This document shows positions 1-64,000 of a stretch of 64,000 nt of DNA, piece after piece. Position numbers and translations under genes: made by a program. This DNA comes from Candidatus Wirthbacteria bacterium (GTDB lineage Bacteria > Patescibacteriota > CG2-30-54-11). Below the pieces are notes generated by a model, which searched no databases, was not told where the DNA came from, and saw only the letters and a list, made by a program, of their open reading frames with translations. The stretch's first letter is position 1. Each line of letters begins with the position of its first letter. Location of the stretch: positions 148 through 64,147 of the forward strand of contig CAISZI010000040.1 of the NCBI GenBank assembly GCA_903889905.1, given 5' to 3'.

Positions 1-1801
1 CGACTGTGGCACCGAGCACGACGAACAGCAATCGGTAACCACATGCTTTAAGTGCGGCGGGCAGCTTGAGGTTTATTACGACTACGAAGCCATCACCGAC
101 AGGCTCAATGTGCAGGCACTCAAAACGGCGCCGGTGTCGGCGATGAAGTATCTGCCGTTTTACCCGATCGACAATTACAAAAACGTCTATTCGCTCCAGG
201 AAGGTGGCACACCGCTTATTCACGCCAAGAAGTTGGGCGAAAGTCTGGGCCTGAAGCAGCTGTTTATCAAAAACGAAGGGCTCAATCCAACCGGCGTTTT
301 CAAAGACCGTGGCACACTCGTGGAAATCGCCAAAGCCCGCGAACTTGGCGCCACGGCGATTTGTCTGGCCTCCACTGGGAACATGGCTGCAAGTTGCGCC
401 GCTTATGCGCAAATTGTCGGGTTGCCGTGTTATGTGTTGGTTCCCCAGGGAACGCCGGTAGGCAAACTGGCCCAGACGCTGATTTCCGGTGCACGTGTGA
501 TCCAGATTCGCGGTACGTATAGCGACTGCGCACGTCTTGCTCAGGAAATGGCCAAACGTTTTGGTTACTACCTGGCAGGAGACTATGCTTTTCGGGCCGA
601 GGGGCAGAAATCGCAGGGGTATGAAATTGTCGAACAGCTGTTTTGGAAAAGTCCTGATTATGTGGTGTGCCCGGTGGGTTGCGGTACCAATTTGCATGGC
701 ATCGGCAAGGGCCTGCGGGAATACCTCGATTTAGGTTTTAGCGATAAAATGCCTCGCCTTGTGGGAGTGCAGACACCGGGATGTAATCCAATCGTGGATG
801 CATATAAGCGTGGCACCAATCAATTCAAATCTGTAGCCAAACCCAATACTTTGGCGAGCGCGATTGCGGCTGGCACGCCGCTGGATGGCCACAAAGTCCT
901 GGATGACATCTTTGCCAGCGAGGGTTTTGCCATGGAAGTGACGGATGATCAAACCATTGCTGCACAGCTAAATATGATGCGCCTGGGCGGTGTCTTTGGC
1001 GAACCCTCCGGTGCATTGGGTGTCGCGGCCGTTGAACAGCTTGTCAGCGAAGGCAAGCTCAAGGCTGACGATACCATTGTCGTGATCGTAACCGGTAACG
1101 GGTTAAAGGATCCCAAAACGCCACTTGACGCTTTGCCCGAGCCTCCGAGCATTGAACCTGACTTTGGCGAGCTGGAGAGCTTTATCGAAAACAAACTGTA
1201 CGCCATTCATGAACAGCTCACGCCCAAAGCCAAGCAAAAAGTAGTGTTCAAGACACTGCCGGATCAGGAACAATTACATAAAGTGATTACCAAAGAACTT
1301 GGTATCGAGGTGAATGAGCATGCAGTGACTGAAATTCTGGCCGAAGTGCACAGCTTCATGGACAAAGGCAAAACGGTGAGCAAGTCTGACCTGGTGATGA
1401 TTGTAGAAGAAGTTTTGGATAAACAGGCCGTGGTGGATCCGCTGCTGACTATTGTGGATTTTGAGATTAATACATCATTGCACCATCAGGCAACAGCCAA
1501 AATCAAAGTCACTATTGGCGGTGAAGATAAGCAACTTATGCATAGCGGCGTGGGACCGGTTGATGCTGCCATTTCTGCGCTGCGTGACGGCCTTGATGGG
1601 AAGCTTATGGCCAAACTGACTGATTACACGGTAAACATCCTGACCGGTGATATTGATGCCACGGTGGAAGTCAAAATGACGTTGGTGGATGGCAAGCGCA
1701 ACAACAAAGTCGTTTCACGTGCCACTTCGCCCGATGTGATCGTGGCGTCGCTAAAGGCTTATGAAAAAGGGATTAATTTGTTGTGGGCAAAAATTAAATA
1801 A
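1..1801 (+). CDS. thrC: Threonine synthase (PLP-dependent), 5'-partial. The reading frame is open from base 2, and an N-terminal zinc-ribbon CxxC is visible. The C-terminal ~110 aa match the LeuA_dimer regulatory-domain pattern (IKVTIGGEDKQLMHSGVGPVDAAISALRDGL...TDYTVNILTGDIDATVEVKMTLVDGK).
   Basis: Continuous ORF in frame 2 from the window edge. TGNMAAS / FKDRG PLP-fold motifs are present. The C-terminal LeuA allosteric-domain signature was recognised by eye. Confidence 0.85.
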   Translation, partial: DCGTEHDEQQSVTTCFKCGGQLEVYYDYEAITDRLNVQALKTAPVSAMKYLPFYPIDNYKNVYSLQEGGTPLIHAKKLGESLGLKQLFIKNEGLNPTGVFKDRGTLVEIAKARELGATAICLASTGNMAASCAAYAQIVGLPCYVLVPQGTPVGKLAQTLISGARVIQIRGTYSDCARLAQEMAKRFGYYLAGDYAFRAEGQKSQGYEIVEQLFWKSPDYVVCPVGCGTNLHGIGKGLREYLDLGFSDKMPRLVGVQTPGCNPIVDAYKRGTNQFKSVAKPNTLASAIAAGTPLDGHKVLDDIFASEGFAMEVTDDQTIAAQLNMMRLGGVFGEPSGALGVAAVEQLVSEGKLKADDTIVVIVTGNGLKDPKTPLDALPEPPSIEPDFGELESFIENKLYAIHEQLTPKAKQKVVFKTLPDQEQLHKVITKELGIEVNEHAVTEILAEVHSFMDKGKTVSKSDLVMIVEEVLDKQAVVDPLLTIVDFEINTSLHHQATAKIKVTIGGEDKQLMHSGVGPVDAAISALRDGLDGKLMAKLTDYTVNILTGDIDATVEVKMTLVDGKRNNKVVSRATSPDVIVASLKAYEKGINLLWAKIK

Positions 1802-1817
1802 TGCTTGGAGGGTTACA

Positions 1818-2189
1818 ATGCAAATCATTCATACGGACAAAGCACCAAAGGCTGTCGGGCCTTATTCACAAGGAATCGTCTCGGGTAGTTTTTTGTTCAC
1901 CGCTGGGCAGATTGGCATCGATCCGGTAACAAGTGAGTTACGATCAGGAATTCAGGCTCAGATCAATCAGGTTTTGAGCAATCTTGAAGCGGTGTTAACA
2001 GCAGCTGGCACCAACAAGACACGTGTGGTAAAAACAACGATTTTTTTGCAAAACATGGATGATTACGCCACCGTCAATCAGCTTTACGGCGATTTTTTCG
2101 GCAGCCACAAACCAGCCCGCTCCACGCTTGAGGTCGCCAAGTTGCCCAAGGGCGCGCTGGTGGAAATCGAGTTGGTGGCGGTGATCTAG
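1818..2189 (+). CDS. ridA: RidA/YjgF/TdcF family reactive-intermediate deaminase
   Basis: 123-aa protein MQIIHTDKAPKAVGPYSQG...ARSTLEVAKLPKGALVEIE. GGAGG RBS 7 nt upstream of the ATG at 1818. Sits directly after thrC, which is the classic thrC/ilvA–ridA association. Confidence 0.85.
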   Translation: MQIIHTDKAPKAVGPYSQGIVSGSFLFTAGQIGIDPVTSELRSGIQAQINQVLSNLEAVLTAAGTNKTRVVKTTIFLQNMDDYATVNQLYGDFFGSHKPARSTLEVAKLPKGALVEIELVAVI

Positions 2190-2205
2190 TGGGCGATTTT
2201 TTATA

Positions 2206-2307
2206 GTCATTGCGAGGACCGGAGGGACGTGGCAATCTAGTTGAGTTTCATTATTCCGACAACAGCCGCAACTAGATTGCCGCGGTCGCAGACTCCTTCG
2301 CAATGAC
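2206..2307. repeat. MITE-like palindromic element, copy 1. Outer inverted repeat GTCATTGCGAGG...CCTTCGCAATGAC, inner inverted repeat GGCAATCTAGTT...AACTAGATTGCC.
   Basis: Inverted repeats read directly. Related copies at 20641, 30801 and 31757. Confidence 0.7.
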
Positions 2308-2324
2308 AGCTTAGTTTTTTTCTC

Positions 2325-2425
2325 TCCCCCTTGGGGGAGAGTTAGAGAGAGGGGAAAAGGGAAAGATTTATATCTTTTCCTTTTCCCCTCTCCTTGCGTC
2401 CTCCCCCCCCGGGGGGAGGAGATGA
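2325..2425. repeat. G/C-rich hairpin cluster: CTCTCCCCCTTGGGGGAGAG, GAGAGAGGGGAAAAGG...CCTTTTCCCCTCTC, CCTCCCCCCCCGGGGGGAGG. Lies immediately 3' of nrdB and probably doubles as its terminator.
   Basis: Perfect short palindromes. The 33-nt core CTCCCCCTTGGGGGAGAGTTAGAGAGAGGGGAA recurs at 26095-26130. Confidence 0.65.
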
Positions 2426-2430
2426 ATAGA

Positions 2431-3411
2431 TTATGAACTCGCCTGCGTGTTCACTTCGTAGCTGGTGTTGGTGGATTCGAAGAAATTGACGAGTTCCGGC
2501 ACATCGGTGGCTGTGGCCATCCATTTGGCGGGGTTGGCGGTTTTGAAATAGGGTTCAAAGCCCAGTTCCTCGAGCCGGCGGTCGGCCACGTATTCGACGT
2601 ACTGGTTCACATAATCGGCATTGAGGCCAAGAATGCCACTGGGCAGTGCGTCGTTATTGTATTCACGTTCCAGCTTGACAGCATCCACAACCATTTGGTG
2701 AATGCTTTTGGCAAAGTCTTCGGTCATGATATCGGGGTTTTCTTCCAGTATCGTTAAGAGCAGATTGATACCAAACTTGAGGTGCAAACTTTCGTCGCGC
2801 AAAATCCAGTCAATCAGCGAACCAAAGTTGCGCAGTACATTACGCTGGCGAAAACTGAGGGCCAGCATAAAGCCGCTGTAGAACCAGATTCCTTCCATGA
2901 CGATATTGTAAGCGACGAGGTTCCCCACGAGTTGGCGTTTGCCTTCGAGCGTGTTAACGTCGAGGTGCTTGCTGGTCATGCGATCCATGAATTGCAGCAC
3001 AAATTGTTCCTTGGCTTTCATCGAAGGATACTTTTCCAGCCCATGGTAGGCTTTGTCCATGTCGATTTTAAACGTCTCGAGCACGTATTCAAACGTCATA
3101 GAGTGGTTGGCTTCCTCGAACATTTGACGAGCCAGGTACATCTTGGTCTCGGGTGGCGCCACGTATGGGTAAACCCCAAAGGCCAGTGCATTGTTGACCA
3201 GGAATTCAGAGGGGTTGAAGTAGCTCATGAGGAAGGTGACCGCGTGCTTTTCGTCATCGGTCATGCGTTCCCAGTCGCCGAGGTCTTCGCCTAGCTGTAC
3301 TTCGTGTGGGAACCAGCTGTTGCGGATGGCCTGTTCATACAGGTCGTAAGCCCACTGGTATTTGACGGGTTTGAGGTTACCGATAAAGGTTGGGTTGTTG
3401 GTGAGGATCAT
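2431..3411 (-). CDS. nrdB: Ribonucleotide reductase class I beta subunit (R2)
   Basis: 326 aa with a ferritin-like diiron fold and conserved E/H ligands (EEANHSMTFEY, ESLHLKF). Downstream of nrdA on the same strand. Confidence 0.9.
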   Translation of the reverse strand: MILTNNPTFIGNLKPVKYQWAYDLYEQAIRNSWFPHEVQLGEDLGDWERMTDDEKHAVTFLMSYFNPSEFLVNNALAFGVYPYVAPPETKMYLARQMFEEANHSMTFEYVLETFKIDMDKAYHGLEKYPSMKAKEQFVLQFMDRMTSKHLDVNTLEGKRQLVGNLVAYNIVMEGIWFYSGFMLALSFRQRNVLRNFGSLIDWILRDESLHLKFGINLLLTILEENPDIMTEDFAKSIHQMVVDAVKLEREYNNDALPSGILGLNADYVNQYVEYVADRRLEELGFEPYFKTANPAKWMATATDVPELVNFFESTNTSYEVNTQASS

Positions 3412-3444
3412 GGTTTCGCCTCCGGCGGGGGTAAGAATGTTTTG

Positions 3445-3566
3445 GTCTTCTCCTCCCCCTGGGGGGAGGATGCAAGGAGAGGGGAAGTCGGCATTAAGTC
3501 GCTAAGATTTATGATGGGAAAAAGGGGAAACCCCTCTCTCTGTCTCTCCCCCGGTTGGGGAGAGGA
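3445..3566. repeat. G/C-rich hairpin cluster inside the nrdA–nrdB intergenic spacer: TCCTCCCCCTGGGGGGAGGA, GGAGAGGGG...CCCCTCTC, TCTCTCCCCCGGTTGGGGAGAGG
   Basis: Palindromes read directly. Same motif family as 2325-2425 and 26038-26165. Confidence 0.6.
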
Positions 3567-3573
3567 AATAAGG

Positions 3574-6126
3574 TTACTGGCAACTTTCGCAATTCAAGCG
3601 TTCCTGCGGATCAACCGGGCAGGCGGTGCCGGGTTTGGTTTCAACAGTGCTGGAATCGGTGGTGGTGAGGTTAACGAAAGTGGTTGCGGTCGAGTCTTGG
3701 GTGATGGTTGTCGAGGCATTGATAGAGGAGTGAACGTCGCTTTGGCTTGTTGATGCGATTTTGAAACCACCAAACCCTTTACGGCCCATACTTTCGCGTT
3801 TATTGACGGTGCTGGTGCTCTGTTCGGCAGTGTGGCGTTGTTTCATGTGCAGGTAGTAGGTGCTTTTGAGGCCCTTCCGCCAGGCGTTTTGGTAGACAGC
3901 CATCATGTTACTGAGCTCGCGTGTCTCGAGGTAGATGTTACGACTAATGGCCTGGTCAACCCATTTCTGGGCTGCCGCAGCAATGTCGGTGTAGGCGTCG
4001 GCGTTGATCTCAAACGAGGTTTTGTACAGAGATTTGAGTTCGTGGGGAATGTCGGCAATGTCGGTGATGGTGCCGCGGTTCTCGACAATTTTGTCCTTGA
4101 GCTGGTCCCAGAGGTTGACCTTTTTCAGATCTTCAACCAGGTTCTGGTTGACCTCAATGAACTTGCCCGAGAGCGTATTGCGGCTGAAAATATTGGAAAA
4201 GTTAGGGTCGAGTCCAGGTGTTGTCCCGGCAATCAGGCCAATCGTGGCGTTGGGGGCGATGGCCAGCAGATCAGCATTGCGAATGCCTTGTTTGACTTTG
4301 GCGCGAAGTTTGTCCCAGTCCAGTTTGCTGCTTTTGTTGACATTGAGAGTCTGTCCGCGCTCTTCTTCAAGGATAGCCAGCGTATCGATCGGCACCATAC
4401 CTTTGGACCAACCCGATCCCTTGAAATTGGCATAACTGCCTTTGGTCTGGGCCAGATTGCAACTTTCGTCGATTGCGAGGTAGCTGATGAATTCCATGAC
4501 TTCGTCCATCAGGCGCGTGGCTTTGGGGCTGTCGTAGGGGATGCGCAGTTTTTCAATGGTTTCGGTAAAGCCCATCAAGCCCAGTCCGACCGGACGGTTT
4601 TTGCCATTGGAGTTTTTGGTCTCGGGCACGGGGTAGAGGTTGATATCAATCACGTTGTCCAGGCCAGCCACGGCTGAGCGAACAGCTTTTTCCATGCGAG
4701 TGAAATCGATCTTGTCTCCGTCCACAAAACGGCTGAGGTTGATGGAGGCCAGGTTACAGACAGCAATATTGTCACGGTCATTGGGTAGCGCGATTTCGGT
4801 ACAGAGGTTGGAGGAATGGATGACGCCTACATTTTGGGTCAGGGCGCGGACGTTCATGGCGTCTTTGAAGGTGATCCAGGGGTGCGAGGTGCTTTGCAGA
4901 CGGATGAGGATTTCCTTGAGCTGCTCGCGCGCCGAGATTTTTTTGAACATTTTGAGCTTGCCGGTGGTGGCCATTTGTACGTATTCGTTGTAACGCTTGC
5001 TGAATGACTGGCCAAACAGTTCGGGCAGGTCGCTGACTTCGGCCGGGTCAAACAAATACCACATTTCGTCATTCTCGACGCGGCGCATGAATTCGTCCGA
5101 GATCCAGGCGGCGATGTTGGAAGCGTAGGTGCGGCGGTAAGGATCGCCCGAGTTTTCGCGCAGTTCCATGAATTCGTCAAATTCGTAGTGCCAGTTTTCC
5201 ATATAGAAGCAGATGGAGCCGCGGCGTTTGCCACCCTGGGTAATGCCTTTGATGGTCACGTCCAGCACTTTCAGGAAAGGAATCACACCCGACGATTTGC
5301 CGTTAATGCTGCGGATGTAGGAGCCGATGGCGCGGATGTTGGTGACCGACACGCCAATGCCACCCGCGTATTTGGCCAGCTGCATGGTGTCGCTCACGGT
5401 TTTGCCAATGTTGTCGATGTCGTCGTACATGTTGAGGATGTAGCAGGAGCTGAGTTGTGGATGAGTGGTGCCGGAATTGAACAGGGTTGGAGTGGCGTGC
5501 AGATACTCGAGTTGGGACATATGGTGGTAAAAGCGAAGGGCCGAGGCTGTGGGATCGCTTTCATTCAGACTAAGTCCCATGGCCACGCGCATCCAGAAAG
5601 CCTGTGGGGTTTCGGTCAGTTTCTGGTTGCGGTCACGAAGCAGGTAACGGTCATGCAATGTAGAAAGGCCGAGGTACTTAAAAAGTTGATCGCGTTCCGG
5701 CACGAGCGCTGCGGCCAGTTTGGTCAAATCAAACTTTGTCGCCATGGCTTTGTCGAGCATTTCGATCTCAACGGCCAGTTTGATGTAGCGGGGAAAATAA
5801 TCCTGTTGCCACTGCGTCAAATCTGCGTCGGCTTCGTAGCCTTCCATGCATTCCTTGTAAATCGTGAGCAGCAGGAGGTTACGGGCAATGTGGTCGTAGT
5901 CCGGATCGTCTTTGATGTTCTGGCTGGCCGCAATGATCAGAGATTTGTCCAGGTCGCGTGTGGTGATGCCACTAAACAGGGTGAGCTCAAAGTCGCTGAT
6001 GATGCGCATGACTTTGTTGGGAATATCACTAAGGCCAGCAGCAGCCCGCTCGATGGCATTGTTGATCATGTCGGCGCGGTACGGCTCGGTGGCGCCACTG
6101 CGTTTCTGGACGAGGATTTGGGACAT
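3574..6126 (-). CDS. nrdA: Ribonucleotide reductase class I alpha subunit with an N-terminal ATP-cone
   Basis: 850 aa. ATP-cone (VQKRSGATEPYRADMINNAIERA), catalytic core (NLCTEI, SYYL motifs) and a C-terminal CESCQ cysteine pair. Confidence 0.9.
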   Translation of the reverse strand: MSQILVQKRSGATEPYRADMINNAIERAAAGLSDIPNKVMRIISDFELTLFSGITTRDLDKSLIIAASQNIKDDPDYDHIARNLLLLTIYKECMEGYEADADLTQWQQDYFPRYIKLAVEIEMLDKAMATKFDLTKLAAALVPERDQLFKYLGLSTLHDRYLLRDRNQKLTETPQAFWMRVAMGLSLNESDPTASALRFYHHMSQLEYLHATPTLFNSGTTHPQLSSCYILNMYDDIDNIGKTVSDTMQLAKYAGGIGVSVTNIRAIGSYIRSINGKSSGVIPFLKVLDVTIKGITQGGKRRGSICFYMENWHYEFDEFMELRENSGDPYRRTYASNIAAWISDEFMRRVENDEMWYLFDPAEVSDLPELFGQSFSKRYNEYVQMATTGKLKMFKKISAREQLKEILIRLQSTSHPWITFKDAMNVRALTQNVGVIHSSNLCTEIALPNDRDNIAVCNLASINLSRFVDGDKIDFTRMEKAVRSAVAGLDNVIDINLYPVPETKNSNGKNRPVGLGLMGFTETIEKLRIPYDSPKATRLMDEVMEFISYLAIDESCNLAQTKGSYANFKGSGWSKGMVPIDTLAILEEERGQTLNVNKSSKLDWDKLRAKVKQGIRNADLLAIAPNATIGLIAGTTPGLDPNFSNIFSRNTLSGKFIEVNQNLVEDLKKVNLWDQLKDKIVENRGTITDIADIPHELKSLYKTSFEINADAYTDIAAAAQKWVDQAISRNIYLETRELSNMMAVYQNAWRKGLKSTYYLHMKQRHTAEQSTSTVNKRESMGRKGFGGFKIASTSQSDVHSSINASTTITQDSTATTFVNLTTTDSSTVETKPGTACPVDPQERLNCESCQ

Positions 6127-6226
6127 TTTTTTACTTTATCTTAATGAGTTAGTCAGATTGTATTTGTCCGAGTTGAAAAGGCCTGGTCAGGATAACCAAA
6201 ACCGGCACTGTCGTCAAGTGGTAAAA

Positions 6227-6272
6227 ATACTAGATATAGGGTTGATAAGTTTGAGGTGACACAAGATGTTGG
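6227..6272 (-). promoter_or_regulatory. Two NrdR-box-like imperfect palindromes (ATACTAGATATAGG and ACACAAGATGTTGG) about 32 nt apart, upstream of nrdA
   Basis: Weak match to the NrdR box consensus acaCwAtATaTwGtgt. The tandem spacing is typical for NrdR. Confidence 0.25.
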
Positions 6273-6425
6273 TAAATGGTTAGAAATGGTCGCGACTCCT
6301 GGAAAAAGCATGTGTGATCGCAAGTCGGCCCCAGACAGGGGCGTTTTAACGAATTCGTCGCGAGTTGTCCAGAATTTTAACAGGGATGGTATAATTAATA
6401 GATAAATTTATTACAAAAACCAAGT

Positions 6426-9377
6426 ATGCAAACCCAAAATCAGCCTCAGCTAGCCTCGCAGCCCTCTCTGGAGCCACTTCTGGATGAAGAAGACGAACTG
6501 CAGCCTCTACCTGAAGTCTCTCCCGAAGCCATGCCTGAGGCTGCACCTCAACCCGAGCCTGAATCCCCAAAAAGTGAGGCGGTCCAAGCCTTTGACCAGG
6601 ATCAGGCGGCATTGGTGATGGAATTGATGAAAACAGGCCCCAAAGTTCTCGGTGCCTTCAAAATCGGCAACATGACCTACAAAATTGAAACGTACTATGA
6701 GGCATCCAAGGGAATCTGTTATCGCGTGGGAGCATTAGAGAAAAGCCAAGCAGCTGATGTGGCCGCCTTTATGTCAGAACGTGATTATGCTCACCTGGAT
6801 AAAGTCACGACGATTGAATTGATGCAATTTCCAATGCTGACCCAATTGATCGATCGCAGTGGTGGCGACAACAAAATTAATTTTTTTGTTCTTGATAAAC
6901 AGAAGTTCGCCGAACAGGAAGTGTTGCGTGGTATGGCGAATGCCAACACGGTCAGTATTCCACTCGAAGGGCAAGATAGTGGTGCGGAGATTTCCTACAT
7001 GGTAATGCGCGACGTTGCCAATGTCCGCCGTGCCTGGCTCGTGTTGTTTCCATTCAAAATTTCGAGCGGCGAAACGATAGTTGATAACAAGCAGCAATAT
7101 ACCGAAACAGTTGACAATGGAGACCGTGATTTGCATCGGTTTGTGGCGCAACAGCTTACTGAGCTAGTGCAAAAAGAACACGATAATCCCAAACAGGGTA
7201 AGAAATATACCAAGGCCATGCAAGCGTATTTGAGTAAGAGAAAAAACAGGCAACAATTTTTGCGTGAAGTGGCGCTGGAGTTACGTGGTCATGGCCATGG
7301 CGCGAGTAAAAAGGAAGAGTTGGATGTTCATCGTGAATACTTAAATCACGCATCCATGGATGAGCTCAAAGATATCTGCGGACTGATGTACACTGCCGCG
7401 ATACAGGACAAATCCATCAAGGCTTATGAAGACCGCGTCCGTACCCTGCAACAGCCAGAAATCCCTGTATCCGCGCCAGAAATGGCTGCGACAGGTTCAG
7501 GTGGTCTGGTGGATGCACTCAGATTGAAATTAATGAAACAAAGACTAGCCAAACCTTCGCCTGCGATTGACTCGACAGAGATAACACCTTTGCAACAGCA
7601 GCGTGCCGTTCAGAAGGAATCGTTAGCAAATTACGACAACTCCAGGGTGGTGGATGCAATGTCCGCTCAGCTTAGGTCAAAACCTGATCCAAAGCTAAAC
7701 GTTGTTCCGGATCTATTGGAAGCGTCAGCAGTGTTGTCGACTGAAGCAAGTGTTCAACCCATTACCGAGAGTAAGCAAGTTGGTGAAATGCAAGTCGATG
7801 CAGCGCCAGAAAAAGAACCGAAAACCATGACAGGGGCAGACACGGTCCAGGAACAAAGGTCATCAGCCGAACTGGAACACGATTTGGCGAAATTACTGAC
7901 TTCGGACAAAATTGAAAACATTGAATGGATCACTGATGTTATGACGAAACTGCTCAAATACCCCAACAAAGGCGTCGATCGTTCTCAACCACCCGATAGT
8001 CCGGAACAGTTGGCGGCCAAATTGCACTGTATCCAGCAGCATAACGCACAGGGCGAAGTTTCGTTGGCGCAGCTGGCGATAGACGCCGAGGAGTTTATCA
8101 AAAATAAAGTGGAGGGCCATGCATCTATGCCTTTTGCTTTGAAGTGGTATATCGATGAACGATATATGAAATTGTATGTCCTCGATTATCAACTGATGCG
8201 TGAGCGGGAGATTGCCAGTGAACCGCAATTTGAACAAGTTGACGATAAATTGTTACCGATCGACTACAAAAAAGATAGAAGTAAAACCCACAAAGAGCTA
8301 TTAAATTGGTGGGATGCAGATTGGATTAAAGAAATGGATGGTGCAGCTGTGTGGGCTAATTCATTATCTCAAAGAGTATCCTCAACGAGTCACAGTGAGG
8401 GTGAAACAAATTGGTTTATACAAAATGGCAGCAAAAGTGTATTTGAAGCAGATACACATAATAATTTGTTTATCTTAGATATGCAGAGTGAAGAATTTCT
8501 CAAAAATCTTCAGGATCATCAAGATTATCAACATGAGCAATCATTGGGTAAACAAATGACGGTCGAAGCTGTGCTCTGCGATTCTTGTAATGGCGCAATC
8601 CGTTTGAACTCCCGGTATTGTATGCTGGAAAAACCAAATGAGAATCAAGTGTTTCACTATTTTTTTATCATCAAAAAAGAGGATGGAAGCAACTGCGCGG
8701 CCAATGTCAGCTTGACGCTTGAGCACGGGAAGGTGGTATATAACAAAGTAAATAGTATGGGTGAGGGCTATATTGATCCTAGTAGAGTTGCAAATCCAGA
8801 ATTGTTTTTTACATCAGATGCTGCTTTGAGAGATTTAGATAGAGAGGATCTCAAAACACAAAAAGACGTTTTATTAACAAAACAAGAAATACAATTAATC
8901 GACAATGACAATAATTTAGACGCCACCCAACGTGAAGAACTAAGGCACAATTATTTGACTCGTGATACATCCAATCAGGTCTGCATCAAGGTGCAGGATT
9001 TGCTGTCGGAACATGGAGTGTCTGTCACCCGGCATAAATCAAAGAAAAAAGCTCAAACGCAGATGGCATTCAGTCATGCGGTGGGAAATCTAGGGGCAAG
9101 CTACCAGTTGGTGCCTGTGCGTGAGGACGAATCCATTGCAATTTTGGATCTCAAAGATGGCGAAACCAAGCCTTTTTATTTTGTCAAAGAATCCACCGGT
9201 GCGTCCAAGGACTTTGAAATCTTTACTGTCTGGCTCAACCGTGACGGCCCGATAGTCAGAGTGTGTGAAGGTCTGCAAGACCTGGATAACATGATGTTTG
9301 TCTTTGGCAAAAATAATGGCAAGATCTATACAAAAAATAGATTAAACAAAACTTTTTGGGACAGATTTAGCCGTTGA
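6426..9377 (+). CDS. Large orphan protein of 983 aa with no recognisable domain. It has an acidic, Pro-rich N-terminal ~60 aa, an internal CxxC...C element (CDSCNGAIRLNSRYC), and an AT-rich 3' third.
   Basis: Long uninterrupted ORF with its own AT-rich upstream region. No signal peptide or TM segment. The first ATG has no obvious SD. Confidence 0.6.
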   Translation: MQTQNQPQLASQPSLEPLLDEEDELQPLPEVSPEAMPEAAPQPEPESPKSEAVQAFDQDQAALVMELMKTGPKVLGAFKIGNMTYKIETYYEASKGICYRVGALEKSQAADVAAFMSERDYAHLDKVTTIELMQFPMLTQLIDRSGGDNKINFFVLDKQKFAEQEVLRGMANANTVSIPLEGQDSGAEISYMVMRDVANVRRAWLVLFPFKISSGETIVDNKQQYTETVDNGDRDLHRFVAQQLTELVQKEHDNPKQGKKYTKAMQAYLSKRKNRQQFLREVALELRGHGHGASKKEELDVHREYLNHASMDELKDICGLMYTAAIQDKSIKAYEDRVRTLQQPEIPVSAPEMAATGSGGLVDALRLKLMKQRLAKPSPAIDSTEITPLQQQRAVQKESLANYDNSRVVDAMSAQLRSKPDPKLNVVPDLLEASAVLSTEASVQPITESKQVGEMQVDAAPEKEPKTMTGADTVQEQRSSAELEHDLAKLLTSDKIENIEWITDVMTKLLKYPNKGVDRSQPPDSPEQLAAKLHCIQQHNAQGEVSLAQLAIDAEEFIKNKVEGHASMPFALKWYIDERYMKLYVLDYQLMREREIASEPQFEQVDDKLLPIDYKKDRSKTHKELLNWWDADWIKEMDGAAVWANSLSQRVSSTSHSEGETNWFIQNGSKSVFEADTHNNLFILDMQSEEFLKNLQDHQDYQHEQSLGKQMTVEAVLCDSCNGAIRLNSRYCMLEKPNENQVFHYFFIIKKEDGSNCAANVSLTLEHGKVVYNKVNSMGEGYIDPSRVANPELFFTSDAALRDLDREDLKTQKDVLLTKQEIQLIDNDNNLDATQREELRHNYLTRDTSNQVCIKVQDLLSEHGVSVTRHKSKKKAQTQMAFSHAVGNLGASYQLVPVREDESIAILDLKDGETKPFYFVKESTGASKDFEIFTVWLNRDGPIVRVCEGLQDLDNMMFVFGKNNGKIYTKNRLNKTFWDRFSR

Positions 9378-9392
9378 TTAAACAGATTAAAA

Positions 9393-9444
9393 TTGACACT
9401 TTGACTAATTTTGCTTGACAGTCGATCTCCCCATACGCTATATT
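9393..9444 (+). promoter_or_regulatory. Sigma70-like promoter for the carAB leader (tandem TTGACA at 9393 and 9415; TATATT at 9439-9444)
   Basis: TTGACA, 18-nt spacer, TATATT, read directly. Confidence 0.5.
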
Positions 9445-9510
9445 CCCCAAGGGTCAAATTTAGGGAGCATCGATTTGTACCAAACTTGCCAGGCAACTTC
9501 ATGAAAGTCA

Positions 9511-9549
9511 TAGCCTTTCTACCCGAAACGGTAGAAGGGCTATTTTTTT
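9511..9549 (+). terminator. Intrinsic terminator/attenuator in the carA 5' leader. A 13-bp stem (TAGCCTTTCTACC/GGTAGAAGGGCTA) with a GAAA-type loop, then 7 T. About 110 nt before the carA ATG.
   Basis: Hairpin plus U-run read directly. The inner ORF starting at ATG 9501 (MKVIAFLPETVEG...) would be translated through the left arm. Confidence 0.55.
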
Positions 9550-9659
9550 ATGAAAAGACCGGGGGAATTGTTGTTAAGTGTTGTCAACCAGGCAAGCAGT
9601 GTTGTTGGTAGTAAGGATCCCTCGACAAAGCCTCGGGATGACAGCCATAAGGAGCCAAC

Positions 9660-11018
9660 ATGAAGTCTGAAAAAGCGGTTCTTGTTCTCAAAGACGGGAC
9701 ACGATTTGAAGGGCGGGCGATAGGGAAGCGCGGCATTTCGGTCGGTGAAGTGGTGTTCAATACCTCGATGACCGGGTATCAGGAAATTCTGACTGATCCG
9801 TCGTATGCGGGGCAGATCATCACGTTCACCTATCCGCTGATCGGCAATTACGATACCAACTACGAAGATTTGGAGTCGCGTGGGGTGTTTTGTCGCGGTG
9901 CCATTGTCAAAGAGCTGGAAGATGAGGGAAACAGCTGGCGCGGAAAGCATAATCTGGAAGATTTCCTGATGCGGAATAACGTGATTGGGATTGCGGGAAT
10001 TGATACACGCAAATTAACACGGCATATCCGGAATTTTGGCGTTTTGAACGGCGCGATCGTCTCGGGACAGGAGCTGACGGATATTGTGGTGGCGGATGTC
10101 AAAGCCCGGATCGACGCCTTTACGGATCGTGAAATGATCCGTGAGGTGAGCTGCAAAGCTGTGTATCACTATGATGCGCCAACCGAACCATGGGTAACTT
10201 TTGAGCATTGGACGCGGGACAAGGCAAGACGGGATGCGGGAGGAGATGGTGAGTTGAAGGGGTTTTTTATGCCAAAAGCGCGGGGGAAAGGTGATGACCC
10301 AGCGGTCATTGCGAAGGAGTCTGCGACTGCGGCAAGCTTGCAGCATGAAATGAGAGCGGAGAGAGGCAGCACGATTGCCACGTCATCCCATCGGAATGGT
10401 ATTCCTTGCAATGACAGCGTAGATAAGGCACAAAACCATAGAAAGATTTTTCATTTGGTGGCTATGGATTTTGGTATCAAGACGAACATACTTCGTATGC
10501 TCTATAACGAAGGCTTTGACATTACCGTGGTGCCACAGGACACGAGTTTTGAAACCATTGTGGCTCTTCAACCGGATGGCATTTTCCTCTCCAATGGCCC
10601 GGGCGACCCCAAATCCATTCCGGATGCCATCAAAGTGATTGGTGAACTGATTCATTACTTTCCGACCATGGGCATATGCCTGGGGCATCAACTCTTGGCA
10701 CTGGCCACGGGAGGAGACACTTATAAGTTGAAGTTTGGGCACCGTGGCGGCAACCATCCGGTCAAAGATTTGAAGACAGGGCGTGTTTACATTACTTCAC
10801 AAAACCATGGTTATGCTGTGAATCAGGATTCACTGGTAGGGACTGGACTAAGGGTTACTTTAGTTAATCTCAACGACCAGACTGTCGAAGGCATGGATCA
10901 CGAAAACTTGCCGGTGTTTTCGGTACAGTATCATCCCGAGGCAAGCCCGGGGCCGCAGGATAACCATTATTTGTTTGGGAAGTTCAGGAAGCTGATTGAA
11001 AAGCCGAGGATGGGGTAA
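9660..11018 (+). CDS. carA: Carbamoyl-phosphate synthase small (glutaminase) subunit. Carries an ~80-aa low-complexity insertion between the N-terminal domain and the GATase domain.
   Basis: CarA N-domain plus class I GATase (GICLGHQLL catalytic Cys, HPE). The insertion WTRDKARRDAGGDGELKGFFMPKARGKGDDPAVIAKESATAASLQHEMRAERGSTIATSSHRNGIPCNDSVDKAQNHR makes the protein 452 aa instead of ~380. Confidence 0.9.
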   Translation: MKSEKAVLVLKDGTRFEGRAIGKRGISVGEVVFNTSMTGYQEILTDPSYAGQIITFTYPLIGNYDTNYEDLESRGVFCRGAIVKELEDEGNSWRGKHNLEDFLMRNNVIGIAGIDTRKLTRHIRNFGVLNGAIVSGQELTDIVVADVKARIDAFTDREMIREVSCKAVYHYDAPTEPWVTFEHWTRDKARRDAGGDGELKGFFMPKARGKGDDPAVIAKESATAASLQHEMRAERGSTIATSSHRNGIPCNDSVDKAQNHRKIFHLVAMDFGIKTNILRMLYNEGFDITVVPQDTSFETIVALQPDGIFLSNGPGDPKSIPDAIKVIGELIHYFPTMGICLGHQLLALATGGDTYKLKFGHRGGNHPVKDLKTGRVYITSQNHGYAVNQDSLVGTGLRVTLVNLNDQTVEGMDHENLPVFSVQYHPEASPGPQDNHYLFGKFRKLIEKPRMG

Positions 11019-11102
11019 GAGTACCGCCCCCTGCCCCCTCCTAATTTAGGTGGGGGTGTGTTTGTCGGGGCGATTCATGAATCGCCCTCTTTAAAAAAGG
11101 AG

Positions 11103-14100
11103 ATGTGCGTGCCAAAACGAGAAGAAATCAAAAAAGTACTAGTGATCGGGTCGGGGCCGATTGTGATCGGGCAGGCGGCGGAGTTTGACTATGCGGGGGC
11201 GCAGGCGTGTTTGTCGCTGCGCGAGGAAGGCGTTGAGACAGTGCTGATCAATTCCAATCCCGCCACGATCATGACGGACTCGGACATTGCCGACCGGATA
11301 TATATCGAACCCATGACTGTGGAAGTAATCGACCAGATCCTGGAGCGCGAAAAACCACAGGGCGTGCTGCCAACGCTTGGCGGCCAGACTGGTTTGAACC
11401 TGGGTATGAAGTTGGCCAAAGAGGGAATTTTGGCCAAACACGGTTGCGAACTTCTGGGTACACCCATGGATACAATCTACAAGGCCGAAGACCGGCAGGC
11501 ATTCAAGAATTTGATGCAGGAAATTGGCGAACCGATTCCGGCTTCTGTGATTGCCACCAATTTGGATGAAGCCAATGTATTGAAAATGGAAATCGGGTTA
11601 CCACTGATTATTCGGCCGGCATATACCCTGGGTGGAACCGGTGGCGGGATTGCAACCAGCGATGCTGAATTTGCCGAAATCGTGCACCGGGGCTTGGAAT
11701 CCAGCCCGATCCACCAAATCCTGGTGGAACAGTACATTGGCGGGATGAAGGAAATTGAGTTTGAAGTTATGCGCGATAGTGGTGACAACTGCATTACGAT
11801 TTGTTCGATGGAAAACTTTGACCCGGTGGGTATTCACACGGGTGATTCTGTGGTTGTCGCGCCTTGCCAGACGCTCACGGATCGGGAATACCAGATGATG
11901 CGCTCCGCATCGATTAATATTATCCGCGCGCTCGGGGTAGAAGGTGGCTGCAATGTGCAGTTTGCACTGGATACGTTGAGCTTTCAGTACTATGTGATCG
12001 AGGTCAACCCGCGCGTCAGCCGTTCGTCGGCACTCGCATCCAAAGCGACTGGTTACCCGATTGCGCGCATTGCAGCCAAAATTGCGATTGGGATGCAGCT
12101 GGATGAAATTCCCAATGCCATTACCAAAAAAACCGTGGCGGCTTTTGAACCAGCCATCGATTATTGCGTGCTCAAAATCCCGCGTTTTCCCTTTGATAAA
12201 TTCCCCGAAGGCGACCGTAGCCTGGGCAGCCAGATGAAAGCTACGGGTGAAGTCATGTCCATTGACCGCACTTTTGAGGGCGCCGTTAAGAAAGCATTGC
12301 GTTCGATGGATACCAAGCCCAACCTCGACGAGTGGCTCAAACACGACAAATATTGGGCCAAAGCCACGGATGTGCGGTTGTCTCTGATTATCGCAGCGTT
12401 GCGCCGCGGCATTACGGTAGAAACGATCAATGCGGACACGCAGATTGACTTGTGGTTTCTGCGCAAGTTGCGCAATTTGGTCACCATGGAGGAGCAACTG
12501 GCAAAACTGGCGGCATTGAAAGATGAAGAAAAGAATTTACAGCTTGAAGCATTATTAAAGCGAGCCAAGCAGTTTGGTTTTGCCGATCATGAGATTGTTG
12601 CTTTGACTGACGTGACAGACACTCAACTGAAGCAGTTGCTGGGAACAATGCATTGTGCCCCTACGTTTAAGATGGTGGATACCTGTGCCGGTGAATTTGA
12701 GGCCGTCACACCGTATTTTTATTCCACCTGGGAAGACGAGAACGAAGCTGTGCCGTCAGGCAAACAGGACAAGGCCATTGTCATCGGTTCTGGCCCGATC
12801 CGCATCGGGCAGGGGATTGAGTTTGATTACTGTTCGGTGCATGCGTCGCTTGCCTTGCGTGAGATGGGGATTGAGTCAATCATGATCAACAACAATCCCG
12901 AAACCGTGAGTACCGACTTTGATGTGTCTGATCGCCTCTACTTCGAGCCGCTCGAGCTAGAAGACGTGGTGAATGTTTACAACAACGAATCAGTTGGACT
13001 CGATGATGGCAAGAAGCCCAAATTCATTGTCCAGTTTGGTGGACAGACATCGCTCACCGTCGCCTCACAACTGGCCAAGGCCGGCGTGATTCCGCATGCC
13101 GGGCAAGTGGATAGTATTGAGCTGGCTTCCAACCGAGGTCGTTTTGAAAAACTACTGATGGCACTCAACATTCCCTTTCCCCGTGGCCATGCCGCCAAAA
13201 CTGCGGCCGAAGCACTCATTGTAGCCGAAGAAATTGGCTTCCCGGTTCTGGTGCGGCCTTCCTTTGTCCTGGGCGGTCGCGCCATGGAAATCGTCTATTC
13301 TCTGGACCACATGCGCGAACTGATTGATTATGTCTTTTCCGTCGTTCCCGACGCGCCGGTGCTGGTGGACAAATACATAGACGGCAAAGAAGCCGAAGTC
13401 GACCTGTTGTTTGACGGCAGCGACGTGCTGATTCCCGGCATCATGGAACACATTGAGCGCGCTGGTATCCATTCGGGCGACAGTATGGCGGTGTATCCGA
13501 CCCAGGGTCTGACATTGGAACAGATCGACAAAATGGTGGACTACTCCATGCGGCTCGCCAAGGCGGTTGGCAACATTGGGCTGACCAACATCCAGTTTGT
13601 CTTGCAGGGAGGTGACGTTTTCGTCATTGAAGCTAACCCGCGTGGCAGCCGGACGGTGCCGTTTCTGAGTAAAGTGACGGGCATTCCCATGGTCAAACTT
13701 GCGACACAGCTTTTGTACGGCGCAAAACTTAAGGATTTGGGTTACTTTCCGGGACTTTACCCCTCGAGCGGCGTGGTGGCGGTCAAAGCGCCGGTTTTTT
13801 CCTTTGCCAAACTCACGAACGTGCGCACCAAACTGGGGCCCGAAATGAAATCCACGGGTGAAGTCATGGGCATCGACCGCACCTACCCCAACGCCTTGCG
13901 CAAGGCATTCATCGCCTCAGGTATCCAGATTCCGCTTGAGGGCAAGGTTTTTGTCACTGTGGCGAATCGTGATAAGGAAGAAGCTTTGAGTATTGTGCGC
14001 GGCTTTGCAGAATTGGGTTATGCAATTGTGGCAACCGAAGGTACGGCACATTTCCTTTCTGAACATGAAATTAAAGCCGCCGTTGTGGGGAAAATTTCCG

Positions 14101-14345
14101 ACGATCCCAAGAATTCCATTTTGAAACAGATCAAAAACAAGCACATTCAACTGGTCATCAACACTCCGGAAGCCAGTAAGGACGCCGAAAGCGACGGCCC
14201 GCAAATCCGCACGGCGGCGATCCAATATGGTGTGCCTTGCCTGACATCGCTCGACACTGCACGCGCCTTGCTTTTTAGCTTGCGTGCCCGACGGCAGGGA
14301 AAGGATTTGAAAGTGCGAACCATGGCAGAATATTTGGAGAGTTAG
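11103..14345 (+). CDS. carB: Carbamoyl-phosphate synthase large subunit. Two ATP-grasp halves, an oligomerisation domain and a C-terminal MGS-like allosteric domain.
   Basis: Duplicated ATP-grasp motifs and the MGS-like tail (GKVFVTVANRDKEEA...). Start chosen at ATG 11103 behind an AAGGAG RBS; the ORF track's upstream M is probably not used. Confidence 0.9.
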   Translation: MCVPKREEIKKVLVIGSGPIVIGQAAEFDYAGAQACLSLREEGVETVLINSNPATIMTDSDIADRIYIEPMTVEVIDQILEREKPQGVLPTLGGQTGLNLGMKLAKEGILAKHGCELLGTPMDTIYKAEDRQAFKNLMQEIGEPIPASVIATNLDEANVLKMEIGLPLIIRPAYTLGGTGGGIATSDAEFAEIVHRGLESSPIHQILVEQYIGGMKEIEFEVMRDSGDNCITICSMENFDPVGIHTGDSVVVAPCQTLTDREYQMMRSASINIIRALGVEGGCNVQFALDTLSFQYYVIEVNPRVSRSSALASKATGYPIARIAAKIAIGMQLDEIPNAITKKTVAAFEPAIDYCVLKIPRFPFDKFPEGDRSLGSQMKATGEVMSIDRTFEGAVKKALRSMDTKPNLDEWLKHDKYWAKATDVRLSLIIAALRRGITVETINADTQIDLWFLRKLRNLVTMEEQLAKLAALKDEEKNLQLEALLKRAKQFGFADHEIVALTDVTDTQLKQLLGTMHCAPTFKMVDTCAGEFEAVTPYFYSTWEDENEAVPSGKQDKAIVIGSGPIRIGQGIEFDYCSVHASLALREMGIESIMINNNPETVSTDFDVSDRLYFEPLELEDVVNVYNNESVGLDDGKKPKFIVQFGGQTSLTVASQLAKAGVIPHAGQVDSIELASNRGRFEKLLMALNIPFPRGHAAKTAAEALIVAEEIGFPVLVRPSFVLGGRAMEIVYSLDHMRELIDYVFSVVPDAPVLVDKYIDGKEAEVDLLFDGSDVLIPGIMEHIERAGIHSGDSMAVYPTQGLTLEQIDKMVDYSMRLAKAVGNIGLTNIQFVLQGGDVFVIEANPRGSRTVPFLSKVTGIPMVKLATQLLYGAKLKDLGYFPGLYPSSGVVAVKAPVFSFAKLTNVRTKLGPEMKSTGEVMGIDRTYPNALRKAFIASGIQIPLEGKVFVTVANRDKEEALSIVRGFAELGYAIVATEGTAHFLSEHEIKAAVVGKISDDPKNSILKQIKNKHIQLVINTPEASKDAESDGPQIRTAAIQYGVPCLTSLDTARALLFSLRARRQGKDLKVRTMAEYLES

Positions 14346-14396
14346 TTTACCCAGGTGCGCAGATAGAAAGACTTAAACTGGGTAGGTTTATTAAGT

Positions 14397-14529
14397 GGTG
14401 ATTGCGGCCTGGGGGCAAGCCAAACAATCCTCATCAATGCTTGTTTTGTGTTGTGATCGTCACTGCTTGGGTAGCTTCTCGTTTCTAAAGATCCCGCGTG
14501 ATTGCGGTTGCTCGGCTTGCCCCCAGGCC
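14397..14529. repeat. Long stem-loop/MITE-like element 3' of carB. Perfect 16-nt inverted arms GGCCTGGGGGCAAGCC / GGCTTGCCCCCAGGCC about 92 nt apart, each preceded by GTGATTGCGG, followed by a T-rich tract.
   Basis: Read directly. May act as the carB terminator or be a small structured RNA. Confidence 0.4.
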
Positions 14530-14568
14530 CTTGTTTTAGTTTTGTTTAGAACTAGTAGACAATGAAAA

Positions 14569-14597
14569 TTGAGTTTTTGCCCTGTGCCGTTTACAAT
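14569..14597 (+). promoter_or_regulatory. Putative promoter of the ser operon (TTGAGT, 17 nt, TACAAT)
   Basis: Hexamers read directly about 35 nt upstream of the serBA ATG. Confidence 0.4.
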
Positions 14598-14629
14598 GGC
14601 GGCAATTAAGCCTAAACACGGGGGAAACC

Positions 14630-16516
14630 ATGGCGAAGTTTCTGGTCATCGATTTTGACAGCACATTTGTGAGATCGGAAGCCCTGGAGGAATTGGCGGC
14701 AGTTTGCCTCAAGTCGAGTACAAAGCGGGAGGCAATCCTGGCCCGCATCAAACAGATCACCAAAGACGGCATGGAAGGCAAACTGGGGTTTAAAGCCAGC
14801 CTCGAACAACGCCTCAAACTGCTTGCCGCGAGTCGTAATGACTTACCACTCGTGATCGCGCGTCTCAAACGCAAAATATCGCCTTCGATTTTGCGCAACA
14901 AATCTTTTTTTCATGACTTCAAGGACCAGATTTATATTGTTTCGGGTGCGTTTAAGGAAATTGTCGATCCGATTGTGGCGCAATTTGGCATTGACCCCAG
15001 CCACGTGCTTGCCAACGAATTTATCTACGACAGCAAAGGCAAGATCACCGGTTTTGATCACAATAATTTGCTGGTGCAACCCGAAGGCAAAGTCAAAGCG
15101 ATTTTGAGCTTGAAGCTGCACGGCGAGATTGACGTGATTGGCGACGGCTACACCGATTTACAAGTGCGCGAACTAGGCGCCGCAAACCGCTTCATTGCCT
15201 TTACCGAAAACGTGAAACGTCAGATTGTGATGGACAAAGCCGACCATATAGCGCCAAATTTTGACGAAGTGCTTTTCCTGAACAATTTTCCGCGTGCTAT
15301 TTCCTTTCCCAAAAATCGCATTCAGGTGGTGCTGCTGGAAAACATCCATCCACGCGCTGTGGCGATGTTCGAACAGGAAGGATTTAAAGTCGAAGTCCAT
15401 GACAAAAGCCTGCCCGACGACAAGCTGACTGCTGTCATTGCCAAAGCGCACGTGCTAGGTATTCGTTCCCGTACCCAACTCACGCCTGAGCTGTTGAAGC
15501 AGGGGAAACACCTGCTGGCAGTTGGCGCTTTTTGCATCGGGGTGGAACAGATCGCGCTCGACAAAGCCGCCAGCCAGGGCGTGGTCGTGTTTAATGCGCC
15601 TTACAGCAACACCCGTTCGGTCGTCGAACTCGCATTGGGCGAGATGATCATGTTGCTCCGGCAAATTACAGATAAAAATGCCAAGCTGCATCAGGGTATC
15701 TGGGACAAACAGGCAGTCGGCTCCAATGAAATCCGCGGCAAAAAGCTGGGCATCATTGGTTACGGCAATATTGGGACACAACTCTCGGTGCTGGCCGAAA
15801 ACCTGGGCATGGAGGTTTACTATTACGACCTGGTTGAGAAACTTTCCCTTGGCAATGCCAAACGGTGCCGATCTATGTCAGAACTTTTAAAAAAAGCCGA
15901 TGTCGTCACTGTGCATGTGGATGGCCGCAAGGAGAACAAGAACCTGATTGGTGCCAGGGAATTTGGCCAGATGAAGGACGGGGTGGTATTTTTGAACCTG
16001 AGCCGTGGACAGATTGTTGACCTCGGGGCGCTGACCAAAGCCATCCAGTCGGGCAAAGTGCGAGGTGCCGGCCTGGATGTGTTTCCCACCGAACCGCGTG
16101 GCCAAGACGAACCGTTTCTTTGCACACTCCAAAATTTGCCCAACGTCATCCTGACGCCACATATTGGTGGCAGCACCGAGGAAGCGCAGTTCAATATCGG
16201 TGAATTTGTGGCGACCAAATTGATCGATTATATCAACACCGGCAGCTCATTCATGAGTGTGAATTTTCCCAATATCCAGCTGCCACCCATCCAAAAATCC
16301 CACCGGCTGCTGCATATTCACCGCAATGTGCCGGGCATGCTGGCCCAGATCAATGGCATTTTTGCCCAGCATGGTATCAACATCGAAGGCCAGTACCTCA
16401 AGACCAAGGAAAACATCGGTTATTGTATCACCGACATCAACCGCAAATACTCGCCCAAATTGATCGACGAACTCAAGCAGATTCCAGACACGATTTCATT
16501 TCGTATTTTATACTAA
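14630..16516 (+). CDS. serBA: Fusion protein: phosphoserine phosphatase (HAD, DFDST motif), then D-3-phosphoglycerate dehydrogenase (NAD-binding GIIGYGNIG) with a C-terminal ACT domain
   Basis: 628-aa single ORF. N-terminal ~215 aa carry HAD motifs I-III. The remainder is a type-I PGDH with an ACT tail. Confidence 0.85.
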   Translation: MAKFLVIDFDSTFVRSEALEELAAVCLKSSTKREAILARIKQITKDGMEGKLGFKASLEQRLKLLAASRNDLPLVIARLKRKISPSILRNKSFFHDFKDQIYIVSGAFKEIVDPIVAQFGIDPSHVLANEFIYDSKGKITGFDHNNLLVQPEGKVKAILSLKLHGEIDVIGDGYTDLQVRELGAANRFIAFTENVKRQIVMDKADHIAPNFDEVLFLNNFPRAISFPKNRIQVVLLENIHPRAVAMFEQEGFKVEVHDKSLPDDKLTAVIAKAHVLGIRSRTQLTPELLKQGKHLLAVGAFCIGVEQIALDKAASQGVVVFNAPYSNTRSVVELALGEMIMLLRQITDKNAKLHQGIWDKQAVGSNEIRGKKLGIIGYGNIGTQLSVLAENLGMEVYYYDLVEKLSLGNAKRCRSMSELLKKADVVTVHVDGRKENKNLIGAREFGQMKDGVVFLNLSRGQIVDLGALTKAIQSGKVRGAGLDVFPTEPRGQDEPFLCTLQNLPNVILTPHIGGSTEEAQFNIGEFVATKLIDYINTGSSFMSVNFPNIQLPPIQKSHRLLHIHRNVPGMLAQINGIFAQHGINIEGQYLKTKENIGYCITDINRKYSPKLIDELKQIPDTISFRILY

Positions 16517-16522
16517 CGACCC

Positions 16523-17593
16523 ATGGCCAATAAGACTTTTCTGACTGTCGGTCCCAGCGCACTTTACCCCACCGTGCCGCAGCACCTGCAAACGGCTTTG
16601 GCCGCAGATGTGATGTCTCTTTCGCATCGCAGCAAAGCTTTTGTGGACATTTATCAGGGCGCTGTATCCGCCTTACGCGAGCTGCTCTCGATTCCTGCAA
16701 ACTACTACGTTTTTTTTGTTTCGTCATCACTGGAGAGCATGGAACGGTGTTTGCAGAATACCGTCGAACGCAGTAGTTTCCACTTAGTGAACGGAGAATT
16801 TTCGCGCAAATTTTTTGAATTTGCCAAGCAACTTGGGAAGCAGCCACAGCAGTTGGAAGTGGCGCCCGGTCATGGTTTTTCGTTTGACGAGATTGTCGTC
16901 CCCGCGGAAGCCGAACTAATTTGTATCACTGAAAATGAAACCAGTACGGGCGTTGCCTTACCGCTTGAGTTGATCAGCGCAGTACACGCCAAATATCCAG
17001 ACAAGTTGATCGCAGTGGATATTGTTTCCTCCGCGCCTTATCCGGCATTGGACTTCGCTACGATCGATATGGCCTTTTGGTCCGGCCAAAAAGGTTTTGG
17101 CATTCCCGCCGGCATGGGCGTGCTTGTGGTAAGCCCTCGCGCCATTGCCAAGACGGAAAAGCTCAAAGCGACTGGCGTTACGATTGGGAGTTTTCATAAT
17201 TTCATCGACCTTGCCACGTTTGCTGCCAAAGGACAGACACCCGAGACACCCAACGTGCTGGCGATAGACTTGATGGGGAAAGTGACAAAGGACATGCTGG
17301 AGCTGGGGATAGGAACAATTCGAATTCAAACTCGAGCCAAGGCCAAATTGATTTATGAATACTTAAAGCGTCATTCCAATTGTCAACCCTTCGTGACCGA
17401 CGCAGCCTTGCAGTCTCAAACGACAATCGTTGTCAATGTGGGATCGAATTCAGCCAGTTTGATCAAACGGTTGGAGGTGGCTGGTTTTGTAGTTTCGAGT
17501 GGCTACGGGCCGTTCAAAGACCAACATCTTCGCATTGCCAATTTTCCAGCAGTGAGTGTGGAGGAGATGGAGAGGTTGGTGGGGGTTTTGTGA
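16523..17593 (+). CDS. serC: Phosphoserine aminotransferase (class V aminotransferase)
   Basis: 356 aa with an SGQKGF lysine-region-like motif. Sits 7 nt after serBA. Confidence 0.8.
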   Translation: MANKTFLTVGPSALYPTVPQHLQTALAADVMSLSHRSKAFVDIYQGAVSALRELLSIPANYYVFFVSSSLESMERCLQNTVERSSFHLVNGEFSRKFFEFAKQLGKQPQQLEVAPGHGFSFDEIVVPAEAELICITENETSTGVALPLELISAVHAKYPDKLIAVDIVSSAPYPALDFATIDMAFWSGQKGFGIPAGMGVLVVSPRAIAKTEKLKATGVTIGSFHNFIDLATFAAKGQTPETPNVLAIDLMGKVTKDMLELGIGTIRIQTRAKAKLIYEYLKRHSNCQPFVTDAALQSQTTIVVNVGSNSASLIKRLEVAGFVVSSGYGPFKDQHLRIANFPAVSVEEMERLVGVL

Positions 17594-17755
17594 TGCCGGG
17601 CCGTCATTCTGAGCCTTTCCGAAGTGCGAAGAATCCTTACTGTGAATTGAGGTTGAAATGGTGGAGATCGCTTATGGCCTCTTACTCTGTAGTAAGCATG
17701 CTTCGTTTCTCTCAGCATGACAACGATGATTTAAAGTCAAATAAGGTAATGAAAA

Positions 17756-18721
17756 ATGCTCTTGCCGATGCATAACTCCTCGACCTCTTTCTTCACTCGC
17801 CATCTTCCTCCCAGCATCTCCATCGGCGCAGTTGGCTCGATCAAACCCCTTTTCAATCCCAATGGTTTGGTTACCGTTGACGGCCTCAGCGACCACTACG
17901 ATCAAAATCGTTTTCCCGTGGACTTCGACTTTGTGGTGCCATTTAACGAAAAGCACTTGGGGTGGATGCGGCAGTTTGGAATTCCAGAGGAGTACCGTAT
18001 CCGCGAAAGCTCGGACAAAGTCCAAATTCTGGAATTTGACGCTGATTATCGTCAGCAAATCAATGAAACGATGACCGAACTGAGTGAAATTTCCAATTGC
18101 CACCCCTGGCAGGATGACATTTCCCGATTTCGCTATCAGCAGCGCTGGATGACGATCGCCAAACTACAGGCGGACTCATTTTTGTCGCAAGTGGACATGT
18201 CCAAAGTGCGTTTACTGGCGCCGTTGCGTGCCGGGGCACTGGCGACCGTGCCGTACCAACTCCCGCCAAACCAGATCGGAGCAGCGGTTTACAAACGGCT
18301 TCCCAAAGCGAACGGTGAAACGTGGGTTGGCCTCAAAGACGTCCACCTGCCAGCGCTCGATGCGAACTCGATCGTCGTGGTTACTGAAGGCTGTACTGGT
18401 TCTGGTGCAACGGTGGTGGCGACCATGTTGTACTTTTTGGCCATGGCGATTCCTTGCCGGCATTTGGAACTCCACACCATCAACAGCCCGCAGCACAGCA
18501 TGCTGTTCATGCTCTCCGCCGCAGCGGAGCTGGGTTTTGAGCTGACGATACGGTCGGCCACGATTTCGTATTTTGAAGATGCCAAACTCTATAACCACTG
18601 GGGCAAACCGGAGTGGCTGGATTTTGCTTATGTGCTGTCGGATGTCGGTGATTTTAGCGTGCCATTGCCGCCTGCGTTCAACGCTAGAGCCTGGTGGAAC
18701 ATCGGGCGACAAGGGATATAG
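17756..18721 (+). CDS. Divergent uracil-phosphoribosyltransferase-fold protein with an ~120-aa N-terminal extension and a degenerate PRPP loop (VVVTEGCTGSGATVVAT instead of VDPMLATGGS)
   Basis: Segment-by-segment similarity to Upp (LLAPLRAGALATV ~ VVPILRAGLGM, and the C-terminal region). Call by eye only. Confidence 0.4.
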   Translation: MLLPMHNSSTSFFTRHLPPSISIGAVGSIKPLFNPNGLVTVDGLSDHYDQNRFPVDFDFVVPFNEKHLGWMRQFGIPEEYRIRESSDKVQILEFDADYRQQINETMTELSEISNCHPWQDDISRFRYQQRWMTIAKLQADSFLSQVDMSKVRLLAPLRAGALATVPYQLPPNQIGAAVYKRLPKANGETWVGLKDVHLPALDANSIVVVTEGCTGSGATVVATMLYFLAMAIPCRHLELHTINSPQHSMLFMLSAAAELGFELTIRSATISYFEDAKLYNHWGKPEWLDFAYVLSDVGDFSVPLPPAFNARAWWNIGRQGI

Positions 18722-18798
18722 GCCATGGGCTCGACTTGTTGTATAATTAAACGATGAGATAATGCTTGTCTCATCTTAATTTTTAGCAACAGGTTGGC

Positions 18799-19602
18799 GT
18801 GACCCGTTCCAGGCAGTTCAAACAACCATCCATCTGGGCACAATACCGGGGCGGCTTTTCCACCCACACGGCGGTAGCGGTAGGGATGTTCGGGGTCATG
18901 ATCTTGATCACGGGTTTTGTGCTGCTGATGATTAACGGGTATTTTCGTAATTATAATTTTGGCAATTTAGCGGGATTGCACTCAACTCCGACCTTGACGC
19001 CGGCAACGGCTACAGTCAAGGAAGTGTGGGGCAAAGCCGAGATCAAGCATGGTACGGATGACCAGGCCGCTTGGTCACCGTTGGTGGAAAATGAATTGAT
19101 CGTTTCTGGTGATGAAATCCGCACCGGAGTGGATGGATTGGTTACGATTGCAATTCCTGGCGGCAGTGAAACGCGGGTTAATCATCAATCACTCCTAACC
19201 TATGCCTTTGGCGTGAACACCAAAAACGCGAGACAAATTGGCGTGACCGTGAAACAGCTCATGGGAGAGATTTATCACCTTGTTATCGAAAATAGTGGCA
19301 ACCAGTTGACTTACACCGTGCTCACCCCGAATTTTGTCATGACAGCCACCGAAAATAGCAGCAGCAATACCTTTGTGAGTACCGAGCCAGTCGAGGCCAC
19401 TGTTCAAACAGTCAGCGGTGTGGTGGTAGTGGCGCCACCGGATGGCAACGAAGCCACCACGACCAATCTGGTGGAAGCGCAGCAAATAATCACCGATCCC
19501 AATCACCAGGGTCTGACCATTTGGAACATTCCCACCAAGCAGCCGAATTCCTCCTGGATCATTGCCAACATGCAATTAGACAAAACCAACGCTATTCATT
19601 GA
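18799..19602 (+). CDS. Hypothetical protein with one N-terminal TM helix (MFGVMILITGFVLLMI) and a Thr/Val-rich extracytoplasmic beta-rich domain
   Basis: ORF with a GTG start. Hydrophobic anchor. No family recognised. Confidence 0.45.
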   Translation: MTRSRQFKQPSIWAQYRGGFSTHTAVAVGMFGVMILITGFVLLMINGYFRNYNFGNLAGLHSTPTLTPATATVKEVWGKAEIKHGTDDQAAWSPLVENELIVSGDEIRTGVDGLVTIAIPGGSETRVNHQSLLTYAFGVNTKNARQIGVTVKQLMGEIYHLVIENSGNQLTYTVLTPNFVMTATENSSSNTFVSTEPVEATVQTVSGVVVVAPPDGNEATTTNLVEAQQIITDPNHQGLTIWNIPTKQPNSSWIIANMQLDKTNAIH

Positions 19603-19659
19603 ATTAATTCCCTCAACTCGGTACAATCAGGCCCTTACTTTGGACACAAGGGGCCACCC

Positions 19660-20616
19660 ATGTCGGAAGTTGTATCCTTGCCAGTCAAACCACTAATAGT
19701 GATTGCTTTGGGCGGGAATGCAATTTTGCGTGCCAGGGAAAAAGGGACTTACAACGAGCAGATGGCCAATGTGAGTGCGACTTCTGCCAATTTGGCAAAA
19801 CTGGTTATGGGGAATTTCCGTGTCGTGATTACGCATGGCAATGGCCCGCAAGTTGGCAATTTGTTGATTCAACACGCGGCCGCCCAAAACCAGGTGCCAG
19901 CTTTGCCCATGGATGCCTGTGGCGCACAAAGCCAAGGTCAAATTGGTTATATGATGCAGCAAACGATGCGACAGCATTTGCGTGCGGCGGGTTCGGTTGT
20001 TGACGTGGGGACGCTGGTGACGCAAGTGGAAGTCGATGCCGCTGATCCAGCCTTTGCCAAACCAACCAAACCCGTGGGACCGTTTTATGATGCGGCGACA
20101 GCCGAACGCATGCGGTCACAGGGTTACTGCGTGATCGAAGACAGCGGCCGTGGTTATCGTCGTGTTGTACCGTCGCCGATTCCTCAACATATTGTTGAAA
20201 TAAATATTGTGCGCGCGCTGGCCAAGGCTGGCATTGTGGCGATTGCCGCGGGTGGCGGCGGTGTGCCCGTTGTTGCAACCGAGGCAGGATATAAAGGAGT
20301 GGAAGCCGTGATCGACAAAGACATGGCCGGGTCGTTGCTCGCACATGAACTGGACGCTGACTTGTTTGTCGTTCTCACCGACGTCAGCCGTGTCTGCCTG
20401 CATTACAAACAGCCGGATCAGGAAGAACTTAAATCCATGAGTTTGTCACAAGCGCATCGGTACCTCAGCGAAGGACACTTTGCCGCTGGCAGTATGGGTC
20501 CAAAAGTGCTGGCCTGCATGAAATTCATCGAACGTGGCGGCAAGCAAGCGATCATTACGAATCCGGCGAGTATATTGGAGGCGGTTAAAGGGGAGGCGGG
20601 GACTGTAATTTATTAA
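19660..20616 (+). CDS. arcC: Carbamate kinase
   Basis: 318 aa, amino-acid-kinase fold (ALGGNA, ITHGNGPQVG, GGGGVPV). AAGGGG RBS. Confidence 0.85.
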   Translation: MSEVVSLPVKPLIVIALGGNAILRAREKGTYNEQMANVSATSANLAKLVMGNFRVVITHGNGPQVGNLLIQHAAAQNQVPALPMDACGAQSQGQIGYMMQQTMRQHLRAAGSVVDVGTLVTQVEVDAADPAFAKPTKPVGPFYDAATAERMRSQGYCVIEDSGRGYRRVVPSPIPQHIVEINIVRALAKAGIVAIAAGGGGVPVVATEAGYKGVEAVIDKDMAGSLLAHELDADLFVVLTDVSRVCLHYKQPDQEELKSMSLSQAHRYLSEGHFAAGSMGPKVLACMKFIERGGKQAIITNPASILEAVKGEAGTVIY

Positions 20617-20640
20617 TTCTGGAACAAAGCGACAAAGTCC

Positions 20641-20733
20641 GTCATTGCGAGGAGTCATCGACGCGGCAATCTTTCGGCTTTTGGGAGGAAAGATTGCCAC
20701 GTCACCCCGTCAGAACGGGATTCCTCGCAATGA
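20641..20733. repeat. MITE-like palindromic element, copy 2 (GTCATTGCGAGGA...GGCAATCTTTCGGCTTTTGGGAGGAAAGATTGCC...TTCCTCGCAATGAC)
   Basis: Same terminal and inner inverted-repeat structure as the copy at 2206. Confidence 0.7.
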
Positions 20734-20767
20734 CAGAATTAACTAATGACATCAACAGGAGAGTAAA

Positions 20768-23104
20768 ATGTTTCGTCAGAAAGTGATCATCATGGGCGCG
20801 GCGGGGCGAGATTTTCACAACTTCAACGTCTACTTCCGCGACAAGGAAGAATTTGAGGTTGTCGCTTTTACGGCGACGCAGATTCCCAATATTGACGGCC
20901 GCAAATACCCGGCCGAACTGGCGGGTACGCTTTACCCCGATGGCATCGATATTTACCGCGAAGAAGAGCTGTCGCAACTGATCAAACGTTTTGATGCCCG
21001 TACCGTCGTTTTTGCCTATTCGGATGTTAGCCATGAGTACGTCATGCATCGCGTTTCATTGGCCAATGCCGTGGGGGCCAATTTCCTGCTGCTCGGAGTG
21101 AGGGACACCATGATTAAGTCGATCAAACCCGTGATTTCGATCTGTGCCGTGCGCACCGGCAGTGGCAAAAGTCAGACATCGCGTGCGGTGGTTGGTTTTT
21201 TGAAGACGCAAGGCCTCAAGGTTGTGGCCGTGCGCCACCCTATGCCTTATGGCGACCTGGCCAAACAGGCGGTGCAGCGTTTTGCCACTTACGATGACTT
21301 TGCCAAACACGAGTGCACGTTTGAGGAGCGCGAAGAATATGAGCCCTACATTGAGCAGGGATTGGTGATTTATGCCGGTGTGGATTATGGTGCCATTCTG
21401 ACGCAAGCCGAAGCTGAGGCCGATGTGATTGTCTGGGATGGTGGCAACAACGACACACCTTTTTTCGTTCCGGACCTTAATATCGTTGTCGTCGACCCAC
21501 ACCGTCCGGGCCATGAGCTTAAGTATTATCCTGGCGAAACCAACCTGCGCATGGCCGACGTGATTGTGATCAACAAAATGGACAGCGCCCAGCCTGAGGG
21601 CATCGAAACCGTCAAAGCCAACATTGCCAAATACAACAGTCGCGCCCGGGTGATCGAAGCGGATTCGATTATCGACGTAGCTGATCCGACGCTGATTAAC
21701 AATATGCGCGTGCTCGCCATTGAAGATGGTCCAACCGTGACACACGGTGGTATGGGGTATGGTGCCGCCTACATTGCAGCGGAAAAGTTCAAAGCCTGGC
21801 AAATCGTCGATCCGCGGCCATTTGCGGTGGGTTCAATCAAGGCAACCTTTGCCAAATACAGCCACCTCGACAAAGTCCTGCCGGCCATGGGTTATGGCTC
21901 CGCGCAAATGCAGGAACTCGAGGACACGATCAACGCGAGCAATGCCGAAGCGGTTGTAATTGGTACTCCCGTGGATCTGGGCAAGCTGTTGCATATCAAT
22001 AAACCCTATACCCGCGTCACTTACCGTTTGGCGGAACGTGGCGACCTCAAACTTGCCGAGGTTTTACAACCGTTCATTCCTGCCACAACTATCCCAACTG
22101 TTCAAAGTCCCGCTTCAACCATCACCCCAAGGAGTGTCTCCATGCCAGCGACAAACCTTCCCCAGAACTCGGTTCGGCATTTACTCCATTTCAAAGATTA
22201 CACCGGCGCCGAACTGCGCGAGATCCTCGACCTGGCGCACAAAATCAAAGCCAGTCCCAAGGAATACTGGTTTGCTCTTGACCACCAGACGCTGGTCATG
22301 CTGTTTCAAAAGAATTCGACCCGCACCCGCGTCTCCTTTGAAACCGGGCTCACTCAGCTCGGCGGCCACGCCATTTTTCTGGATTGGAAAAATACCCAGC
22401 TGGACAAAGCGAGCCTTCCTGATGAAGCGCGCTGCCTGGCTCGCTATGGCAACATGATCGCCGCGCGGCTCAAAAAGCACAGCGACATCGAGCAGATTGC
22501 CGCCTATAGTCGCGTACCAGTGATCAACATGCTGTGCGAGAAATACCATCCCTGCCAGTCACTCGCCGATTTGCTCACCATCGAAGAACATTTGGGCAAA
22601 CTGGAAGGCAAGAATATTGTCTACACTGGCATTGCCAACAATGTCTCCAACACATTGGTTGACGCCGGCACCAAGCTTGGCGCCAATGTCATCCTGGCCG
22701 TACCCGAAAAAGACCCGGATGCCCTGGACCCCGAACTTGAAGCCGCTGCCATGGCCACTGGTCGCTATCACGAAACCACAGATTTGCTCGAAGTCATGCC
22801 CACAGCCGACGTCGTCTACACCGACACCTGGGTCAATATGGAGCATTTTGACGACCCCAAATTCGCCGCCGAGAAAGCCCGCCGCGAGAAGCTTTTCGCG
22901 CCCTACCAGGTGAGTGCCGCGCTGCTGGAGAAGACCGGAAGCCATGCCCTGATCATGCACGACCTCCCAGCCCACGATGGCTATGAAATCACTCGGGATG
23001 CCATTGAGCACCCCAATTCCATCATCTTCGACCAGGCCGAGAACCGGCTGCATGCCCAGAAGGCAGTCATGGTGTGGTTGCTGCAGAAGAATAAGATGGT
23101 ATAA
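20768..23104 (+). CDS. Fusion protein. The N-terminal ~440 aa are a COG2403-like P-loop NTPase (cyclic 2,3-diphosphoglycerate-synthetase-family 'predicted GTPase'; Walker A AVRTGSGKSQTS, Walker B IVWDGGNND). The C-terminal ~330 aa are an ornithine/putrescine carbamoyltransferase (STRTRVSFE, HPCQ, HDLPA).
   Basis: 778-aa uninterrupted ORF with an AGGAG RBS. OTC motifs are unambiguous. The N-terminal family assignment is by eye. Confidence 0.75.
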   Translation: MFRQKVIIMGAAGRDFHNFNVYFRDKEEFEVVAFTATQIPNIDGRKYPAELAGTLYPDGIDIYREEELSQLIKRFDARTVVFAYSDVSHEYVMHRVSLANAVGANFLLLGVRDTMIKSIKPVISICAVRTGSGKSQTSRAVVGFLKTQGLKVVAVRHPMPYGDLAKQAVQRFATYDDFAKHECTFEEREEYEPYIEQGLVIYAGVDYGAILTQAEAEADVIVWDGGNNDTPFFVPDLNIVVVDPHRPGHELKYYPGETNLRMADVIVINKMDSAQPEGIETVKANIAKYNSRARVIEADSIIDVADPTLINNMRVLAIEDGPTVTHGGMGYGAAYIAAEKFKAWQIVDPRPFAVGSIKATFAKYSHLDKVLPAMGYGSAQMQELEDTINASNAEAVVIGTPVDLGKLLHINKPYTRVTYRLAERGDLKLAEVLQPFIPATTIPTVQSPASTITPRSVSMPATNLPQNSVRHLLHFKDYTGAELREILDLAHKIKASPKEYWFALDHQTLVMLFQKNSTRTRVSFETGLTQLGGHAIFLDWKNTQLDKASLPDEARCLARYGNMIAARLKKHSDIEQIAAYSRVPVINMLCEKYHPCQSLADLLTIEEHLGKLEGKNIVYTGIANNVSNTLVDAGTKLGANVILAVPEKDPDALDPELEAAAMATGRYHETTDLLEVMPTADVVYTDTWVNMEHFDDPKFAAEKARREKLFAPYQVSAALLEKTGSHALIMHDLPAHDGYEITRDAIEHPNSIIFDQAENRLHAQKAVMVWLLQKNKMV
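23018..23104 (+). repeat. Direct repeat, copy 1: the true 3' end of the OTC-fusion gene
   Basis: About 90% identical to 23498-23585 over ~88 bp. The last 40 bp are identical. Confidence 0.8.
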
Positions 23105-23148
23105 TCAATTCTCACCTTGATATCTTATTTTTATAAGTCTGAGAATTT

Positions 23149-23490
23149 ATGTCGGAAATCGGCATTGGTGATTATGGTATTGCTGCCGATGGCGAGTACG
23201 ATCCGGCAGGCGAAATGCATGATTCGAGATCACCAGAAATATGTGTAGGGGAGTTACGATCTCTGAATGAAAGTATGCATAGTTTAGTAACGGAGTTACG
23301 TTATTTATATACGGAGATTGAAGCCTTGCGAGCGCAAGGAAATCTCAATAAACAAGATCAAAGAAAGTTAAAAAGACTCCAAAACGACGCACCAAGCACA
23401 TTAAATGTGCTGGAAAAGAAAAGGAAAAAATTTGCCACGCGACGCCAGTGGTATATTGATCATGATCCGAGTTATGCCGGCTTTAAGTAA
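23149..23490 (+). CDS. Hypothetical small coiled-coil protein of 113 aa in an AT-rich insert
   Basis: ORF between the two copies of the OTC 3'-end repeat. No family recognised. Confidence 0.4.
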   Translation: MSEIGIGDYGIAADGEYDPAGEMHDSRSPEICVGELRSLNESMHSLVTELRYLYTEIEALRAQGNLNKQDQRKLKRLQNDAPSTLNVLEKKRKKFATRRQWYIDHDPSYAGFK

Positions 23491-23497
23491 TCAAACT

Positions 23498-23585
23498 CCT
23501 TCATCTTCCACCAGGCCGAAAACCGCATGCATACTCAGAAGGCATTGCTGGTGTGGTTGCTGCAGAAGAATAAGATGGTATAATC
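23498..23585 (+). repeat. Direct repeat, copy 2: a relic, displaced copy of the OTC 3' end. Still encodes ...IFHQAENRMHTQKALLVWLLQKNKMV*.
   Basis: Alignment to 23018-23104 read directly. Confidence 0.8.
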
Positions 23586-23605
23586 TATAACCTCGCTGCA
23601 ATGCG

Positions 23606-23983
23606 GTGGAATCTATCTATTTTTATCGAGGTTGGAAAATGGCTAAATCGACTGTTGAATTAACTGCTGAGGGTAAATCCCAACAAGCGTTTTTGGATGA
23701 GATCAAACTCGATGAAAATAACGCACACGCAGACATTATAAAGGATATTGATGAATTGATTTTAGAAATTGATACAAAGGGTGAAGTCGAAGCCGATCGG
23801 TACTCAGCAGCTATTAAGAATTTTAATGATTTTTTTGATATTCGTTTGCCTCAAAACTTTGCTATTGATTATGTTCACATTCAAATTCTACTTGATTTAG
23901 TTGAAGCAGAATTGTCGCGCTTGAGTAAAACTGACAGTGAGCCGACTTTGGATCAGGTTGGCGGGCTTGAGGGGCAGGGGTAG
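23606..23983 (+). CDS. Hypothetical small acidic protein (likely start at MAKSTVEL, 23639)
   Basis: ORF in the AT-rich islet. No family recognised. Confidence 0.35.
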   Translation: MESIYFYRGWKMAKSTVELTAEGKSQQAFLDEIKLDENNAHADIIKDIDELILEIDTKGEVEADRYSAAIKNFNDFFDIRLPQNFAIDYVHIQILLDLVEAELSRLSKTDSEPTLDQVGGLEGQG

Positions 23984-24162
23984 TGAGGACGTCGCTGGCG
24001 GATCCAGATTTAGCCAAATAATCTGAAATTATTAACTCAATTTTCATGGAGGTGCAAACTGGACGAGATTGATGATAGTGGTTACCAAGGAGAGACAGAT
24101 CGACCGAATGCCTCTCTGACGGTGGTTCAAATTGCGGCAAAAGTATTAGCTGATCAGCAGCA

Positions 24163-24453
24163 ATGACTGCTCATCCTGTAGATTTAGGAGAATCTCCGGC
24201 ACTGGAGCAACAAGAGGACAAGAGCAATTCAATTTTGGCATTGCAGCAGAAAGAATTGGCAGCAAAGTATCAAGAGAATATTTTATTAGCTGAGTACAAT
24301 GCCCTAAAATCTAGACCATCCACTGCACTTGCAGATATTGATGCCGCCTTCGATCGTTTAGTTGCAGCATCCACGCGAGTAAATAATTTGGAGATAGACT
24401 TGCACAAATTATGCAAGGGGCCAGGCTCAGATGAAAATGGTTCATTTAGATAA
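24163..24453 (+). CDS. Hypothetical small coiled-coil protein of 96 aa
   Basis: ORF in the AT-rich islet. No family recognised. Confidence 0.35.
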   Translation: MTAHPVDLGESPALEQQEDKSNSILALQQKELAAKYQENILLAEYNALKSRPSTALADIDAAFDRLVAASTRVNNLEIDLHKLCKGPGSDENGSFR

Positions 24454-24713
24454 TCAAAAATGAACATATTGTAATTTCATCAAAGAATGCTGAATTGACT
24501 AGCTGAAGTGGGAATAAAACCTTGACCGCTCACATTATTTCTGTTAGTTTGTTGGCGGTCCGAAAATGATGTTTAATGCTTATTAACCATGCTCAAACTG
24601 ATTCGTCTTTGCCGTCGCATGAAGCCCGAACTCGAGCTGTGATTACTATTCCCCTTTACCATTGGTAACAGGGGATTTTTTTTGGCCATTTATCAACCAT
24701 TCTGGAGGGCAGT

Positions 24714-26033
24714 ATGCCTAACTTCGTCGGACGCGACATCATATCCATGGATGAATTCAGCCGCGAGGACATCATGTATGTCATGCGCGTGGCTGAGCTG
24801 ATGGAAAAAAACAAATATCCCGAGCTGCTCAAGGGCCTGATCGTGTCCACGTTGTTCTTCGAACCCTCTACTCGCACGCGCCTTTCCTTTGAGACCGCCG
24901 CGCTGCAGATCGGTGCCCAGGTCATTTCCACGACCGGCGCCCAGTTTTCGTCACTCTACAAAGGTGAAACGTTGCAGGATACTGCTGCGGTGATCGGTGG
25001 CTATGCCGATGTGCTGGTCATGCGCCACCCGGAAAAAGGTTCTGCCCGTGCGCTTGCCGATGGTACCGACAAACCCATCATTAATGGTGGTGACGGCCCC
25101 GGCGATCATCCAACTCAAACGCTTTTGGACCTTTATACCATCCTTTCAGCCAAAGGGACACTGGATAACCTCAAGATTGGCTTTGTCGGTGATCTCAAAT
25201 ACGGGCGTACCGTGCACTCACTGGCTACGGCACTGCGCTTTTTTAACCCCGAACTCTATTTCATCGCGCCCAAAGCACTCGCCATGCCCGACGAGTACAA
25301 GGAACGCCTCGACAATGCCGCAGTCAAATACCACGAGAGCGAAAATCTGGATGACTTTATCGGCGAGGTGGACATCCTGTATGTGACCCGTGTGCAGAAA
25401 GAACGCTTTACCGACGTCGAGGAATACAACAAGTACAAACTCATGTACATCATCGGTAATGACACCCTCAACAAAGCGCGCAAAGATGTTTCGATTATGC
25501 ATCCGCTACCACGGGTCGGCGAGATCAAGACCGAAATCGATAACTCCCCCAATGCCATTTACTTCCAGGAAGCCTGGAACGGCGTGCCGGTGCGCAAAGC
25601 CTTGCTCGCACTCGTCACTGGTCGCTTCAAACTCGAAGACCAGACGCAATCGGGTAAATTGGTCAAGAAAAATGTCCTGCTCACGATCGGTTCGGAAGAT
25701 AACAAGAAGAAAATGCTGCCCGACATTCAACAACTCGCCACAGTCGGTTACAACCTCTATGCCACCGCAAAAACACACAAATTCCTCAAGGAAATGGGCG
25801 TCGAAAATACCCAGCTGCACAAGATCAGCGATACCGGCAAGCAACCGAATATCAAAGACTTCCTGGAGCAAAAACGTTTTGACATCATCATCAATATCCC
25901 AAGTGGATTAGGCAGCGAAGAAGCTACGGACGGCAGCCTGATGCGCCGCATGGCCATTGAACAGAGCATTCCGCTGATTACCGACCCGCAGGTGGCGCAC
26001 TTCCTGATCGCGGCGTTGAAGAAGGAAGCGTAA
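24714..26033 (+). CDS. pyrB: Aspartate carbamoyltransferase catalytic chain fused to a C-terminal MGS-like (methylglyoxal-synthase-like) domain
   Basis: STRTRLSFE, HPTQ and HPLP motifs place it in ATCase. The ~115-aa C-terminal domain (KKNVLLTIGSEDNKKK...IINIPSG) resembles the CarB allosteric MGS domain. GGAGGG RBS. Confidence 0.85.
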   Translation: MPNFVGRDIISMDEFSREDIMYVMRVAELMEKNKYPELLKGLIVSTLFFEPSTRTRLSFETAALQIGAQVISTTGAQFSSLYKGETLQDTAAVIGGYADVLVMRHPEKGSARALADGTDKPIINGGDGPGDHPTQTLLDLYTILSAKGTLDNLKIGFVGDLKYGRTVHSLATALRFFNPELYFIAPKALAMPDEYKERLDNAAVKYHESENLDDFIGEVDILYVTRVQKERFTDVEEYNKYKLMYIIGNDTLNKARKDVSIMHPLPRVGEIKTEIDNSPNAIYFQEAWNGVPVRKALLALVTGRFKLEDQTQSGKLVKKNVLLTIGSEDNKKKMLPDIQQLATVGYNLYATAKTHKFLKEMGVENTQLHKISDTGKQPNIKDFLEQKRFDIIINIPSGLGSEEATDGSLMRRMAIEQSIPLITDPQVAHFLIAALKKEA

Positions 26034-26037
26034 GAAT

Positions 26038-26165
26038 TACCTCCTCCTGGCCTCCCCCTAACTTAGGGGGAGGAAGAGGAGTAATTCCTTCCTCTCCCCC
26101 TTTGGGGAAGAGTTAGAGAGAGGGGAATCAGCAGCCCCTCACCCTCCCACCAGGGGAAGGGGAAG
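26038..26165. repeat. G/C-rich hairpin cluster (CTCCTCCTGGCCTCCCCC..GGGGGAGGAAGAGGAG; CCTCTCCCCCTTTGGGGAAGAGTTAGAGAGAGGGGAA) between pyrB and pyrF
   Basis: Shares the 33-nt core with the cluster at 2325-2425. Confidence 0.65.
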
Positions 26166-26166
26166 A

Positions 26167-27027
26167 TTGTGCCAAAGAATTAAAACAATTAGTGAACAGG
26201 TTTGCATGAACTTCCGCGAAAAACTTGATCTCGTTGTGACCCGGAACAATTCTCTGGTTTGCGTTGGGCTGGACAGTGAAATTGCCAAAATGCCGCCGCA
26301 TATCCAGTCCATGGAAGACCCGCAGTTTGAATTCAACAAGTCGATTATTGACGCCACAGCCGACCTTGTGTGCGCCTACAAGCCCAATATCGCTTTTTAC
26401 GAGCTGTTTGGCGCGCGCGGGATCACGTCCCTGCTCAAGACGATCGAATATATCCCCAAAAATATTCCGATCGTGCTCGATGCCAAACGTGGCGACATTG
26501 GCGATACCTCTTATATGTATGCCAAAAGTTATTTTGAGACATTTGGGGTGGATGCCGTGACGATCCACGGGTACATGGGATCTGACACCGTAGCGCCGTT
26601 CATGAAATACGAAGACAAAGCCATTTTTGTGCTGGTCAAGACGTCCAATCCGTCGGCTGTGGAGTTTGAGGACATGGAACTCAAGGATGGCAAAAAACTG
26701 TATATCAAAGTCGCCGAGAAAATCGCGGAGTGGAATGAACTGTATCCGGGCTTGTGTGGTACAGTCGTGGGCGCGACCTTTCCGGCTGATCTGAAGCCGA
26801 TCCGAGTAATTTTACCCGATGTTCCGTTTCTTGTCCCCGGACTGGGGAAACAAGGTGGTGACACTGAGCAAACGGTTTTGAATGGGATGGATGCGCGTGG
26901 CAGAGGGCTTTTGATCAACTCGGCCCGAGCCATCATCTTTGCCGGTAATGGCCTCGACTTTGCCCAAAAAGCCCGTGAAGAAACGCTTAAATTGCGCGAC
27001 AAGATCAACCAGTATCGCAAGGGGTAA
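26167..27027 (+). CDS. pyrF: Orotidine-5'-phosphate decarboxylase (long type 2). TTG start at 26167, or ATG at 26206.
   Basis: VGLDS...DAKRGDIG motifs. Confidence 0.85.
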   Translation: MCQRIKTISEQVCMNFREKLDLVVTRNNSLVCVGLDSEIAKMPPHIQSMEDPQFEFNKSIIDATADLVCAYKPNIAFYELFGARGITSLLKTIEYIPKNIPIVLDAKRGDIGDTSYMYAKSYFETFGVDAVTIHGYMGSDTVAPFMKYEDKAIFVLVKTSNPSAVEFEDMELKDGKKLYIKVAEKIAEWNELYPGLCGTVVGATFPADLKPIRVILPDVPFLVPGLGKQGGDTEQTVLNGMDARGRGLLINSARAIIFAGNGLDFAQKAREETLKLRDKINQYRKG

Positions 27028-27031
27028 AACC

Positions 27032-28390
27032 GTGACCAAATATCTCCTCAAGCAGGGCACACTCATTTCGGCAACTGGCCGACAGGTGGCTGATCTCATT
27101 ATCGACAATGGCAAAATTGCCAAAATCGGTTCAAACCTGACGGCCTTGAGCGCCTACGAAATCAATTGCGATGGCTTGCTGATACTCCCGGGCATGATCG
27201 ATACGCATGTGCATTTCCGCGATCCGGGTCTTACCCACAAGGCTGACGCAGCCACGGAATCGCTGGCGGCGCTCGCCGGTGGCGTGACCACGATTTGCGA
27301 CATGCCCAATACCAAACCACAAACGACGACAATCCCATTGGTCAAAGAAAAACAGCAGCTGTATGCCACGAAGTGTTTGTGCGATTTTGGTATTTATCTC
27401 GGGGCAGCCAAAGACAACCTTGAGGAGCTCAAGCGAGCAGACGAGGACAATACGATCCCGGCAGTCAAAATTTTCATGGCCGAGAGTACAGGGGAGATGA
27501 CGTTGAGTGAAGATGAATATCTAAAACCGATATTTGCGCAGACACGCAAACTACTGCTTGTCCACGCCGAAAACGAAGCGCGACGACTCCACCGGATCGA
27601 GCAGTTCAGACAGGGAAAGCTCAAGGAAGCAATGGGTATGGCGCCCAATGACCCCTATCTGCACGGCATTGTCCGCGACAACAAAGTTGCCTCCCAGGGC
27701 ACCAAACACGCGGTGGAACTGGCGCTTGCGGCCAAACACCGGATGCATGTACTGCACGTCTCTGCCCGTGAAGAATTCCCTTTTTTGCGCCAGGGTCTCG
27801 ATGCCGGCCTGGTCACGTCGGAAACGTGTCCCCAATACCTGTGGTTTACCCGCGAGGACACCAAAGTGCATGGACTGTATCGCATCATGAATCCAGCGCT
27901 CAAAGGCGAAGCTGACCGCGCGGCCCTCTGGGAAGCTTTACAAACCGGTTTGATTTCCCAGGTTGCCACCGATCACGCGCCGCATCTGCCTGAAGAAAAA
28001 GATTTAGGTTATGGCAAAGGGCCCTCCGGGCTTCCTGGAGTACAGTTTGTCCTGCCACTACTGCTGGCCAAAGCGCAGGAGGGAGAGCTGACTCTGGAAC
28101 AAGTGGTGCAACTAACCAGCTTCAACCCTGCCCAGAATTTTCAGATCGAAAATAAAGGCCAGCTCGCCGAAGGCTTTGATGCCGACATCGCCATTATTAA
28201 CCCAAATGCCAGTGCCATGATTCACGCTGATATGGTAAAGTCTAAGTGCGGCTGGACACCTTATGAAGGTGTTTTGCTGAACGGCGGATTGGTGGAGAAA
28301 ACTTTCGTCCGTGGTGAACTCAAATTCAACCGCCACAGTGATTTCAAAGTTTCCATGCTTCCAGGCAAGACCATTACGGTCAGGCTTTAA
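27032..28390 (+). CDS. pyrC: Dihydroorotase (amidohydrolase superfamily), GTG start
   Basis: DTHVHFRDPG metal-binding motif. The GTG at 27032 follows an AAGGGG RBS and the pyrF stop at 27025-27027. The longer ORF in the track overlaps pyrF. Confidence 0.85.
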   Translation: MTKYLLKQGTLISATGRQVADLIIDNGKIAKIGSNLTALSAYEINCDGLLILPGMIDTHVHFRDPGLTHKADAATESLAALAGGVTTICDMPNTKPQTTTIPLVKEKQQLYATKCLCDFGIYLGAAKDNLEELKRADEDNTIPAVKIFMAESTGEMTLSEDEYLKPIFAQTRKLLLVHAENEARRLHRIEQFRQGKLKEAMGMAPNDPYLHGIVRDNKVASQGTKHAVELALAAKHRMHVLHVSAREEFPFLRQGLDAGLVTSETCPQYLWFTREDTKVHGLYRIMNPALKGEADRAALWEALQTGLISQVATDHAPHLPEEKDLGYGKGPSGLPGVQFVLPLLLAKAQEGELTLEQVVQLTSFNPAQNFQIENKGQLAEGFDADIAIINPNASAMIHADMVKSKCGWTPYEGVLLNGGLVEKTFVRGELKFNRHSDFKVSMLPGKTITVRL

Positions 28391-28408
28391 CTTTTAGAAG
28401 GAATTTCG

Positions 28409-29260
28409 ATGCCAAATCAACCCAATGTCGCGTGGTTATTTGACACGAATGCACTCAAAATGGCGCCCGCTGATTCACCTTTTTGGCTGATTTCCGGGCA
28501 GATATCGCCTTATTACATCAATACCCAGTTTTTGTGTGGCGGTGAAAAAAAAGCAGCTGAAATCCTGGCTTTCATTGATAGTGCTGCCGACGACCGGTTG
28601 GCTTTCCCGGCCAGGATGCTGGCTCAACTCAATGATGTTTATCACCACCATGCCATCTACCGCACCATTGTGGATGCCTTGGTGGAAACGATCCAGCTGG
28701 ATGCCGCGCTTGCCAAAGTGGACTTCATTTCCGGCGGTCAGCGTCGTGACTGGTTCTTTGCGCCGATTGTCGCCTCCAAGCTGGGCAAAACGTGTTTGTA
28801 TATTTACAATGACCTCAGCATTATCGACGACGAAGGCAAAAATGTGGAGGATATCATGCGCGCCGGAGTTATCAACGTGGCGGATTTGCTCACGGTTGGG
28901 GCCAGCTATGTCAAAAAATGGATTCCAGCACTGGGTAGTATTGGTGGCAGATTGCAACATTCCGTGAGTGTCGTAGACCGGCTCCAGGGAGGTGAGGAAA
29001 ATCTCAAACAGGCTGGCCTCAAAAGTGTGCACGCGCTATTCAATATTGACCACACACTATTTGATGAAGCCCTGAAACGTAATTATATCAGCCCGGAACA
29101 GTTTGGACTGGTCAAAAAGTATGTCGCTGACCCGTATCACTCCATGCGTGATTTTTTGCTCGGGAATCCTCAGTTTATGGAAGCATCACGCGCCTCTACC
29201 AATACCAAAACCAAAGAACGGGTGGAACTGATGGACAGGGAAGACTTGTACAATTTATAG
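28409..29260 (+). CDS. pyrE: Orotate phosphoribosyltransferase, atypical long form
   Basis: PRTase-like core with an extended N and C terminus. Position in the pyr cluster. GAAGGA RBS. Confidence 0.7.
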   Translation: MPNQPNVAWLFDTNALKMAPADSPFWLISGQISPYYINTQFLCGGEKKAAEILAFIDSAADDRLAFPARMLAQLNDVYHHHAIYRTIVDALVETIQLDAALAKVDFISGGQRRDWFFAPIVASKLGKTCLYIYNDLSIIDDEGKNVEDIMRAGVINVADLLTVGASYVKKWIPALGSIGGRLQHSVSVVDRLQGGEENLKQAGLKSVHALFNIDHTLFDEALKRNYISPEQFGLVKKYVADPYHSMRDFLLGNPQFMEASRASTNTKTKERVELMDREDLYNL

Positions 29261-29271
29261 TTGAGGTCAAA

Positions 29272-29835
29272 TTGTCCACGCAGCGACGTTATCAAATCGC
29301 GGTTTGTGGTTCTGCGGTGGTAGAAAGCGAAACTGTCGCCCAGGCCGCGGATGCAATTGGTCATGAAATTGCCAAACGGGGTTTTATTCTGCTCACAGGT
29401 GGTACCAATGGTTACCCACAGCGGGCAGCCCAAAGTGCACAGGCAGCAGGCGGCCTCAGCATTGGCATTTCACCGGCTGCAAATCGCTCGCAACACGTTA
29501 AGGATTACAAAATTCCTTTGCACGAATACGATGTCCTGGTCCTCACGGGCATGGGGTTTTCTGGTCGCAATGTGACACTGGTGCGCAGCGCCGATGCCGT
29601 CATCTTTGTGGGTGGACGCATGGGCACGGTCAATGAATTCACGACCGCCCATTCCGAAATGAAGGTGATCGGCATTTTGTCCGGCAGTTCCGCCAACATG
29701 GATTTGTTGCCGCAACTGGCGGCTAATGCACATCGCCCGGGCGGAGTGATCCTTTGCGATGCCGATCCCGTGGCGCTTGTAGCCAAAGTCATTGCTCAAC
29801 TCGATGCAACAGAATCTGGAGAATTGTATGGTTAA
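29272..29835 (+). CDS. LOG / TIGR00725-family Rossmann-fold nucleotide-binding protein (putative nucleotide 5'-monophosphate N-glycosidase)
   Basis: GGTNGYPQRAA ... FVGGRMGTVNEF pattern, typical of LOG/YgdH-like proteins. TTG start. Confidence 0.55.
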   Translation: MSTQRRYQIAVCGSAVVESETVAQAADAIGHEIAKRGFILLTGGTNGYPQRAAQSAQAAGGLSIGISPAANRSQHVKDYKIPLHEYDVLVLTGMGFSGRNVTLVRSADAVIFVGGRMGTVNEFTTAHSEMKVIGILSGSSANMDLLPQLAANAHRPGGVILCDADPVALVAKVIAQLDATESGELYG

Positions 29836-30781
29836 TCTGGAAACCACGTTTTGCGGCCTCAAACTGCGCAATCCCACGATTCTGGCTTCGGGCGTGCTTG
29901 GGGTCAATCCCGCCACGATGGCGCGTGTCTATGCCAAAGGTGCCGGCATGATTACGCTCAAATCCATCAGCCACGAAACCCGCAAAGGGTTTCCCAATCC
30001 AACGATGCTCGGCACCAAACACTATTTCATGAACGCAGTGGGCCTCAGCGGTGTGGGTGTCGACAATTCCGAAAAAGTGGTCAAGCAACTCAAAGCCGCT
30101 GGCATCCCGATTATTGCCAGCATTTTTTCCTGTTCCTTTGCCAAAGCGGCCGAAGTCGGCGCAAAATTTGAAGCCTTTGGCGCGGACATGCTGGAAATCA
30201 ATGTTTCCTGCCCGAATATTGTCCCGGGCGAGGGTATTGGCACCGCGATTGGGGTGGAAGCTGAGCTGACGGCTCAAATTACAGCCGACGTGCGTAAGCA
30301 GACAACCATCCCTTTGCTGGTCAAACTGACACCCAACGTCACCGACATTGTCAGCATTGCCAAGGCTGCGGTTGCCGCTGGAGCTGATGGACTGGTTGCG
30401 GGCAACACGTTTGGCCCTGGACTTAAAATCGACATCGAAACGGGGCAGCCGGTCCTCTTTAACAAATTCGGCGGGGTTAGTGGCCCCGGTATTTTTCCGC
30501 TGGCTTTGGCGATTGTTTATAAACTTTATGAAGCGGTCAAAGTTCCGATCATTGGCATGGGTGGTATTACCACATACCAAGATGCGCTTGAAATGGTGAT
30601 GGCCGGCGCCACTGGCATTGGCATCGGGACGGCAGTTTATTACGAAGGCATGGATGTTTTTCAAAAAGTCGTCGCTGGGATGACTGAATGGATGGAAGCC
30701 CATGGGTACCATTCCTTGGATGAGATTCGTGGAATGGCGCATGGCGCAAAGCAGGAAGAACCGGTTGTGGGTAAGTGTTAA
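29828..30781 (+). CDS. pyrD: Dihydroorotate dehydrogenase 1B, catalytic subunit
   Basis: Class 1 DHODH motifs (NVSCPN, GGIT..DA). ATG at 29828 behind a GGAG RBS. Confidence 0.85.
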   Translation: MVNLETTFCGLKLRNPTILASGVLGVNPATMARVYAKGAGMITLKSISHETRKGFPNPTMLGTKHYFMNAVGLSGVGVDNSEKVVKQLKAAGIPIIASIFSCSFAKAAEVGAKFEAFGADMLEINVSCPNIVPGEGIGTAIGVEAELTAQITADVRKQTTIPLLVKLTPNVTDIVSIAKAAVAAGADGLVAGNTFGPGLKIDIETGQPVLFNKFGGVSGPGIFPLALAIVYKLYEAVKVPIIGMGGITTYQDALEMVMAGATGIGIGTAVYYEGMDVFQKVVAGMTEWMEAHGYHSLDEIRGMAHGAKQEEPVVGKC

Positions 30782-30800
30782 TCCAAAGTTGGTTAAGATT

Positions 30801-30903
30801 GTCATCGAGAGGAGTCCTTCGTAAGGCTCAGGATAATCATCCTCGACGTGGCAACGCTTCATAAGTAACTAGATTGCCGCGGTCGAAGACTCCCTCGCAA
30901 TGA
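30801..30903. repeat. MITE-like palindromic element, copy 3 (left arm degenerate: GTCATCGAGAGGA; right half AACTAGATTGCCGCGGTCGAAGACTCCCTCGCAATGAC, near-identical to copy 1). Inserted between pyrD and pyrK.
   Basis: Read directly. Confidence 0.7.
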
Positions 30904-30930
30904 CAGCTAACCTCGAAAAAGGAAAAAATC

Positions 30931-31743
30931 ATGACCTGCTGCAAAGATCTCAAACCTGCCCTGCCCAAAGCTGTGCGTATTCTCAAACACGAGCAACTCA
31001 ATGCGCGTATTAATCGACTTACGCTGGATGCCAGGATTGACTGCCAGCCAGGTCAGTTTGTCATGCTCTGGATTCCACGCGTGGACGAAAAGCCGTTTTC
31101 GGTGGACGGCGCCAATCCACTTACGATCACTTACGCCAAGTTCGGCGCTTTTACCCAAGCTCTGTCCAAATTACAAGTTGGGGATAAAGTTGGCTGGCGC
31201 GGACCATTGGGCAAAGGTTTTAACCTTGTCGGCCAAAGACAACTTGTTGTCGCCGGTGGCGTAGGGTTGGCATCGGTCATGGATCTGGTACGTGTCATGT
31301 GTTCCCAGAAGCTCGTGGTGGACGTTGTCGTCGGTGCCAAAAACCAGGCTGAGATTTATGGCCTGGACGAGCTCCGATCCCTCGGCGTGGGAGTTTATCC
31401 TTGTACTGACGATGGCAGTGTTGGGTTCAAGGGTTTCACAACCGACCAGACGACTTTGCTGCTTACCCACAACAAGTACGACCAGGCCTATGCCTGCGGA
31501 CCTGAAGTCATGCTGGTTAAATTGCACAAACTGCTTAGCGAAGCCAAATTGCCGCATCAACTTAGTCTGGAACGTTATATGAAGTGTGGCCTTGGGATTT
31601 GTGACTTGTGCTCGATCGATGGCTTTCTGACCTGTCAGGATGGTCCGGTTTTTAATGAAAAGCAGATTGATCAAATGGAAGAATTTGGGAAGGTTTACCG
31701 GATAGTGACAGGGGAAGAGGTGGCGGTAAGTGGAAAACATTAG
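30931..31743 (+). CDS. pyrK: Dihydroorotate dehydrogenase electron-transfer subunit (FAD/NAD-binding, C-terminal 2Fe-2S Cys cluster)
   Basis: Ferredoxin-reductase-like fold with CGLGICDLCS. AAAGGA RBS. Confidence 0.8.
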   Translation: MTCCKDLKPALPKAVRILKHEQLNARINRLTLDARIDCQPGQFVMLWIPRVDEKPFSVDGANPLTITYAKFGAFTQALSKLQVGDKVGWRGPLGKGFNLVGQRQLVVAGGVGLASVMDLVRVMCSQKLVVDVVVGAKNQAEIYGLDELRSLGVGVYPCTDDGSVGFKGFTTDQTTLLLTHNKYDQAYACGPEVMLVKLHKLLSEAKLPHQLSLERYMKCGLGICDLCSIDGFLTCQDGPVFNEKQIDQMEEFGKVYRIVTGEEVAVSGKH

Positions 31744-31756
31744 TCGGCTCTTTAAT

Positions 31757-31861
31757 GTCATTGCGAGTCCAGTCGGTGGGACGCGGCAATCTTTTGAAAA
31801 GAAGAAAAATTGCCCAGCTGTGCTGGACAAAGGCCGCAGTCGCTGACTTCTTCGCAATGAC
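31757..31861. repeat. MITE-like palindromic element, copy 4 (GTCATTGCGAG...GCGGCAATCTTTTGAAAAGAAGAAAAATTGCC...CTTCTTCGCAATGAC)
   Basis: Read directly. Lies between pyrK and prs. Confidence 0.7.
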
Positions 31862-31890
31862 AGTTTACAGTTTTATCTTCAGGAGATATT

Positions 31891-32799
31891 ATGAAATTCT
31901 TCGCCGGCAGCAGTTCACCCAAACTCGCGAGCAGCATTGCCCACGAACTGCGGACCATGCAGGGAGGCGCTGAGCTGATCCAGTTCACCGATGGCGAGAT
32001 CAGCGTCAAAATCATTGACCATGTGCGGCGGCGTGATGTCTATGTGCTGCAGACTTTCAACGAACCAGTGAATGACAAAATCATGGAACTGCTGATTATG
32101 ATCGACGCTTTCCGGCGTTCCAGCCCGCGTTCGATCACAGCGATCATTCCTTATCTAGCATACTCGCGCAAGGAAAAAAAGGACACCCGGCACGATCCGA
32201 TCTCCGGCAAACTGATTGCCAATTTGCTCCAGCAGGCCGGCATTACCGGGCTGATTACCACGGATTTGCATGCTGACGCCATCGAAGGCTTTTTTGATGT
32301 TCCCGTGATCAACCTCTCGGCGAGTACACTTTTCTCGGACCACCTCCGACCCAAGCTGGATATCAGCAATACCGTTGTCGTGGCGCCCGACATGGGCGGG
32401 GCCAAACGTGCCCGCAAATTTGCCCGTGAACTCGAAGTCCCGGTGGTCATCCTCGAAAAAGTCAGGCCGCACAATTCGCCCGACAGCGAAATTGTCACCA
32501 TGATCGGCGACGTGGAAGGCAAACATGCCATTATTATCGACGACATTGTTTCCACGGGTGGCACACTCGTCAATGCTGCCAAACTGATCAAAGAGCGCGG
32601 CGCCAAACAGGTCGATGTCTGCATCACCCACGCCTTGCTCTGCGGCAGCGCTGTGGACAAAATCCAAAACAGCGTCATTCAAACCATGTACATCACCGAT
32701 TCCGTACCCGTGCCTTCGGCCAAAATGTTGGACAAGTTCGAAATTCTCAGCATCGACAAAATGATCGCCTGCGAAATCAACGAGCTGCAGGCGGAATAA
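31891..32799 (+). CDS. prs: Ribose-phosphate pyrophosphokinase (PRPP synthetase)
   Basis: 302 aa with the PRPP-binding loop DDIVSTGGT. AGGAG RBS. Confidence 0.9.
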   Translation: MKFFAGSSSPKLASSIAHELRTMQGGAELIQFTDGEISVKIIDHVRRRDVYVLQTFNEPVNDKIMELLIMIDAFRRSSPRSITAIIPYLAYSRKEKKDTRHDPISGKLIANLLQQAGITGLITTDLHADAIEGFFDVPVINLSASTLFSDHLRPKLDISNTVVVAPDMGGAKRARKFARELEVPVVILEKVRPHNSPDSEIVTMIGDVEGKHAIIIDDIVSTGGTLVNAAKLIKERGAKQVDVCITHALLCGSAVDKIQNSVIQTMYITDSVPVPSAKMLDKFEILSIDKMIACEINELQAE

Positions 32800-32876
32800 T
32801 TTTTTGGGGGTATATTATGGTTTCAGGAGTTCATGGTAACGGGCGCGCCAGACGGCAGCGTGAGGAGGAACGGATT

Positions 32877-33230
32877 ATGTACAATGCCGATGATTTGAAC
32901 GGCTACGAATTCAAGATTCTGCGCGGGTATTTTCCGTCGTTCAACAAACCGGAAGCTTTGCGAAAAGCGTTGACGGAAGAAGCCCAGAATGGCTGGGAAC
33001 TGCTGGAAAAATTTGATAATAACCGCATCCGCCTCAAACGCCACAAACCCAACACCATTGATGCAATGATTGGAACCGGTCTGGATCCATACCGTTCCCG
33101 CCGCACTGACTGGAGGGATCCGGAGGCGCGCAAAACACGACTCTGGATCATCCTGGCCATTGTTGGACCGATAGTTTTTGCTTTACTGCTGACGGTGACC
33201 ATTTTGCTGGTCGTGTTTGCCGCGGTTTGA
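32877..33230 (+). CDS. Small protein with a DUF4177-like N-domain (YEFKIL) and a C-terminal TM helix
   Basis: ATG at 32877 behind a GAGGAGG RBS. Hydrophobic C-terminus. Confidence 0.4.
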   Translation: MYNADDLNGYEFKILRGYFPSFNKPEALRKALTEEAQNGWELLEKFDNNRIRLKRHKPNTIDAMIGTGLDPYRSRRTDWRDPEARKTRLWIILAIVGPIVFALLLTVTILLVVFAAV

Positions 33231-33321
33231 AGACGGTTCGCCGTCAGATTGCCATTTGCGCCGGCATGCGATAGAGTGTGGGAGTGTTTATGAGGACAAA
33301 AACTAAATCCAAAGGAAACCA

Positions 33322-34344
33322 ATGCCTGAACTTCGTCTCAACCCGTTAACTGGTGAGTGGGTCGTGATTGCAACCGAACGCGCCGCGCGGCCAGAAAGTT
33401 TTAGCCAGAAGGACGTTGTCAAGGCGCCACCCATGAATGCCTGCCCGTTTTGCATGGGGCGCGAAGACCAGACACCGCCTGAAGTTTATGCGGTTGGGCC
33501 CGAAGGTCGCCTGCCGAATACACCGGACTGGAAAGTTCGCGTTGTCCCCAATAAGTTTTCCGCCTTTGCCCGGGATATAATTCCAGCGGATGAAGGCTTT
33601 TTGCAGGTGAACCCCAATGGTGTGGTTGCTGCAGGCTATGCCTATGGTGCTCATGAAGTGATCGTCTCGAGCCCGGCGCATGAGCTGAGCATCGGGCAGC
33701 TGGAACTTGAGCAGGTGGAGCGTATTGTGCAAACCTATCAGCGTCGTTACCGCGTCCTGGCCAAGGACAAACTGGTCAAATACGTGCAAATCATCTGCAA
33801 CCATGGCAAGGTTGCCGGCGCCTCGCTCGAACATCCCCATTCGCAGATTTTTGGCATGCCCGTACTGCCTCAGAATATTTTGACCGAAATCGAACGCACA
33901 CGTGAATATTACAAACTCAACAAGCGGCATATGCTGCTCGACGCTGTCCAGAATGCCCGCGAGAAAAACCTGGTGATATACGAAAATGATGCCTTTGTCA
34001 TGTTTGAGCCTTTTTGGGCCAAAGTGCCTTTTGAAACCTGGATCGTGCCCAAGCATTGGGAGTCACGCTTTGACCAGCTGACTGAAGTTGAACTCAATGC
34101 ACTCGCCCAATCGATCAGTATCATGTTGCAAAAGCTTTACCTCAAGCTCAATAATCCGCCTTATAATTATTACATCCACACGCTGCCCGTGACCGAAGAA
34201 GCTGGCAAAGATAAAGTTGGTTTCCTCTGGCACCTCGAATGTATTCCGCGCATTTCGATTCAGGCTGGGCTGGAATACGGTACCGGGGTTTTTATCAACA
34301 CCATGATGCCGGAAAAAGCAGCGGAGTTTTTGCGGGAATCCTAA
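33322..34344 (+). CDS. galT: Galactose-1-phosphate uridylyltransferase-family (HIT-like) nucleotidyltransferase
   Basis: Cys/His zinc site (CPFC) and HxHxQ-like motif (HPHSQIFG). Confidence 0.7.
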   Translation: MPELRLNPLTGEWVVIATERAARPESFSQKDVVKAPPMNACPFCMGREDQTPPEVYAVGPEGRLPNTPDWKVRVVPNKFSAFARDIIPADEGFLQVNPNGVVAAGYAYGAHEVIVSSPAHELSIGQLELEQVERIVQTYQRRYRVLAKDKLVKYVQIICNHGKVAGASLEHPHSQIFGMPVLPQNILTEIERTREYYKLNKRHMLLDAVQNAREKNLVIYENDAFVMFEPFWAKVPFETWIVPKHWESRFDQLTEVELNALAQSISIMLQKLYLKLNNPPYNYYIHTLPVTEEAGKDKVGFLWHLECIPRISIQAGLEYGTGVFINTMMPEKAAEFLRES

Positions 34345-34345
34345 G

Positions 34346-35167
34346 ATGAATCTGTCGCAGGTTTACGATACGTGGCAAAGCAGTTGGCACTGGCTTGAAG
34401 GTCAAGGCCTGGGGGCTTTTCGTTGGATTTTACTGGGTGTGATCCTGACGTTCATCTGGCTCAGGATTTTAGTCCCACTCATTTATTGGCGCGCCAAAAC
34501 AGGGCAACAGTTTTTTTCAGACGAGTCCCGTAAACGTATCCAAACCGTGGGGGCCATTTTGCGCGGGACCGGGTCCGTGTTGATCTGGCTGGGAATGGTT
34601 ACATTGTTGCTGCGCGACCTGGGCGTGAGTTTAGGCACCATTTTGGCTAGCGCCGGCATCTTTGGCCTTTCGGTCAGTCTGGGCGCGCAGGGGTTGTTCA
34701 AAGATATGTTTGCCGGTATCTTTATCCTGCTCGAAAATCACTACAATATCGGCGATGTGGTGGATATCGCGGGCGTTTCGGGTAAAGTGGAAGAAATTAA
34801 TCTGCGCACCACCATTCTGCGGGATCTCAAAGGTGCGATGCACATCATTCCCAATGGCAATATCACCATTGTCACCAACCGCACCAAAGAGTGGGCGCAA
34901 GTCGTGCTTGATACGCCGATTTCACAGAAGGCCGATATTGATCATGCCATCAAGGTGATTACCGAAGTCAGTCTCGAGCTGATGAAGAACAAAGGTTTTC
35001 AGGAAGCCGTTTTGTCGCCACCGCGTGTCCTGGGAGTAAATGAAGTGACGGCCACACAGGTAACGATCCGCGCCCTGGTCAAAACCGCGCCCAACAAGCA
35101 ATGGGCGGTTGAGCGGCTACTGCAGAAAAAGGTAAAACAGGCGTTGGATAAAGCGGGTATTGTTTAA
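34346..35167 (+). CDS. Small-conductance mechanosensitive channel (MscS family)
   Basis: TM helices plus the conserved MscS beta-domain (GDVVDIAGVSGKVEEINLRTT). Confidence 0.8.
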   Translation: MNLSQVYDTWQSSWHWLEGQGLGAFRWILLGVILTFIWLRILVPLIYWRAKTGQQFFSDESRKRIQTVGAILRGTGSVLIWLGMVTLLLRDLGVSLGTILASAGIFGLSVSLGAQGLFKDMFAGIFILLENHYNIGDVVDIAGVSGKVEEINLRTTILRDLKGAMHIIPNGNITIVTNRTKEWAQVVLDTPISQKADIDHAIKVITEVSLELMKNKGFQEAVLSPPRVLGVNEVTATQVTIRALVKTAPNKQWAVERLLQKKVKQALDKAGIV

Positions 35168-35195
35168 ACATTTCTTTAAAAACATGACGGGATGA

Positions 35196-35939
35196 ATGGA
35201 CAAGAAAAATTACACGGTCGAAGCGATAGTGCTCAAACGCATTAATTTTGGCGAAAAAGACCGACTCGTGACACTGCTTAGTCCCAACTATGGCAAAGTA
35301 CGTGCGATTGCCAAAGGCTGCCGTCGGCCAGGGAGCAAACTTAGCGGCCATATGGAGTTGTTTGGCCACGTGAAAGTTTATCTTGCACGCGGCCGCAATC
35401 TGGATATCGTCAGCCAAGCCGAAACCATGATGAGCAGCCGTCCGGTGCTGGGTAATCTGGATATGCTGGGTTGGCTTTTTTATGTGGCTGAACTGATCGA
35501 CATCTTTAGCAACGAAGGCGAAGAAAATTACCCGCTTTTTAAACTTGTCAGCGATATTCTGGTTGATCTTCCAGTGCTTGCGCGAACGGCGCCGGCGGTA
35601 TGTGCTTTTGAGTTTAAGCTGATCCACCTCCTCGGTTACAAACCTGATTTGGATGCCATCAAGCTGGAGCCGTTGGGGCCACTGTGGTGGAGTCCTGCCC
35701 GTCATTCGTTTGTGCCAGCAGCCCAGGCGCAGCATATGATGGAGGCTTTGCCGCTTTCGGCGGCGGCTGTGCATGTGTTGCGGGAGATGGAGTTAGGGGA
35801 AACCACGGATACGCTACTCTGGCAGGATGCGGCAATCGAAGAAGTGCGCTGCATTTTGCGAACGATTATCGAATCTGCCTGTGACAAACGGTTAAAATCT
35901 CCGCAATTTAGAGAACAGATCAATATGTTGGCTTCATGA
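35196..35939 (+). CDS. recO: DNA repair protein RecO
   Basis: N-terminal OB fold (EAIVLKRINFGEKDRLVTLL) and overall length. Confidence 0.7.
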   Translation: MDKKNYTVEAIVLKRINFGEKDRLVTLLSPNYGKVRAIAKGCRRPGSKLSGHMELFGHVKVYLARGRNLDIVSQAETMMSSRPVLGNLDMLGWLFYVAELIDIFSNEGEENYPLFKLVSDILVDLPVLARTAPAVCAFEFKLIHLLGYKPDLDAIKLEPLGPLWWSPARHSFVPAAQAQHMMEALPLSAAAVHVLREMELGETTDTLLWQDAAIEEVRCILRTIIESACDKRLKSPQFREQINMLAS

Positions 35940-36550
35940 TGATACGCAAGATTTTTAACTATTATATGCGGATCCTCAGTGCGAGCCGCCAGTGGATACT
36001 GTTGGCTGGTATAGGCTTTGGTCTGGGTAGCCTGGTGGGTTTTTTGAGTGTGCTGTTTCACATCGGACCGATCCTCAAAGTGCTAAGCTTTGGCGTGAGT
36101 AGCCTGGACCAGCTCGCGCAGGACAGCCTCCAGGCCGATGGGTGGGGCAGGATCATGTTGATCTGGCAGAATAACCTGACTGCGGCAGTGGGTTTGATGT
36201 TCTTTGGACTGATCGTTGGTTTTATCCCGCTGTTGGAAATGGTCCTCAATGGCCTGATGCTGGGGGCGGTGGTGTATGTCGGGCTTTTTGTGCAGCATCA
36301 GCCGTGGCTGCTGGCGCTGGGAATAGTGCCGCACGGCGTCATTGAACTGCCTGCCATCATTGTGGCCGCTGCTTTTGGTTTTAAATTAGGCACTGCCTGG
36401 CTGTCCAAAGACGCACAAGGCAAACGGCTCCGCGTGCTGAATGATACGGCGCTGGAGTGTGTCATGATTGCACTGCTGTGCGCTATGCTGCTATTTGTGG
36501 CGGCCGTGATCGAGGGGGGATTAGTCTTCAACCTGGCACTTGGGAGTTAA
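35936..36550 (+). CDS. SpoIIM/DUF95-family integral membrane protein
   Basis: Five or six TM helices in a pattern typical of stage II sporulation protein M homologues. Confidence 0.55.
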   Translation: MMIRKIFNYYMRILSASRQWILLAGIGFGLGSLVGFLSVLFHIGPILKVLSFGVSSLDQLAQDSLQADGWGRIMLIWQNNLTAAVGLMFFGLIVGFIPLLEMVLNGLMLGAVVYVGLFVQHQPWLLALGIVPHGVIELPAIIVAAAFGFKLGTAWLSKDAQGKRLRVLNDTALECVMIALLCAMLLFVAAVIEGGLVFNLALGS

Positions 36551-37485
36551 TCGACTGCCGCGGGTTGTAATGTTTGTAAATACTGCTTCAGTTCCGGCGT
36601 GAGTGGCGCTTCAAACTGGGTTGATTCTTTGTGCCCAGGCAAACGAATGGCCAGTTGGAAAGCATGAAGAAATTGCCTGTCGAGTGTCGGGTCAGCCTTG
36701 CCGTAAGTCACATCACCCACCACGGGGTAGCCAATGGAGGCAAAGTGGACCCGGATTTGGTGCGTTCGCCCGGTATGCAAGGTAATGCGCAATAACGAAG
36801 AATTAACACCGTGACTGGTCGCTGATTGATAATAGCTGAGGACTTCGTAGCTGGTGCGCGCTTCGCGGCCGGCTGTGGTGATGGCCATTTTTTTGCGGTC
36901 GCGGCTGTCGCGGCCAATGGGGGAGTCAATTATGGCTGATGGCGGTTTGACAAAGCCATGCACCAGCGCAAGGTAGGTTTTGGACGTTGTGCGCCCGGCA
37001 AACTGTTTTTGCAGTTCAGCTTTGGCCTGGGCACTTTTGGCGATAATCATCACGCCGGACGTATCCTTGTCCAGGCGGTGGATGATGCCGGGGCGAAGGT
37101 CTGTGATGGGCTCAGGAGTTTGTTGCAGATGATGGAGGATGGCGTTGGCGAGCGTGCCATCCCAGTTGCCAAAAGCCGGATGGACCACCAGGTGCGCAGG
37201 TTTGTTGACCACGATGGCATCGTCATTTTCAAACAGGATATCGAGCGGGATATCCTGCGGGATGAGTGTGACTTCTTCACGTGTGGGCAGCACAATAGCG
37301 AGCGTTGCCCCGCCGATACAGCGCGCGCCGGCCTTGGTGACGATCTGGCCGTTTTGGGTGACCAGCCTGGCCTGAATGAGTTCCTGCGCCTTGGTACGGC
37401 TTAAATGGTCAACTTTGGTCGTGAGAAAAACATCCATGCGGATGGGCTGCTGGCCTTGATCGATGACGAGGTGAAGCGTTTTCAT
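36547..37485 (-). CDS. rluD: RluA-family 23S rRNA pseudouridine synthase (RluD-like) with an S4 domain
   Basis: HRLDKDTSG catalytic motif. Confidence 0.85.
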   Translation of the reverse strand: MKTLHLVIDQGQQPIRMDVFLTTKVDHLSRTKAQELIQARLVTQNGQIVTKAGARCIGGATLAIVLPTREEVTLIPQDIPLDILFENDDAIVVNKPAHLVVHPAFGNWDGTLANAILHHLQQTPEPITDLRPGIIHRLDKDTSGVMIIAKSAQAKAELQKQFAGRTTSKTYLALVHGFVKPPSAIIDSPIGRDSRDRKKMAITTAGREARTSYEVLSYYQSATSHGVNSSLLRITLHTGRTHQIRVHFASIGYPVVGDVTYGKADPTLDRQFLHAFQLAIRLPGHKESTQFEAPLTPELKQYLQTLQPAAVD

Positions 37486-37570
37486 GTGTTTGGTGATTAG
37501 AATTTAGGATTTACTTCTGATTGTACTATACTATGGCGGCTGTCATTTCTGAAATTGCTGAGGTATCGCT

Positions 37571-38554
37571 ATGAAAATTCTGGTGACCGGTGGCGCTGGT
37601 TTTATGGGAAGTTGTTTTATCCGGCGAATGTTGCATGAGCATTCAGACATTGCGGTGACAAACCTGGATTTGTTGACCTATGCCGGGAATCTGGAAAACC
37701 TAAAATCTGTGGAGCAAAGTCCACGTTACCGCTTTGTTCAGGGCGACATTGGCGACAGTGCGCTAATTAACAATCTCACACAGGGCATGGATGCCATTGT
37801 CAATTATGCTGCCGAAACGCATGTCGACCGCTCCATCCACGATCCGGCAGCTTTTGCCAGGACAGATGTCATGGGCATGCTGACGCTGCTGCAAGCCGTA
37901 CGCCAGAACAAGGTTCCCAAATTTGTGCAAATCAGTACCGATGAAGTTTACGGTTCGCTGGATGAGGGTGAATTTACCGAAGACAGTCCTTTTTTGCCCA
38001 ACAGTCCCTATGCCGCCAGCAAAGCCGGTGGTGACCTGATGTGCCGCGCCTATTATGAAACTTACCAGACCCCGGTAATCGTTACACACTCTTGCAATAA
38101 CTACGGGCCTTACCATTTCCCCGAAAAAATGATCCCACTCTTCATCACCCATCTGCTCGAAGGCAAGCAGATCCCTGTTTACGGTAGTGGCGCCAATGTA
38201 CGGGAATGGCTTTATGTGGAAGACCATGCGCGTGCCATTGATCTGATTCTGCACCAGGGCAAGGTCGGCGAAGTTTACAATATTGGCAGCGGATGTCGCA
38301 TGACGAATCTGCAGCTGACGCAACAATTACTGGAATTGCTTGAGCTAGGTGAGGATCGTATTGACTACGTCAAAGACCGGCTGGGGCATGACAGGCGCTA
38401 TGCGGTTAATTTTGATAAACTCAAACGTGAACTTGGATTTACGCCGGAGTGGTCACTGGCAGACGGTTTGCGCGCGACTGTCTCCTGGTATCGGGCCAAC
38501 CCGTTTTGGTGGCAAAAGTTGAAGCAAGCCAGTGACCCGTTTGTCAATAAATAA
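37571..38554 (+). CDS. rfbB: dTDP-glucose 4,6-dehydratase
   Basis: GGAGFMGS Rossmann motif and YAASK catalytic motif. Confidence 0.9.
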   Translation: MKILVTGGAGFMGSCFIRRMLHEHSDIAVTNLDLLTYAGNLENLKSVEQSPRYRFVQGDIGDSALINNLTQGMDAIVNYAAETHVDRSIHDPAAFARTDVMGMLTLLQAVRQNKVPKFVQISTDEVYGSLDEGEFTEDSPFLPNSPYAASKAGGDLMCRAYYETYQTPVIVTHSCNNYGPYHFPEKMIPLFITHLLEGKQIPVYGSGANVREWLYVEDHARAIDLILHQGKVGEVYNIGSGCRMTNLQLTQQLLELLELGEDRIDYVKDRLGHDRRYAVNFDKLKRELGFTPEWSLADGLRATVSWYRANPFWWQKLKQASDPFVNK

Positions 38555-38555
38555 C

Positions 38556-39185
38556 ATGCTCACTTTGTTTACCCATCTTGGACTTACTGGCAAGTTGACC
38601 ACCCACGATGATGGGGATTGTCTGACGGTACTTCCTCTTTCGCGGCAGGCTCTGGTCACTGCCGAGCAGGTGCATGGCAATCGTTTGGTCTGGGTTGGCG
38701 CCAGTGATGCAGGTAAGCGCATGCCCGCTGTGGATGGCTTGCTGACAAGTGCCAGGGGAGTTGGTCTTGGGATGCGTGTCGCCGATTGCGTACCGATCTA
38801 TATCTGGCATGAGACGGTCGCGATTTATGGACTGGTGCATGCCGGCTGGAAAGGTATTGCGGCGGGCATCGAGACCAGCCTTACCCTTGAACTCGCTCAA
38901 CATTATCCACTCTCGTCATATCACTTTTACCTGGGGCCGGCGATTGGCGCATGTTGTTTTACGCTGGGGGCCGAAGCTTACAGGCAACTGGTTGGAGCAG
39001 AACAAGCCAATGCGTCACAAACCGTTGATCTCCGACTTCTCCTAAATAATCAGCTTGTCAGCCTTGGGGTCCCGGCCGTAAACATACAATGTGATGAGCG
39101 CTGCACCTGTTGCGACAAACAGTTTTATTCCTATCGCCGCGATCACACTCCTTTTCGGATGCTGGCGACCTGTGTGATGTCATGA
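38556..39185 (+). CDS. pgeF: YfiH/PgeF-family (DUF152) purine nucleoside phosphorylase/laccase-domain protein
   Basis: HAGWKG and C..H motifs. Start uncertain (38532 or 38556). Confidence 0.65.
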   Translation: MLTLFTHLGLTGKLTTHDDGDCLTVLPLSRQALVTAEQVHGNRLVWVGASDAGKRMPAVDGLLTSARGVGLGMRVADCVPIYIWHETVAIYGLVHAGWKGIAAGIETSLTLELAQHYPLSSYHFYLGPAIGACCFTLGAEAYRQLVGAEQANASQTVDLRLLLNNQLVSLGVPAVNIQCDERCTCCDKQFYSYRRDHTPFRMLATCVMS

Positions 39186-39244
39186 GCGTATAAATTTGTT
39201 AGAATGCGGGCAGTTATATTAGTCTAAACCAAACGAGGAATGTT

Positions 39245-40219
39245 TTGATTTACGGACATGAGAAAGCACGCGACTACTTGGCAGCAATGCTACAGCAGGG
39301 CAAACCAGCGCACGCCATCATGCTGATTGGTCCAGCCCAGATTGGCAAATTTCTGGTGGCGGAAGAATTCGCTGGAGCATTGTTGTGTGACCATTCGCAC
39401 CAAGGCAAAGCCTGTGGGCAATGCAAATCCTGCCAGATGATGCAGCGGCATGCCCACCCGGATGTGCTGCTGCTGTCACCCGATGCAGGCAAACAGACCA
39501 TTTCCGTGGAAACTTATCGGCAGGTGGAAGTGCAACTCTCGACCAGTGCCTTCATGGGTAAGCATAAAGTGTTGATTGTCCGCGATATGGATATGGCCAA
39601 TAACAGCGTGCAAAACGCAGCGCTCAAAACCATTGAAGAACCGCCCCGGGGCGTCATTCTGATTTTACTTTGTGCCCAGCGTGACCTGATTTTGCCGACG
39701 ATTTTGTCACGCGTCCTGCTGCTCAATTTAAATGATTTGCCCGTGGCTCAAACCCAGCAGTTTTTAGCAGAAAAGAAACTTGACGGCGACTGGGCCATGT
39801 TGTTACAGCTGCTTTGCGGGGGCAGGCCGGGAAAAATTTTGCAGCTACTGGCGCAGGAGGATTACCAGATTTCATTGTTGGCGCAGATCAGTGGTCATCT
39901 GGAGCTCCTGGGGCAGACCACGCAGGAACGCATGCGCGCACTGGCCATGCTCAAAATTGACAGTCTGGAGGGTGCATTGAACTGGCTTGATTTTGAACTG
40001 CAGCTGCTGCGCGAATGCGGCCGGTCAAATAGTCATTTATTTGCTATAATGCAGCGGCTGGGGCACACGACACTGTCAGTTGATTGCAGTCAGCCGGCGA
40101 GGCTGGAGCAATTGCAGGCAAGTATGCGTCGTGGTATTGAAATCCGCGGATACCTCAAAGCGGGTATGAATTTTTCACTGCACTTAAACCAATTTTTACT
40201 TTCGCTTCCCCAATTATAG
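39245..40219 (+). CDS. holB: DNA polymerase III delta' subunit (AAA+ clamp-loader)
   Basis: GPAQIGK P-loop, CxxC zinc module and SRV/SRC motif (LSRVLLL). TTG start. Confidence 0.75.
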   Translation: MIYGHEKARDYLAAMLQQGKPAHAIMLIGPAQIGKFLVAEEFAGALLCDHSHQGKACGQCKSCQMMQRHAHPDVLLLSPDAGKQTISVETYRQVEVQLSTSAFMGKHKVLIVRDMDMANNSVQNAALKTIEEPPRGVILILLCAQRDLILPTILSRVLLLNLNDLPVAQTQQFLAEKKLDGDWAMLLQLLCGGRPGKILQLLAQEDYQISLLAQISGHLELLGQTTQERMRALAMLKIDSLEGALNWLDFELQLLRECGRSNSHLFAIMQRLGHTTLSVDCSQPARLEQLQASMRRGIEIRGYLKAGMNFSLHLNQFLLSLPQL

Positions 40220-40231
40220 TTAGGAGCGCGG

Positions 40232-41086
40232 ATGGCAGTAACGGATTTAGTCGATGTGGTGGGAGTCACCTTTCAAAATAACGGCCAGATTTATTATTTT
40301 ACACCTGGACAGCATAGTCTCAAGCCCAAGCAGCAGGTACTGGTAGAAACCACCAAAGGCAAGGAAGTCGGTTTGATTAAATTCATGACCAAATTGCACC
40401 TGTCCAAGGTTACCGTGCCACTTAAGGAAATTTTGCGTGAAGCCACGGAAGCCGAAATTCTCGACAAGCAAAGTTACGCAGATAAAGTCGCAGCAACACT
40501 CAAAACCTGTGCTGCCAAAGTGGTGGAACATGGACTTTCGATGAAACTGGTGGATGCCAGTTATTCCTATGATGGCAAGCGGTTGACTTTTTATTTCACA
40601 GCCGAGGGACGGGTTGATTTCCGGGAACTGGTCAAGGATCTGGCCAAAGTGTTTTGTACGCGCATCGATCTCAAACAAATCGGCCCGCGGGATGAATCCA
40701 AACTCAAAAACGGCATGGGCATCTGTGGACGCGTCCTGTGCTGCGGCAGCTGTCTTGTCCGCCCCAATTCCCCGACGATCAAAATGGCACGCAATCAGCA
40801 GCTCAGCACCCGCAATACTGACAAGATCTCCGGCCTGTGCGGTCGCCTCAAATGCTGTCTCGAGTACGAAGACGAAACGTATGAAGCCTTACAGAAGAAT
40901 CTGATCGAGATTGGCAGCATTGTCAGTTACAAAGGCAAGGAAATGAAGCTGATCGATTACAAACTGCTCAAACAAAACGCACTGCTGATCGAAGTGGTTG
41001 ACGGTATGAACCGTTATGTCGAAATACCCATCGCGGATCTTGTTGTTGTCAAACCAGCTGTTCAATCGGTGGAAAACCATTCATGA
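40232..41086 (+). CDS. ricT: PSP1 C-terminal-domain protein (RicT/YaaT-like)
   Basis: Conserved Cys cluster (CGRVLCCGSCL...CGRLKCCLEYE). Classic position after holB. AGGAG RBS. Confidence 0.8.
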   Translation: MAVTDLVDVVGVTFQNNGQIYYFTPGQHSLKPKQQVLVETTKGKEVGLIKFMTKLHLSKVTVPLKEILREATEAEILDKQSYADKVAATLKTCAAKVVEHGLSMKLVDASYSYDGKRLTFYFTAEGRVDFRELVKDLAKVFCTRIDLKQIGPRDESKLKNGMGICGRVLCCGSCLVRPNSPTIKMARNQQLSTRNTDKISGLCGRLKCCLEYEDETYEALQKNLIEIGSIVSYKGKEMKLIDYKLLKQNALLIEVVDGMNRYVEIPIADLVVVKPAVQSVENHS

Positions 41087-42207
41087 ACAACGTGGTTCTG
41101 AATTTCGCTTTTGGCATTTCCCTGACATTGCTGCTGGCGGGCATTGCTGTCCTGCTAAGTTTGTTTTTGCCCGAACGCGCGCAGGAAAAAACACTGGAGA
41201 CGGTACACGAGCGGACGCATTTGCAGGAACAACGCAAACTATCCCTGACACGGCGGGCACGACTTGCACTGAAGCAGGGGATTTTTGAATTTGCCGAGGA
41301 CTTGCTTTATCAGGCAAGTGGCATTGACGACCGGGACGCGGCGGTTTTGGAGCAACTGGCTGTTTCATTGCAAAAACAGGGGAAATTCCACAAAGCCAGA
41401 ATTATTGCCGAAAAACTGGTAGGGTTGGTTCCGACCGAAGCCAATTTGAATCAGCTTGGTGTCATCTATCAGGCGATTGGCGATGAAGACGAGGACATTG
41501 CCTATTACGAACGCAGTATTGCCTGCTATCAGGCAGTGCTCAAAAAAAATCCGGATAATCTGGACTCATTGATTGGTATTGGTAAAGCATTTGAGCATAG
41601 CGGTGATAACGTGGGAGCCATTGCTTCTTTTCTTAAAGTCATTGAGCAGCATCCACATCAATACGAAATTGTGGTCAGAGTGGCAGATTTGTTCAGAGCT
41701 TTGCGCGACCTCAAAGGACTGGAAACGCATTTGCTCAAGGCAGTCGATTATTTTCCCGAAGATGCAGAGATTTTTAAACGACTCACTGAGTTATATTTTC
41801 GCCAGAAACGTTTTACCGATATTGTCGCCATGGAGCCCAAGTTAACTCCGGGCAAACTGGCCGAGGACAGCGTCGTCAAGTGTCTGTCTCTCAGCTATTT
41901 TTATCTCAAATCCTATGTCGACGCCAAACGCCTGATCGAAATGCTGGTCGAACGGGATCCCGGGCGTGCCAGTCATTATTATAATTACGCGTTGATTTTG
42001 CATGCCATGGGAGACAAAAAGCTGGCACTGGCGCAGTTGCAGAAAAGCATTGACCGGGATGATACCACGGCTGCTTTTTACTATCTGCGCGCCAAAATTT
42101 GTCTTGAACTGGGCAACAAAGCTGACGCTATTCCCGCGCTGCAACGCGTTGTGGAACTGGATGGCGATCACTTTGAGGCACGCCAGCAACTGCGGAGGCT
42201 GGCCTGA
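41083..42207 (+). CDS. TPR-repeat protein with an N-terminal membrane anchor
   Basis: Repeated A/Y/L-rich 34-aa units plus an N-terminal hydrophobic helix. Confidence 0.55.
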   Translation: MNNVVLNFAFGISLTLLLAGIAVLLSLFLPERAQEKTLETVHERTHLQEQRKLSLTRRARLALKQGIFEFAEDLLYQASGIDDRDAAVLEQLAVSLQKQGKFHKARIIAEKLVGLVPTEANLNQLGVIYQAIGDEDEDIAYYERSIACYQAVLKKNPDNLDSLIGIGKAFEHSGDNVGAIASFLKVIEQHPHQYEIVVRVADLFRALRDLKGLETHLLKAVDYFPEDAEIFKRLTELYFRQKRFTDIVAMEPKLTPGKLAEDSVVKCLSLSYFYLKSYVDAKRLIEMLVERDPGRASHYYNYALILHAMGDKKLALAQLQKSIDRDDTTAAFYYLRAKICLELGNKADAIPALQRVVELDGDHFEARQQLRRLA

Positions 42208-42920
42208 TGCACCGTTTTTATGTGGACACACCGCTTGCTGCCTGTAGCGACCTTACCCTCGACAAAATCCAGTCGCACCAGATCGAACACGTTCTCAGGC
42301 TCAAGCCGGGGGAGGCACTGCGGGTGTTTAATCAAGGCGGTGAATTTGAAGCAGTGATCGCTGCCATTGACCGGCATCAGGTGCGTGTCGCGCTGCAGTC
42401 GCCTCTGGCCATTGCGCTCCCCGGTGCCGTGGCAATTACTTTGTTTGTCGCCATGATCAAGCCTGCCAAAATGGATTGGCTGGTGCAAAAAGCCACGGAA
42501 CTGGGCGTACGTGAAATTGTTCCGCTCAAAACCAAGCGTTCGCAGGTGGAGCATTTCAATCACGAACGTTTTGGTAAAATTGCCCAGGAAGCCACGGAGC
42601 AGTGCGAACGCCTGGATATTCCTTCGCTTTGCGCCATCGTATCCCTGCCAGACGCCCTGTCTAAGTTTAAGGGTCTAAAACTGGTTGCCTGTGAGCGGCA
42701 TGGTCAAAATCCATTGCCGGATATTTTTGCCAAACGGCCCGAGATGCCAGCGCAGATTGGCTTGTTTATCGGTCCGGAAGGCGGTTGGACAGAGGATGAG
42801 ATTGTCTTGTCCAGCCAATGTGGAGCACAGCGCGTGGGGTTGGGGAAACGCATTTTGCGCACCGAGACAGCCTGCTTGACACTACTGGCACTGGTACAGC
42901 ATTATGTCGGTGAGATTTAG
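42207..42920 (+). CDS. rsmE: 16S rRNA (uracil1498-N3)-methyltransferase
   Basis: SPOUT fold with GPEGGW motif. Confidence 0.8.
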   Translation: MHRFYVDTPLAACSDLTLDKIQSHQIEHVLRLKPGEALRVFNQGGEFEAVIAAIDRHQVRVALQSPLAIALPGAVAITLFVAMIKPAKMDWLVQKATELGVREIVPLKTKRSQVEHFNHERFGKIAQEATEQCERLDIPSLCAIVSLPDALSKFKGLKLVACERHGQNPLPDIFAKRPEMPAQIGLFIGPEGGWTEDEIVLSSQCGAQRVGLGKRILRTETACLTLLALVQHYVGEI

Positions 42921-42941
42921 CTTTTTGGGAGGAACTGCCAG

Positions 42942-43424
42942 ATGGAAATAAAGTCAGTGGCGATTGAAAAACCATTGGAAGTCAATTTTATCCTGGGGCA
43001 GTCACATTTTATTAAAACCGTGGAAGATATCCAGGAAGCCATGGCGAACGTCAATCCTGCCATCCAATACGGTTTGGCTTTTGCCGAATCCTCGGGCCCC
43101 TGCCTGATTCGCAAAGCCGGTAATAAACCTGAATTGGTGGAACTCGCGGTCAAGAATTTGCAAGCGATTGGTTGTGGTCACAGCTTTATCCTGTTCCTGG
43201 GCAATGCCTTTCCCATCAATGTGTTACCCACGTTACGGGCCATTCCCGAGATCGTGGGGTTTTATTGTGCCACCGCCAATACTTGTGAGGTGATTGTGGC
43301 CGAAACCAGCCTTGGCCGGGGCATCATGGGCGTTGTCGACGGGGGAGTGCCGCAGGGCGTGGAAAATGATAAAGAGGCCCAGGCCCGCAACCAGTTGCTG
43401 AAGCATTTTGGCTATAAATTTTAG
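42942..43424 (+). CDS. Adenosine-specific-kinase-like (PF04008-type) small protein
   Basis: 160-aa length and composition typical of this family. GGGAGG RBS. Assignment by eye. Confidence 0.45.
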   Translation: MEIKSVAIEKPLEVNFILGQSHFIKTVEDIQEAMANVNPAIQYGLAFAESSGPCLIRKAGNKPELVELAVKNLQAIGCGHSFILFLGNAFPINVLPTLRAIPEIVGFYCATANTCEVIVAETSLGRGIMGVVDGGVPQGVENDKEAQARNQLLKHFGYKF

Positions 43425-43509
43425 AATAAGCTGGAGACGTTGCCACGGGAAGTCAGTTTTGGTATTATTACTTGCGTCGTCAGATTTTTTAGAGAAAGGG
43501 GTGAGGTAA

Positions 43510-43704
43510 TTGTTAAAAGTTAATGTCGGCAAGACAGAACCAGTCGAAGCGGCGCTTAAGCGTTTGCTGAAGAAGGTACAGAAGGCCGGACTGATTGCAG
43601 AAGTCAAACGCCGTGAGTTTTTCGAATCGCCAGAACTCCGCAAAAAACGCCGTAAAGCCGCGGCCATCCGCAAAGAACGTAAAAAAGCAGGACTTCCCCT
43701 CTAA
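43510..43704 (+). CDS. rpsU: 30S ribosomal protein S21
   Basis: AEVKRREFFESPELRKKRRKAAAIRK. TTG start. Confidence 0.8.
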   Translation: MLKVNVGKTEPVEAALKRLLKKVQKAGLIAEVKRREFFESPELRKKRRKAAAIRKERKKAGLPL

Positions 43705-43721
43705 AGTAGTGGACCTGACAT

Positions 43722-43760
43722 CAAACCCTCAAGCTCTGGCAGTGTTGAGGGTTTTTTTGT
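43722..43760 (+). terminator. Rho-independent terminator after rpsU (AAACCCTCAA...TTGAGGGTTT plus 6 T)
   Basis: Hairpin plus T-run read directly. Confidence 0.6.
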
Positions 43761-43778
43761 TCTTACTGAGGAATTGCT

Positions 43779-44225
43779 ATGGTAGCAAAACTATTTGAAC
43801 AGCTTCGCCATGACCTCAAAAGTGCGATGCTCAATCACGAAGATCTCCGCAAAGATACGATTCGCCTGATCATTGCTGCGTTTAAAAAAATAGAAGCCGA
43901 TACTGGCAAAGACGTTGACGATGATGATTGCCTGAACATTCTGCTGCGGGAAAAGAAAACCCGCCAGGAAAGTGTGGAACAGTACCGCCTGGGAGGCCGT
44001 GAAGATTTGGCGCAGAGAGAGCTGGCCGAGATCAGTATCATCGACCTGTATCTGCCAGTACCAATGAGTGATGCCGATGTGGAAGCTACAGTAGCGCGCG
44101 TCATGGCTGAGACGGAAGCTGTGACAGCCAAGGACATGGGCAAAGTCATGGCTGGCCTGGGAGCCTTGCGCGGGAAAGCTGACATGAAAAAAGTGAGTGC
44201 ACTGGTACGGGCAAAACTTAGCTAA
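43779..44225 (+). CDS. yqeY: GatB/YqeY-domain protein
   Basis: Family signature and the conserved rpsU–yqeY linkage. Confidence 0.8.
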   Translation: MVAKLFEQLRHDLKSAMLNHEDLRKDTIRLIIAAFKKIEADTGKDVDDDDCLNILLREKKTRQESVEQYRLGGREDLAQRELAEISIIDLYLPVPMSDADVEATVARVMAETEAVTAKDMGKVMAGLGALRGKADMKKVSALVRAKLS

Positions 44226-44240
44226 TTTGGGAAAACGACC

Positions 44241-45197
44241 ATGACTTTTCTGGTAAGTGGTTCCATTGCCTATGACAATATCATGACGTTTGGTGGCAAA
44301 TTCAAAGAGCACATCCTGCCCGACAAAATGCATGTGCTGAATGTCAGTTTTCTGGTGGACTCGATGCACAAGAATTTTGGTGGAACGGGTGGTAACATTG
44401 CTTACAATTTGCGACTTCTGGATCAACCGGTTAGTTTGTTTGGCACGGTGGGGAAGGATTTTGACAGTTATCGCGAGCATTGCCTCAGTCAGGGCATCGA
44501 CTTGAGTGGCGTGCGGGAATTTGCCGATCTGCATACCGCATCGTGCTTCATTACTACTGACCGTGACAATAATCAGATCACCGGTTTCTATCCGGGCGCG
44601 ATGACGAAATCTGCAGCCACCCAGATCGCGATGCTCTCGAATTTGAGTGAGATCGACTTTGCCATCATTGCGCCAGACGATCCCAAAGCCATGCTCGAGC
44701 ACGCGGAGCAGTGTCGGCTTGCTCGCATTCCCTTTGTCATGGACATTGGACAGCAGGTGATTGCTTTCGGTGGCGAAGACTTGCTGGCAGCGATTGCGGG
44801 GGCGACGACGCTTATTGGCAACGATTATGAAATTGAAACGTTTCAACGCAAAACGGGTAAAACTTTAAAGCAGCTGCTCGCTGAGCTGGATTATCTGATC
44901 GTCACCAAGGGCGGTAGTGGATCAGTGATTCATACTGCTGCCGCATCATTTGACATCCCTGCGGCTGAGCCCACACAAGTCGTTGATCCTACTGGTGCCG
45001 GCGACGCCTATCGGGCTGGCATTCTGACCGGACTTAAGCTGCAATTACCCTTGGCACAAACCGGGCGCATTGCCAGTTTGATTGCATGCTATGCCGTTGA
45101 GGAATATGGCACCCAAAACCATCACTTCAGTCACCACGATTTTTGTACCCGTTATCAGCAGAATTTTGATCAGGTTTGTCCAATTCTATTAAATTGA
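44241..45197 (+). CDS. PfkB-family carbohydrate/nucleoside kinase (candidate adenosine kinase)
   Basis: GG motif (FGGTGGN) and the DPTGAGDA anion-hole/catalytic motif. Confidence 0.75.
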   Translation: MTFLVSGSIAYDNIMTFGGKFKEHILPDKMHVLNVSFLVDSMHKNFGGTGGNIAYNLRLLDQPVSLFGTVGKDFDSYREHCLSQGIDLSGVREFADLHTASCFITTDRDNNQITGFYPGAMTKSAATQIAMLSNLSEIDFAIIAPDDPKAMLEHAEQCRLARIPFVMDIGQQVIAFGGEDLLAAIAGATTLIGNDYEIETFQRKTGKTLKQLLAELDYLIVTKGGSGSVIHTAAASFDIPAAEPTQVVDPTGAGDAYRAGILTGLKLQLPLAQTGRIASLIACYAVEEYGTQNHHFSHHDFCTRYQQNFDQVCPILLN

Positions 45198-45205
45198 GGC
45201 CGAAG

Positions 45206-46030
45206 ATGCGACCCACGCTGGATAAGAGCACGACGCCGATTGTTACCATCACCACTGACTTTGGCGAGCATTTTGCCACGGCGCAGATGGAAGGGGTTCT
45301 GCTTGGCATCAACCCAACTGTCAAAATCGTCAACATTACTGACCATGTAAGGCCTTTCAATATTCTGGAAGGTAGCTTTATTCTGATGCAAACCAGTCGC
45401 TTTTTTCCCAGCGGCACCATACACGTCGCCATTGTCGATCCTGGTGTTGGCTCCAAGCGGCGCGGACTGGTAATCAAAACACATAAATCGTACTTTATCG
45501 GACCAGATAATGGCTTGTTTATGCCGATTATCAAAAATCAGGTGTTTGAGTGGGCGATCGCGATCGATGAAGAACATTTTCCCAATAAATCCAACACTTT
45601 TCATGGCCGCGACGTGTTTATCAAAATCGCCGGGTTTCTTTCTCGTGGCGACGATGTGTCCAAACTAGGTGACAAAATTGATCTGGCCGCATTGGTTCCC
45701 ATGGACCTGCATCTGGACCAGATTGTGCATATCGATGGCTTTGGCAATATCAAAATTAACCGTGCCGCGCTCACTGTCCCGTTTGGAACTGTCGTCCCTG
45801 TCGTCCACAAGGAACGCGAATTTACCGCACGCTATGAACGTACCTTTAGCGATGTTGGTATTGGGGAATGGGTACTGGCGGTGGGCAGCCATGACGTACT
45901 GGAACTGGCCATGAATCAGGGCAATGCGTCCAAGGTGCTGGGTGCCCGAGTGGGCGATGTGGTCTCCGTGACGGAACCAGACAATGTTTCCAGCCAGACT
46001 GGACCAACGTTGTTTGAAATCAATAATTAA
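45206..46030 (+). CDS. S-adenosyl-L-methionine hydroxide adenosyltransferase (SAM hydrolase, DUF62)
   Basis: VTITTDFG and [10 protein letters not shown] motifs of the fluorinase/chlorinase-like SAM hydrolase family. Confidence 0.75.
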
Positions 46031-48033
46031 CGCCGCATTTTGGTGATCTGATCGCGAATCATGGCGGCTTCTTCGAATTCCAGACGCTGGGCTGCGGCCT
46101 GAATGCGGCGTTCCATTTCTTTGATCAGCTTCAGTTTGTCGGTGGGTGAAAGATTGGCGACATCGATTTCTGGTGCTGCGGCAATCGGTTTGGGTTTGGC
46201 ACCTGTGTTGTCAAACATGTCTTCACGAATCGCTTTCATGATGGTTTGCGGTGTGATGCCGTTGTCTTTGTTGTATTGCACCTGAATCGCACGACGGCGG
46301 TTGGTTTCACGGATAGCAGCGTCCATGGATTTGGTCATGCGGCCAGCATACATGATGACTTTGCCCTCAACGTGACGGGCGGCGCGGCCAATTGTCTGGA
46401 TCAGGGCCGTTTCGCTGCGCAGGTAACTTTCCTTGTCCGCGTCCAGAATCGCGACCAGTGTGACTTCTGGGAGGTCCAGACCCTCTCGCAGCAGGTTGAT
46501 ACCTACCAGTACATCATAAACACCGAGCCGCAGGTCACGTAGAATGTCGACACGGTCCATGGTTTTGACGTCCGAGTGCAGATAGTTGGTTTTAATCCCA
46601 TTCTCGAGCAAATAGTCAGCCAGGTCTTCGGCCATTTTTTTGGTCAGGGTGGTGACGAGTGCGCGCTGGCCTTTTTGGACGCGGATTCTGACTTCCTTGA
46701 CCAGATCCTGGATCTGGTTTTCCACTGGACGGACTTCCAGCTCCGGATCGATCAGACCGGTCGGGCGCACCAGCTGTTCCACCGTTTGTTTGGAAAATTC
46801 CGCTTCATATTTGCTGGGAGTGGCCGAGACAAAAACGCACTGTTTGATGCGTTGCCAGAATTCACTGCCTTTGAGTGGCCGATTATCGCGTGCCGACGGC
46901 AGGCGGAAACCGTAGCGGATGAGCGTGTTTTTGCGCGATTTGTCGCCTTCGTACATGGCACCAATCTGCGGGATGGTCATGTGCGATTCGTCAATAAACA
47001 GCAGAAAATCCTGGGGAAAATAATCCAGCAGCACAAAAGGCGGATCACCGGGTTTGCGTTTATCAAAATGCCAGGAGTAATTTTCGATGCCGGGGCAATA
47101 ACCAGTCTCCTGCAGCATCTCAATGTCAAAGCGGGTGCGTTGTTCCAGCCTTTCGGCTTCCAGCAGAAACCCGTTGCCGCGCAGCTCTGGCAAGTAGGCA
47201 TTTAACTCTTTTTCGATGCTGACAATGGCGTCCTTGAGGCCTTCGCCAACGGCCACAAAGTGCGTCGCCGGGAAGATTTCGATTTCACCCAGTTCTTCCA
47301 GAATTTCACCGGTAAGTGGATCAAAAGTGCGGATTTTGTCGACATCATCGCCAAACAGTTCGAGCTTGATAGCGATTTCACCATAGGAGGGATAAACATC
47401 AATAACGTCGCCGTGGACGCGAAATTTACCCCGGCTGAAATCAAAGTCGTTGCGCTCAAACTGCATATTCGCAAGCCTTGTCAGTACTTCACGGCGGCCA
47501 ATGAACTGGCCTTTTTTGAGGTTCAGCGCGATTTTGAAATACTCGGTGGGTGAACCCAAACCATAAATGCAACTAATCGACGAAATAATGATGGTGTCGC
47601 GCCTGCTGAGCACACTCATGGTGGCCGAATGACGCAGACGCTCGATTTCTTCGTTGATCGAGGCGTCTTTTTCGATGTAGGTATCGGAAGTTGGGATGTA
47701 GGCTTCTGGCTGATAGTAATCGTAATAGCTGACAAAATATTCCACGGCGTTTTTGGGGAAAAATTCCTTGAATTCGGAATAAAGTTGAGCTGCCAGGGTT
47801 TTGTTGTGTGCCAGGATCAAGGCCGGGCGTTGTGTCTCGGCAATCACTTGGGCCATGGTGTAGGTTTTGCCACTACCAGTAACCCCGAGCAGGGTTTGTC
47901 GGTCAATGCCGGATTTCAGTCCCTCGACAAGTTTGGCAATGGCCTGGGGTTGGTCGCCTTTGGGAGAGTATGCGGTGGTTAGTTCAAAACGATTTTTTTT
48001 TTGACGTGCAAGCAGTTGTTCGGGCAAAATCAT
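46027..48033 (-). CDS. uvrB: Excinuclease ABC subunit B
   Basis: GVTGSGKT Walker A, helicase motifs and a C-terminal UVR domain. Confidence 0.9.
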
Positions 48034-48048
48034 GATGGTTCCCTAAAA

Positions 48049-50223
48049 TTAGTATTTGCGTTCAACCGAGATCATCCCCGGCATGTGTTCGAGGCTGTGA
48101 ATGACATTGATCAGTTCCAGCAGGTCATAGACCCGCATCGAAATTTTACTGGTAAACACACCTTTGTCGGCGTCACTGTGGCCTTCCATGCTGGTGACGA
48201 ACAGCTGCTGGTCGGAAATGGTATTGATGACATCTTTGATCAAACCCGTATGATCGCGGGCTGTCAGCTGCAGTGTCACTTCGTAGGCTTCTTTCTGGTC
48301 CTGTTCCCAGGAAAGGGGAATGACGCGTTCAGGCTCGGCACGCCGTTCCTTGATAATGTTTTTGCAATTGAGGCGGTGCACGGTAATGCCCTTGCCGCGG
48401 CTGATATAACCGACAATCTTGTCACCCGGAATGGGCTGGCAACAGGGTGCCATTTTGACGAGCAGGTCGCCAGTACCAAGAATTTTGGCCAGGGGTTTTA
48501 GCTGACGCAGCTGGTCTGTCTTGCGTACCGCATGTGGCACTTGCGTCGAGGGCGACAGCAAGGGATGGTCCTTGACCAGCTTTCCCAGGATCTGGCTGAC
48601 ATTCAGGGCGCCGTAGCCAAGCGCCGCAAATAAGTCTTCGGCATTGGGATAGTTGAGATCTTTGGCAATGTGTTCCCAGGAATTTTTGGTAATGTCTTCA
48701 AATTTGGTGCGGTTGATTTTGTGCAGTTCAGCTTGCAGGCGTTTTTTGCCGGACTGCACATTGTCGTTGTGCTGCTGGCGCTTGAACCACGCGCGGATGC
48801 GGCCGCGTGCGACATTGGTTTTGACAAATTCCAGCCAGTCACGACTGGGACCGCGTCTGTGGGTGGATTTGAGCACTTCGACAATGTCGCCGTTTTTGAG
48901 CTGGAAATTAAGCGGCACCATGCGGCTGTTGACCTTACCACCTAGGGCGTTGTTGCCGAGTTCAGTGTGAACGCGATAGGCGAAGTCCACGATCGTGGCG
49001 CCTTTGGGCAGGTCAATGACATCGCCACGTGGGGTAAAGACAAAGATCTGGTCTTCAAATAAATCGAGTTTGAGTGATTCGACGAAATCAAAAGCAGTGC
49101 GGAATTCTTTTTGCCAGTCGATCAACTGGTGGATCCAATCCATGCGATCCTGCACCGTGGCATCCAGTTCGGACATTTCTTCCTTATACCGCCAGTGCGC
49201 GGCCATGCCATATTCCGCGGTAAAATCCATTTCTTCCGTGCGCAACTGAATTTCCAGTTTGGTACCGTCATCACTGATCACGCCGGTGTGCAGTGACTGA
49301 TAACCATTGGATTTGGGGATGGCAATGTAGTCCTTGAATCGTCCCACAATGGGACGCCAGATGCGGTGCACCAATCCGAGCGCCTGGTAACAGTCTTTGA
49401 CATCATTCACGATCAGTCTTAGTCCAATCGAATCGAGCAAGTCCTCAATCGAGGCTTCCTTGTTTTTGACATAAACATTCATGTAAATGCTGTATAAATG
49501 TTTGGCGCGGCCCATGACTCGCGCTGTGATTTTGGCTTTGGCCAGTTCGTCCTGCAGGTGTTTGATATAAAGTTTCAGCTTGGCGTCGCGTTGGGATTTG
49601 GTAGCGCGCAGCTGTTTTTCGATCGTGTTGTACATCTTGGGTTGCATACAGCGGAACGACAGGTCTTCGAGTTGCCAACGGATATCGGCCATGCCGAGGC
49701 GATTGGCGAGTGGGGCATATATTTCCAGTGTTTCGGCGGCAATACCTTTTTGTTTGTTGCGCGGCAGCACACTAATCGTTTTCATGTTGTGCAGACGGTC
49801 ACAGAGTTTGATGATAATGACGCGCACGTCTTCAGCCATGGCCAAGAACATTTTGCGCAGGTTGCGTGCCTGCTGTTCTTCCTTGTTCCTGAGGCGCACG
49901 CGGCCGAGTTTGGTAACGCCGTCCACCAGCTGGGCGACTTCGGCACCAAATTTGGTTTTGATTTGCTCCAGGGTGACCGGGGTGTCTTCGGGAACGTCAT
50001 GCAGCAGGCCGGCGATCAGACAAGTTGCATCCATGCGCATCCCGGCCAGCTCTTTGGTCGTTTCCAGCGCGTGTTCGACATAGGGTTCACCACTTTTGCG
50101 GAGCTGTCCTTCATGCGCAACCATGGCAAAAGCGAGCGCCTCGAGCACTTTGGTCTGGTCGTCGAGGGTGAGATAGGCGATCAGTTTGATCAGTTGGTCA
50201 TGGTATTGCGGAGTATTGGCCAT
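48049..50223 (-). CDS. rel: Bifunctional (p)ppGpp synthetase/hydrolase (HD, synthetase, TGS and ACT domains)
   Basis: HD motif (LLHDVPEDT), synthetase motifs, TGS and a C-terminal ACT. 724 aa. Confidence 0.9.
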   Translation of the reverse strand: MANTPQYHDQLIKLIAYLTLDDQTKVLEALAFAMVAHEGQLRKSGEPYVEHALETTKELAGMRMDATCLIAGLLHDVPEDTPVTLEQIKTKFGAEVAQLVDGVTKLGRVRLRNKEEQQARNLRKMFLAMAEDVRVIIIKLCDRLHNMKTISVLPRNKQKGIAAETLEIYAPLANRLGMADIRWQLEDLSFRCMQPKMYNTIEKQLRATKSQRDAKLKLYIKHLQDELAKAKITARVMGRAKHLYSIYMNVYVKNKEASIEDLLDSIGLRLIVNDVKDCYQALGLVHRIWRPIVGRFKDYIAIPKSNGYQSLHTGVISDDGTKLEIQLRTEEMDFTAEYGMAAHWRYKEEMSELDATVQDRMDWIHQLIDWQKEFRTAFDFVESLKLDLFEDQIFVFTPRGDVIDLPKGATIVDFAYRVHTELGNNALGGKVNSRMVPLNFQLKNGDIVEVLKSTHRRGPSRDWLEFVKTNVARGRIRAWFKRQQHNDNVQSGKKRLQAELHKINRTKFEDITKNSWEHIAKDLNYPNAEDLFAALGYGALNVSQILGKLVKDHPLLSPSTQVPHAVRKTDQLRQLKPLAKILGTGDLLVKMAPCCQPIPGDKIVGYISRGKGITVHRLNCKNIIKERRAEPERVIPLSWEQDQKEAYEVTLQLTARDHTGLIKDVINTISDQQLFVTSMEGHSDADKGVFTSKISMRVYDLLELINVIHSLEHMPGMISVERKY

Positions 50224-50542
50224 AGGGAATGTTTTGGGTGAGGATTGGTTTTCGGTGTAAATCAGTTTAGCACATTTGGGCCAGATTTTGTTTATTTTTT
50301 GGGTAATAACTTAGGTTTTTGCAAAGGAATCATGCTTTTTCGACTGAATCCCCAAGTCAAAGCAATAGCCTCCTGGTGGCGTCGCTCGATCAGAATTTCA
50401 TGAACCGTACATTTGATCCAGTTTGCGTTAGTCACTAGGTTGCCCAACTGAGCAGCGGCGCCAAAACCAGGCAGGGGATGATTCGAGATTGCTATTTGCA
50501 ACACGGACTGGAGCGGATGAAACTGAACGCAACTTCGCCAGC

Positions 50543-52111
50543 TCACTCGCCCAGAGGCCGGGCAGTAATTGCCGGCACGGCTTGCTGCTCAAAAATCACG
50601 GCGACACTATCCTGGTAAACAATTCTATACTGGGTGTTTTGGCGTAAACCACTATCCAAAATGCTGTTTTTTTTGACGAGCAGTGTGCTGATGTGATTTT
50701 GGGCCAGAATGCCGGTCCACTTGGCACTGAGCCAGTTGATGTCATAGTACTCGGCGAGAATGTGACGTGCCGCTGTTTGCCAGCTGGCCATGCGGCCGTC
50801 AATGTAAACTTTGGTTTGCGGCAAGTACCAAGTCAGATAACCACCCCAGCCGTATTCGTTGAACAGGTTTTGCGCTGGTGGATGTGCTTGCAGGTAATTA
50901 ACCGCGTCCACCGGATAGTCGGCCTGGCGAGCCAGGGATTGCTCGTGCAGCGTCTGGTCTGTAAACTGCCAGATTTGGTTGCCGGCCAGAGCCAGACAGC
51001 CAAGCACGATCAGCAGGTTGAATAACGTCGAGGCCAGCAGATGCCAATTGGGTTTAAAAAACTTATCCGCTGTGCGCAAAAACAGGTGTACCTGTGGTGT
51101 CATGGCATAAACAGCAGTCATTAACCATGGCAATAAAAACAACACCAGCAGAGGAGTGTGGCGGATTGAACTGAAACCCAGGTACAGAAACAGTGGCAGG
51201 AAAAATACGTGAAAAAGTGACAGGGGCTTTTTGAGCCAAACCAGCAGCCAGAGGCTGATCAGGACAAATCCACCCATCAGCAACCCCGACATGGTTTGAA
51301 AATTAACTGACAGCCACTCGTTGATGTGACCACGGGCGAACTGGTCGAAACTGGTGCGAAAGGCTTCGGTATAAATCTGATAGGTGTTAGGATTGAGCAG
51401 CGTGGCAGCCACAGAAATCAATGCTACCAGCGCAAGATGCTTGATTTGGCGAAGTGTTTCAGCCTTGTCCTGTGGATGAAATGGATCCTGGCCGGGGCGG
51501 ATCAGGTTGACCGCCAGATAAAGCAATGCCAGCATAAACATGCCCAGTTCAATCACAAATCCACCGTGTAAATTGGCCCAAACCAGCATAAGCGGTGGTA
51601 AAATCCAGAGCTGTTTACGCGAGCCAAGGAAAAATTGCCAGAGTAGATAATTACAGACAGCAAACCCCAGCAGCGTGATCACCTGTGGCCGGGTGCCAAT
51701 GATCGGAGTACAGATAACTGCAGCGATAAGTGTCCAGATGAGGGTAAGCAGCCGCAGTTGCTGGCGGCTGAATGTCTCGAGTAGTCCCAGGTGTCGCGCC
51801 ATCAGGTTTCCGGTTTTGGCGGTAAAGCCAAAGACCATCAGCCCGAGTGCAGCAAATACCAGACCCAGCCCGAAGTATCCACTATAGTGTTGTACCACAT
51901 ACATGATGATGTTGGTGAGCCACTCGTGGTCCACCCAGGGGTAGCCGGTCATGCTCCATGAGTATTGGTCGAGAAAGGATGCGTGGCCGTGAAGGATGTC
52001 CTTGCCAACACGCAAATGCCACCACATGTCAGGATCATTGGGAATCCGCAGCAGTACGGCTACGAACAGGCCAAAGAGGATGAGTGGCAGTAAATTGATT
52101 TTTTTAAACAT
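50543..52111 (-). CDS. Polytopic membrane protein, putative GT-C-fold glycosyltransferase (ArnT/PMT-like)
   Basis: ~12 TM helices and an N-terminal loop containing a DxE-like motif. Weak call. Confidence 0.45.
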   Translation of the reverse strand: MFKKINLLPLILFGLFVAVLLRIPNDPDMWWHLRVGKDILHGHASFLDQYSWSMTGYPWVDHEWLTNIIMYVVQHYSGYFGLGLVFAALGLMVFGFTAKTGNLMARHLGLLETFSRQQLRLLTLIWTLIAAVICTPIIGTRPQVITLLGFAVCNYLLWQFFLGSRKQLWILPPLMLVWANLHGGFVIELGMFMLALLYLAVNLIRPGQDPFHPQDKAETLRQIKHLALVALISVAATLLNPNTYQIYTEAFRTSFDQFARGHINEWLSVNFQTMSGLLMGGFVLISLWLLVWLKKPLSLFHVFFLPLFLYLGFSSIRHTPLLVLFLLPWLMTAVYAMTPQVHLFLRTADKFFKPNWHLLASTLFNLLIVLGCLALAGNQIWQFTDQTLHEQSLARQADYPVDAVNYLQAHPPAQNLFNEYGWGGYLTWYLPQTKVYIDGRMASWQTAARHILAEYYDINWLSAKWTGILAQNHISTLLVKKNSILDSGLRQNTQYRIVYQDSVAVIFEQQAVPAITARPLGE

Positions 52112-52113
52112 GT

Positions 52114-53787
52114 TTAACGAATATCCTTGAGCAAGAGCTGGAGCGATTTCAATCCTTCCCAGGTATTTTCTTCCACTGTGAAGGCCAGGTCGTGGGCTGG
52201 CTGGTGGCTGAGGGTGTCGAATTTTTCCGCCATGCCAAAGCCGACCACATCAATTTTGGATCGTGCATTGAGTTGGCTTTTGAAATGGTTACGTTTCTGG
52301 CCCATGGTGCGGCGATTGAGCAAATTTGCCTCAAACAAGGCAAACACGGGTTTGGGGTTGAGGTGGCCAAAGGGCGCCAGTCGATTGACGATATTAAGCA
52401 GATCGTAGCTGATCTCGGCAGTGGTCAGGTGCCCCGCAATTTGCAGCTCGGGGATGAGGTCCGCGGCGGCCAGGGTTCGATTGGCGTAGTCAATAAACTG
52501 CTGGGTGAACTCAGGCAGCTGTGCGGAATTTAGTTCAAAACCAGCCGCCTGAGCGTGCCCGCCAAATTTGCTCAAATATTGTTGATGCTCGCGTAAAGCA
52601 TCGGTGACATGAAAACTGGCAATGGAGCGCGCAGACCCGCGGCTAATATCACCTTCCTGGCTGATTACCAGCACGGGTTTGTGGTACTGCTCACATAGTT
52701 TTCCCGCAATCAACCCAACAATGCCGGGATGCCAGCTGCAGCCGGTGATGACGAGAGCTTTATGCTTTGGATCATGCGCCATGGCCTGTGTCTGGGCTTC
52801 AGCGACCAGCGTCTCGGTAAGTTTCTGTCGCTCGACATTGAGATTCTGCAGGTTAGCCGCGAGTGTCTGCGCCTGCATTGGATCATCGCACAACATCAGT
52901 TCCAGTGCTTCGTGGGCGTGGCGCATACGGCCTGCTGCATTGATCCGTGGTGCCAACTGGAAAGCAATCTGAAAGGTGTCAATTTTCGTGATGTCAATGT
53001 TGGCGACCTCAGCCAGCGCGATAAGACCGGGGCGTTTGCTCTGGTGCAGGGTTTTGAGGCCCAGCGTGACGAGTGTCCGATTTTCACCCAGAAGTTCGAC
53101 GATGTCTGCCACCGTCGCAATGGCGACCAGGTCGAGCGGATGATGCTTGGCGCGAATGCCCAGTTGTGCTTTGAGGGCTTGTAAAAGTTTAAAAACAACA
53201 CCAGCGCCACAAAGGTTTTTGTACGGATATTGATCGTCTGCTTGGTGGGGATTGATCAGGGCATCGGCCGGTGGCAGAATTTCCGGTACCTGGTGGTGGT
53301 CAATGACAATGACAGTTAGCCCGAGTTTTTTTGCGAGTTCAATTTCACGTACATTGGACGTGCCGCAGTCAACGGTGATCAGCAACTTTGTGCCGGCGCG
53401 GGACAGTTTTTCGACAGCGGCTTGATTCAGGCCATAGCCTTCGGCGCGAATCGGCAGGTAGTAATTCAGTTTGTCGGTCACGGACTGCAGTGTCTGGTAC
53501 AAAATAGTGGTGCTGCAAACGCCATCCACGTCATAGTCACCAAAAATGGTGATTTGGTCTTTGGCGGTAAGCGCTGCCTGAATCAGCTCAACTGCTTTGC
53601 CAATGTCTTTGAGCTGAGTAGCTGCATGAAAATGGGCAGGCGTGGGATTTAAGAATTCTTCAATTTTGGCTGGTGTGTCAATCTGGCGCTGCTGCAGTAA
53701 ATGTCCGAGAAGCTTGGGAAAGTCCAGGTAAATGGGGGGCAGATCGGACTCATTTTGGTCACTGATAATCCATTTTTTGCTGGTCAT
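52114..53787 (-). CDS. recJ: Single-stranded-DNA-specific exonuclease RecJ (DHH/DHHA1)
   Basis: DYDVDG and DHH motifs. Confidence 0.85.
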   Translation of the reverse strand: MTSKKWIISDQNESDLPPIYLDFPKLLGHLLQQRQIDTPAKIEEFLNPTPAHFHAATQLKDIGKAVELIQAALTAKDQITIFGDYDVDGVCSTTILYQTLQSVTDKLNYYLPIRAEGYGLNQAAVEKLSRAGTKLLITVDCGTSNVREIELAKKLGLTVIVIDHHQVPEILPPADALINPHQADDQYPYKNLCGAGVVFKLLQALKAQLGIRAKHHPLDLVAIATVADIVELLGENRTLVTLGLKTLHQSKRPGLIALAEVANIDITKIDTFQIAFQLAPRINAAGRMRHAHEALELMLCDDPMQAQTLAANLQNLNVERQKLTETLVAEAQTQAMAHDPKHKALVITGCSWHPGIVGLIAGKLCEQYHKPVLVISQEGDISRGSARSIASFHVTDALREHQQYLSKFGGHAQAAGFELNSAQLPEFTQQFIDYANRTLAAADLIPELQIAGHLTTAEISYDLLNIVNRLAPFGHLNPKPVFALFEANLLNRRTMGQKRNHFKSQLNARSKIDVVGFGMAEKFDTLSHQPAHDLAFTVEENTWEGLKSLQLLLKDIR

Positions 53788-53882
53788 GCAATCCTTTGTG
53801 TTGAATCACGATGGTAAATATTTGGCAAAGCTAAAAACAGGATGCTATAATCGGCCTGTTATCCTATTGCTGGAGAAAGACC

Positions 53883-54332
53883 ATGCTGGTAAAAGACATC
53901 ATGACCAAAAAGGTCATTTCCGTAACTCCCGAAGCGACTGTGACTGAAATTGCGCAAAAACTGATTGATCATGGCATCAAAGGCATTCCCGTGGTCGAAG
54001 CTGGCATTGTCGTCGGCATCATCACTGAATGCGACATGATTTTGCAAAATGCCCGGTTGCATCTGCCGACTTTTATCCAGATCCTCGATGGCATCATCCC
54101 GATTGGCGAGCGTAATACCGAAGAAGAGCTTCGCCGTATTTATGGTGTACATGCCGCCGATATCATGAGCCGGCCGCCCATCACCGCTTCGCCTGACATG
54201 CCCGTTGAAGAACTCGCGACACTGATGTGGGAAAAGAAAATCAATCCCGTGCCCGTGGTCAGCGAAGACAAGCTGGTGGGCATCGTAAGCCGCGCCGATA
54301 TAATACGGCTTTTGCTCAAAAACGCCAAATAG
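53883..54332 (+). CDS. CBS-domain pair protein
   Basis: Two CBS motifs (GIPVV..G.VVGIITE.D; PVPVVSEDKLVGIVSRADI). Confidence 0.75.
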   Translation: MLVKDIMTKKVISVTPEATVTEIAQKLIDHGIKGIPVVEAGIVVGIITECDMILQNARLHLPTFIQILDGIIPIGERNTEEELRRIYGVHAADIMSRPPITASPDMPVEELATLMWEKKINPVPVVSEDKLVGIVSRADIIRLLLKNAK

Positions 54333-54367
54333 ATCCGGCGAATTCGAATAACCAAATTTTAATAACC

Positions 54368-54407
54368 AAACCAAAAAGAGAGGCACATGGCCTCTCTTTT
54401 TGGTTTA
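54368..54407. terminator. Bidirectional intrinsic terminator between the convergent CBS gene and asnS (AAACCAAAAAGAGAGGC..GCCTCTCTTTTTGGTTT)
   Basis: Perfect 17-bp stem flanked by A- and T-runs. Confidence 0.55.
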
Positions 54408-54417
54408 TCTTCGCATC

Positions 54418-54497
54418 GTAGGGCAGGGCTCGCCCCTGCCCTCTGCTTATCGGATTGCCGAGAAGGCGGGGGCAAGCCCCGCCCCTACGAGAATTGG
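54418..54497. repeat. Compound G/C-rich palindromes (AGGGCAGGG-CTCGC-CCCTGCCCT; GCGGGGGCAAGCCCCGCC; outer TCGTAGGGC...GCCCCTACGA)
   Basis: Read directly. REP-like. Confidence 0.35.
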
Positions 54498-54510
54498 ATT
54501 GTCAACAATT

Positions 54511-55809
54511 CTACGGATATTTGCGATTCAGCAGCCGTGGAAACGGTGTGGTTTCGCGCACGTGCGGCAGGTTGCAGATCCAGGCGACGATGCGTTCAAG
54601 GCCGAGACCAAAGCCGCTGTGCGGCACGGAACCATATTGACGCAAATCCAGGTACCATTTAAAGGCATCCATCGGCAGCTGATGCCGCTCGATCGACGCT
54701 TTAAGCTTGTCAAAGTCGTGTTCGCGCTGGCTGCCGCCGATGATTTCACCATAACCTTCGGGCGCAAGCAGGTCATTGCCCATCACAACTTTTTCATTGT
54801 TGGGATCGCGCAGCATGTAAAAGGCTTTGATCGCGGCCGGGAATTTTTCGACAAACAGCGGTTTGACATGAGCCTGCATCAGCATGGTCTCGTCGTCGTT
54901 GCCAAAGTCCGTACCCCACTGAATGTCGGAGCCGAGCTTCTGAAGTTCCAGGATGGCTGCGTCGTAGGTGAGGTGGTCAAACGGTGCCTGGACTTTGAGC
55001 AGGGGAGAGATGTCGCGTTCGAGGATGGTCAGTTCATGGGTACGATGCTGGAGCACTCGGGCGACGAGGTAGCAGACCATGCGTTCCTGGATCTGCATGT
55101 TTTCGGCGTGGTCGACAAAAGCGGCTTCGGCGTCGGTCATCCAGAATTCGATCAGATGGCGGCGGGTTTTGGATTTCTCGGCGCGGAACACGGGTTGGAA
55201 ATCGTAGACTTTACCCAGACTCATGATACCGGCTTCCAGGTAGAGTTGGCCGCTCTGGCTGAGGTAAGCCGGTTCGCCGAAGTAGTCGATCGCAAATAGT
55301 GTGGTGGTGCCTTCGCAGGCATTGGGGGTGATTTCCGGGCAATCGAGTTTGATAAAACCTTCCTCGGCATAAAAATCCTGAATCCCACGTTCGAGTTCGT
55401 CACGGATGCGCAAAATTGCCCACTGGCGTTCACTGCGCAGCCACAGGTGGCGGTTGTCGAGCAGGAAGTCGACGCCATGTTCTTTTTTGCCAATCGGGAA
55501 GTCTTCGCTGGCGACAGCAATGACCTGGGCATTTTTGAGTGTAAGCTCAACGCCGCTGTGTGAACGTTTATCTTCGCATACGACGCCCTGAACCGTCAGT
55601 GAACTTTCCAGCGTCAACGCGTCCAGTTCTTCAAACAGTTTGTCATCGATTTCACTTTTGACAGCCACAGCCTGGACTGTGCCGGAACCGTCACGGATTT
55701 GCAGGAACTGGATTTTGCCGGAAGAGCGTTTGTTGAACATCCAGCCGCGGATTTCCACTTCCTGGCCGACAAATTGTTTGAGTTTAGCAATCGTGGTCGG
55801 TGCAGCCAT
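54511..55809 (-). CDS. asnS: Class IIb aminoacyl-tRNA synthetase, most likely asparaginyl-tRNA synthetase. A short archaeal-type AspRS is not excluded.
   Basis: N-terminal OB fold. Motif 2 FRAEKSKTRRHL, motif 3 GFGLGLERIV, C-terminal PFPR. Confidence 0.65.
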   Translation of the reverse strand: MAAPTTIAKLKQFVGQEVEIRGWMFNKRSSGKIQFLQIRDGSGTVQAVAVKSEIDDKLFEELDALTLESSLTVQGVVCEDKRSHSGVELTLKNAQVIAVASEDFPIGKKEHGVDFLLDNRHLWLRSERQWAILRIRDELERGIQDFYAEEGFIKLDCPEITPNACEGTTTLFAIDYFGEPAYLSQSGQLYLEAGIMSLGKVYDFQPVFRAEKSKTRRHLIEFWMTDAEAAFVDHAENMQIQERMVCYLVARVLQHRTHELTILERDISPLLKVQAPFDHLTYDAAILELQKLGSDIQWGTDFGNDDETMLMQAHVKPLFVEKFPAAIKAFYMLRDPNNEKVVMGNDLLAPEGYGEIIGGSQREHDFDKLKASIERHQLPMDAFKWYLDLRQYGSVPHSGFGLGLERIVAWICNLPHVRETTPFPRLLNRKYP

Positions 55810-55830
55810 AGCTGTCCTTAGTTTAGAGGG

Positions 55831-57162
55831 TTAGCTGAGCAATTGCTTGGCTGATTCAATAAAATTCTCGGCTTTTTCAGCACTTAGTCCTTTGATTTTG
55901 GTGAGCTCGTCGAGTTGGGCCGAGGCAATATCGGAAAGCGAGTGGTAACCCGCTTCGTGAAGTTTTTCTACCATTTTGGGGCCGACGCCTTTGATCTGGC
56001 TGATGTGTGAAGCGTCGCTTTCGGCTTTGTCCGATTCCAGATTGTCGTTGACCTTTTTATCCACCAGAGCACGCAATTCATTGGCGTCCTCTTCCTGTTG
56101 GGCTGAAATCTGGTCTAGGATTTCCTTGGCTTCTTCGGGTGTTTTGACGTCCAAATGCCAGCCGACCAGCTTGGCGGCGAGCCGCACGTTCTGACCGTCT
56201 TTACCGATCGCCAGCGACAGTTGTGCTTCCGGTACAATCACAATGGCGCGGTCATGAGCTTTGTCGAGGATGACCTGGCTGATCTGGGCTGGTTTGAGCG
56301 AGTTGGCGATATACATGCCGGGATCGGCGTCGTAAGCGATAATGTCGATTTTTTCGGTGCCGAGTTCGTTCATGATCACCTGAATACGGGTGCCACGCTG
56401 ACCAACGCAGGAACCGACGGGATCGACGCCGTCCTGGCGAGCGGCGACGGAAATTTTGGTGCGACGGCCGGCTTCGCGGGCAATGCCTTTGATTTCGACG
56501 GTACCGGCATAAATTTCGGGAATTTCCATTTCAAACAAGCGGCGGATGAAGTCGCCATGTGCACGGGACAGGACGATTTGCGGTCCCTTGGTTGTTTGGG
56601 TCGTTTCCAGCAGCAGGGCACGGACGCGCTGGCCGGTGTAAAAATGTTCACCGGGAATCTGCTCGCTGCCTGGCAAAATGGCGTCAGCACGGCCCATGTT
56701 GATGATGACGTGGGTGCGTTCCACTTTGCGCACCTGGCCAGAGAGAATTTCGTTGACTTTGTCGGTGAATTCCTTGAAGACAATGTCGCGTTCCACTTCT
56801 TTGACGCGCTGCATCACGACCTGTTTGGCGGTCTGGGCGGCAATACGGCCAAAATCACCTGGGGTCACGTCCACCAGCACATCGGTGTCGAGCTGGGCAG
56901 CAGAGTCATAAGCCAATGCGATGATCAGCGGGATCTGTTCTTCTTCCATGTCTTCGGCAATTTCCATGACAACGGTTTTGAGTGCAAAAATGCGCATTTC
57001 GTCGGTTTCGGGACTGAAATTTACCTCGACACCACGGGCGTCGGCATGGTCTTTTTTGTAGGCTGACACCATGGCGGATTTGAGGATTTCAACGACACTT
57101 TCCTCGGGAATGCTTTTTTCGGCAGCAATTCGCTTAATTGCGAGGGATAATTCGCTTTGCAT
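55831..57162 (-). CDS. nusA: Transcription termination/antitermination factor NusA (S1, KH1, KH2, C-terminal HhH repeats)
   Basis: Domain order and motifs. AAGGAG RBS. Confidence 0.85.
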   Translation of the reverse strand: MQSELSLAIKRIAAEKSIPEESVVEILKSAMVSAYKKDHADARGVEVNFSPETDEMRIFALKTVVMEIAEDMEEEQIPLIIALAYDSAAQLDTDVLVDVTPGDFGRIAAQTAKQVVMQRVKEVERDIVFKEFTDKVNEILSGQVRKVERTHVIINMGRADAILPGSEQIPGEHFYTGQRVRALLLETTQTTKGPQIVLSRAHGDFIRRLFEMEIPEIYAGTVEIKGIAREAGRRTKISVAARQDGVDPVGSCVGQRGTRIQVIMNELGTEKIDIIAYDADPGMYIANSLKPAQISQVILDKAHDRAIVIVPEAQLSLAIGKDGQNVRLAAKLVGWHLDVKTPEEAKEILDQISAQQEEDANELRALVDKKVNDNLESDKAESDASHISQIKGVGPKMVEKLHEAGYHSLSDIASAQLDELTKIKGLSAEKAENFIESAKQLLS

Positions 57163-57189
57163 GTTAGCTCCTTGCTAAAATAACGTATT

Positions 57190-57215
57190 AAAAAAGGTGG
57201 GGCCCGGCCTCACCT
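57190..57215 (-). promoter_or_regulatory. GC-rich hairpin plus U6 (minus strand) located between the promoter and the nusA RBS: a candidate leader attenuator
   Basis: AGGTGAGGCCGGGCCCCACCT followed by TTTTTT on the nusA strand, about 25 nt before its SD. Confidence 0.35.
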
Positions 57216-57340
57216 GCTTACTAACCATTAAATGTGTTTGTATTTTATCAATTTGGGCCCAAAAAGCAAGTTTCGGGCAAATGAAAAATTGTGTTATAAT
57301 TAAATGATCAGTCCATGACTCAAACAAAAGGAACATAAGC

Positions 57341-58384
57341 ATGTTTCAACCAATAAATCTCAAAACCCGTATTCCACTCGTGTTTAGTCTGTCAGTGCTG
57401 ATGCTGGCAGCGACAATGTTTGTTACGCAAGTGTTTGCCAGTGCCAGTGTTCAATTCATTACACCTGCCTCTGGCTCCACGCTCAATGGTAAGACACAAA
57501 TTGAGGTAGCCTCGGCCGACGCCAGTTCAGTGTCCATTTATCTGACCCGGTCTGGCACCAGCAGTAATACGTTGCTCGGTCAAGCCCGTCGCGGCTCATC
57601 CGGCAACTGGATCCTGGAATGGGATATGAGTGCTGTTGCATCGGGTGAGGTCGAATTACAGGCCAAAGCACTAGATAGCCATAATAACGTTTTGCCTTCG
57701 GCTAGCGTCAATGTCAGCGTCATTGGTTTACCCAAAACAACGCCAGTTTCCGCACCGGTAACAAAACCCACCCCACCCGCACCAGTCACAGCAGCCATAA
57801 TTCCTTCAATCCCGTTGACGTTGAACCATACGAATTCATTGCAAGCCATTGCTTCCCCAGTATTGCACCAGATCACGCTTGCCCAAAGTTCTATCCCCAA
57901 TGCGGCAGCGTTACAATCCGTGCCGGTCAGCGATCATTTGTATCCCACGGGATTATCGATTGGACGTTTTGCACCGAGCGGTGGCGTCACAAGTTGGGAT
58001 TATGAAACAGCTATTGCGGGCCACGGACCAGCCAATGCCAAAGTCGAGCTGCATGTCTATAGTGAACCCATTGTTGTCAGCACAACGACCAATGCGCAGG
58101 GCGATTTCGTCTATCATTTTGATCAAAGCCTGCCTGCAGGTGATCATGAAATATATATTGCCGTTGCAGATTCTGCCGGACAATCAACAGAACGCAGCAA
58201 TATCTTTACTTTTGTTGTGGGTGCGGCGGTGGCTTCAGATTATCCCACCACAGCGCTCAATGCCGTGACCGACAATGATCAGATGCTGCTCTGGAATTAT
58301 GTTGCGGTGACGCTGGGGATAATTGCCGTCGTGGGTATTGGTTTCCTGCTTGCCAAGAAGTTACTGTTTAAATCTCCCAAATAA
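57341..58384 (+). CDS. Secreted/surface protein: signal peptide, two Ig-like (Big) beta domains separated by a Pro/Thr linker, C-terminal TM anchor
   Basis: N-terminal signal sequence (LVFSLSVLMLAATMFVTQVFA), PTPPAPV linker and a C-terminal hydrophobic helix followed by KKLLFKSPK. Confidence 0.5.
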   Translation: MFQPINLKTRIPLVFSLSVLMLAATMFVTQVFASASVQFITPASGSTLNGKTQIEVASADASSVSIYLTRSGTSSNTLLGQARRGSSGNWILEWDMSAVASGEVELQAKALDSHNNVLPSASVNVSVIGLPKTTPVSAPVTKPTPPAPVTAAIIPSIPLTLNHTNSLQAIASPVLHQITLAQSSIPNAAALQSVPVSDHLYPTGLSIGRFAPSGGVTSWDYETAIAGHGPANAKVELHVYSEPIVVSTTTNAQGDFVYHFDQSLPAGDHEIYIAVADSAGQSTERSNIFTFVVGAAVASDYPTTALNAVTDNDQMLLWNYVAVTLGIIAVVGIGFLLAKKLLFKSPK

Positions 58385-58399
58385 TTTTCGGTTAAAGCC

Positions 58400-59776
58400 A
58401 TGCAGTTTATCAAAAACAAAATTTCCTCTTATATTCGTTTCCTGGCTGACAATCAGCAGGTTTTTCTATCGTTGCTGTTGATTTTGCTTGTTCCTGGCAT
58501 TCTGGTGTTCAATACGGTGTTTGTGGTCAAGTCCATGGACGACAATATGAATTACGAACTGCGCCTCAAAGCCGAAATGGCTGGCAGTATCGTGGCACGC
58601 TACTCGTCGGATTTGCTTGGCGATCCAACCCAGCTGCAAGCCAAAATCAAACTTACCGTCGATGAAAGTCTGCACAGTTCCACTCGCAAAGTGACGATCA
58701 TGGTGCCTGAGGGTGAGAATTTTCAGGTGCTGGCCTCATCGGATCAAAGTGAAATTAGCCAAATTCGGCCGCAGCTGCAGTACACCGTTGCCTGGCATCA
58801 ACATGCCACCATTGCTCAACTTGTCCAAACGGTTCAAAATCACCAGACCGAGCGTCTCTGGCAGGTGGTGACGCCTATTGCCACGCCCACAGGTTCAAAG
58901 CTCGGTTTGGTCGAAATCCTGGTTTCTACTGCCGACATGGATGCCCGTACTCAAACTGTGCTGGTCAATTCGGTGTTGGTACTGGTGGCTTCCATTGGTC
59001 TGGTGCTGCTGTTGATTGCCAACAATGCCCGTTTGTTTCAATACGCTTTGCTGTTCCACAAACTGCAGGAAGTGGACAAAATGAAGGATAACTTCATCTC
59101 GATCGCTTCCCACGAACTCAAAACTCCCGTGACCGCTGCCAAAGGCTTCCTGAGTCTGGTGGAACAGGAAAAGCAAGTCCTGCCAGCCGAAATCCAGTCG
59201 GACATCAATAAAGCCAATATGAGCCTGGAACGGCTTTCTGACCTGGTCAACGACCTGCTCAATGTCAGCCGCATCGAACAAAAACGGCTTGCCATTGATC
59301 CGGTGCCGACGGACATCCGGACTGTGGTGGGTGAGGTTTTTGAAGATTTGTCCGGCTCAGCCCAAAAAAAAGGACTGACGATTGAGTATCACCCGTTCAC
59401 AGGTGAATTGCCTCCGGTCTTGATCGACCCCGCCAAATTTCGTCAAATCATGGTTAATCTGCTCACCAACGCCATCAAATACACCATTTCCGGCAAAGTG
59501 GAAGTGAATATCATTTTTGAAGATTTGGGCAAAGTAGCCGTCAGTGTCAAGGATACCGGTATAGGCATGTCTGCAGGCGATATGGAAAAGTTGTTTACCC
59601 AGTTCTATCGCGTCCGCAATCGCAAAGCTCGCGACATTGTCGGTACGGGCCTCGGACTCTGGATCACCAAACAGCTGACCGAGATGATGGATGGCAAAAT
59701 TCTGGTTGAAAGCATCGAAGATGTCGGTTCCCGTTTCACGGTCGTCTTTTCCGTCATCCCGACCAAGAAGAAATAA
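58400..59776 (+). CDS. Sensor histidine kinase (two TM helices, HisKA H-box SHELKTP, HATPase_c)
   Basis: H, N, G1 and G2 boxes read directly. Confidence 0.8.
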   Translation: MQFIKNKISSYIRFLADNQQVFLSLLLILLVPGILVFNTVFVVKSMDDNMNYELRLKAEMAGSIVARYSSDLLGDPTQLQAKIKLTVDESLHSSTRKVTIMVPEGENFQVLASSDQSEISQIRPQLQYTVAWHQHATIAQLVQTVQNHQTERLWQVVTPIATPTGSKLGLVEILVSTADMDARTQTVLVNSVLVLVASIGLVLLLIANNARLFQYALLFHKLQEVDKMKDNFISIASHELKTPVTAAKGFLSLVEQEKQVLPAEIQSDINKANMSLERLSDLVNDLLNVSRIEQKRLAIDPVPTDIRTVVGEVFEDLSGSAQKKGLTIEYHPFTGELPPVLIDPAKFRQIMVNLLTNAIKYTISGKVEVNIIFEDLGKVAVSVKDTGIGMSAGDMEKLFTQFYRVRNRKARDIVGTGLGLWITKQLTEMMDGKILVESIEDVGSRFTVVFSVIPTKKK

Positions 59777-59791
59777 GTGAGGAGAAATTTA

Positions 59792-60259
59792 GTGTTTAAT
59801 AGCATCACCAAAATGACAAAAAAAAAGAGCAGTTTATCAACGCTTGCCAACCACAAGACAATCAGCGATGCCCGTCGCATGCTGCCACTTGCGGAGCTGA
59901 AGATCCTGATGGTGGAAGACGACCCGTTTTTGCGCGACCTTTACCAGCGTATTTTTGACCGTGCCAGCATCAAGGTAGAACTGGCGCGCGACGGTGAAGA
60001 GGGTTTTGACGTGGTCAAAGCCCAGAAACCCGATCTGATGCTGCTCGACGTGATGTTGCCCGGCATTACTGGTCCCGAACTATTGAGCAAAATGGCCAAA
60101 GAACTGGAATATGTCCCCATGGTGATCATGCTCTCCGACCTGGATCAGATTGGCGTGAAAGACAAATGCATCAACCTGGGTGCCAAAGCATTTATTTCCA
60201 AAAACGACGTGAGTGGCCCGGAGTTGCTACGGAAGGTTGAAGAAATCTTGAAAGCGTAG
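59792..60259 (+). CDS. Single-domain CheY-like response regulator (start uncertain: GTG 59792 or ATG 59879)
   Basis: LMVEDD ... LLDVMLPG ... receiver motifs. No output domain. Confidence 0.75.
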   Translation: MFNSITKMTKKKSSLSTLANHKTISDARRMLPLAELKILMVEDDPFLRDLYQRIFDRASIKVELARDGEEGFDVVKAQKPDLMLLDVMLPGITGPELLSKMAKELEYVPMVIMLSDLDQIGVKDKCINLGAKAFISKNDVSGPELLRKVEEILKA

Positions 60260-60509
60260 GCTTGACCATACCTTAAACGAGGCTTAAAATTAATACCTGA
60301 ACTCATCAGGCGAAAAAAGCTGATTTCACCCTAATACCAAAACCCGTTTCCGCAGGTTAGCCCTCAAAAAGCAAAAACAGAAATGTTTAAACCATGGAAA
60401 CGGATTTTTTTATGAGGGAAAATCATTAAGTATATTGTTCGACAAGCAAGTAAAGTAACTAGACGTCACATTTAATAATACAAGGAGTGACGAGAAAATA
60501 TTGAGCGTA

Positions 60510-60659
60510 ATGGTGACATCGCGCAAGCCACGGTTTGTTTACACAGGCAAAGGTGACTACGCCGCCACGTCGCGGGCGTCGTTTAAGAGGGTGAAGGCAC
60601 AGGCGATAGAGGATGTGCGGTGGCGGATTGAGGAGATGGAGAAAAGAGTTAATTCGTAA
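60510..60659 (+). CDS. 49-aa ORF duplicating the C-terminal tail of the downstream 340-aa protein (MVTSRKPRFVYTGKGDYAATSRASFKRVKAQAIEDVRWRIEEMEKRVNS)
   Basis: About 88% nucleotide identity to 61555-61682. An AAGGAG lies ~25 nt upstream. Confidence 0.3.
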   Translation: MVTSRKPRFVYTGKGDYAATSRASFKRVKAQAIEDVRWRIEEMEKRVNS

Positions 60660-60671
60660 TTGGAGTTTGAC

Positions 60672-61682
60672 ATGGTTGAAATTTCCAAAGAAATAATGGC
60701 AGATGCTGTCAGAATATTGAACTTCCTCGAAAACCCGGCTTACTTTTGCGACAAAAGGACACACCTGTTGATGGGAAATGAGTTGATGCTGAAAATGTTT
60801 GGATTAAATGAAAAAATGGCCAGTCACATTCTTGGTAAAAACTGGATTGACGTACTTTTGGATCAGAATTTCGGTGTTCGATCGATAATCCCGCCAGCTG
60901 AGTGGGAAAAATTAGCTTTGCAACAATTGGTCAAAATTCGTCAGCTTTACCCCAAAGAAAGCATTCTCGAATTTGAACGAGAAATGTCAAAATATCAAGA
61001 GTTTGATTACTTGTGGCAAAAGAGTAAAGAGTTGGTTTCGGCAAACCCAATTTTTGAACGTGGCGTGATGAAGTTTGATTTGGCTGGATCTACCAAAACA
61101 TTTATCCTCTTGGCTTATCATTATCCAACTCAGGATTATTTGATTGTAGAGTATTTGCCGGCAGATAAGGGCACAACCGATTTCTTGGATTTGATGAGAA
61201 AAGAAAGAGAACCAACAGAAATTTCAGATCATTTTGTTACAGAAATGATACGAAATTACAGTTTGATCAGGAAGTTGAGGGAATCACCGATAATCCTGAT
61301 GAATTGTGTTAAAAAAGAAGCGGACTGTTCAGGCAATGACTTGATTAATGCTCTACGAACTATAGTGGACAAGGTCATTGGCGGTTTTGAACCCAATACC
61401 AATTTTTCAATTCGATCATCTGTTCGTCTCAAATACGAAATCCTCCGCATGATGGCCTACGAAGGTGCCACCGACGAGCAGATCATGTGGGACCTGGGCT
61501 TCGAGCCTGACAGCGACTTCTGGGCCAAGCGCAATGGCGACATTGCGCGCAAACCACGGTTCCCCTACACGGGCAAAGGCGATTACGCTGCCACGTCACG
61601 GGCGTCGTTTAAGAGGTTGAAGGCTCAGGCGATTGAGGATGTGAGGTGGCGGATCGAGGAGATGGAGAAAAGAACTAATTAA
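60672..61682 (+). CDS. Hypothetical protein with a possible C-terminal LuxR/GerE-type HTH (LKYEILRMMAYEGATDEQIMWDLGF). The N-terminal region has no family assignment. Located in an AT-rich block.
   Basis: ORF present. HTH guess by eye. The C-terminal 44 aa are repeated upstream. Confidence 0.45.
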   Translation: MVEISKEIMADAVRILNFLENPAYFCDKRTHLLMGNELMLKMFGLNEKMASHILGKNWIDVLLDQNFGVRSIIPPAEWEKLALQQLVKIRQLYPKESILEFEREMSKYQEFDYLWQKSKELVSANPIFERGVMKFDLAGSTKTFILLAYHYPTQDYLIVEYLPADKGTTDFLDLMRKEREPTEISDHFVTEMIRNYSLIRKLRESPIILMNCVKKEADCSGNDLINALRTIVDKVIGGFEPNTNFSIRSSVRLKYEILRMMAYEGATDEQIMWDLGFEPDSDFWAKRNGDIARKPRFPYTGKGDYAATSRASFKRLKAQAIEDVRWRIEEMEKRTN

Positions 61683-61730
61683 GTGTCGGGTTTCCTGGTG
61701 CTCACTAAGCATCAATTATCTAGAATTGCG

Positions 61731-63638
61731 TTAGTTGTCGCCTGGAAATATAAATCCCGCCTGCACAAGTTGTCTCAAATTAGTGAGATTCACAATGCGT
61801 TGCGAAAAATGTTTGCGAGTGGTTCTGTTTTGCATGAAATCACTTAGAAGATAAGTATATCCGGTTTGATTTGGCTTTTTGCGCTCTTGACGAAAGGGTT
61901 TGTTGAGATAGGTAAGCATATCCTTGACAGGCATGTCGCCATTGGCGAGGCAAGCTTTGACCCGGTCAGCACTTGTCTTGTACTTAACAATACATAGATG
62001 TTCACTTCGCTGGACAGCAAAATCAGGGTCATAAAAAAGTGCAATCATACCCAGAAGGTGATCGGTATGCATATTTGGAGTGATGTTTTGATTTGGGGAT
62101 GGATAAAGTTGTTGATTAATTTCAGCCAGTGGATTTAATAGCCCTGCTTCAGGGATCTGATCGGGCGAGATTGCACTTCCATTCGTCACATAATCGCGGA
62201 TGGTAGGTTTATTCACCTCAAGCGCAATATAGGTTGCCGGAGATTGTCCAAGCTTACATTTGTAAAAAGCGGCATCTCGACCCAGTAGTGAGGACAAGAC
62301 GCTTTGATTGTCATCGCAAGACGACAAGACAGCTAATATCCCAGGGTGCTTATCACTTATTGGCACAGAATGACGGAAAACCGTTTTGGGTTGATGCGTA
62401 TGGAGCGAAATATGATCGTTAATTATGCGAAATGTGTTTGGGTCTGTTTTCAGAACCAGGACAGACCTCGGGGCGTCGTCCCATGCCTCCCGTTGCTGGC
62501 GCGTGGATGGCATGTGCCAATGTGCTGCATATTGAACGGATGTTCGTTGCTGACCTGTTGGTTTTAACCAGTTCTGTACAAAAACACCAATGGGATCCTG
62601 GGCGTCAGACATCTGGTCAAAGAGCCGGTCACTACTGTTCAGGATACTAAAAGAAAGGGCGTCATCCGCGCGCAGAGGGAGTGGATGGTCATTGTCGGCG
62701 GCATGAGCATCAAGTTTAAAGTTTTTTATCTGGGTCCCAAGTCGTATACCACTGGCTTCGAGTCTGCTGATGATCAGGTCCGACATCTCTCGCCAACCAA
62801 GGAAAGTCGCCAAATTGGCAGCAATACGACCGCGCAGGAGTTTAACGTCTTTCATTTTGCCATCCAGATTTTCGCAGATATCAGCAATTTTAATAAAAAA
62901 GGCACGCCAATGCTCAGGTGACTTGGTTGCCGATTCAAACACGTGGAGCAGAGAGTAAACCACGTGCAGTATTTTTTCCTGATCCTTTTCGCCAAGGGTT
63001 CCGCTGGTTTCTTCGATTAAATCAGCTATGACCCGATACAGGGGATGTTTTTGGAGCATCTCATGGTTCAGGTTGGTTGGGAGATCGGGCTCGGTAACCG
63101 CAGCAATCACTTCTGTGAGCGTTTGGGCGCGGGCGGTATTGCCAAACAGTGTTTGGATCTGGTTGATCCAGGCGGCCGCTTTTAACCCGTCACCCAGATC
63201 CACATCTTCAACCACGTCATGCAGCAGGGCAGCGGCAATCGTGATAGCATCTAAATTGGCCTGCATCAAATGTTGGGCAATAGCGATGGGGTGCATAATA
63301 TAAAGTTCACCATTTTTGCGTCGCCTGGCTTTGAGGTCATGGTTCGATTGATGCGCAAAAGTGGCCAGATCGAGGGCTCGAATGATAAAGGCTGCGTCCG
63401 ATGGATGATATCTCTGTCTGATCTCATGGCTGATTGTAATGTAGGTGTTTTCAAAAAGTCGCCACGCATTATCGCAGCTCATGTTATTGACCAAATCAGG
63501 CCCTGAATCGGTTGGATGCGCATAGTCTCTGAAGCGATGGATGTCATCGATTTGAGCCTCAGGCCCGATGTCAAAAAAAATACTTGGCATTTTTGGCTCT
63601 AATGGTTTAAAGCGATCCATCACGCGTTTTTTGAACAA
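61731..63638 (-). CDS. Rel/SpoT-type HD (ppGpp-hydrolase-like) domain protein with an ~90-aa N-extension and an ~360-aa C-terminal region of unknown function
   Basis: RALDLATFAHQSNHDLKARRRKNGELYIMHPIAIAQHL...AALLHDVVEDV...KIADICENL matches the SpoT/RelA hydrolase HD signature. The rest is unrecognised. Confidence 0.65.
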   Translation of the reverse strand: MFKKRVMDRFKPLEPKMPSIFFDIGPEAQIDDIHRFRDYAHPTDSGPDLVNNMSCDNAWRLFENTYITISHEIRQRYHPSDAAFIIRALDLATFAHQSNHDLKARRRKNGELYIMHPIAIAQHLMQANLDAITIAAALLHDVVEDVDLGDGLKAAAWINQIQTLFGNTARAQTLTEVIAAVTEPDLPTNLNHEMLQKHPLYRVIADLIEETSGTLGEKDQEKILHVVYSLLHVFESATKSPEHWRAFFIKIADICENLDGKMKDVKLLRGRIAANLATFLGWREMSDLIISRLEASGIRLGTQIKNFKLDAHAADNDHPLPLRADDALSFSILNSSDRLFDQMSDAQDPIGVFVQNWLKPTGQQRTSVQYAAHWHMPSTRQQREAWDDAPRSVLVLKTDPNTFRIINDHISLHTHQPKTVFRHSVPISDKHPGILAVLSSCDDNQSVLSSLLGRDAAFYKCKLGQSPATYIALEVNKPTIRDYVTNGSAISPDQIPEAGLLNPLAEINQQLYPSPNQNITPNMHTDHLLGMIALFYDPDFAVQRSEHLCIVKYKTSADRVKACLANGDMPVKDMLTYLNKPFRQERKKPNQTGYTYLLSDFMQNRTTRKHFSQRIVNLTNLRQLVQAGFIFPGDN

Positions 63639-64000
63639 AGCGGTCAGCTCTTCCGGTCAAATCAACCATGCGACTTCTAAAGGTTTTAAATTTCATGTTG
63701 GGAGCAAGTGATCTTAATCTAGTAACAGGTGACAGACATAGATCTGGATGATATTGCGATAGCGTTGACTTGGCTCGTTCCTCAAATCCTTCGATTTTGA
63801 GGAGTTCTTGCACTTCTTCAACCGTCATGTCGGCGCTTAAAAATGTGATCCATGGTAAGGTCTCTCCCGTTTTGATTTTTTGTAACCATCTGACCGGAAC
63901 AACGGGATTCTCACCGCGTTGAAAGGGGAGGTCTTCGTAGTAGCAAAAAGACACCATGCTCTGGATAAAATCGAGCCAGGTGGGGTCTGTATCATCCAGT
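63607..64000 (-). CDS. Hypothetical protein, 5'-partial. The ORF stays open past the window end and overlaps the start of the HD-domain gene by 32 nt.
   Basis: In-frame codons continue without a stop from 63957 to 64000. Confidence 0.35.
   Translation of the reverse strand, partial: LDDTDPTWLDFIQSMVSFCYYEDLPFQRGENPVVPVRWLQKIKTGETLPWITFLSADMTVEEVQELLKIEGFEERAKSTLSQYHPDLCLSPVTRLRSLAPNMKFKTFRSRMVDLTGRADRFVQKTRDGSL

Follow-up and report, generated by a model that had tools for sequence, protein, structure and literature searches.

Among described classes of genes, the one closest to the locus analyzed here is that of taxonomically restricted orphans (ORFans), which combine a narrow distribution with a real, constrained coding gene. 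Partial likenesses are also found to polymorphic toxins and secreted effectors, to the cargo of genomic islands, and to zinc-ribbon or zinc-finger modules. Our analysis covers a 64,000-nucleotide stretch of DNA (the window) from a Candidatus Wirthbacteria bacterium (contig CAISZI010000040.1), in which a gene for a 983-amino-acid protein has both ORFan hallmarks. Our best guess is that its product is a weakly expressed, lineage-restricted cytoplasmic protein built of two modules. In full, and with moderate confidence, we read the locus as a vertically inherited, monocistronic, weakly expressed gene for a soluble, acidic, lineage-restricted two-module protein of the cytoplasm.

The coding ORF spans positions 6426 to 9377 of the forward strand (2952 nt) and begins with ATG. 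This ATG is the first start codon past an in-frame stop, so an earlier start is impossible. The predicted protein has a mass of 111 kDa, a pI of ~5.2 and a net charge of -35. An earlier note, made from the sequence alone, had described the ORF as wedged between nrdAB and carAB, and Pfam annotation of the neighbors agrees. The genes nrdB (2431-3411) and nrdA (3574-6126) are on the reverse strand, with nrdA divergent from the ORF, and carA (9660-11018), the next gene in the 3' direction, is followed by carB (11058-14345) on the forward strand.

The ORF has its own AT-rich upstream region, as had been claimed: GC content is 0.39 over the 299-nt intergenic region and 0.25 in its final 60 nt. A candidate extended -10 element, TGGTATAAT, can be read at positions 6387-6395 of the forward strand, ~30 nt 5' of the ATG. 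Inspection of the sequence 5' of the ORF revealed no recognizable -35 hexamer or Shine-Dalgarno sequence, and it is because the -35 element is absent that a consensus promoter scan missed the candidate. An obvious Shine-Dalgarno sequence is also absent from about half of the well-annotated genes in the window (for example, nrdA, uvrB and relA), and its presence does not discriminate real genes there.

The proposed absence of operon partners likewise holds, because nrdA is transcribed divergently and carA is equipped with a promoter-like site and a leader hairpin of its own. The terminator-like site nearest to the gene is a G+C-rich, 14-bp hairpin followed by a T-run (positions 9510-9543, forward strand), 133 nt past the stop codon. 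However, this hairpin is downstream of the carA promoter-like site and is therefore more likely to be part of the carA leader, whose fold has a z score of -3.3. The gene would be transcribed alone, as a monocistronic unit, from the extended -10 promoter. No Rfam family, tRNAs included, matches the whole window or the upstream intergenic region, and no tandem repeats were found. The protein has no paralog within the window and, by self-BLASTP, no internal repeats.

The earlier note had recognized no domain in the protein. Pfam, NCBIfam, PADLOC and PHROGs were queried with the whole protein, with three segments of it, and with its one homolog, P0002. Pfam yielded no family (E ≤ 0.01 for the whole protein, E ≤ 10 per segment), with DUF6487 at 0.11 and HELP at 0.21 as the only sub-threshold rows. 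The protein has no matches in NCBIfam or PHROGs and none in PADLOC at E ≤ 1. PDB sequences, queried with the protein and with per-module profiles, gave best E values of 0.33 to 1.6. None of the five collections holds a match, in agreement with the note.

The description of the protein as an orphan is borne out by its phyletic distribution. A word-indexed search of 5.8e9 clusters returned two proteins, the query and P0002, and an exhaustive HMMER scan of 1.84e9 cluster representatives returned the same two only. This amounts to one homolog among ~15 billion public proteins, and to no characterized family. DNA-level scans of genome contigs, metagenome contigs and viral contigs (IMG/VR included) detected no relatives, nor did tblastn against 50,697 phage and 72,556 plasmid records. 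Two metagenome matches to a back-translated RRAWLVLFPF pattern were judged to be chance.

Part of this isolation belongs to the host. Full-length identity to the best foreign CarA is 52%, and the best foreign NrdA reaches 71%, which indicates an isolated lineage and makes part of the orphan status a sampling effect; poor sampling of the host lineage may explain much of it. No relative of the ORF occurs on the contigs that carry the closest relatives of CarA (L001-L005) or NrdA (L008-L011). On the nearest of these, L011, the gene divergent from nrdA resembles, by eye, an asparaginase.

The sole relative, P0002, has 992 amino acids, is colinear with the 983-aa protein along its entire length, is free of frameshifts, and shares 36% identity overall in a MAFFT alignment. 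In the N-domain, identity is 54% across 289 columns interrupted by only one gap, of a single residue (BLASTP E = 2e-102). In the C-domain it is 33% (E = 8e-43 by BLASTP and 4e-42 by phmmer). Judging from these alignments, both modules and their order are common to the two proteins. Because the C-domain is homologous in both (E ~1e-42), the two-module architecture is older than the split between the two genomes.

The earlier note had allowed for a gene-calling artifact, which could be a chance long ORF or a pseudogenized remnant. The missing Shine-Dalgarno sequence, the weak codon fit and the lack of a known domain are what such an artifact might exhibit. However, many well-annotated genes of the window (about half, as noted above) also lack an obvious Shine-Dalgarno sequence, and an ORF of this length would be very unlikely to occur by chance in DNA of ~45% GC. 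P0002, colinear from end to end without frameshifts and similar in both domains, effectively refutes the idea, to which we assign almost no probability. On this comparative evidence, the ORF is a genuine gene with a constrained coding sequence.

The protein begins with an acidic tail (residues 1-52; positions 6426-6581, forward strand) that consists of a Q-rich start, MQTQNQPQ, and then an acidic, Pro-rich stretch. Five of the first eight residues are identical in P0002 (MPTQVQTQ; shared pattern MxTQxQxQ), whose N-terminus also carries an acidic tail. The acidic, Pro-rich character reported earlier is evident from the peptide EPLLDEEDELQPLPEVSPEAMPEAAPQPEPE at residues 16-46 and from a net charge of -10 over residues 1-50, which are polar and acidic. 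Residues 1-52 are probably disordered, given that AF2 models no secondary structure there, at a pLDDT below 40. Kyte-Doolittle analysis and N-terminal composition give no Sec or Tat signal and no transmembrane segment. With a maximum 19-residue Kyte-Doolittle mean of 0.85 and a polar, acidic N-terminus, this result matches what the note had reported on both signal peptide and transmembrane segments. A cytoplasmic location is suggested solely by this lack of Sec, Tat and transmembrane signals, and non-classical export is possible.

The conserved N-domain (residues 53-345; positions 6582-7460, forward strand) is modeled by AF2, with low confidence, as a mixed alpha/beta part that leads into a helical bundle. 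Its invariant polar motifs include IDRSxGD, FAEQEVLRG, MRDVxNxRRAWLVLFPF, SGET, EHDxP, RGHGxGxS and VHREYL. The variable linker that follows (residues 346-640; positions 7461-8345, forward strand) has no significant alignment with P0002. Neither BLASTP nor phmmer gives a significant match between residues 380-650 and the linker of P0002, and identity in 40-residue bins of the linker is 0.12-0.30, with 55% gaps and 12% identity in bin 601-640. The AF2 model depicts the linker as coil at ~346-479 and 597-640 and as helices at 480-596, mostly with pLDDT below 40.

The C-domain (residues 641-983 and the stop codon; positions 8346-9377, forward strand) is predicted to be beta-rich and is homologous to the C-terminus of P0002. 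Two conserved blocks (~681-760 and ~881-960) surround a variable insert (~761-880), and a low-confidence AF2 model places beta-strands at 681-779 and 893-948. The AlphaFold-type check proposed in the note yielded a pLDDT of 35 when the whole protein was modeled and of 52 for the N-domain, and these models are too poor for a meaningful fold comparison. Foldseek searches against PDB and BFVD gave E ≥ 0.04 and TM < 0.2, and the matches were discarded as meaningless.

A CxxC...C element near residue 720, also reported earlier, exists as C718-D-S-C721 followed by C732 (positions 8577-8621, forward strand). However, it is not a conserved motif, because C721 is replaced in P0002; the residues retained there are C718, C732, C757, C947 and H744. 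The element resembles zinc-ribbon and zinc-finger modules in having C718-x2-C721 and C732. Unlike the paired knuckles of a zinc ribbon, C718, C732, H744, C757 and C947 lie at intervals of 11-14 residues on beta-strands predicted to be neighbors, and the protein matches no zinc-finger model of Pfam. A CxxC zinc-binding module with paired cysteine knuckles was rejected, as C721 is replaced in the homolog and a second CxxC is absent.

The last ~1.1 kb of the gene had been described as clearly lower in GC than the surrounding core genes, and this is indeed the case. In 400-nt windows, GC is 0.38-0.43 over positions 8200-9400, compared with 0.46-0.49 in the 5' two-thirds of the ORF and ~0.50-0.55 in neighboring genes. 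Of all 1-kb windows in the 64 kb, the one beginning at 8101 has the lowest GC (0.391, z = -3.7), and two further troughs of similar depth are located near 23.0-24.7 kb and 60.0-61.4 kb. A codon-usage comparison with the neighbors, another of the checks proposed, ranks the gene last in GC3 among the 45 ORFs scored (0.453, in a range of 0.45-0.685), and the value falls to 0.40 for the C-domain alone. Codon fit is near-lowest in the window. Other poorly annotated ORFs are also at the low end of GC3, nrdA, prs and asnS have the highest values, and the ranking fits an expression-linked gradient. The lowest GC3 and near-lowest codon fit thus suggest that the gene is weakly expressed.

Within the ORF, the AT-richest patch encodes residues 601-700 (positions 8226-8525, forward strand; GC 0.35, GC3 0.28), where the linker ends and the C-domain starts, and it contains a segment missing from P0002. 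A second patch, at residues 801-850 (positions 8826-8975, forward strand; GC 0.33, GC3 0.28), is in the variable insert of the C-domain, where identity is 0.20 and the alignment of the C-domains has gaps. Identity to P0002 is 0.14-0.26 in the three AT-richest 50-residue bins (601-650, 651-700 and 801-850), and the conserved bins 701-750 and 901-950 have GC of 0.39 and 0.46. A tracking of low conservation by AT-richness across the whole ORF was rejected (Spearman rho 0.27, p = 0.26). Only the three AT-richest bins fit it, and linker residues 351-600 are poorly conserved yet not AT-rich.

Residues F, Y, M, I, N and K make up 0.29 of the C-domain and 0.27 of that of P0002. Because both homologs are rich in these residues, amino-acid composition accounts for part of the AT bias. 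We attribute the AT-rich 3' third to three causes: a C-domain whose richness in F, Y, M, I, N and K is intrinsic, AT-rich patches that fall within variable, indel-bearing segments, and weak codon selection along the whole gene.

It had also been suggested that the 3' third is acquired or fast-evolving. It has evolved faster than the 5' part, as the lower identity of the C-domain (33% versus 54%) attests, but it was not acquired separately, since the C-domain is homologous in P0002. This homology means that the AT-rich third was not recently fused on, and we do not regard it as foreign DNA. A broader proposal is an insertion between nrdAB and carAB, of the whole gene or of its 3' third alone, from a lower-GC donor such as a phage, plasmid or other lineage. 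The atypical base composition of islands and mobile cargo is found here, in that the ORF has the lowest GC3 of all 45 and contains the lowest-GC kilobase of the window, along with near-lowest codon fit. The low GC3 may also mark an old horizontal acquisition, and weak expression combined with amino-acid composition accounts for the atypical values as well as an island origin does. An insertion would also agree with a lone gene under its own putative promoter between housekeeping operons, and with the lack of such a gene beside nrdA or carA in the closest relatives sampled, but those relatives (NrdA 65-71% identical) are too distant for missing synteny to carry weight. Sharing across distant lineages would fit the fact that the genome of P0002 is not among the closest CarA and NrdA matches listed. 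However, metagenome-assembled genomes are incomplete, and CarA or NrdA missing from that genome is weak evidence.

Other marks of mobility are lacking. The gene is flanked by short chance repeats and by no direct or inverted repeats of note, the window has no Rfam match (tRNAs included), the adjacent ORFs scanned include no integrase, and the phage and plasmid records and IMG/VR hold no relatives. A genomic island or mobile cargo, as recognized by repeats, a tRNA or integrase, and phage or plasmid relatives, was rejected for want of all three hallmarks. Separate gain of the 3' third in the host genome is further opposed by its homology and colinearity in P0002. We consider a foreign origin rather improbable; the gene was probably inherited vertically, although it may have been transferred between the two lineages.

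The gene might instead encode an exported effector or toxin, with its polar, Q/S/P-rich N-terminus as a non-Sec signal, or an anti-phage sensor-effector protein. We rate this as unlikely. Like polymorphic toxins and secreted effectors, the protein is large, modular, acidic and stand-alone, lacks a Sec signal, and has an N-terminal region that is probably disordered. Low GC and orphan status would suit such a role, as would the polar MxTQxQxQ start that, in both proteins, precedes an acidic stretch likely to be disordered, and an N-domain dense in invariant polar residues, like those of enzymes. However, PADLOC is empty at E ≤ 1, and Pfam, queried up to E ≤ 10, offers no domain linked to toxins, trafficking or secretion. 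Among the window ORFs examined with Pfam, none belongs to a secretion system and none is a small immunity candidate 3' of the gene, whose immediate neighbor on that side is carA, with a promoter-like site of its own. Conservation at both ends with a variable middle is the reverse of the polymorphic-toxin pattern, and a family of two members is atypical for defense and effector families, which usually spread widely.

Thus, the protein differs from polymorphic toxins in having no toxin or trafficking domain, no adjacent immunity gene, no nearby secretion genes, and a C-terminus that is conserved rather than swapped. Two specific candidates were rejected: a polymorphic toxin or toxin-immunity module, given the conserved C-domain, the adjacent carA and the absent toxin domain, and a known anti-phage defense system, given the empty PADLOC result and a context of nucleotide and amino-acid biosynthesis.

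If the gene encodes a lineage-restricted cytoplasmic protein, as we prefer, the mechanism that we consider most likely, though with low confidence, is that of two tethered modules. Catalysis or ligand binding would fall to the N-domain, binding or targeting to the C-domain, and the flexible acidic linker would merely set the spacing between them. The gene is surrounded by an unusual supercluster for nucleotide and amino-acid biosynthesis. Many of its enzymes bear additional domains: CarA has a ~135-aa insert, OTCase a GTPase-like extension, ATCase a fused MGS domain and IlvA a fused LeuA_dimer domain, and SerB and SerA form one fusion protein. It is conceivable, although improbable in our estimation, that the two modules represent new folds or else an enzyme family not seen before, the signature of a deep-branching, barely sampled lineage, perhaps with a tethering or regulatory partnership with the biosynthesis supercluster. 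If so, the 54% identity of the N-domain would reflect strong, housekeeping-like constraint, between genomes that are not close by the CarA and NrdA searches.

In one respect the gene adds one more lineage-restricted hypothetical protein, real and constrained, that points to no new mechanism. It also offers a cautionary case, because low GC and a lack of homologs amid core genes need not mean foreign DNA in an under-sampled lineage. As a target for structure determination, it represents a large two-module family with two known members and no sequence-detectable relative beyond them, and if either module were solved with confidence, its structure might show a new fold or a tie to a known superfamily.

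The protein resembles the ORFan hypothetical proteins of under-sampled lineages in that it matches no known family, is represented by two proteins, and has a long, non-conserved linker modeled with low confidence. The lower GC3 and weaker codon adaptation of its gene, relative to the surrounding core genes, are a further likeness. However, compared with typical ORFans it is unusually long and has two well-conserved, apparently folded modules. This conservation, highest in the N-domain, makes it look constrained and functional, rather than like a young or decaying ORFan.

ORF983, the gene for a 983-residue protein (6426..9377, plus strand, ATG start), lies between nrdAB and carAB as described in the earlier note, and Pfam identifies both neighbor pairs: nrdB (2431-3411) and nrdA (3574-6126) on the minus strand, and carA (9660-11018) and carB (11058-14345) on the plus strand. 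ORF983 is therefore divergent from nrdA, from which it is separated by 299 nt (GC 0.39, falling to 0.25 in the final 60 nt). The encoded protein has a mass of 111 kDa, a pI of about 5.2 and a net charge of -35, and the acidic, Pro-rich N-terminus previously remarked on is seen at residues 16-46 of the translation. The highest 19-residue hydropathy mean is only 0.85, so that ORF983 lacks a predicted TM helix, and no Sec or Tat signal is apparent at its polar and acidic N-terminus. That ORF983 is an exported effector or defence protein appears unlikely.

Among 5.8 billion protein clusters, only ORF983 itself (P0001) and a 992-aa protein, P0002, were recovered. BLASTP aligns residues 53-378 of ORF983 with P0002 at 50% identity (E 2e-102), and MAFFT shows the two proteins to be colinear from their first residues (MQTQNQPQ versus MPTQVQTQ) through the C-terminus. 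The C-terminal parts alone are 33% identical (E 8e-43 by BLASTP, 4e-42 by phmmer), whereas stretch 380-650 is not alignable with P0002. Such colinear, significant homology means that the ORF did not arise by chance, is not a frameshifted pseudogene and does not span a chimeric assembly join where the GC steps down. Judged by its homologue, ORF983 is a real gene, and the chance that it is an artefact, against which a full-length colinear homologue speaks, is negligible.

Four regions can be distinguished in ORF983. A Q-rich start and acidic tail (residues 1-52), probably disordered, precede a conserved N-domain in which β-strands and helices lead into a helical bundle (53-345), a variable linker that is part coil and part helix in a low-confidence model (346-640), and a β-rich C-domain (641-983). 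The N-domain is 54% identical to P0002 over 289 alignment columns with a single one-residue gap, and contains many invariant polar residues, in IDRSxGD, FAEQEVLRG, MRDVxNxRRAWLVLFPF, SGET, EHDxP, RGHGxGxS and VHREYL. We infer that enzymes, or domains that bind a specific ligand, typically show such a pattern. In the C-domain, conserved blocks at about 681-760 and 881-960 flank a variable insert (about 761-880). The Cys and His residues shared with P0002 are C718, C732, H744, C757 and C947. The CxxC...C element noted near residue 720 is present in the translation as C718-D-S-C721...C732, but C721 is not conserved in P0002, and thus "CxxC" is not a motif of this family. AF2 models built on the two-sequence input have a pLDDT of 35 (full length) or 52 (N-domain), and Foldseek searches with these low-pLDDT models gave no match above noise.

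GC content drops to 0.38-0.43 across 8200-9400, and the lowest 1-kb value in the entire 64 kb (0.391, z = -3.7) belongs to the segment beginning at 8101. The 3' part is therefore AT-rich as proposed, and its lower identity to P0002 agrees with faster evolution. However, the AT-rich part is homologous in P0002, which rules out its separate acquisition; neither flanking repeats, a tRNA, an integrase nor tandem repeats were found at ORF983. Residues F, Y, M, I, N and K make up 0.29 of the C-domain in ORF983 and 0.27 in P0002. The three AT-richest 50-residue bins (601-650, 651-700 and 801-850; GC3 0.26-0.30) each show low conservation or carry indels, and conserved bins have a GC of 0.39 (701-750) and 0.46 (901-950). 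This relation between conservation and AT-richness is not general across ORF983 (rho 0.27, p = 0.26), and linker residues 351-600 are poorly conserved yet not AT-rich.

The GC3 of ORF983 (0.453; C-domain alone, 0.40) ranks last among 45 ORFs (range 0.45-0.685). In the window, nrdA, prs, asnS and nusA have the highest GC3 and poorly annotated ORFs the lowest, a gradient consistent with low expression of ORF983 and little selection on its codons. An old horizontal acquisition of ORF983 might also leave such a signature, and we consider it improbable. Two more GC troughs of similar depth occur near 23.0-24.7 kb and near 60.0-61.4 kb. The latter (60000-61700, GC 0.40) spans a 340-aa ORF (60660-61682) with only a weak match to an MmyB-like ligand-binding domain; this ORF and a 635-aa HD-domain ORF (61731-63638) resemble ORF983 in low GC3 and poor codon fit. 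The other, a 1.6-kb stretch (23004-24700, GC about 0.40) separating an OTCase fusion gene from pyrB, holds three small ORFs of 113, 125 and 96 aa; none of their Pfam matches passes the curated cut-off, and one weak match falls below it (E 0.0024). An 84% identical, 106-nt direct repeat (23004-23109 and 23483-23588) copies the 3' terminus of this OTCase gene and looks like an insertion scar.

A perfect candidate extended -10 element, TGGTATAAT (6387-6395), is located about 30 nt 5' of the ORF983 ATG. No Shine-Dalgarno sequence precedes the gene, as for about half of the genes in the window. The nearest terminator-like hairpin (9510-9543) is downstream of a strong carA promoter-like site (9415-9444). 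Together with the gene's own -10 element, these predicted signals make ORF983 look monocistronic. More than 110 bp from this element, upstream of nrdA, are two NrdR-box-like 16-mers (6227-6242 and 6259-6274, 32 bp apart), accompanied by a minus-strand promoter-like site (6217-6189). One, ATACTAGATATAGGGT, is the sole match to ACACWATATATWGTGT at ≤3 mismatches in the whole 64 kb, and the second, ACACAAGATGTTGGTA, has five mismatches; the pair probably serves nrdAB as its NrdR operator. The carA leader (9415-9659) has the near-consensus site TTGACA-18-TATATT and includes a 9-codon mini-ORF (TTG start at 9475, preceded by AGGGAG) and the hairpin, which has 14 bp and a U-run. Its RNA has a fold z of -3.3 and matched no Rfam family, and it may act as a transcription attenuator for carAB.

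Several enzymes encoded nearby are unusual. CarA has 452 aa, versus the usual 360-400 or so, with an insert of about 135 residues that separates the CPSase small-chain domain (8-133) from the GATase domain (268-444), and alignments to most relatives are limited to these two halves. Four unusual fusions lie inside a supercluster, some 30 kb long, in which pyrimidine genes are grouped with those for arginine and serine (carAB, pyrB, pyrF, pyrC, pyrK, prs): threonine-dehydratase-like PALP with LeuA_dimer (110-1801); HAD (SerB-like) with 2-hydroxyacid dehydrogenase and ACT (SerA-like) (14630-16516); a 470-aa N-terminal extension, weakly matching CobW/HypB/UreG GTPases, with OTCase (20768-23104); and ATCase with an MGS-like domain (24714-26033).

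When 1.84 billion representatives (~15 billion proteins) were scanned exhaustively with an HMMER profile, no sequences other than ORF983 and P0002 were recovered. Even as separate modules at E≤10, ORF983 matched nothing in Pfam, NCBIfam, PADLOC, PHROGs or PDB sequences; genome, metagenome and viral contigs, searched also with the back-translated RRAWLVLFPF pattern, gave chance motif matches only, and no relatives were found among plasmids and phages. The term "orphan" is thus apt, save for one homologue. Among 5.8 billion clusters, the best non-self match of CarA reaches 52% identity across the full length, and that of NrdA 71% (next, 65-68%); the closest CarA match and all of these NrdA matches are on short metagenomic contigs. 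None of the contigs carries an ORF983 relative, and on the nearest (L011) the gene divergent from nrdA resembles an asparaginase by eye. Because the genome of P0002 was not recognized among the CarA or NrdA matches, it is incomplete or else not closely related. Neither the window genome nor that of P0002 is included in the GTDB representative-genome collection. The source organism therefore appears, from these protein comparisons, to come from an isolated lineage of which very little has been sampled, and much of the orphan status of ORF983 would be a sampling effect.

The earlier observation on ORF983 as a whole is confirmed; its interpretation survives for the orphan status and the faster-evolving 3' part, but not for an acquired 3' third or a CxxC element. 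Our best guess is that ORF983 would be a cytoplasmic protein of two tethered modules, expressed at a low level and restricted to a lineage with poor sampling. Its family is undescribed, and nothing points to a new kind of system.

Follow-up and report, generated by a model that had tools for sequence, protein, structure and literature searches.

The locus studied here raises the question of what a carbamate kinase gene, followed by one gene that joins a P-loop domain to a carbamoyltransferase, could do where no arginine deiminase is encoded. We analyzed it within a stretch of 64,000 nucleotides from a Candidatus Wirthbacteria bacterium (GCA_903889905.1, CAISZI010000040.1:148-64147; hereafter the window) and propose that it probably encodes the arginine synthetase pathway (ArcE, ArcB, and ArcC) with the first two enzymes fused in one polypeptide. 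Read in this way, the pathway at the locus is a known one whose fused form is unusual, and the kind of mechanism is not new.

A two-domain gene downstream of arcC

The initial annotation had reported a 778-aa fusion ORF right after a carbamate kinase gene, and both ORFs are present; the kinase scores 404.2 bits against TIGR00746 (cutoff, 358.25) over aa 13-317. The features of the locus are as follows.

19660..20616, + strand: arcC, carbamate kinase, 318 aa, ATG start
20641..20734: palindromic REP/MITE-like repeat in the spacer between arcC and arcE-arcB
20757..20763, + strand: Shine-Dalgarno-like AGGAGAG, 4 nt 5' of the fusion-gene ATG, as read from the sequence
20768..23104, + strand: fusion gene arcE-arcB, a single ORF with ATG start, 778 aa plus stop codon
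20768..22084, + strand: N-domain, P-loop domain of the arginine synthetase (ArcE) family, aa 1-439
22085..22168, + strand: interdomain linker, aa 440-467, TTIPTVQSPASTITPRSVSMPATNLPQN
22169..23101, + strand: C-domain, ornithine carbamoyltransferase (OTC)-like domain of a variant subfamily (Pfam, NCBIfam), aa 468-778

The ArcE-ArcB fusion is genuine and rare. Its reading frame runs unbroken through two intact domains, which the AlphaFold model of the whole protein resolves with confidence (mean pLDDT, 88.3; pTM, 0.57) on either side of a disordered, Pro/Thr/Ser-rich linker of 28 residues; pLDDT drops below 50 only in residues 440-467. A second fusion protein (P0002; 775 aa) is 67% identical over 100% of the length and has the same architecture, with a similar linker that aligns loosely with aa 440-467; at least five independent metagenome assemblies have contigs that encode it. 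The initial annotation had raised the possibility that an assembly error or a frameshift had joined two adjacent genes, and a single indel could indeed do so, given that arcE and arcB adjoin each other in relatives with a 4-nt overlap. Yet the unfused genes, in which the arcE stop overlaps the arcB start, contain nothing that matches the linker, and this, together with the intact domains and the independent recovery of the 67%-identical fusion from separate assemblies, makes an artifact extremely improbable. The annotation had also named separate genes in orthologs as a refutation, and the outcome is mixed: most relatives do have separate genes, and no ArcE-ArcB fusion occurs in the 80 genome loci of N-domain homologs, but a second independent fusion protein confirms that this lineage truly has the fused form. 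The words "fusion" and "fused" do not occur in the main text of the paper that describes ArcE (PMC11032458). A fusion of carbamate kinase to ArcE also exists (P0247).

The N-terminal domain and the ArcE family

All sequence motifs quoted in the initial annotation are present (GSGKS, DGGNND, STRTRVSFE, HPCQ, and HDLPA), the first two of them in the N-domain.

21158..21172, + strand: Walker A/P-loop GSGKS, aa 131-135; R129, T130, G131, G133, K134, and S135 are invariant in the family alignment
21434..21454, + strand: WDGGNND motif, aa 223-229, family-invariant

Over its full length, the N-domain is 60 to 70% identical to hundreds of stand-alone proteins of ∼440 aa, which carry the labels "predicted GTPase" or "cyclic 2,3-diphosphoglycerate synthase" (NCBI), and it keeps all 113 of the 113 columns that are invariant in a 31-sequence alignment of the family. 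Homologs from Thermoflexus sp. (L050) and Thermosediminibacteraceae (P0021) are 62% and 66% identical to it, respectively, and both taxa have been named as holders of ArcE (PMC11032458), which links the N-domain indirectly to the characterized TK2200 protein. This highly conserved family was shown to be the arginine synthetase ArcE, which interconverts arginine, ADP, and Pi with citrulline, NH3, and ATP, replaces ArcA functionally, and is often encoded next to arcC and arcB; the activity was demonstrated experimentally for Thermococcus kodakarensis TK2200 only, whose product takes L-arginine as its sole substrate (PMC11032458).

The predicted structure of the N-domain (AF2 model; pLDDT, 90.3) points in the same direction. 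Its nearest solved folds are those reported for TK2200p, that is, LpxK (4EHY) and, distantly, cyclic 2,3-diphosphoglycerate synthetase (cDPGS): Foldseek against the PDB places cDPGS 8ORU at the top (E value, 3.6e-16; 15% identity), with LpxK 4EHX/4EHY at about 3e-8. As a P-loop protein of ∼440 aa with LpxK as its nearest fold and weak similarity to cDPGS, the N-domain fits the description of TK2200p, itself formerly a "putative GTPase." The initial assignment to the "predicted GTPase" family (COG2403), with distant kinship to cDPGS, thus holds, although by sequence the kinship reaches an E value of only 0.066. The cDPGS of Methanothermus fervidus (8ORU/8ORK and 9SXB), the nearest solved fold, is likewise a P-loop enzyme, with a phosphoanhydride formed or used in its reaction, but it differs in substrate and genomic context, with a TM-score of 0.4 to 0.5. 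We rejected both the assignment of the N-domain as a cDPG synthetase (phmmer against PDB 9sxb, E value of 0.066 over 84 residues; 13 to 15% identity and a TM-score of 0.42 to 0.48 in structural alignment) and that as a SIMIBI GTPase of the CobW/HypB/UreG type (Pfam cobW, 21.5 bits, covering only profile positions 113-179 of 180). From its family membership, we infer that the N-domain is an ArcE-type deiminating enzyme.

The genomic neighborhoods of N-domain homologs are in line with this assignment. A carbamate kinase gene lies immediately downstream in 21 of the 80 genome loci, 13 of the 80 also hold an OTC gene, and the association of arcE with arcC/arcB is also seen at loci L089 and L093. 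The former, on a Microgenomates contig (ENA ERZ24794671), carries an unfused arcC-arcE-arcB set in the window's order and strand, with identities to the window of 58% for ArcC, 65% for ArcE, and 61% for the OTC-like protein; its arcE stop and arcB start overlap as ATGA, and a gene of the ornithine decarboxylase type adjoins the set. The gene for the second fusion protein is followed by one for an ornithine aminotransferase, which also consumes ornithine.

These data bear directly on the initial proposal of a novel energy-coupled or regulated carbamoyl-transfer module, in which a cDPG-synthetase-like or GTPase-like NTPase would energize or control the transferase. The P-loop, the weak Pfam match to CobW/HypB/UreG, cDPGS as the top structural neighbor, and the NCBI name "cyclic 2,3-diphosphoglycerate synthase" borne by many homologs could all be taken in its favor, but the similarity to solved cDPGS is remote in both sequence and structural alignment, most relatives are separate proteins, and the disordered linker and the pTM of 0.57 predict no fixed regulatory interface. 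The catalysis demonstrated for the family exactly fills the missing deiminase step (PMC11032458). The proposal is largely refuted, and we consider it highly improbable. With the N-domain placed in the ArcE family, the locus would be read as arcC followed by a fused arcE-arcB, in which one chain carries two enzymes that act in succession in a published pathway. The annotation was correct that no deiminase is encoded nearby: none of the 52 main ORFs of the 64-kb window encodes an arginine deiminase, ArgG, ArgH, or an antiporter domain. A deiminase would be absent because the N-domain itself would be the deiminating enzyme.

The carbamoyltransferase domain

Judged by its sequence, the C-domain belongs to an OTC-like subfamily that does not match the textbook signature of OTC. 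Three of its segments are listed here.

22304..22330, + strand: FQKNSTRTR, carbamoyl-phosphate-binding motif with the OTC-type Lys, aa 513-521
22823..22864, + strand: variant second-substrate loop DTWVNMEHFDDPKF, which replaces DxWxSMGQ and carries a 6-residue insertion (alignments with 1A1S and operon OTCs)
22958..22969, + strand: HDLP where OTC has HCLP (alignments)

Pfam assigns aa 467-774 to OTCace_N (150 bits) and OTCace (136 bits), and the NCBIfam OTC models are passed by narrow margins (NF001986, 331.5 against a cutoff of 306; TIGR00658, 299.7 against 280.85). The carbamoyl-phosphate site is complete, with FQKNSTRTR followed by HPCQ (aa 594-597) and the Arg of ENR in AENRLHAQKA (aa 757-766). 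In FxKxSxRT, Lys marks OTC, whereas Gln marks putrescine carbamoyltransferase (PTCase) and Glu marks ATCase (PMC4581275); the C-domain reads FQKNSTRT and therefore has the OTC-type Lys. The initial annotation had left the choice between OTC, PTCase, and YgeW types to be settled, and the domain is of the OTC type. PTCase was rejected in particular on its score against TIGR04384 (239; cutoff, 500), on Lys in place of Gln, and on the lack of the C-terminal extension; the hallmarks of that enzyme are the Gln, a (Y/W)(G/W)(V/L/I)x loop, and an extension of ∼20 residues (PMC4581275).

The second-substrate side is different. DxxxSMG, the SMG loop of ornithine recognition that separates OTCases from other transcarbamylases (Shi et al., PMC4581275), is absent from the C-domain, which has DTWVNME and the 6-residue insertion instead; Asp and Met are kept, with Asn for Ser and Glu for Gly. 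Also absent is HCLP, whose Cys is found in most OTCases, with HDLPA at aa 731-735 in its place. Compared with the best solved relative, OTC from Pyrococcus furiosus (1A1S/1PVV; 1A1S E value, 1.8e-72), STRTR, HPCQ, and AENRLHAQKA are conserved, but 1A1S has DVWASMGQ and HCLPAHRGEE where the window has the longer loop and HDLPAHDGYE. The NME-type loop is common to the second fusion protein and, with few exceptions, to the 120 nearest stand-alone homologs, and the Microgenomates operon encodes the same variant in a separate gene, with no linker. At the other position, the second fusion protein keeps HCLP, many members of the subfamily have HDMP, and the range is H[CD][LM][PA].

Because DxxxSMG is missing and HDLP stands for HCLP, it is from context that ornithine and citrulline are taken as the substrates. 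The transferase could act instead on another diamine or diamino acid, so that the fusion would handle a different guanidino or ureido compound: the altered loop and the OTC scores barely above their cutoffs would be compatible with this, as would the Asp of HDLP, which is typical of diaminopropionate and diaminobutyrate transcarbamylases (PMC4581275). However, the OTC-type Lys, the equivalent of Asp231 (in DTW), and the Asn of the NNV motif are kept; Thr or Ser in place of that Asp, the hallmark of those two transcarbamylases by the same rule (PMC4581275), is absent, as are the PTCase hallmarks. Moreover, the ArcE domain is conserved equally to that of canonical operons, TK2200p accepts only L-arginine, and in relatives the products of neighboring genes consume ornithine. 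Another substrate is thus distinctly unlikely.

A tentative idea, on which we would place limited weight, is that the C-domain represents a widespread transcarbamoylase subfamily, defined by DxW[VI][ND][MI]E..DPxF and H[CD][LM]P, whose loop is adapted to partnership with ArcE; sequences with these signatures occur mostly in DPANN archaea, CPR bacteria, and some Firmicutes. If so, a dedicated citrulline-phosphorolyzing ("catabolic") OTC would be one possibility. Another would be an enzyme that, once fused, channels citrulline, so that the pair acts as a one-protein converter between ornithine and arginine, and with CarAB encoded nearby, such a converter could be the host's sole route of arginine synthesis, replacing ArgG and ArgH. 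In any case, annotations across DPANN and CPR genomes label members of this OTC-like subfamily as OTC, although they fail the textbook signature.

Proposed pathway, its direction, and known systems

In the pathway that we favor, the N-domain would convert L-arginine, ADP, and Pi to citrulline, NH3, and ATP, as its family membership suggests; the C-domain would phosphorolyze citrulline to ornithine and carbamoyl phosphate; and the carbamate kinase encoded upstream would use carbamoyl phosphate and ADP to form ATP and carbamate, for a net yield of up to 2 ATP per arginine without an arginine deiminase. Carbamoyl phosphate may instead go to the aspartate carbamoyltransferase whose gene lies a short way downstream. 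The flexible linker of ∼28 residues would fix a 1:1 ratio of activities and place the formation of citrulline beside its consumption, which should help to pull the near-equilibrium ArcE reaction and the unfavorable phosphorolysis. The probable precursor of the fusion is an arcC-arcE-arcB operon with overlapping arcE stop and arcB start. The biochemistry and genetics of ArcE, ArcB, and ArcC, including the supply of carbamoyl phosphate to pyrimidine synthesis, have been published (PMC11032458, PMC13260591).

The surroundings of the locus, which lies between carAB and pyrimidine genes, count against this reading.

9660..14345, + strand: carA-carB, carbamoyl-phosphate synthetase (CPS), 5 kb upstream (Pfam and NCBIfam)
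24714..31743, + strand: downstream pyrimidine genes (context), comprising the next four
24714-26033, + strand: pyrB fused to an MGS-like domain
26939-28390, + strand: pyrC-like amidohydrolase
29792-30781, + strand: pyrD
30931-31743, + strand: pyrK-like

Because of this anabolic neighborhood and the reversibility of the ArcE reaction, the pathway may run in either direction in vivo. The same bifunctional enzyme might run anabolically, with ArcE aminating citrulline with NH3 and ATP to arginine and so bypassing argininosuccinate synthetase and lyase. The reaction is reversible (K of about 10) and supports growth of T. kodakarensis on citrulline, and a biosynthetic role has been proposed where CPS, ArcB, and ArcE are present without ArgG and ArgH (PMC11032458); here, carA-carB lies on the same strand, and argG and argH are absent from the window, although 64 kb is a poor guide to what the genome as a whole lacks. 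Set against this are the gene directly upstream, which encodes a carbamate kinase that matches the arcC equivalog, the ornithine aminotransferase gene that follows the sister fusion gene, and the catabolic arcC-arcE-arcB operons of the CPR/DPANN organisms in which the closest relatives of transferase and kinase occur. On balance, we regard the anabolic direction as rather unlikely.

The closest known system is that of T. kodakarensis (ArcE, ArcB, and ArcC are TK2200, TK0871, and TK2158, respectively; Michimori, Yokooji, and Atomi, PNAS 2024, PMC11032458; Front Microbiol 2026, PMC13260591), which has the same three enzyme types and lacks ArcA. The clustering with arcC and arcB seen here is as described for some genomes (PMC11032458), whereas in this hyperthermophilic archaeon the three genes are dispersed; in the window, from a mesophile-like bacterium related to Wirthbacteria or Chloroflexi, ArcE and ArcB form one polypeptide, the ArcB part is of the variant OTC-like subfamily, and CPS is also encoded nearby. 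The classical arginine deiminase pathway (arcABC) ends in the same two steps, phosphorolysis of citrulline by OTC and then the carbamate kinase reaction, and likewise turns arginine into ornithine, CO2, and 2 NH3 overall. Its first step, however, is hydrolytic (ArcA) and the yield 1 ATP, whereas the window, without arcA or the arcD antiporter, would begin with an ATP-forming P-loop enzyme and yield 2 ATP.

The first description of ArcE dates from 2024, and the enzyme has been tested in only one organism, a hyperthermophilic archaeon. The ArcE-ArcB and carbamate kinase-ArcE fusions provide independent "Rosetta-stone" evidence that the three enzymes cooperate in bacteria too, and the present assignment would correct a name that databases widely give to these genes, "cyclic 2,3-diphosphoglycerate synthase/GTPase." DPANN and CPR organisms may rely on arginine catabolism as a main supply of both ATP and carbamoyl phosphate. 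The fusion also offers a convenient single protein for testing citrulline channeling between two near-equilibrium steps.

The REP/MITE-like repeat in the spacer has 13-nt perfect inverted ends (GTCATTGCGAGGA...TCCTCGCAATGAC) and no Rfam family over threshold. Because this hairpin lies between the two genes, co-transcription of arcC and the fusion gene is not assured. Its predicted RNA fold reaches -60 kcal/mol (z, -6.3), and the repeat is not locus-specific, with five copies in the window.

The arcC locus and the fused arcE-arcB gene

Our analysis indicates that the carbamate kinase gene of the window and the gene behind it most likely encode a fused form of the known, recently discovered arginine synthetase pathway, accompanied by a variant substrate loop in the transferase. 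Both open reading frames lie exactly where the initial annotation placed them, and every motif that it quoted is found in the sequence:

19660..20616, + strand: arcC, carbamate kinase, 318 aa, ATG start
20768..23104, + strand: arcE-arcB fusion ORF, 778 aa, ATG start

With 404 bits on TIGR00746 arcC (cutoff, 358), the 318-aa protein is indeed a carbamate kinase, and the succession of arcC and a fusion of an NTPase-family domain to a carbamoyltransferase, with no arginine deiminase nearby, was confirmed: arcA, argG, argH, and an arginine/ornithine antiporter were all not found within the 64-kb window. The puzzle of the missing deiminase is solved by the recent literature on the arginine synthetase ArcE. 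The mechanism first proposed, an NTPase energizing carbamoyl transfer, is unsupported, as the profile of the N-domain (residues 1 to 439) is that of ArcE.

The N-terminal ∼440 residues matched no NCBIfam (release 20) model at E ≤ 0.01, so that this release appears to lack an ArcE model, and Pfam gave only a marginal, partial match to CobW/HypB/UreG (21.5 bits). Stand-alone bacterial and archaeal proteins of ∼440 aa (from WOR-3, Aminicenantes, Chloroflexi, Thermoplasmata, Bathyarchaeia, Asgard archaea, and others) are 60 to 70% identical to the N-domain and are labeled “predicted GTPase” or “cyclic 2,3-diphosphoglycerate synthase” in the databases; 113 columns are invariant in a 31-sequence family alignment, including the P-loop R-T-G-x-G-K-S and the motif W-D-G-G-N-N-D. 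The match to solved cyclic 2,3-diphosphoglycerate synthetase (cDPGS) is marginal by sequence (E 0.066), and the fold neighbors of the N-domain model are headed by cDPGS 8ORU (15% identity), with Aquifex LpxK (4EHX/4EHY) second. This is the profile described for TK2200 of Thermococcus kodakarensis, a formerly hypothetical protein with homologues annotated as “putative GTPase” and with specificity for L-arginine and free ammonia, which forms with OTC (ornithine carbamoyltransferase) and carbamate kinase the “arginine synthetase pathway,” yielding 2 ATP per arginine (Michimori, Yokooji, Atomi, PMC11032458). The N-domain is linked to ArcE indirectly, through its identity to homologues in the ArcE-holding taxa listed in that study (62% for Thermoflexus, locus L050; 66% for Thermosediminibacteraceae, protein P0021), through matching structural neighbors, and through gene context. 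Many ArcE-family proteins (P0021, P0026, P0032, P0037, P0062, and others) carry “cyclic 2,3-diphosphoglycerate synthase” as their NCBI name, which looks like systematic misannotation. Another homologue, P0350 (806 aa), contains an intein that interrupts the ArcE sequence and bears a LAGLIDADG homing-endonuclease domain.

Reality, rarity, and relatives of the fusion

The reading frame runs unbroken through both domains of the fusion ORF, and AlphaFold2 models the 778-aa protein as two confident domains (mean pLDDT 88.3, pTM 0.57), with pLDDT below 50 restricted to residues 440 to 467, a Pro/Thr/Ser-rich stretch; the model suggests that this linker is a flexible tether and that the domains have no fixed interface. 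A sister protein, P0002 (775 aa), has the same architecture, 67% identity across its full length, and a loosely similar linker, and is encoded on contigs of at least five separate metagenome assemblies from ENA and JGI, one of them labeled groundwater. With a continuous frame and this independent recovery, the concern that the fusion might be an artefact can be dismissed. Fusions of this kind are rare: among 5.8 billion protein clusters searched, the window protein and P0002 were the only ones above the score level of a single domain. No further ArcE-OTC architecture emerged when 1.84 billion representatives were scanned exhaustively with HMMER, and the fused gene was found in none of the 80 genome loci that hold a 60 to 65% identical N-domain homologue. 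Long HMMER matches, candidates for additional ArcE-OTC fusions, were instead an ArcE fused to carbamate kinase, an ArcE that contains an intein, and a protein of Clp_N-OTC architecture.

The operon context is conserved among relatives: a carbamate kinase gene lies directly downstream of the ArcE homologue in 21 of the 80 loci, and 13 of the 80 also have an OTC gene, typically in the order arcE-arcC-arcB, both counts being lower bounds because many contigs stop near the gene. The exact order of the window, arcC-arcE-arcB, is found on a Candidatus Microgenomates contig (L089; identities of 58%, 65%, and 61%), where the arcE stop codon and the arcB start overlap (ATGA); loss of a stop of this kind and gain of a short linker would be enough to yield the fusion gene. 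With regard to a single or a double origin of the fusion, the OTC-like domains of the window protein and P0002 are mutual best hits (70%), and the ArcE part of P0002 is nearer to the unfused P0003 (76%) than to the window protein (68%). P0003 is the closest stand-alone ArcE (70 to 76% identical to the two fusions), and at its locus, L093, arcC precedes arcE and a terminator-like hairpin comes after the pair. The carbamate kinase-ArcE fusion P0247 (766 aa; AA_kinase at residues 3 to 292, ArcE at 328 to 748), known from a single short contig only (L094, 134-2434; Logan SRR28595008), stands beside the ArcE-OTC fusions, and thus different enzyme pairs of the pathway were fused in different lineages.

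Two further arrangements were seen. A Symbiobacterium sp. MAG carries two ArcE paralogues 2 kb apart (L032, 9096-10391 and 12309-13610; identities to the query of 62% and 59%), with an OTC gene immediately upstream of the first. Downstream of arcE-arcC, an Aminicenantes MAG (L006, 12266-13153) and an “Eubacteriales” MAG (L010, 12275-13144) have degenerate OTC-like genes (26 to 27% identical, YFHPN or VLPSE instead of STRTR, no HCLP), which may be pseudo-enzymes or serve a different function.

The transferase domain and the direction of the pathway

On the C-domain (residues 468 to 778), Pfam places OTCace_N at residues 470 to 607 and OTCace at 613 to 771. Among OTC, PTC, and YgeW-like specificities, between which the initial annotation had left the choice, the prediction falls on OTC: the curated OTC models are narrowly passed (NF001986, 331.5 against a cutoff of 306; TIGR00658, 299.7 against 280.85), whereas the domain scores far under the cutoffs of the putrescine, N-acetylornithine, aspartate, and YgeW-type models. 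The best solved relative is Pyrococcus furiosus OTC 1A1S (E 1.8e-72). STRTR, HPCQ, and ENR make up an intact carbamoyl-phosphate site, and the OTC-type Lys of FxKxSxRT, Asp of DxW, and Asn of NNV are retained. However, where 1A1S has DxWxSMGQ, GDGNNV, and HCLPAHRGEE, the C-domain has DTWVNMEHFDDPKF (with six extra residues), GIANNV, and HDLPAHDGYE. Two published OTC signature motifs, DxxxSMG and HCLP, are therefore absent from it; DxxxSMG separates OTCases from other transcarbamylases, and an Asp in HxLP is typical of diaminopropionate and diaminobutyrate enzymes (Shi, Allewell, Tuchman, PMC4581275).

The variant loop is not confined to the fusion proteins: of the 120 closest stand-alone homologues (54 to 66% identical, ∼305 to 312 aa), almost all have the same DxW[VI][ND][MI]E..DPxF loop, GI[AHG]NNV, and H[CD][LM][PA]xHxGYE. 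The named members are mostly from Aenigm-, Woese-, and Micrarchaeota and Microgenomates, with some Firmicutes, and carry the annotation “ornithine carbamoyltransferase.” Most aligned OTC genes of arcE-arcC-arcB operons in GTDB loci have canonical SMGQ/HCLP, so the variant loop is not needed for partnership with ArcE. Context, retained alpha-amino-acid-binding residues, and HMM scores indicate that the C-domain, an OTC-like carbamoyltransferase, most probably acts as an OTC.

In the catabolic direction, the N-domain would convert arginine, ADP, and Pi to citrulline, NH3, and ATP, and the C-domain would cleave citrulline by phosphorolysis to ornithine and carbamoyl phosphate, which would yield a second ATP via ArcC or be taken by PyrB. 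The OTC equilibrium lies strongly on the side of citrulline synthesis. It is plausible that the fusion, by holding the two sites together in a constant ratio, keeps the citrulline level down and draws flux through the pathway, with putative channeling; the ArcE step is near equilibrium (PMC11032458). The main alternative is that the same enzyme works in the opposite direction and, supplied by CarAB, makes arginine from ornithine in two steps, a biosynthetic role that the ArcE authors raised for some bacteria (PMC11032458). Against this, the arcC gene adjoining the fusion gene speaks for catabolism, as do ornithine-consuming neighbor genes in relatives: an ornithine aminotransferase gene lies downstream of the P0002 gene (TIGR01885, 418.7 against a cutoff of 378.4, truncated product), and an ornithine/arginine decarboxylase-type gene adjoins the L089 operon, neighbors that fit ornithine as the product of the catabolic pathway.

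OTCs are trimers. From this and from the tetramers and higher assemblies predicted for the TK2200 protein (PMC11032458), we infer that the fusion protein probably assembles into a large hetero-symmetric complex, possibly a 12-mer.

Neighborhood and palindromic repeats

arcC and the fusion gene are part of a carbamoyl-phosphate “supercluster” on one strand:

9660-11018, same strand as arcC: carA
11058-14345, same strand as arcC: carB
14630-17593, + strand: SerB-SerA fusion, then a serC-like gene, between carB and arcC
Between the serC-like gene and arcC: two genes of unknown function
Between the arcE-arcB fusion and pyrB: three small ORFs
24714-26033, + strand: pyrB fused to an MGS-like domain (TIGR00670, 361 bits)
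Beyond pyrB, same strand: pyrC-like amidohydrolase, pyrD, pyrK-like gene, PRPP synthetase

A parallel arrangement, with an OTC-like gene among pyrimidine genes, is found in the archaeal MAG CAYMPD01, where an NME-type OTC (one with a variant substrate loop) adjoins pyrB, pyrD, pyrK, and pyrC (L091, 8001-14949) and ArcE is on a separate contig (L018). The arrangement in the window also recalls T. kodakarensis, in which ArcE and ArcB supply carbamoyl phosphate to pyrimidine synthesis (Michimori et al., 2026, PMC13260591), although the window additionally encodes carbamoyl-phosphate synthetase. The pyrB of the window has its C-terminal MGS-like domain, with the fold of the CarB allosteric domain, in place of a separate PyrI, and that of L091 is likewise long (414 aa). 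The SerB-SerA fusion (628 aa) joins a phosphoserine phosphatase (HAD) to a phosphoglycerate dehydrogenase with an ACT domain, so that, with the serC-like aminotransferase, three serine-pathway steps are encoded on two genes. The UvrB of the window is 69% identical to that of Candidatus Wirthbacteria, the closest named match, and 62 to 64% to Chloroflexi/Firmicutes; these values point to a bacterial relative of the CPR sister group, an origin that would agree with the CPR/DPANN affinities seen for kinase and transferase. Elsewhere, a 983-aa ORF (6426-9377, +) has no Pfam match, and at 110-1801 (+) a PLP-dependent (PALP) enzyme is joined to a LeuA-type allosteric domain.

The arcC/arcE spacer (150 nt) has a very stable predicted fold. 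A riboswitch was considered and rejected, as the same palindrome occurs five times at unrelated sites of the window and no Rfam family matched. A promoter and terminator scan of 18600-24800 gave a number of sites not above that of shuffled sequence and is therefore uninformative on operon structure. The palindrome is a REP/MITE-like element of ∼95 to 110 nt with the ends GTCATTGCGAGGA...TCCTCGCAATGAC (10 end matches observed in the window against 1.7 expected), and its five copies are:

2206-2307: repeat copy
10305-10415: repeat copy, in frame within carA
20641-20734: repeat copy
30801-30904: repeat copy
31757-31861: repeat copy

The carA copy lies between the CPSase and GATase domains and, introducing no stop codon, lengthens the protein by ∼37 residues (…VIAKESATAASLQHEMRAERGSTIATSSHRNGIPCNDS…).

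Follow-up and report, generated by a model that had tools for sequence, protein, structure and literature searches.

A duplicated gene tail around a small orphan gene behind the ornithine carbamoyltransferase fusion gene of a Candidatus Wirthbacteria bacterium

The window, a stretch of 64,000 nucleotides from a Candidatus Wirthbacteria contig, contains the 3' end of an ornithine carbamoyltransferase (OTC) fusion gene twice, once on the gene itself and once as a relic behind a single small gene. The structure is real and fairly ordinary, most likely a minor scar from recombination with foreign DNA, and the duplicated-tail locus reveals no new mechanism. Integration into the 3' end of this gene had been proposed originally; the tail duplicated around foreign-looking DNA and the undamaged gene agree with that proposal, whereas a cargo of three ORFs, a displacement of the gene's own tail and site-specificity are not supported. 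If our reading is true, the locus is a very small example of how orphan genes can be placed after an essential metabolic gene that stays undamaged. A promoter within the last codons of that gene would give the newcomers immediate expression, and the locus would be a useful case for studying how ORFan islets arise and become fixed in uncultivated bacteria.

The direct repeat of the OTC 3' end comprises 92 bases at an offset of 479, with copy A at 23015-23106 and copy B at 23494-23585. An automated repeat search returned the wider pair 23004-23109 and 23483-23588 (84% identity, spacing 479). Within the true homology the first 55 nt, the arms, contain all 11 mismatches, and the last 37 nt, the core (23070-23106 = 23549-23585), are identical, so that identity jumps sharply from 80 to 100% between 23069 and 23070. 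Such a distribution is uneven (11/55 vs 0/37, Fisher p=0.0026), a divergence of 20% would leave 37 nt free of mismatches with a probability of 2.6e-4, and the 37-mer occurs exactly two times in the window (expected 0). As with att sites, direct repeats flank the insert and one of them overlaps and completes the OTC gene. Inverted repeats at the ends of the 479-bp unit were not found in the repeat search. The original prediction was correct about the duplication, the divergence of its upstream part and the legible second tail, which reads NSFIFHQAENRMHTQKALLVWLLQKNKMV up to its stop codon. Its geometry was wrong: the identical block measures 37 nt instead of 40 bp, the second copy begins at 23494-23497 and not at 23498, and the copies enclose ORF1 only, ORF2 and ORF3 being located downstream of copy B (Table 1).

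Table 1 Features of the duplicated-tail locus (positions in the window)
Feature	Position	Strand	Description
OTC-fusion target gene	20768..23104	+	Pfam OTCace_N/OTCace; NCBIfam OTC models above cut-offs; intact
Arm A, resident OTC tail before the identical block	23015..23069	+	encodes NSIIFDQAENRLHAQKAVM; GC 0.56
Core A	23070..23106	+	identical to 23549-23585; last 10 sense codons (VWLLQKNKMV), stop TAA 23102-23104, +2 nt
ORF1, 113 aa	23149..23490	+	sole gene between the repeats; in frame with copy B (TAA TCA AAC, then tail)
Arm B, 55-nt OTC-tail relic	23494..23548	+	encodes NSFIFHQAENRMHTQKALL
Core B, second 37-nt block	23549..23585	+	extended -10 at 23576-23584; 54 nt upstream of the ORF2 ATG
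ORF2, 114 aa from ATG (125 aa from GTG at 23606)	23639..23983	+	outside the repeat pair
ORF3, 96 aa	24163..24453	+	acidic, pI 4.9; outside the repeat pair
pyrB leader (probable)	24521..24713	+	TTGACC-17-TAGTTT (sigma70-like), 17-codon ORF 24589-24642

The target gene lies in a housekeeping arginine/pyrimidine gene cluster and encodes a cyclic-2,3-diphosphoglycerate-synthetase-like GTPase (N-terminal ~440 aa) fused to an OTC (residues ~467-774). Its closest orthologue, P0002, has the same fusion and a full-length identity of 67%. Arm A shares 85% of its bases with the same stretch of P0002, arm B 73%. The identity between the two arms (80%) equals that between arm B and unrelated natural OTC tails (L206, L111, L146) and is below the 85% of arm A and P0002, a gap of only 3 nt in an argument for a foreign arm that rests on 55 nt. 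Copy B as a decayed copy of the resident tail was rejected, arm B being no nearer to arm A than to unrelated OTC genes. Nor is it probably the displaced tail of the host gene, since arm A is the better fit to P0002. On this modest evidence, the arm on the gene looks native and the downstream one foreign, the reverse of the displaced own 3' end that had been predicted.

Arm B carries a 12-residue motif, AENRMHTQKALL, shared without change by at least 120 natural OTC genes, and its RMHTQKALL motif is typical of other OTC clades; a blastn search with arm B also matched argF on a Pseudorhizobium plasmid. The RMHT-type natural OTC loci recovered are at most 67% identical to copy B over 92 nt, the likeness being limited to the conserved motif. 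Of the four natural-type differences, the two leftmost show mostly the resident residue among the 118 tails nearest to the resident OTC (L 90% and M 8%; A 79% and T 3%), and the residues of arm B are common at the other two (V 53% vs L 22%; M 47% vs L 47%). The F and H of arm B have 0 occurrences among natural tails and hence point to later decay; truncated and bearing these unnatural residues, the arm is judged non-functional. The core behind it encodes the resident gene's own ending, QKNKMV and the stop, which was absent from all natural tails retrieved. With the motif of another lineage in its arm and the resident ending in its core, copy B looks like a chimera, a foreign OTC arm joined to the resident core as at a recombination joint.

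The islet behind the gene (23107 to ~24457) is AT-rich, with a GC of 0.36-0.44 (23050-24700) vs 0.51-0.58 in the flanks and a GC3 of 0.34-0.37 vs 0.58 in the host; the insert has a GC of 0.42 and a GC3 of 0.37. It holds three plus-strand ORFs of 113, 125 and 96 aa with coding-like statistics, and these exceed the lengths expected by chance: 0 of 2000 shuffles gave a third-longest stop-free run of the length observed. They had been described as orphan acidic coiled-coil ORFs; their existence and lengths are as described, but acidity applies to ORF2 (pI 4.2, three predicted helices) and ORF3 and not to ORF1 (pI 6.3). The AF2 model of ORF1 (pLDDT 79) consists of a disordered acidic N-terminus and an antiparallel helical hairpin (helices 29-62 and 68-105), for which Foldseek returned generic coiled coils only (E>=0.5). 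Their orphan status was upheld by homology searches: none detected a homologue of ORF1 among 1.84 billion representative proteins or a match in Pfam, PHROG, PADLOC or NCBIfam, a homologue of ORF2 in large protein collections (word-based search), or a match of ORF3 in family, phage, plasmid or PDB libraries. No ORF gave a PHROG or PADLOC signal, and the cargo is unique to this organism, a point that counts against past mobility of the unit. The heptamer TAATCAA is found at the stops of the OTC gene (23102), ORF1 (23488) and ORF3; the last stop is embedded in it (24451-24457), and we propose this site as the right edge of the islet. AT-richness was originally assigned to a segment at 23105-24700, and this holds. 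The rightmost ~200 nt of that span (about 24494-24713) are probably the native pyrB leader and not cargo: a hairpin at 24650-24675, present in both MFE and centroid folds, is followed by T8 (24676-24683) 30 nt before the pyrB ATG. The leader had no match to an Rfam family.

Both cores contain a perfect extended -10 element, TGGTATAAT, located at 23097-23105 in core A. There, a -35-like TTGCTG (23078-23083) precedes it with a 16-nt spacer, and the identical block ends one base past the -10 element. The motif of the core recurs as GATGGTATAAT 39 nt upstream of gene 6426-9377, and TGTTATAAT is found 49 nt upstream of gene 57341. A GAGG Shine-Dalgarno sequence lies 7 nt upstream of the ORF2 ATG. 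Each core copy probably drives the small gene that follows, i.e. ORF1 from A and ORF2-ORF3 from B, as judged from these promoter-like motifs.

Among the ORFs of bases 1-45,000 no integrase or transposase genes were found, in line with the original observation that no integrase is visible, and the window has no tRNA genes. The 479-bp unit holds only ORF1, a helical hairpin without family match, and no recombinase. An empty site, the comparison suggested with the original prediction, was not found in related genomes: P0002 as the nearest orthologue is non-syntenic and has a different downstream gene. The tail had 0 matches in JGI metagenomes, and the ORF1 cassette has no second instance. Since neither a recombinase nor an empty site nor another copy of the cassette was found, the claim of site-specificity is unsupported. 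Two further candidates were rejected. For a diversity-generating retroelement, too few mismatches fall at A (3/11 with copy B as TR, 2/11 with copy A as TR), and neither ORF1-3 nor their neighbours had an RT or Avd family match. For an integron cassette array, an integrase and significant inverted repeats in 23100-24700 are lacking.

We give roughly even chances to an origin in which ~480 bp of foreign DNA were added behind the OTC-fusion gene by a crossover in or at the 37-nt block, leaving a recombinase-less scar that resembles a CIME. The incoming unit would have comprised ORF1 and the 55-nt OTC-tail relic of another lineage, placed directly behind the gene by one reciprocal crossover within or at the edge of the block of last codons and stop. 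A Campbell-type event of this kind would leave the OTC reading frame untouched and duplicate the block: copy A would stay on the gene (attL-like), and copy B would come to lie past the insert (attR-like), with the element-borne arm B in front of it. A promoter role of the core would help to preserve copy B. ORF2 and ORF3, equally AT-rich orphans outside the repeats, would most simply be earlier arrivals at the same spot. The crossover may be the work of a recombinase supplied in trans or from another locus, or of the host's homologous recombination using the 37 nt of identity. Since no recombinase is encoded nearby, the unit would be non-autonomous, and we know of no cognate recombinase for it; no known integrative element, to our knowledge, comes close to being so small. 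The crossover, its position and the direction of arrival are steps that we infer, and the 37-nt identity could equally reflect a RecA-type homologous crossover, gene conversion or promoter selection. The coincidence of TAATCAA at three stops is left unexplained by the crossover. An ORF1-less junction, arm A + core + TATAACCTCG...ORF2, is what this model predicts.

A doubtful but not negligible alternative dispenses with a mobile element: a fragment of another bacterium's OTC locus may have been inserted illegitimately or by homology, with gene conversion later homogenising the last 37 nt. Either arm B, the tail end and ORF2-ORF3 landed behind a resident OTC-ORF1, or ORF1 arrived in this way. 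Arm B would then be a genuine OTC tail of another lineage, the three TAATCAA copies would bracket the ORF1 unit and the whole islet like microhomology joints, and both the missing recombinase and the foreign composition common to ORF1, ORF2 and ORF3 would fit. However, an extra, ad hoc conversion tract stopping exactly at stop+2 is required. A donor OTC locus with ORF2 downstream is not visible, ORF2 having no database homologue and ORF3 no match in the searched libraries, and the recovered RMHT-type loci resemble copy B too little.

A tandem duplication of a native ~480-bp unit of tail, promoter and small gene, followed by long divergence, appears unlikely. The ORFs would be native and lineage-specific, and copy B would survive because its core is the ORF2 promoter. 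The regular period, with ORF1 and ORF2 starting 43 and 54 nt after their cores, the TATCT(T)ATTTTTAT common to both leaders (P=0.01) and the end of the identical block just past the -10 element are in its favour, as is a second duplicated gene tail in the window (60520-60654 / 61546-61680), both copies of which are under selection with 11 synonymous vs 3 non-synonymous changes. ORF1 and ORF2 are nevertheless dissimilar (blastp E=4.4; unit bodies P=0.29), the changes in arm B match a common natural OTC motif, unlike random decay, and the GC3 of the islet is far from that of the genome.

The original prediction in its classical form, a prophage, ICE or IME with its own integrase that entered the OTC 3' end site-specifically, displaced the tail and decayed to three ORFs, is distinctly unlikely. 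The duplicated tail with its identical core, the AT-rich DNA and the e14/icd precedent speak for it; the positions of ORF2 and ORF3 outside the repeat pair, a displaced copy unlike this gene's own tail and the lack of PHROG and PADLOC signals speak against it, and there is no third decayed tail copy in the DNA following ORF3 or in the ORF2-ORF3 interval (P=0.19-0.75).

We regard as highly improbable that the 37-nt block is at once gene end, crossover site and promoter of a minimal cassette-stacking system that adds small orphan genes in series without a local recombinase. Stacking is hinted at by the TAATCAA that marks ends at 23102, 23488 and 24451, by contig ends or divergence points of independent assemblies exactly on the repeat boundaries 23018 and 23070, and by a second GC-mosaic structure of tail, AT-rich ORF and tail at 60.5-61.7 kb; taken together, these would suggest a genome-wide process in this uncultivated lineage.

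An assembly artefact, two strain haplotypes joined at the shared 37-mer, can be practically dismissed: the contig is metagenome-assembled and contig L001 begins exactly at the first core base, but the ORF1-arm B junction has no shared k-mer able to cause a mis-join, and two further independent ENA metagenome assemblies (k=141) reproduce the junctions at 100% identity, L002 spanning tail A-ORF1-tail B (arm A-core-ORF1-arm B) and L001 core-ORF1-tail B-ORF2 (core-ORF1-arm B-core-ORF2), so that the repeat structure is not an artefact.

Compared with known systems, the locus shares with phage 'morons' the compositionally deviant small ORFs with putative promoters of their own between unrelated genes; unlike morons, these lie in a housekeeping gene cluster, without a terminator after each ORF and without PHROG match. 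Similar to integron cassettes, they are small single-ORF units in one orientation behind a fixed point, with a short conserved TAATCAA at the ORF1 and ORF3 ends and at the insertion point. As a rule, integron cassettes lack a promoter, whereas the repeated element in our case is a promoter-carrying gene tail, and IntI, attI and attC-type imperfect palindromes are absent. The element e14 is multi-kb in size, about 15 kb, and has its own integrase; in contrast, the present unit has a length of 479 bp, contains a single orphan gene and lacks an integrase. In e14 the gene ends in the copy brought by the element and the host tail is displaced, while here the gene seems to have kept its native copy and the downstream one bears the foreign arm. 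Nonetheless, integration of e14 or phage 21 at E. coli icd duplicates a protein-gene 3' end (PMC6379469), and in both cases the gene end is present twice around an insert (163 bp there, 92 nt here), the copies differ by substitutions and the gene is functional. CIMEs are att-flanked elements without recombinase that can accrete in tandem at gene 3' ends (PMC5704250). They are recognisable remnants of known ICE/IME families with a cognate integrase in relatives, whereas our cargo resembles no known element. Like CIMEs, the locus combines repeats with an absence of recombinase and transfer genes, and further foreign DNA is stacked beside the unit at the same target (PMC5704250).

A repeat search of the window recovered a direct repeat of 106 nt (23004-23109 and 23483-23588, 84% identity, spacing 479). 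Read codon-wise, the true homology runs from 23015 to 23106 at the 3' end of the OTC fusion gene (copy A) and from 23494 to 23585 downstream of it (copy B). Each copy consists of an arm, the first 55 nt, with 11 differing positions between the copies, and a core of 37 nt with zero differences that comprises the ten last sense codons (VWLLQKNKMV), the stop codon TAA and two bases. The core sequence occurs exactly twice in the 64 kb (0 expected). The drop in divergence from 20% in the arm to 0% in the core is significant (Fisher p=0.0026), and at 20% divergence the chance of 37 straight matches is 2.6e-4.

Two contigs from other ENA assemblies (ERZ27313102 and ERZ27313079) cross the junctions and rule out an assembly artefact. 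L001 starts exactly at the first core base (23070) and spans core, ORF1, arm B, core and ORF2 at 100% identity to the window; L002 spans tail A, ORF1 and arm B, also at 100% identity, from 23018 to 23515. The gene-end duplication in the original prediction is thus real; the extent assigned to the second copy (23498-23585, with 40 identical bp) changes to 23494-23585 with an identical block of 37 nt. The first 10 nt of L002, corresponding to 23008-23017, read CGGGGAGAAC where the window has GCACCCCAAT. This start has no other match within the window and reads GEN-S in the OTC frame, a plausible OTC variant. These 10 nt at a contig end weakly hint that different OTC alleles may carry the same tail and ORF1.

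Coordinates of the features in and around the islet, with the cluster genes in 5' to 3' order and the dispersed repeats
Feature	Position	Strand	Description
carA, carB			
serB::serA fusion, serC			
Two unknown genes			
Carbamate kinase			
cDPGS-like GTPase::OTC fusion	20768-23104		
Arm A	23015-23069		55 nt
Core A	23070-23106		37 nt
ORF1	23149-23490	+	113 aa
Arm B	23494-23548		55 nt
Core B	23549-23585		37 nt
ORF2	23639-23983	+	114 aa; 125 aa from upstream GTG
ORF3	24163-24453	+	96 aa
Probable pyrB leader	24521-24713		
Leader ORF	24589-24642		17 codons
Leader hairpin	24650-24675		followed by T8
pyrB::MGS	24714-26033		
pyrF, pyrC, pyrE-like			
~45-nt repeats	2270-2311, 10282-10338, 10373-10417, 20692-20736, 30867-30908, 31824-31865		both orientations
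G-rich repeats	2326, 3456, 26097		

A DGR (TR/VR) reading of the repeat is out, as the mismatches show no adenine specificity and an RT is absent. A tblastn hint that copy B reaches further back, into the 3' end of ORF1, was not significant (P=0.115), and alignments for a third, decayed tail copy in the ORF2-ORF3 gap or after ORF3 were no better than shuffles (P=0.19-0.75).

The islet is located within a housekeeping arginine/pyrimidine cluster. The GC content falls to 0.36-0.44 over approximately 23050-24700, compared with 0.51-0.58 on either side, in agreement with the AT-rich segment described originally. Run lengths (that of the third-longest stop-free run was reached in 0 of 2000 islet shuffles), codon likelihood (best in the annotated frame for each of the three small ORFs) and GC3 (0.34-0.37 vs 0.58 in neighbouring genes) indicate that ORF1, ORF2 and ORF3 are probably genuine genes with a foreign composition. 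They had been taken as acidic cargo between the repeats. The copies enclose ORF1 alone, with ORF2 and ORF3 downstream of copy B, and the acidic character holds for ORF2 and ORF3 (pI 4.2 and 4.9) but not for ORF1 (pI 6.3).

Their orphan status was borne out in the collections searched for each. None gave a match above noise in Pfam, PHROGs, PADLOC or NCBIfam; ORF1 had zero relatives among 1.84 billion representative proteins, ORF2 none in a 5.8-billion-cluster collection (word-based search), phages or PDB, and ORF3 none in phages, plasmids or PDB. Against PDB sequences, ORF2 and ORF3 together gave a single chance match (E=0.86). A phage, defence or plasmid origin was rejected, with no PHROG, PADLOC, phage or plasmid match. 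The three ORFs share no mutual similarity and were discarded as paralogues, and a 36-codon 'mini-ORF' coupled to ORF3 was dismissed for want of a start codon. After a disordered N-terminus, ORF1 is predicted to fold into a long antiparallel hairpin of helices (pLDDT 79), which in a structure search resembled generic coiled-coil hairpins only (E≥0.5); the ORF2 model has three helices at low confidence (pLDDT 64).

On the right side, the ~200 nt that precede pyrB resemble a native leader of the attenuator type and not cargo, which would put the islet's right boundary near 24457. A sigma70-like motif (TTGACC-17-TAGTTT) lies upstream of a leader ORF (MLKLIRLCRRMKPELEL), and a strong hairpin with its T-run ends 30 nt before the pyrB ATG, so that pyrB must be transcribed through a terminator. 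The leader had no Rfam match (e.g. PyrR site). The downstream gene is itself an unusual fusion of aspartate carbamoyltransferase with an MGS-like domain. Similarly unusual is the OTC fusion, in which OTC follows a cyclic-2,3-diphosphoglycerate-synthetase-like GTPase domain. In many other genomes, matches to the GTPase half and the OTC half sit side by side, apparently as neighbouring genes.

The absence of a visible integrase was confirmed for the scanned ORFs of at least 150 aa within 1-45 kb, all of them housekeeping or without family match, with zero integrases, resolvases or transposases. A tRNA or known RNA family as integration target was likewise not found: the window holds no tRNA or tmRNA genes and no Rfam match, the islet having been searched even at a permissive threshold.

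An empty site was sought among relatives and not found: a scan of GTDB representatives gave nothing nearer than ~65% and no close relative. P0002, the top full-length orthologue (67%), is the same cDPGS-like::OTC fusion; it has a different tail and an aminotransferase-like gene 51 nt downstream. In this set of rather distant relatives, an old conserved arrangement with small housekeeping ORFs, which would have spoken against the original prediction, was not encountered. The OTC tail was absent from JGI metagenomes, a C-terminal fragment search gave no near-identical variants, and exact look-ups of OTC, pyrB, ORF2, ORF3 and a 52-aa ORF at 60.5 kb had no match.

Copy B had been regarded as the displaced native tail. 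Arm B, however, is no nearer to the resident arm (80% DNA identity) than to unrelated natural OTC genes sharing its RMHT tail motif (78-80%), whereas arm A and the P0002 arm are 85% identical although the P0002 protein is just 67% identical overall. The 11 arm differences (5 synonymous, 6 non-synonymous) do not depart significantly from neutrality (P=0.11), and the residue pattern tells more. Of the six amino-acid replacements, four (L>M, A>T, V>L, M>L) convert AENRLHAQKAVM to AENRMHTQKALL, an exact 12-mer that a degenerate DNA pattern located in at least 120 OTC genes in JGI metagenomes. In the 118 tails that resemble the resident OTC most closely, the first two positions favour the resident residues (L 90% vs M 8%; A 79% vs T 3%), and the B residues are common at the other two (V 53% vs L 22%; M 47% vs L 47%). 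F and H, the other two changed residues of arm B, occur in 0 of the 118 natural tails; H replaces an aspartate conserved at 93%. This residue pattern and the DNA identities are best read as an OTC tail fragment of another lineage that later acquired two disabling changes, on evidence that is modest because the arm has only 55 nt. On the identity pattern and the natural OTC motif, arm B is probably not a degraded version of the resident tail. Since the 37 nt behind arm B are the resident gene's own ending (QKNKMV and stop), which is absent from all retrieved natural tails, copy B would thus be a chimera with its joint between 23548 and 23549, an assignment of similarly modest strength.

The repeat is most likely the scar of a recombination event in which foreign DNA was gained and the OTC gene preserved. 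Because the downstream copy is chimeric and the gene intact, we propose that the chromosome underwent a single reciprocal crossover, within the 37-nt block, with an incoming circular DNA that would bear ORF1, arm B and the block. The gene-proximal copy would retain the native arm, the distal copy would gain that of the element, and the unit between the crossover points would be 479 bp. The crossover could be either site-specific or RecA-type; 37 nt exceed the minimal processing segment of E. coli (~25 nt). Core-to-core excision would yield an ORF1-free site composed of GGCAGTCA, the core and TATAACCTCGCTG, and a circle or tandem junction composed of GGCATTGC, the core and AATTCTCACCTTG. ORF2 and ORF3, foreign in composition but outside the repeats, are most simply older arrivals.

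Illegitimate recombination is a less likely rival for the origin of the islet. On the + strand, the heptamer TAATCAA is present five times in the window; the stops of OTC (23102), ORF1 (23488) and ORF3 (24451) account for three of these, and the pattern would suit microhomology joints or a short core site. The chief support for this rival is the bracketing, as the heptamers flank both the ORF1 unit and the entire islet; the equivalent in copy B reads TAATCTA. Joints at TAATCAA would predict an islet-free site of GGTATAATCAA joined to AAATGAACATATTG.

For the perfect identity of the core, selection on a promoter would be an alternative reason to the proposed crossover. The core holds TGGTATAAT, a perfect extended -10 element (23097-23105 and 23576-23584), with the OTC stop codon inside TATAAT and TTGCTG 16 nt upstream. 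The identity block ends one base past the -10 hexamer, and the starts of ORF1 and ORF2 follow at 43 and 54 nt past the block, behind a common TATCT(T)ATTTTTAT (P=0.01). On these grounds the duplicated block may serve as the promoter of each downstream small gene. Over the whole window, TGNTATAAT occurs 8 times (~2 expected). Gene 6426-9377 has GATGGTATAAT, the same extended -10 as in the OTC core, 39 nt ahead of its start, and gene 57341 is preceded at 49 nt by TGTTATAAT. The former gene encodes 983 aa without Pfam match, and the GC content dips to 0.40 at 8-9 kb.

The window contains further repeats. Another gene tail is also duplicated (60520-60654 and 61546-61680, 87% identity over 135 nt, spacing 1026): its first copy is a stand-alone basic ORF of 52 aa (60501-60659), its second the C-terminus of the adjacent 340-aa ORF (60660-61682). 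With 11 synonymous vs 3 non-synonymous codon differences, both tails are under purifying selection. The region 60501-61682 is a GC mosaic (0.36 / 0.54 / 0.38 / 0.57), with a GC-normal tail that continues an AT-rich body in the same reading frame, and its ORFs had no significant family matches. In addition, there are a REP/MITE-like family of ~45-nt intergenic repeats ending in TCGCAATGACAG, one of them directly upstream of the OTC-fusion gene, and G-rich repeats (CCCC..GGGG..GAGAGGGGAA).

Two features of the locus are mildly interesting, namely the probable promoter in a duplicated gene end and the possible recurrent junction motif. The event itself is of an already known type, of which this is a small, recombinase-less case. 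In e14/icd, it is the element's copy of the tail that ends up on the gene, the host copy being displaced (PMC6379469), whereas here the native arm stays on the gene. CIMEs are att-flanked remnants without recombination genes, which often share a gene end with a stack of other decayed elements (PMC5704250); the ORF1 unit fits this definition in being repeat-flanked and recombinase-less, with further foreign DNA beside it.
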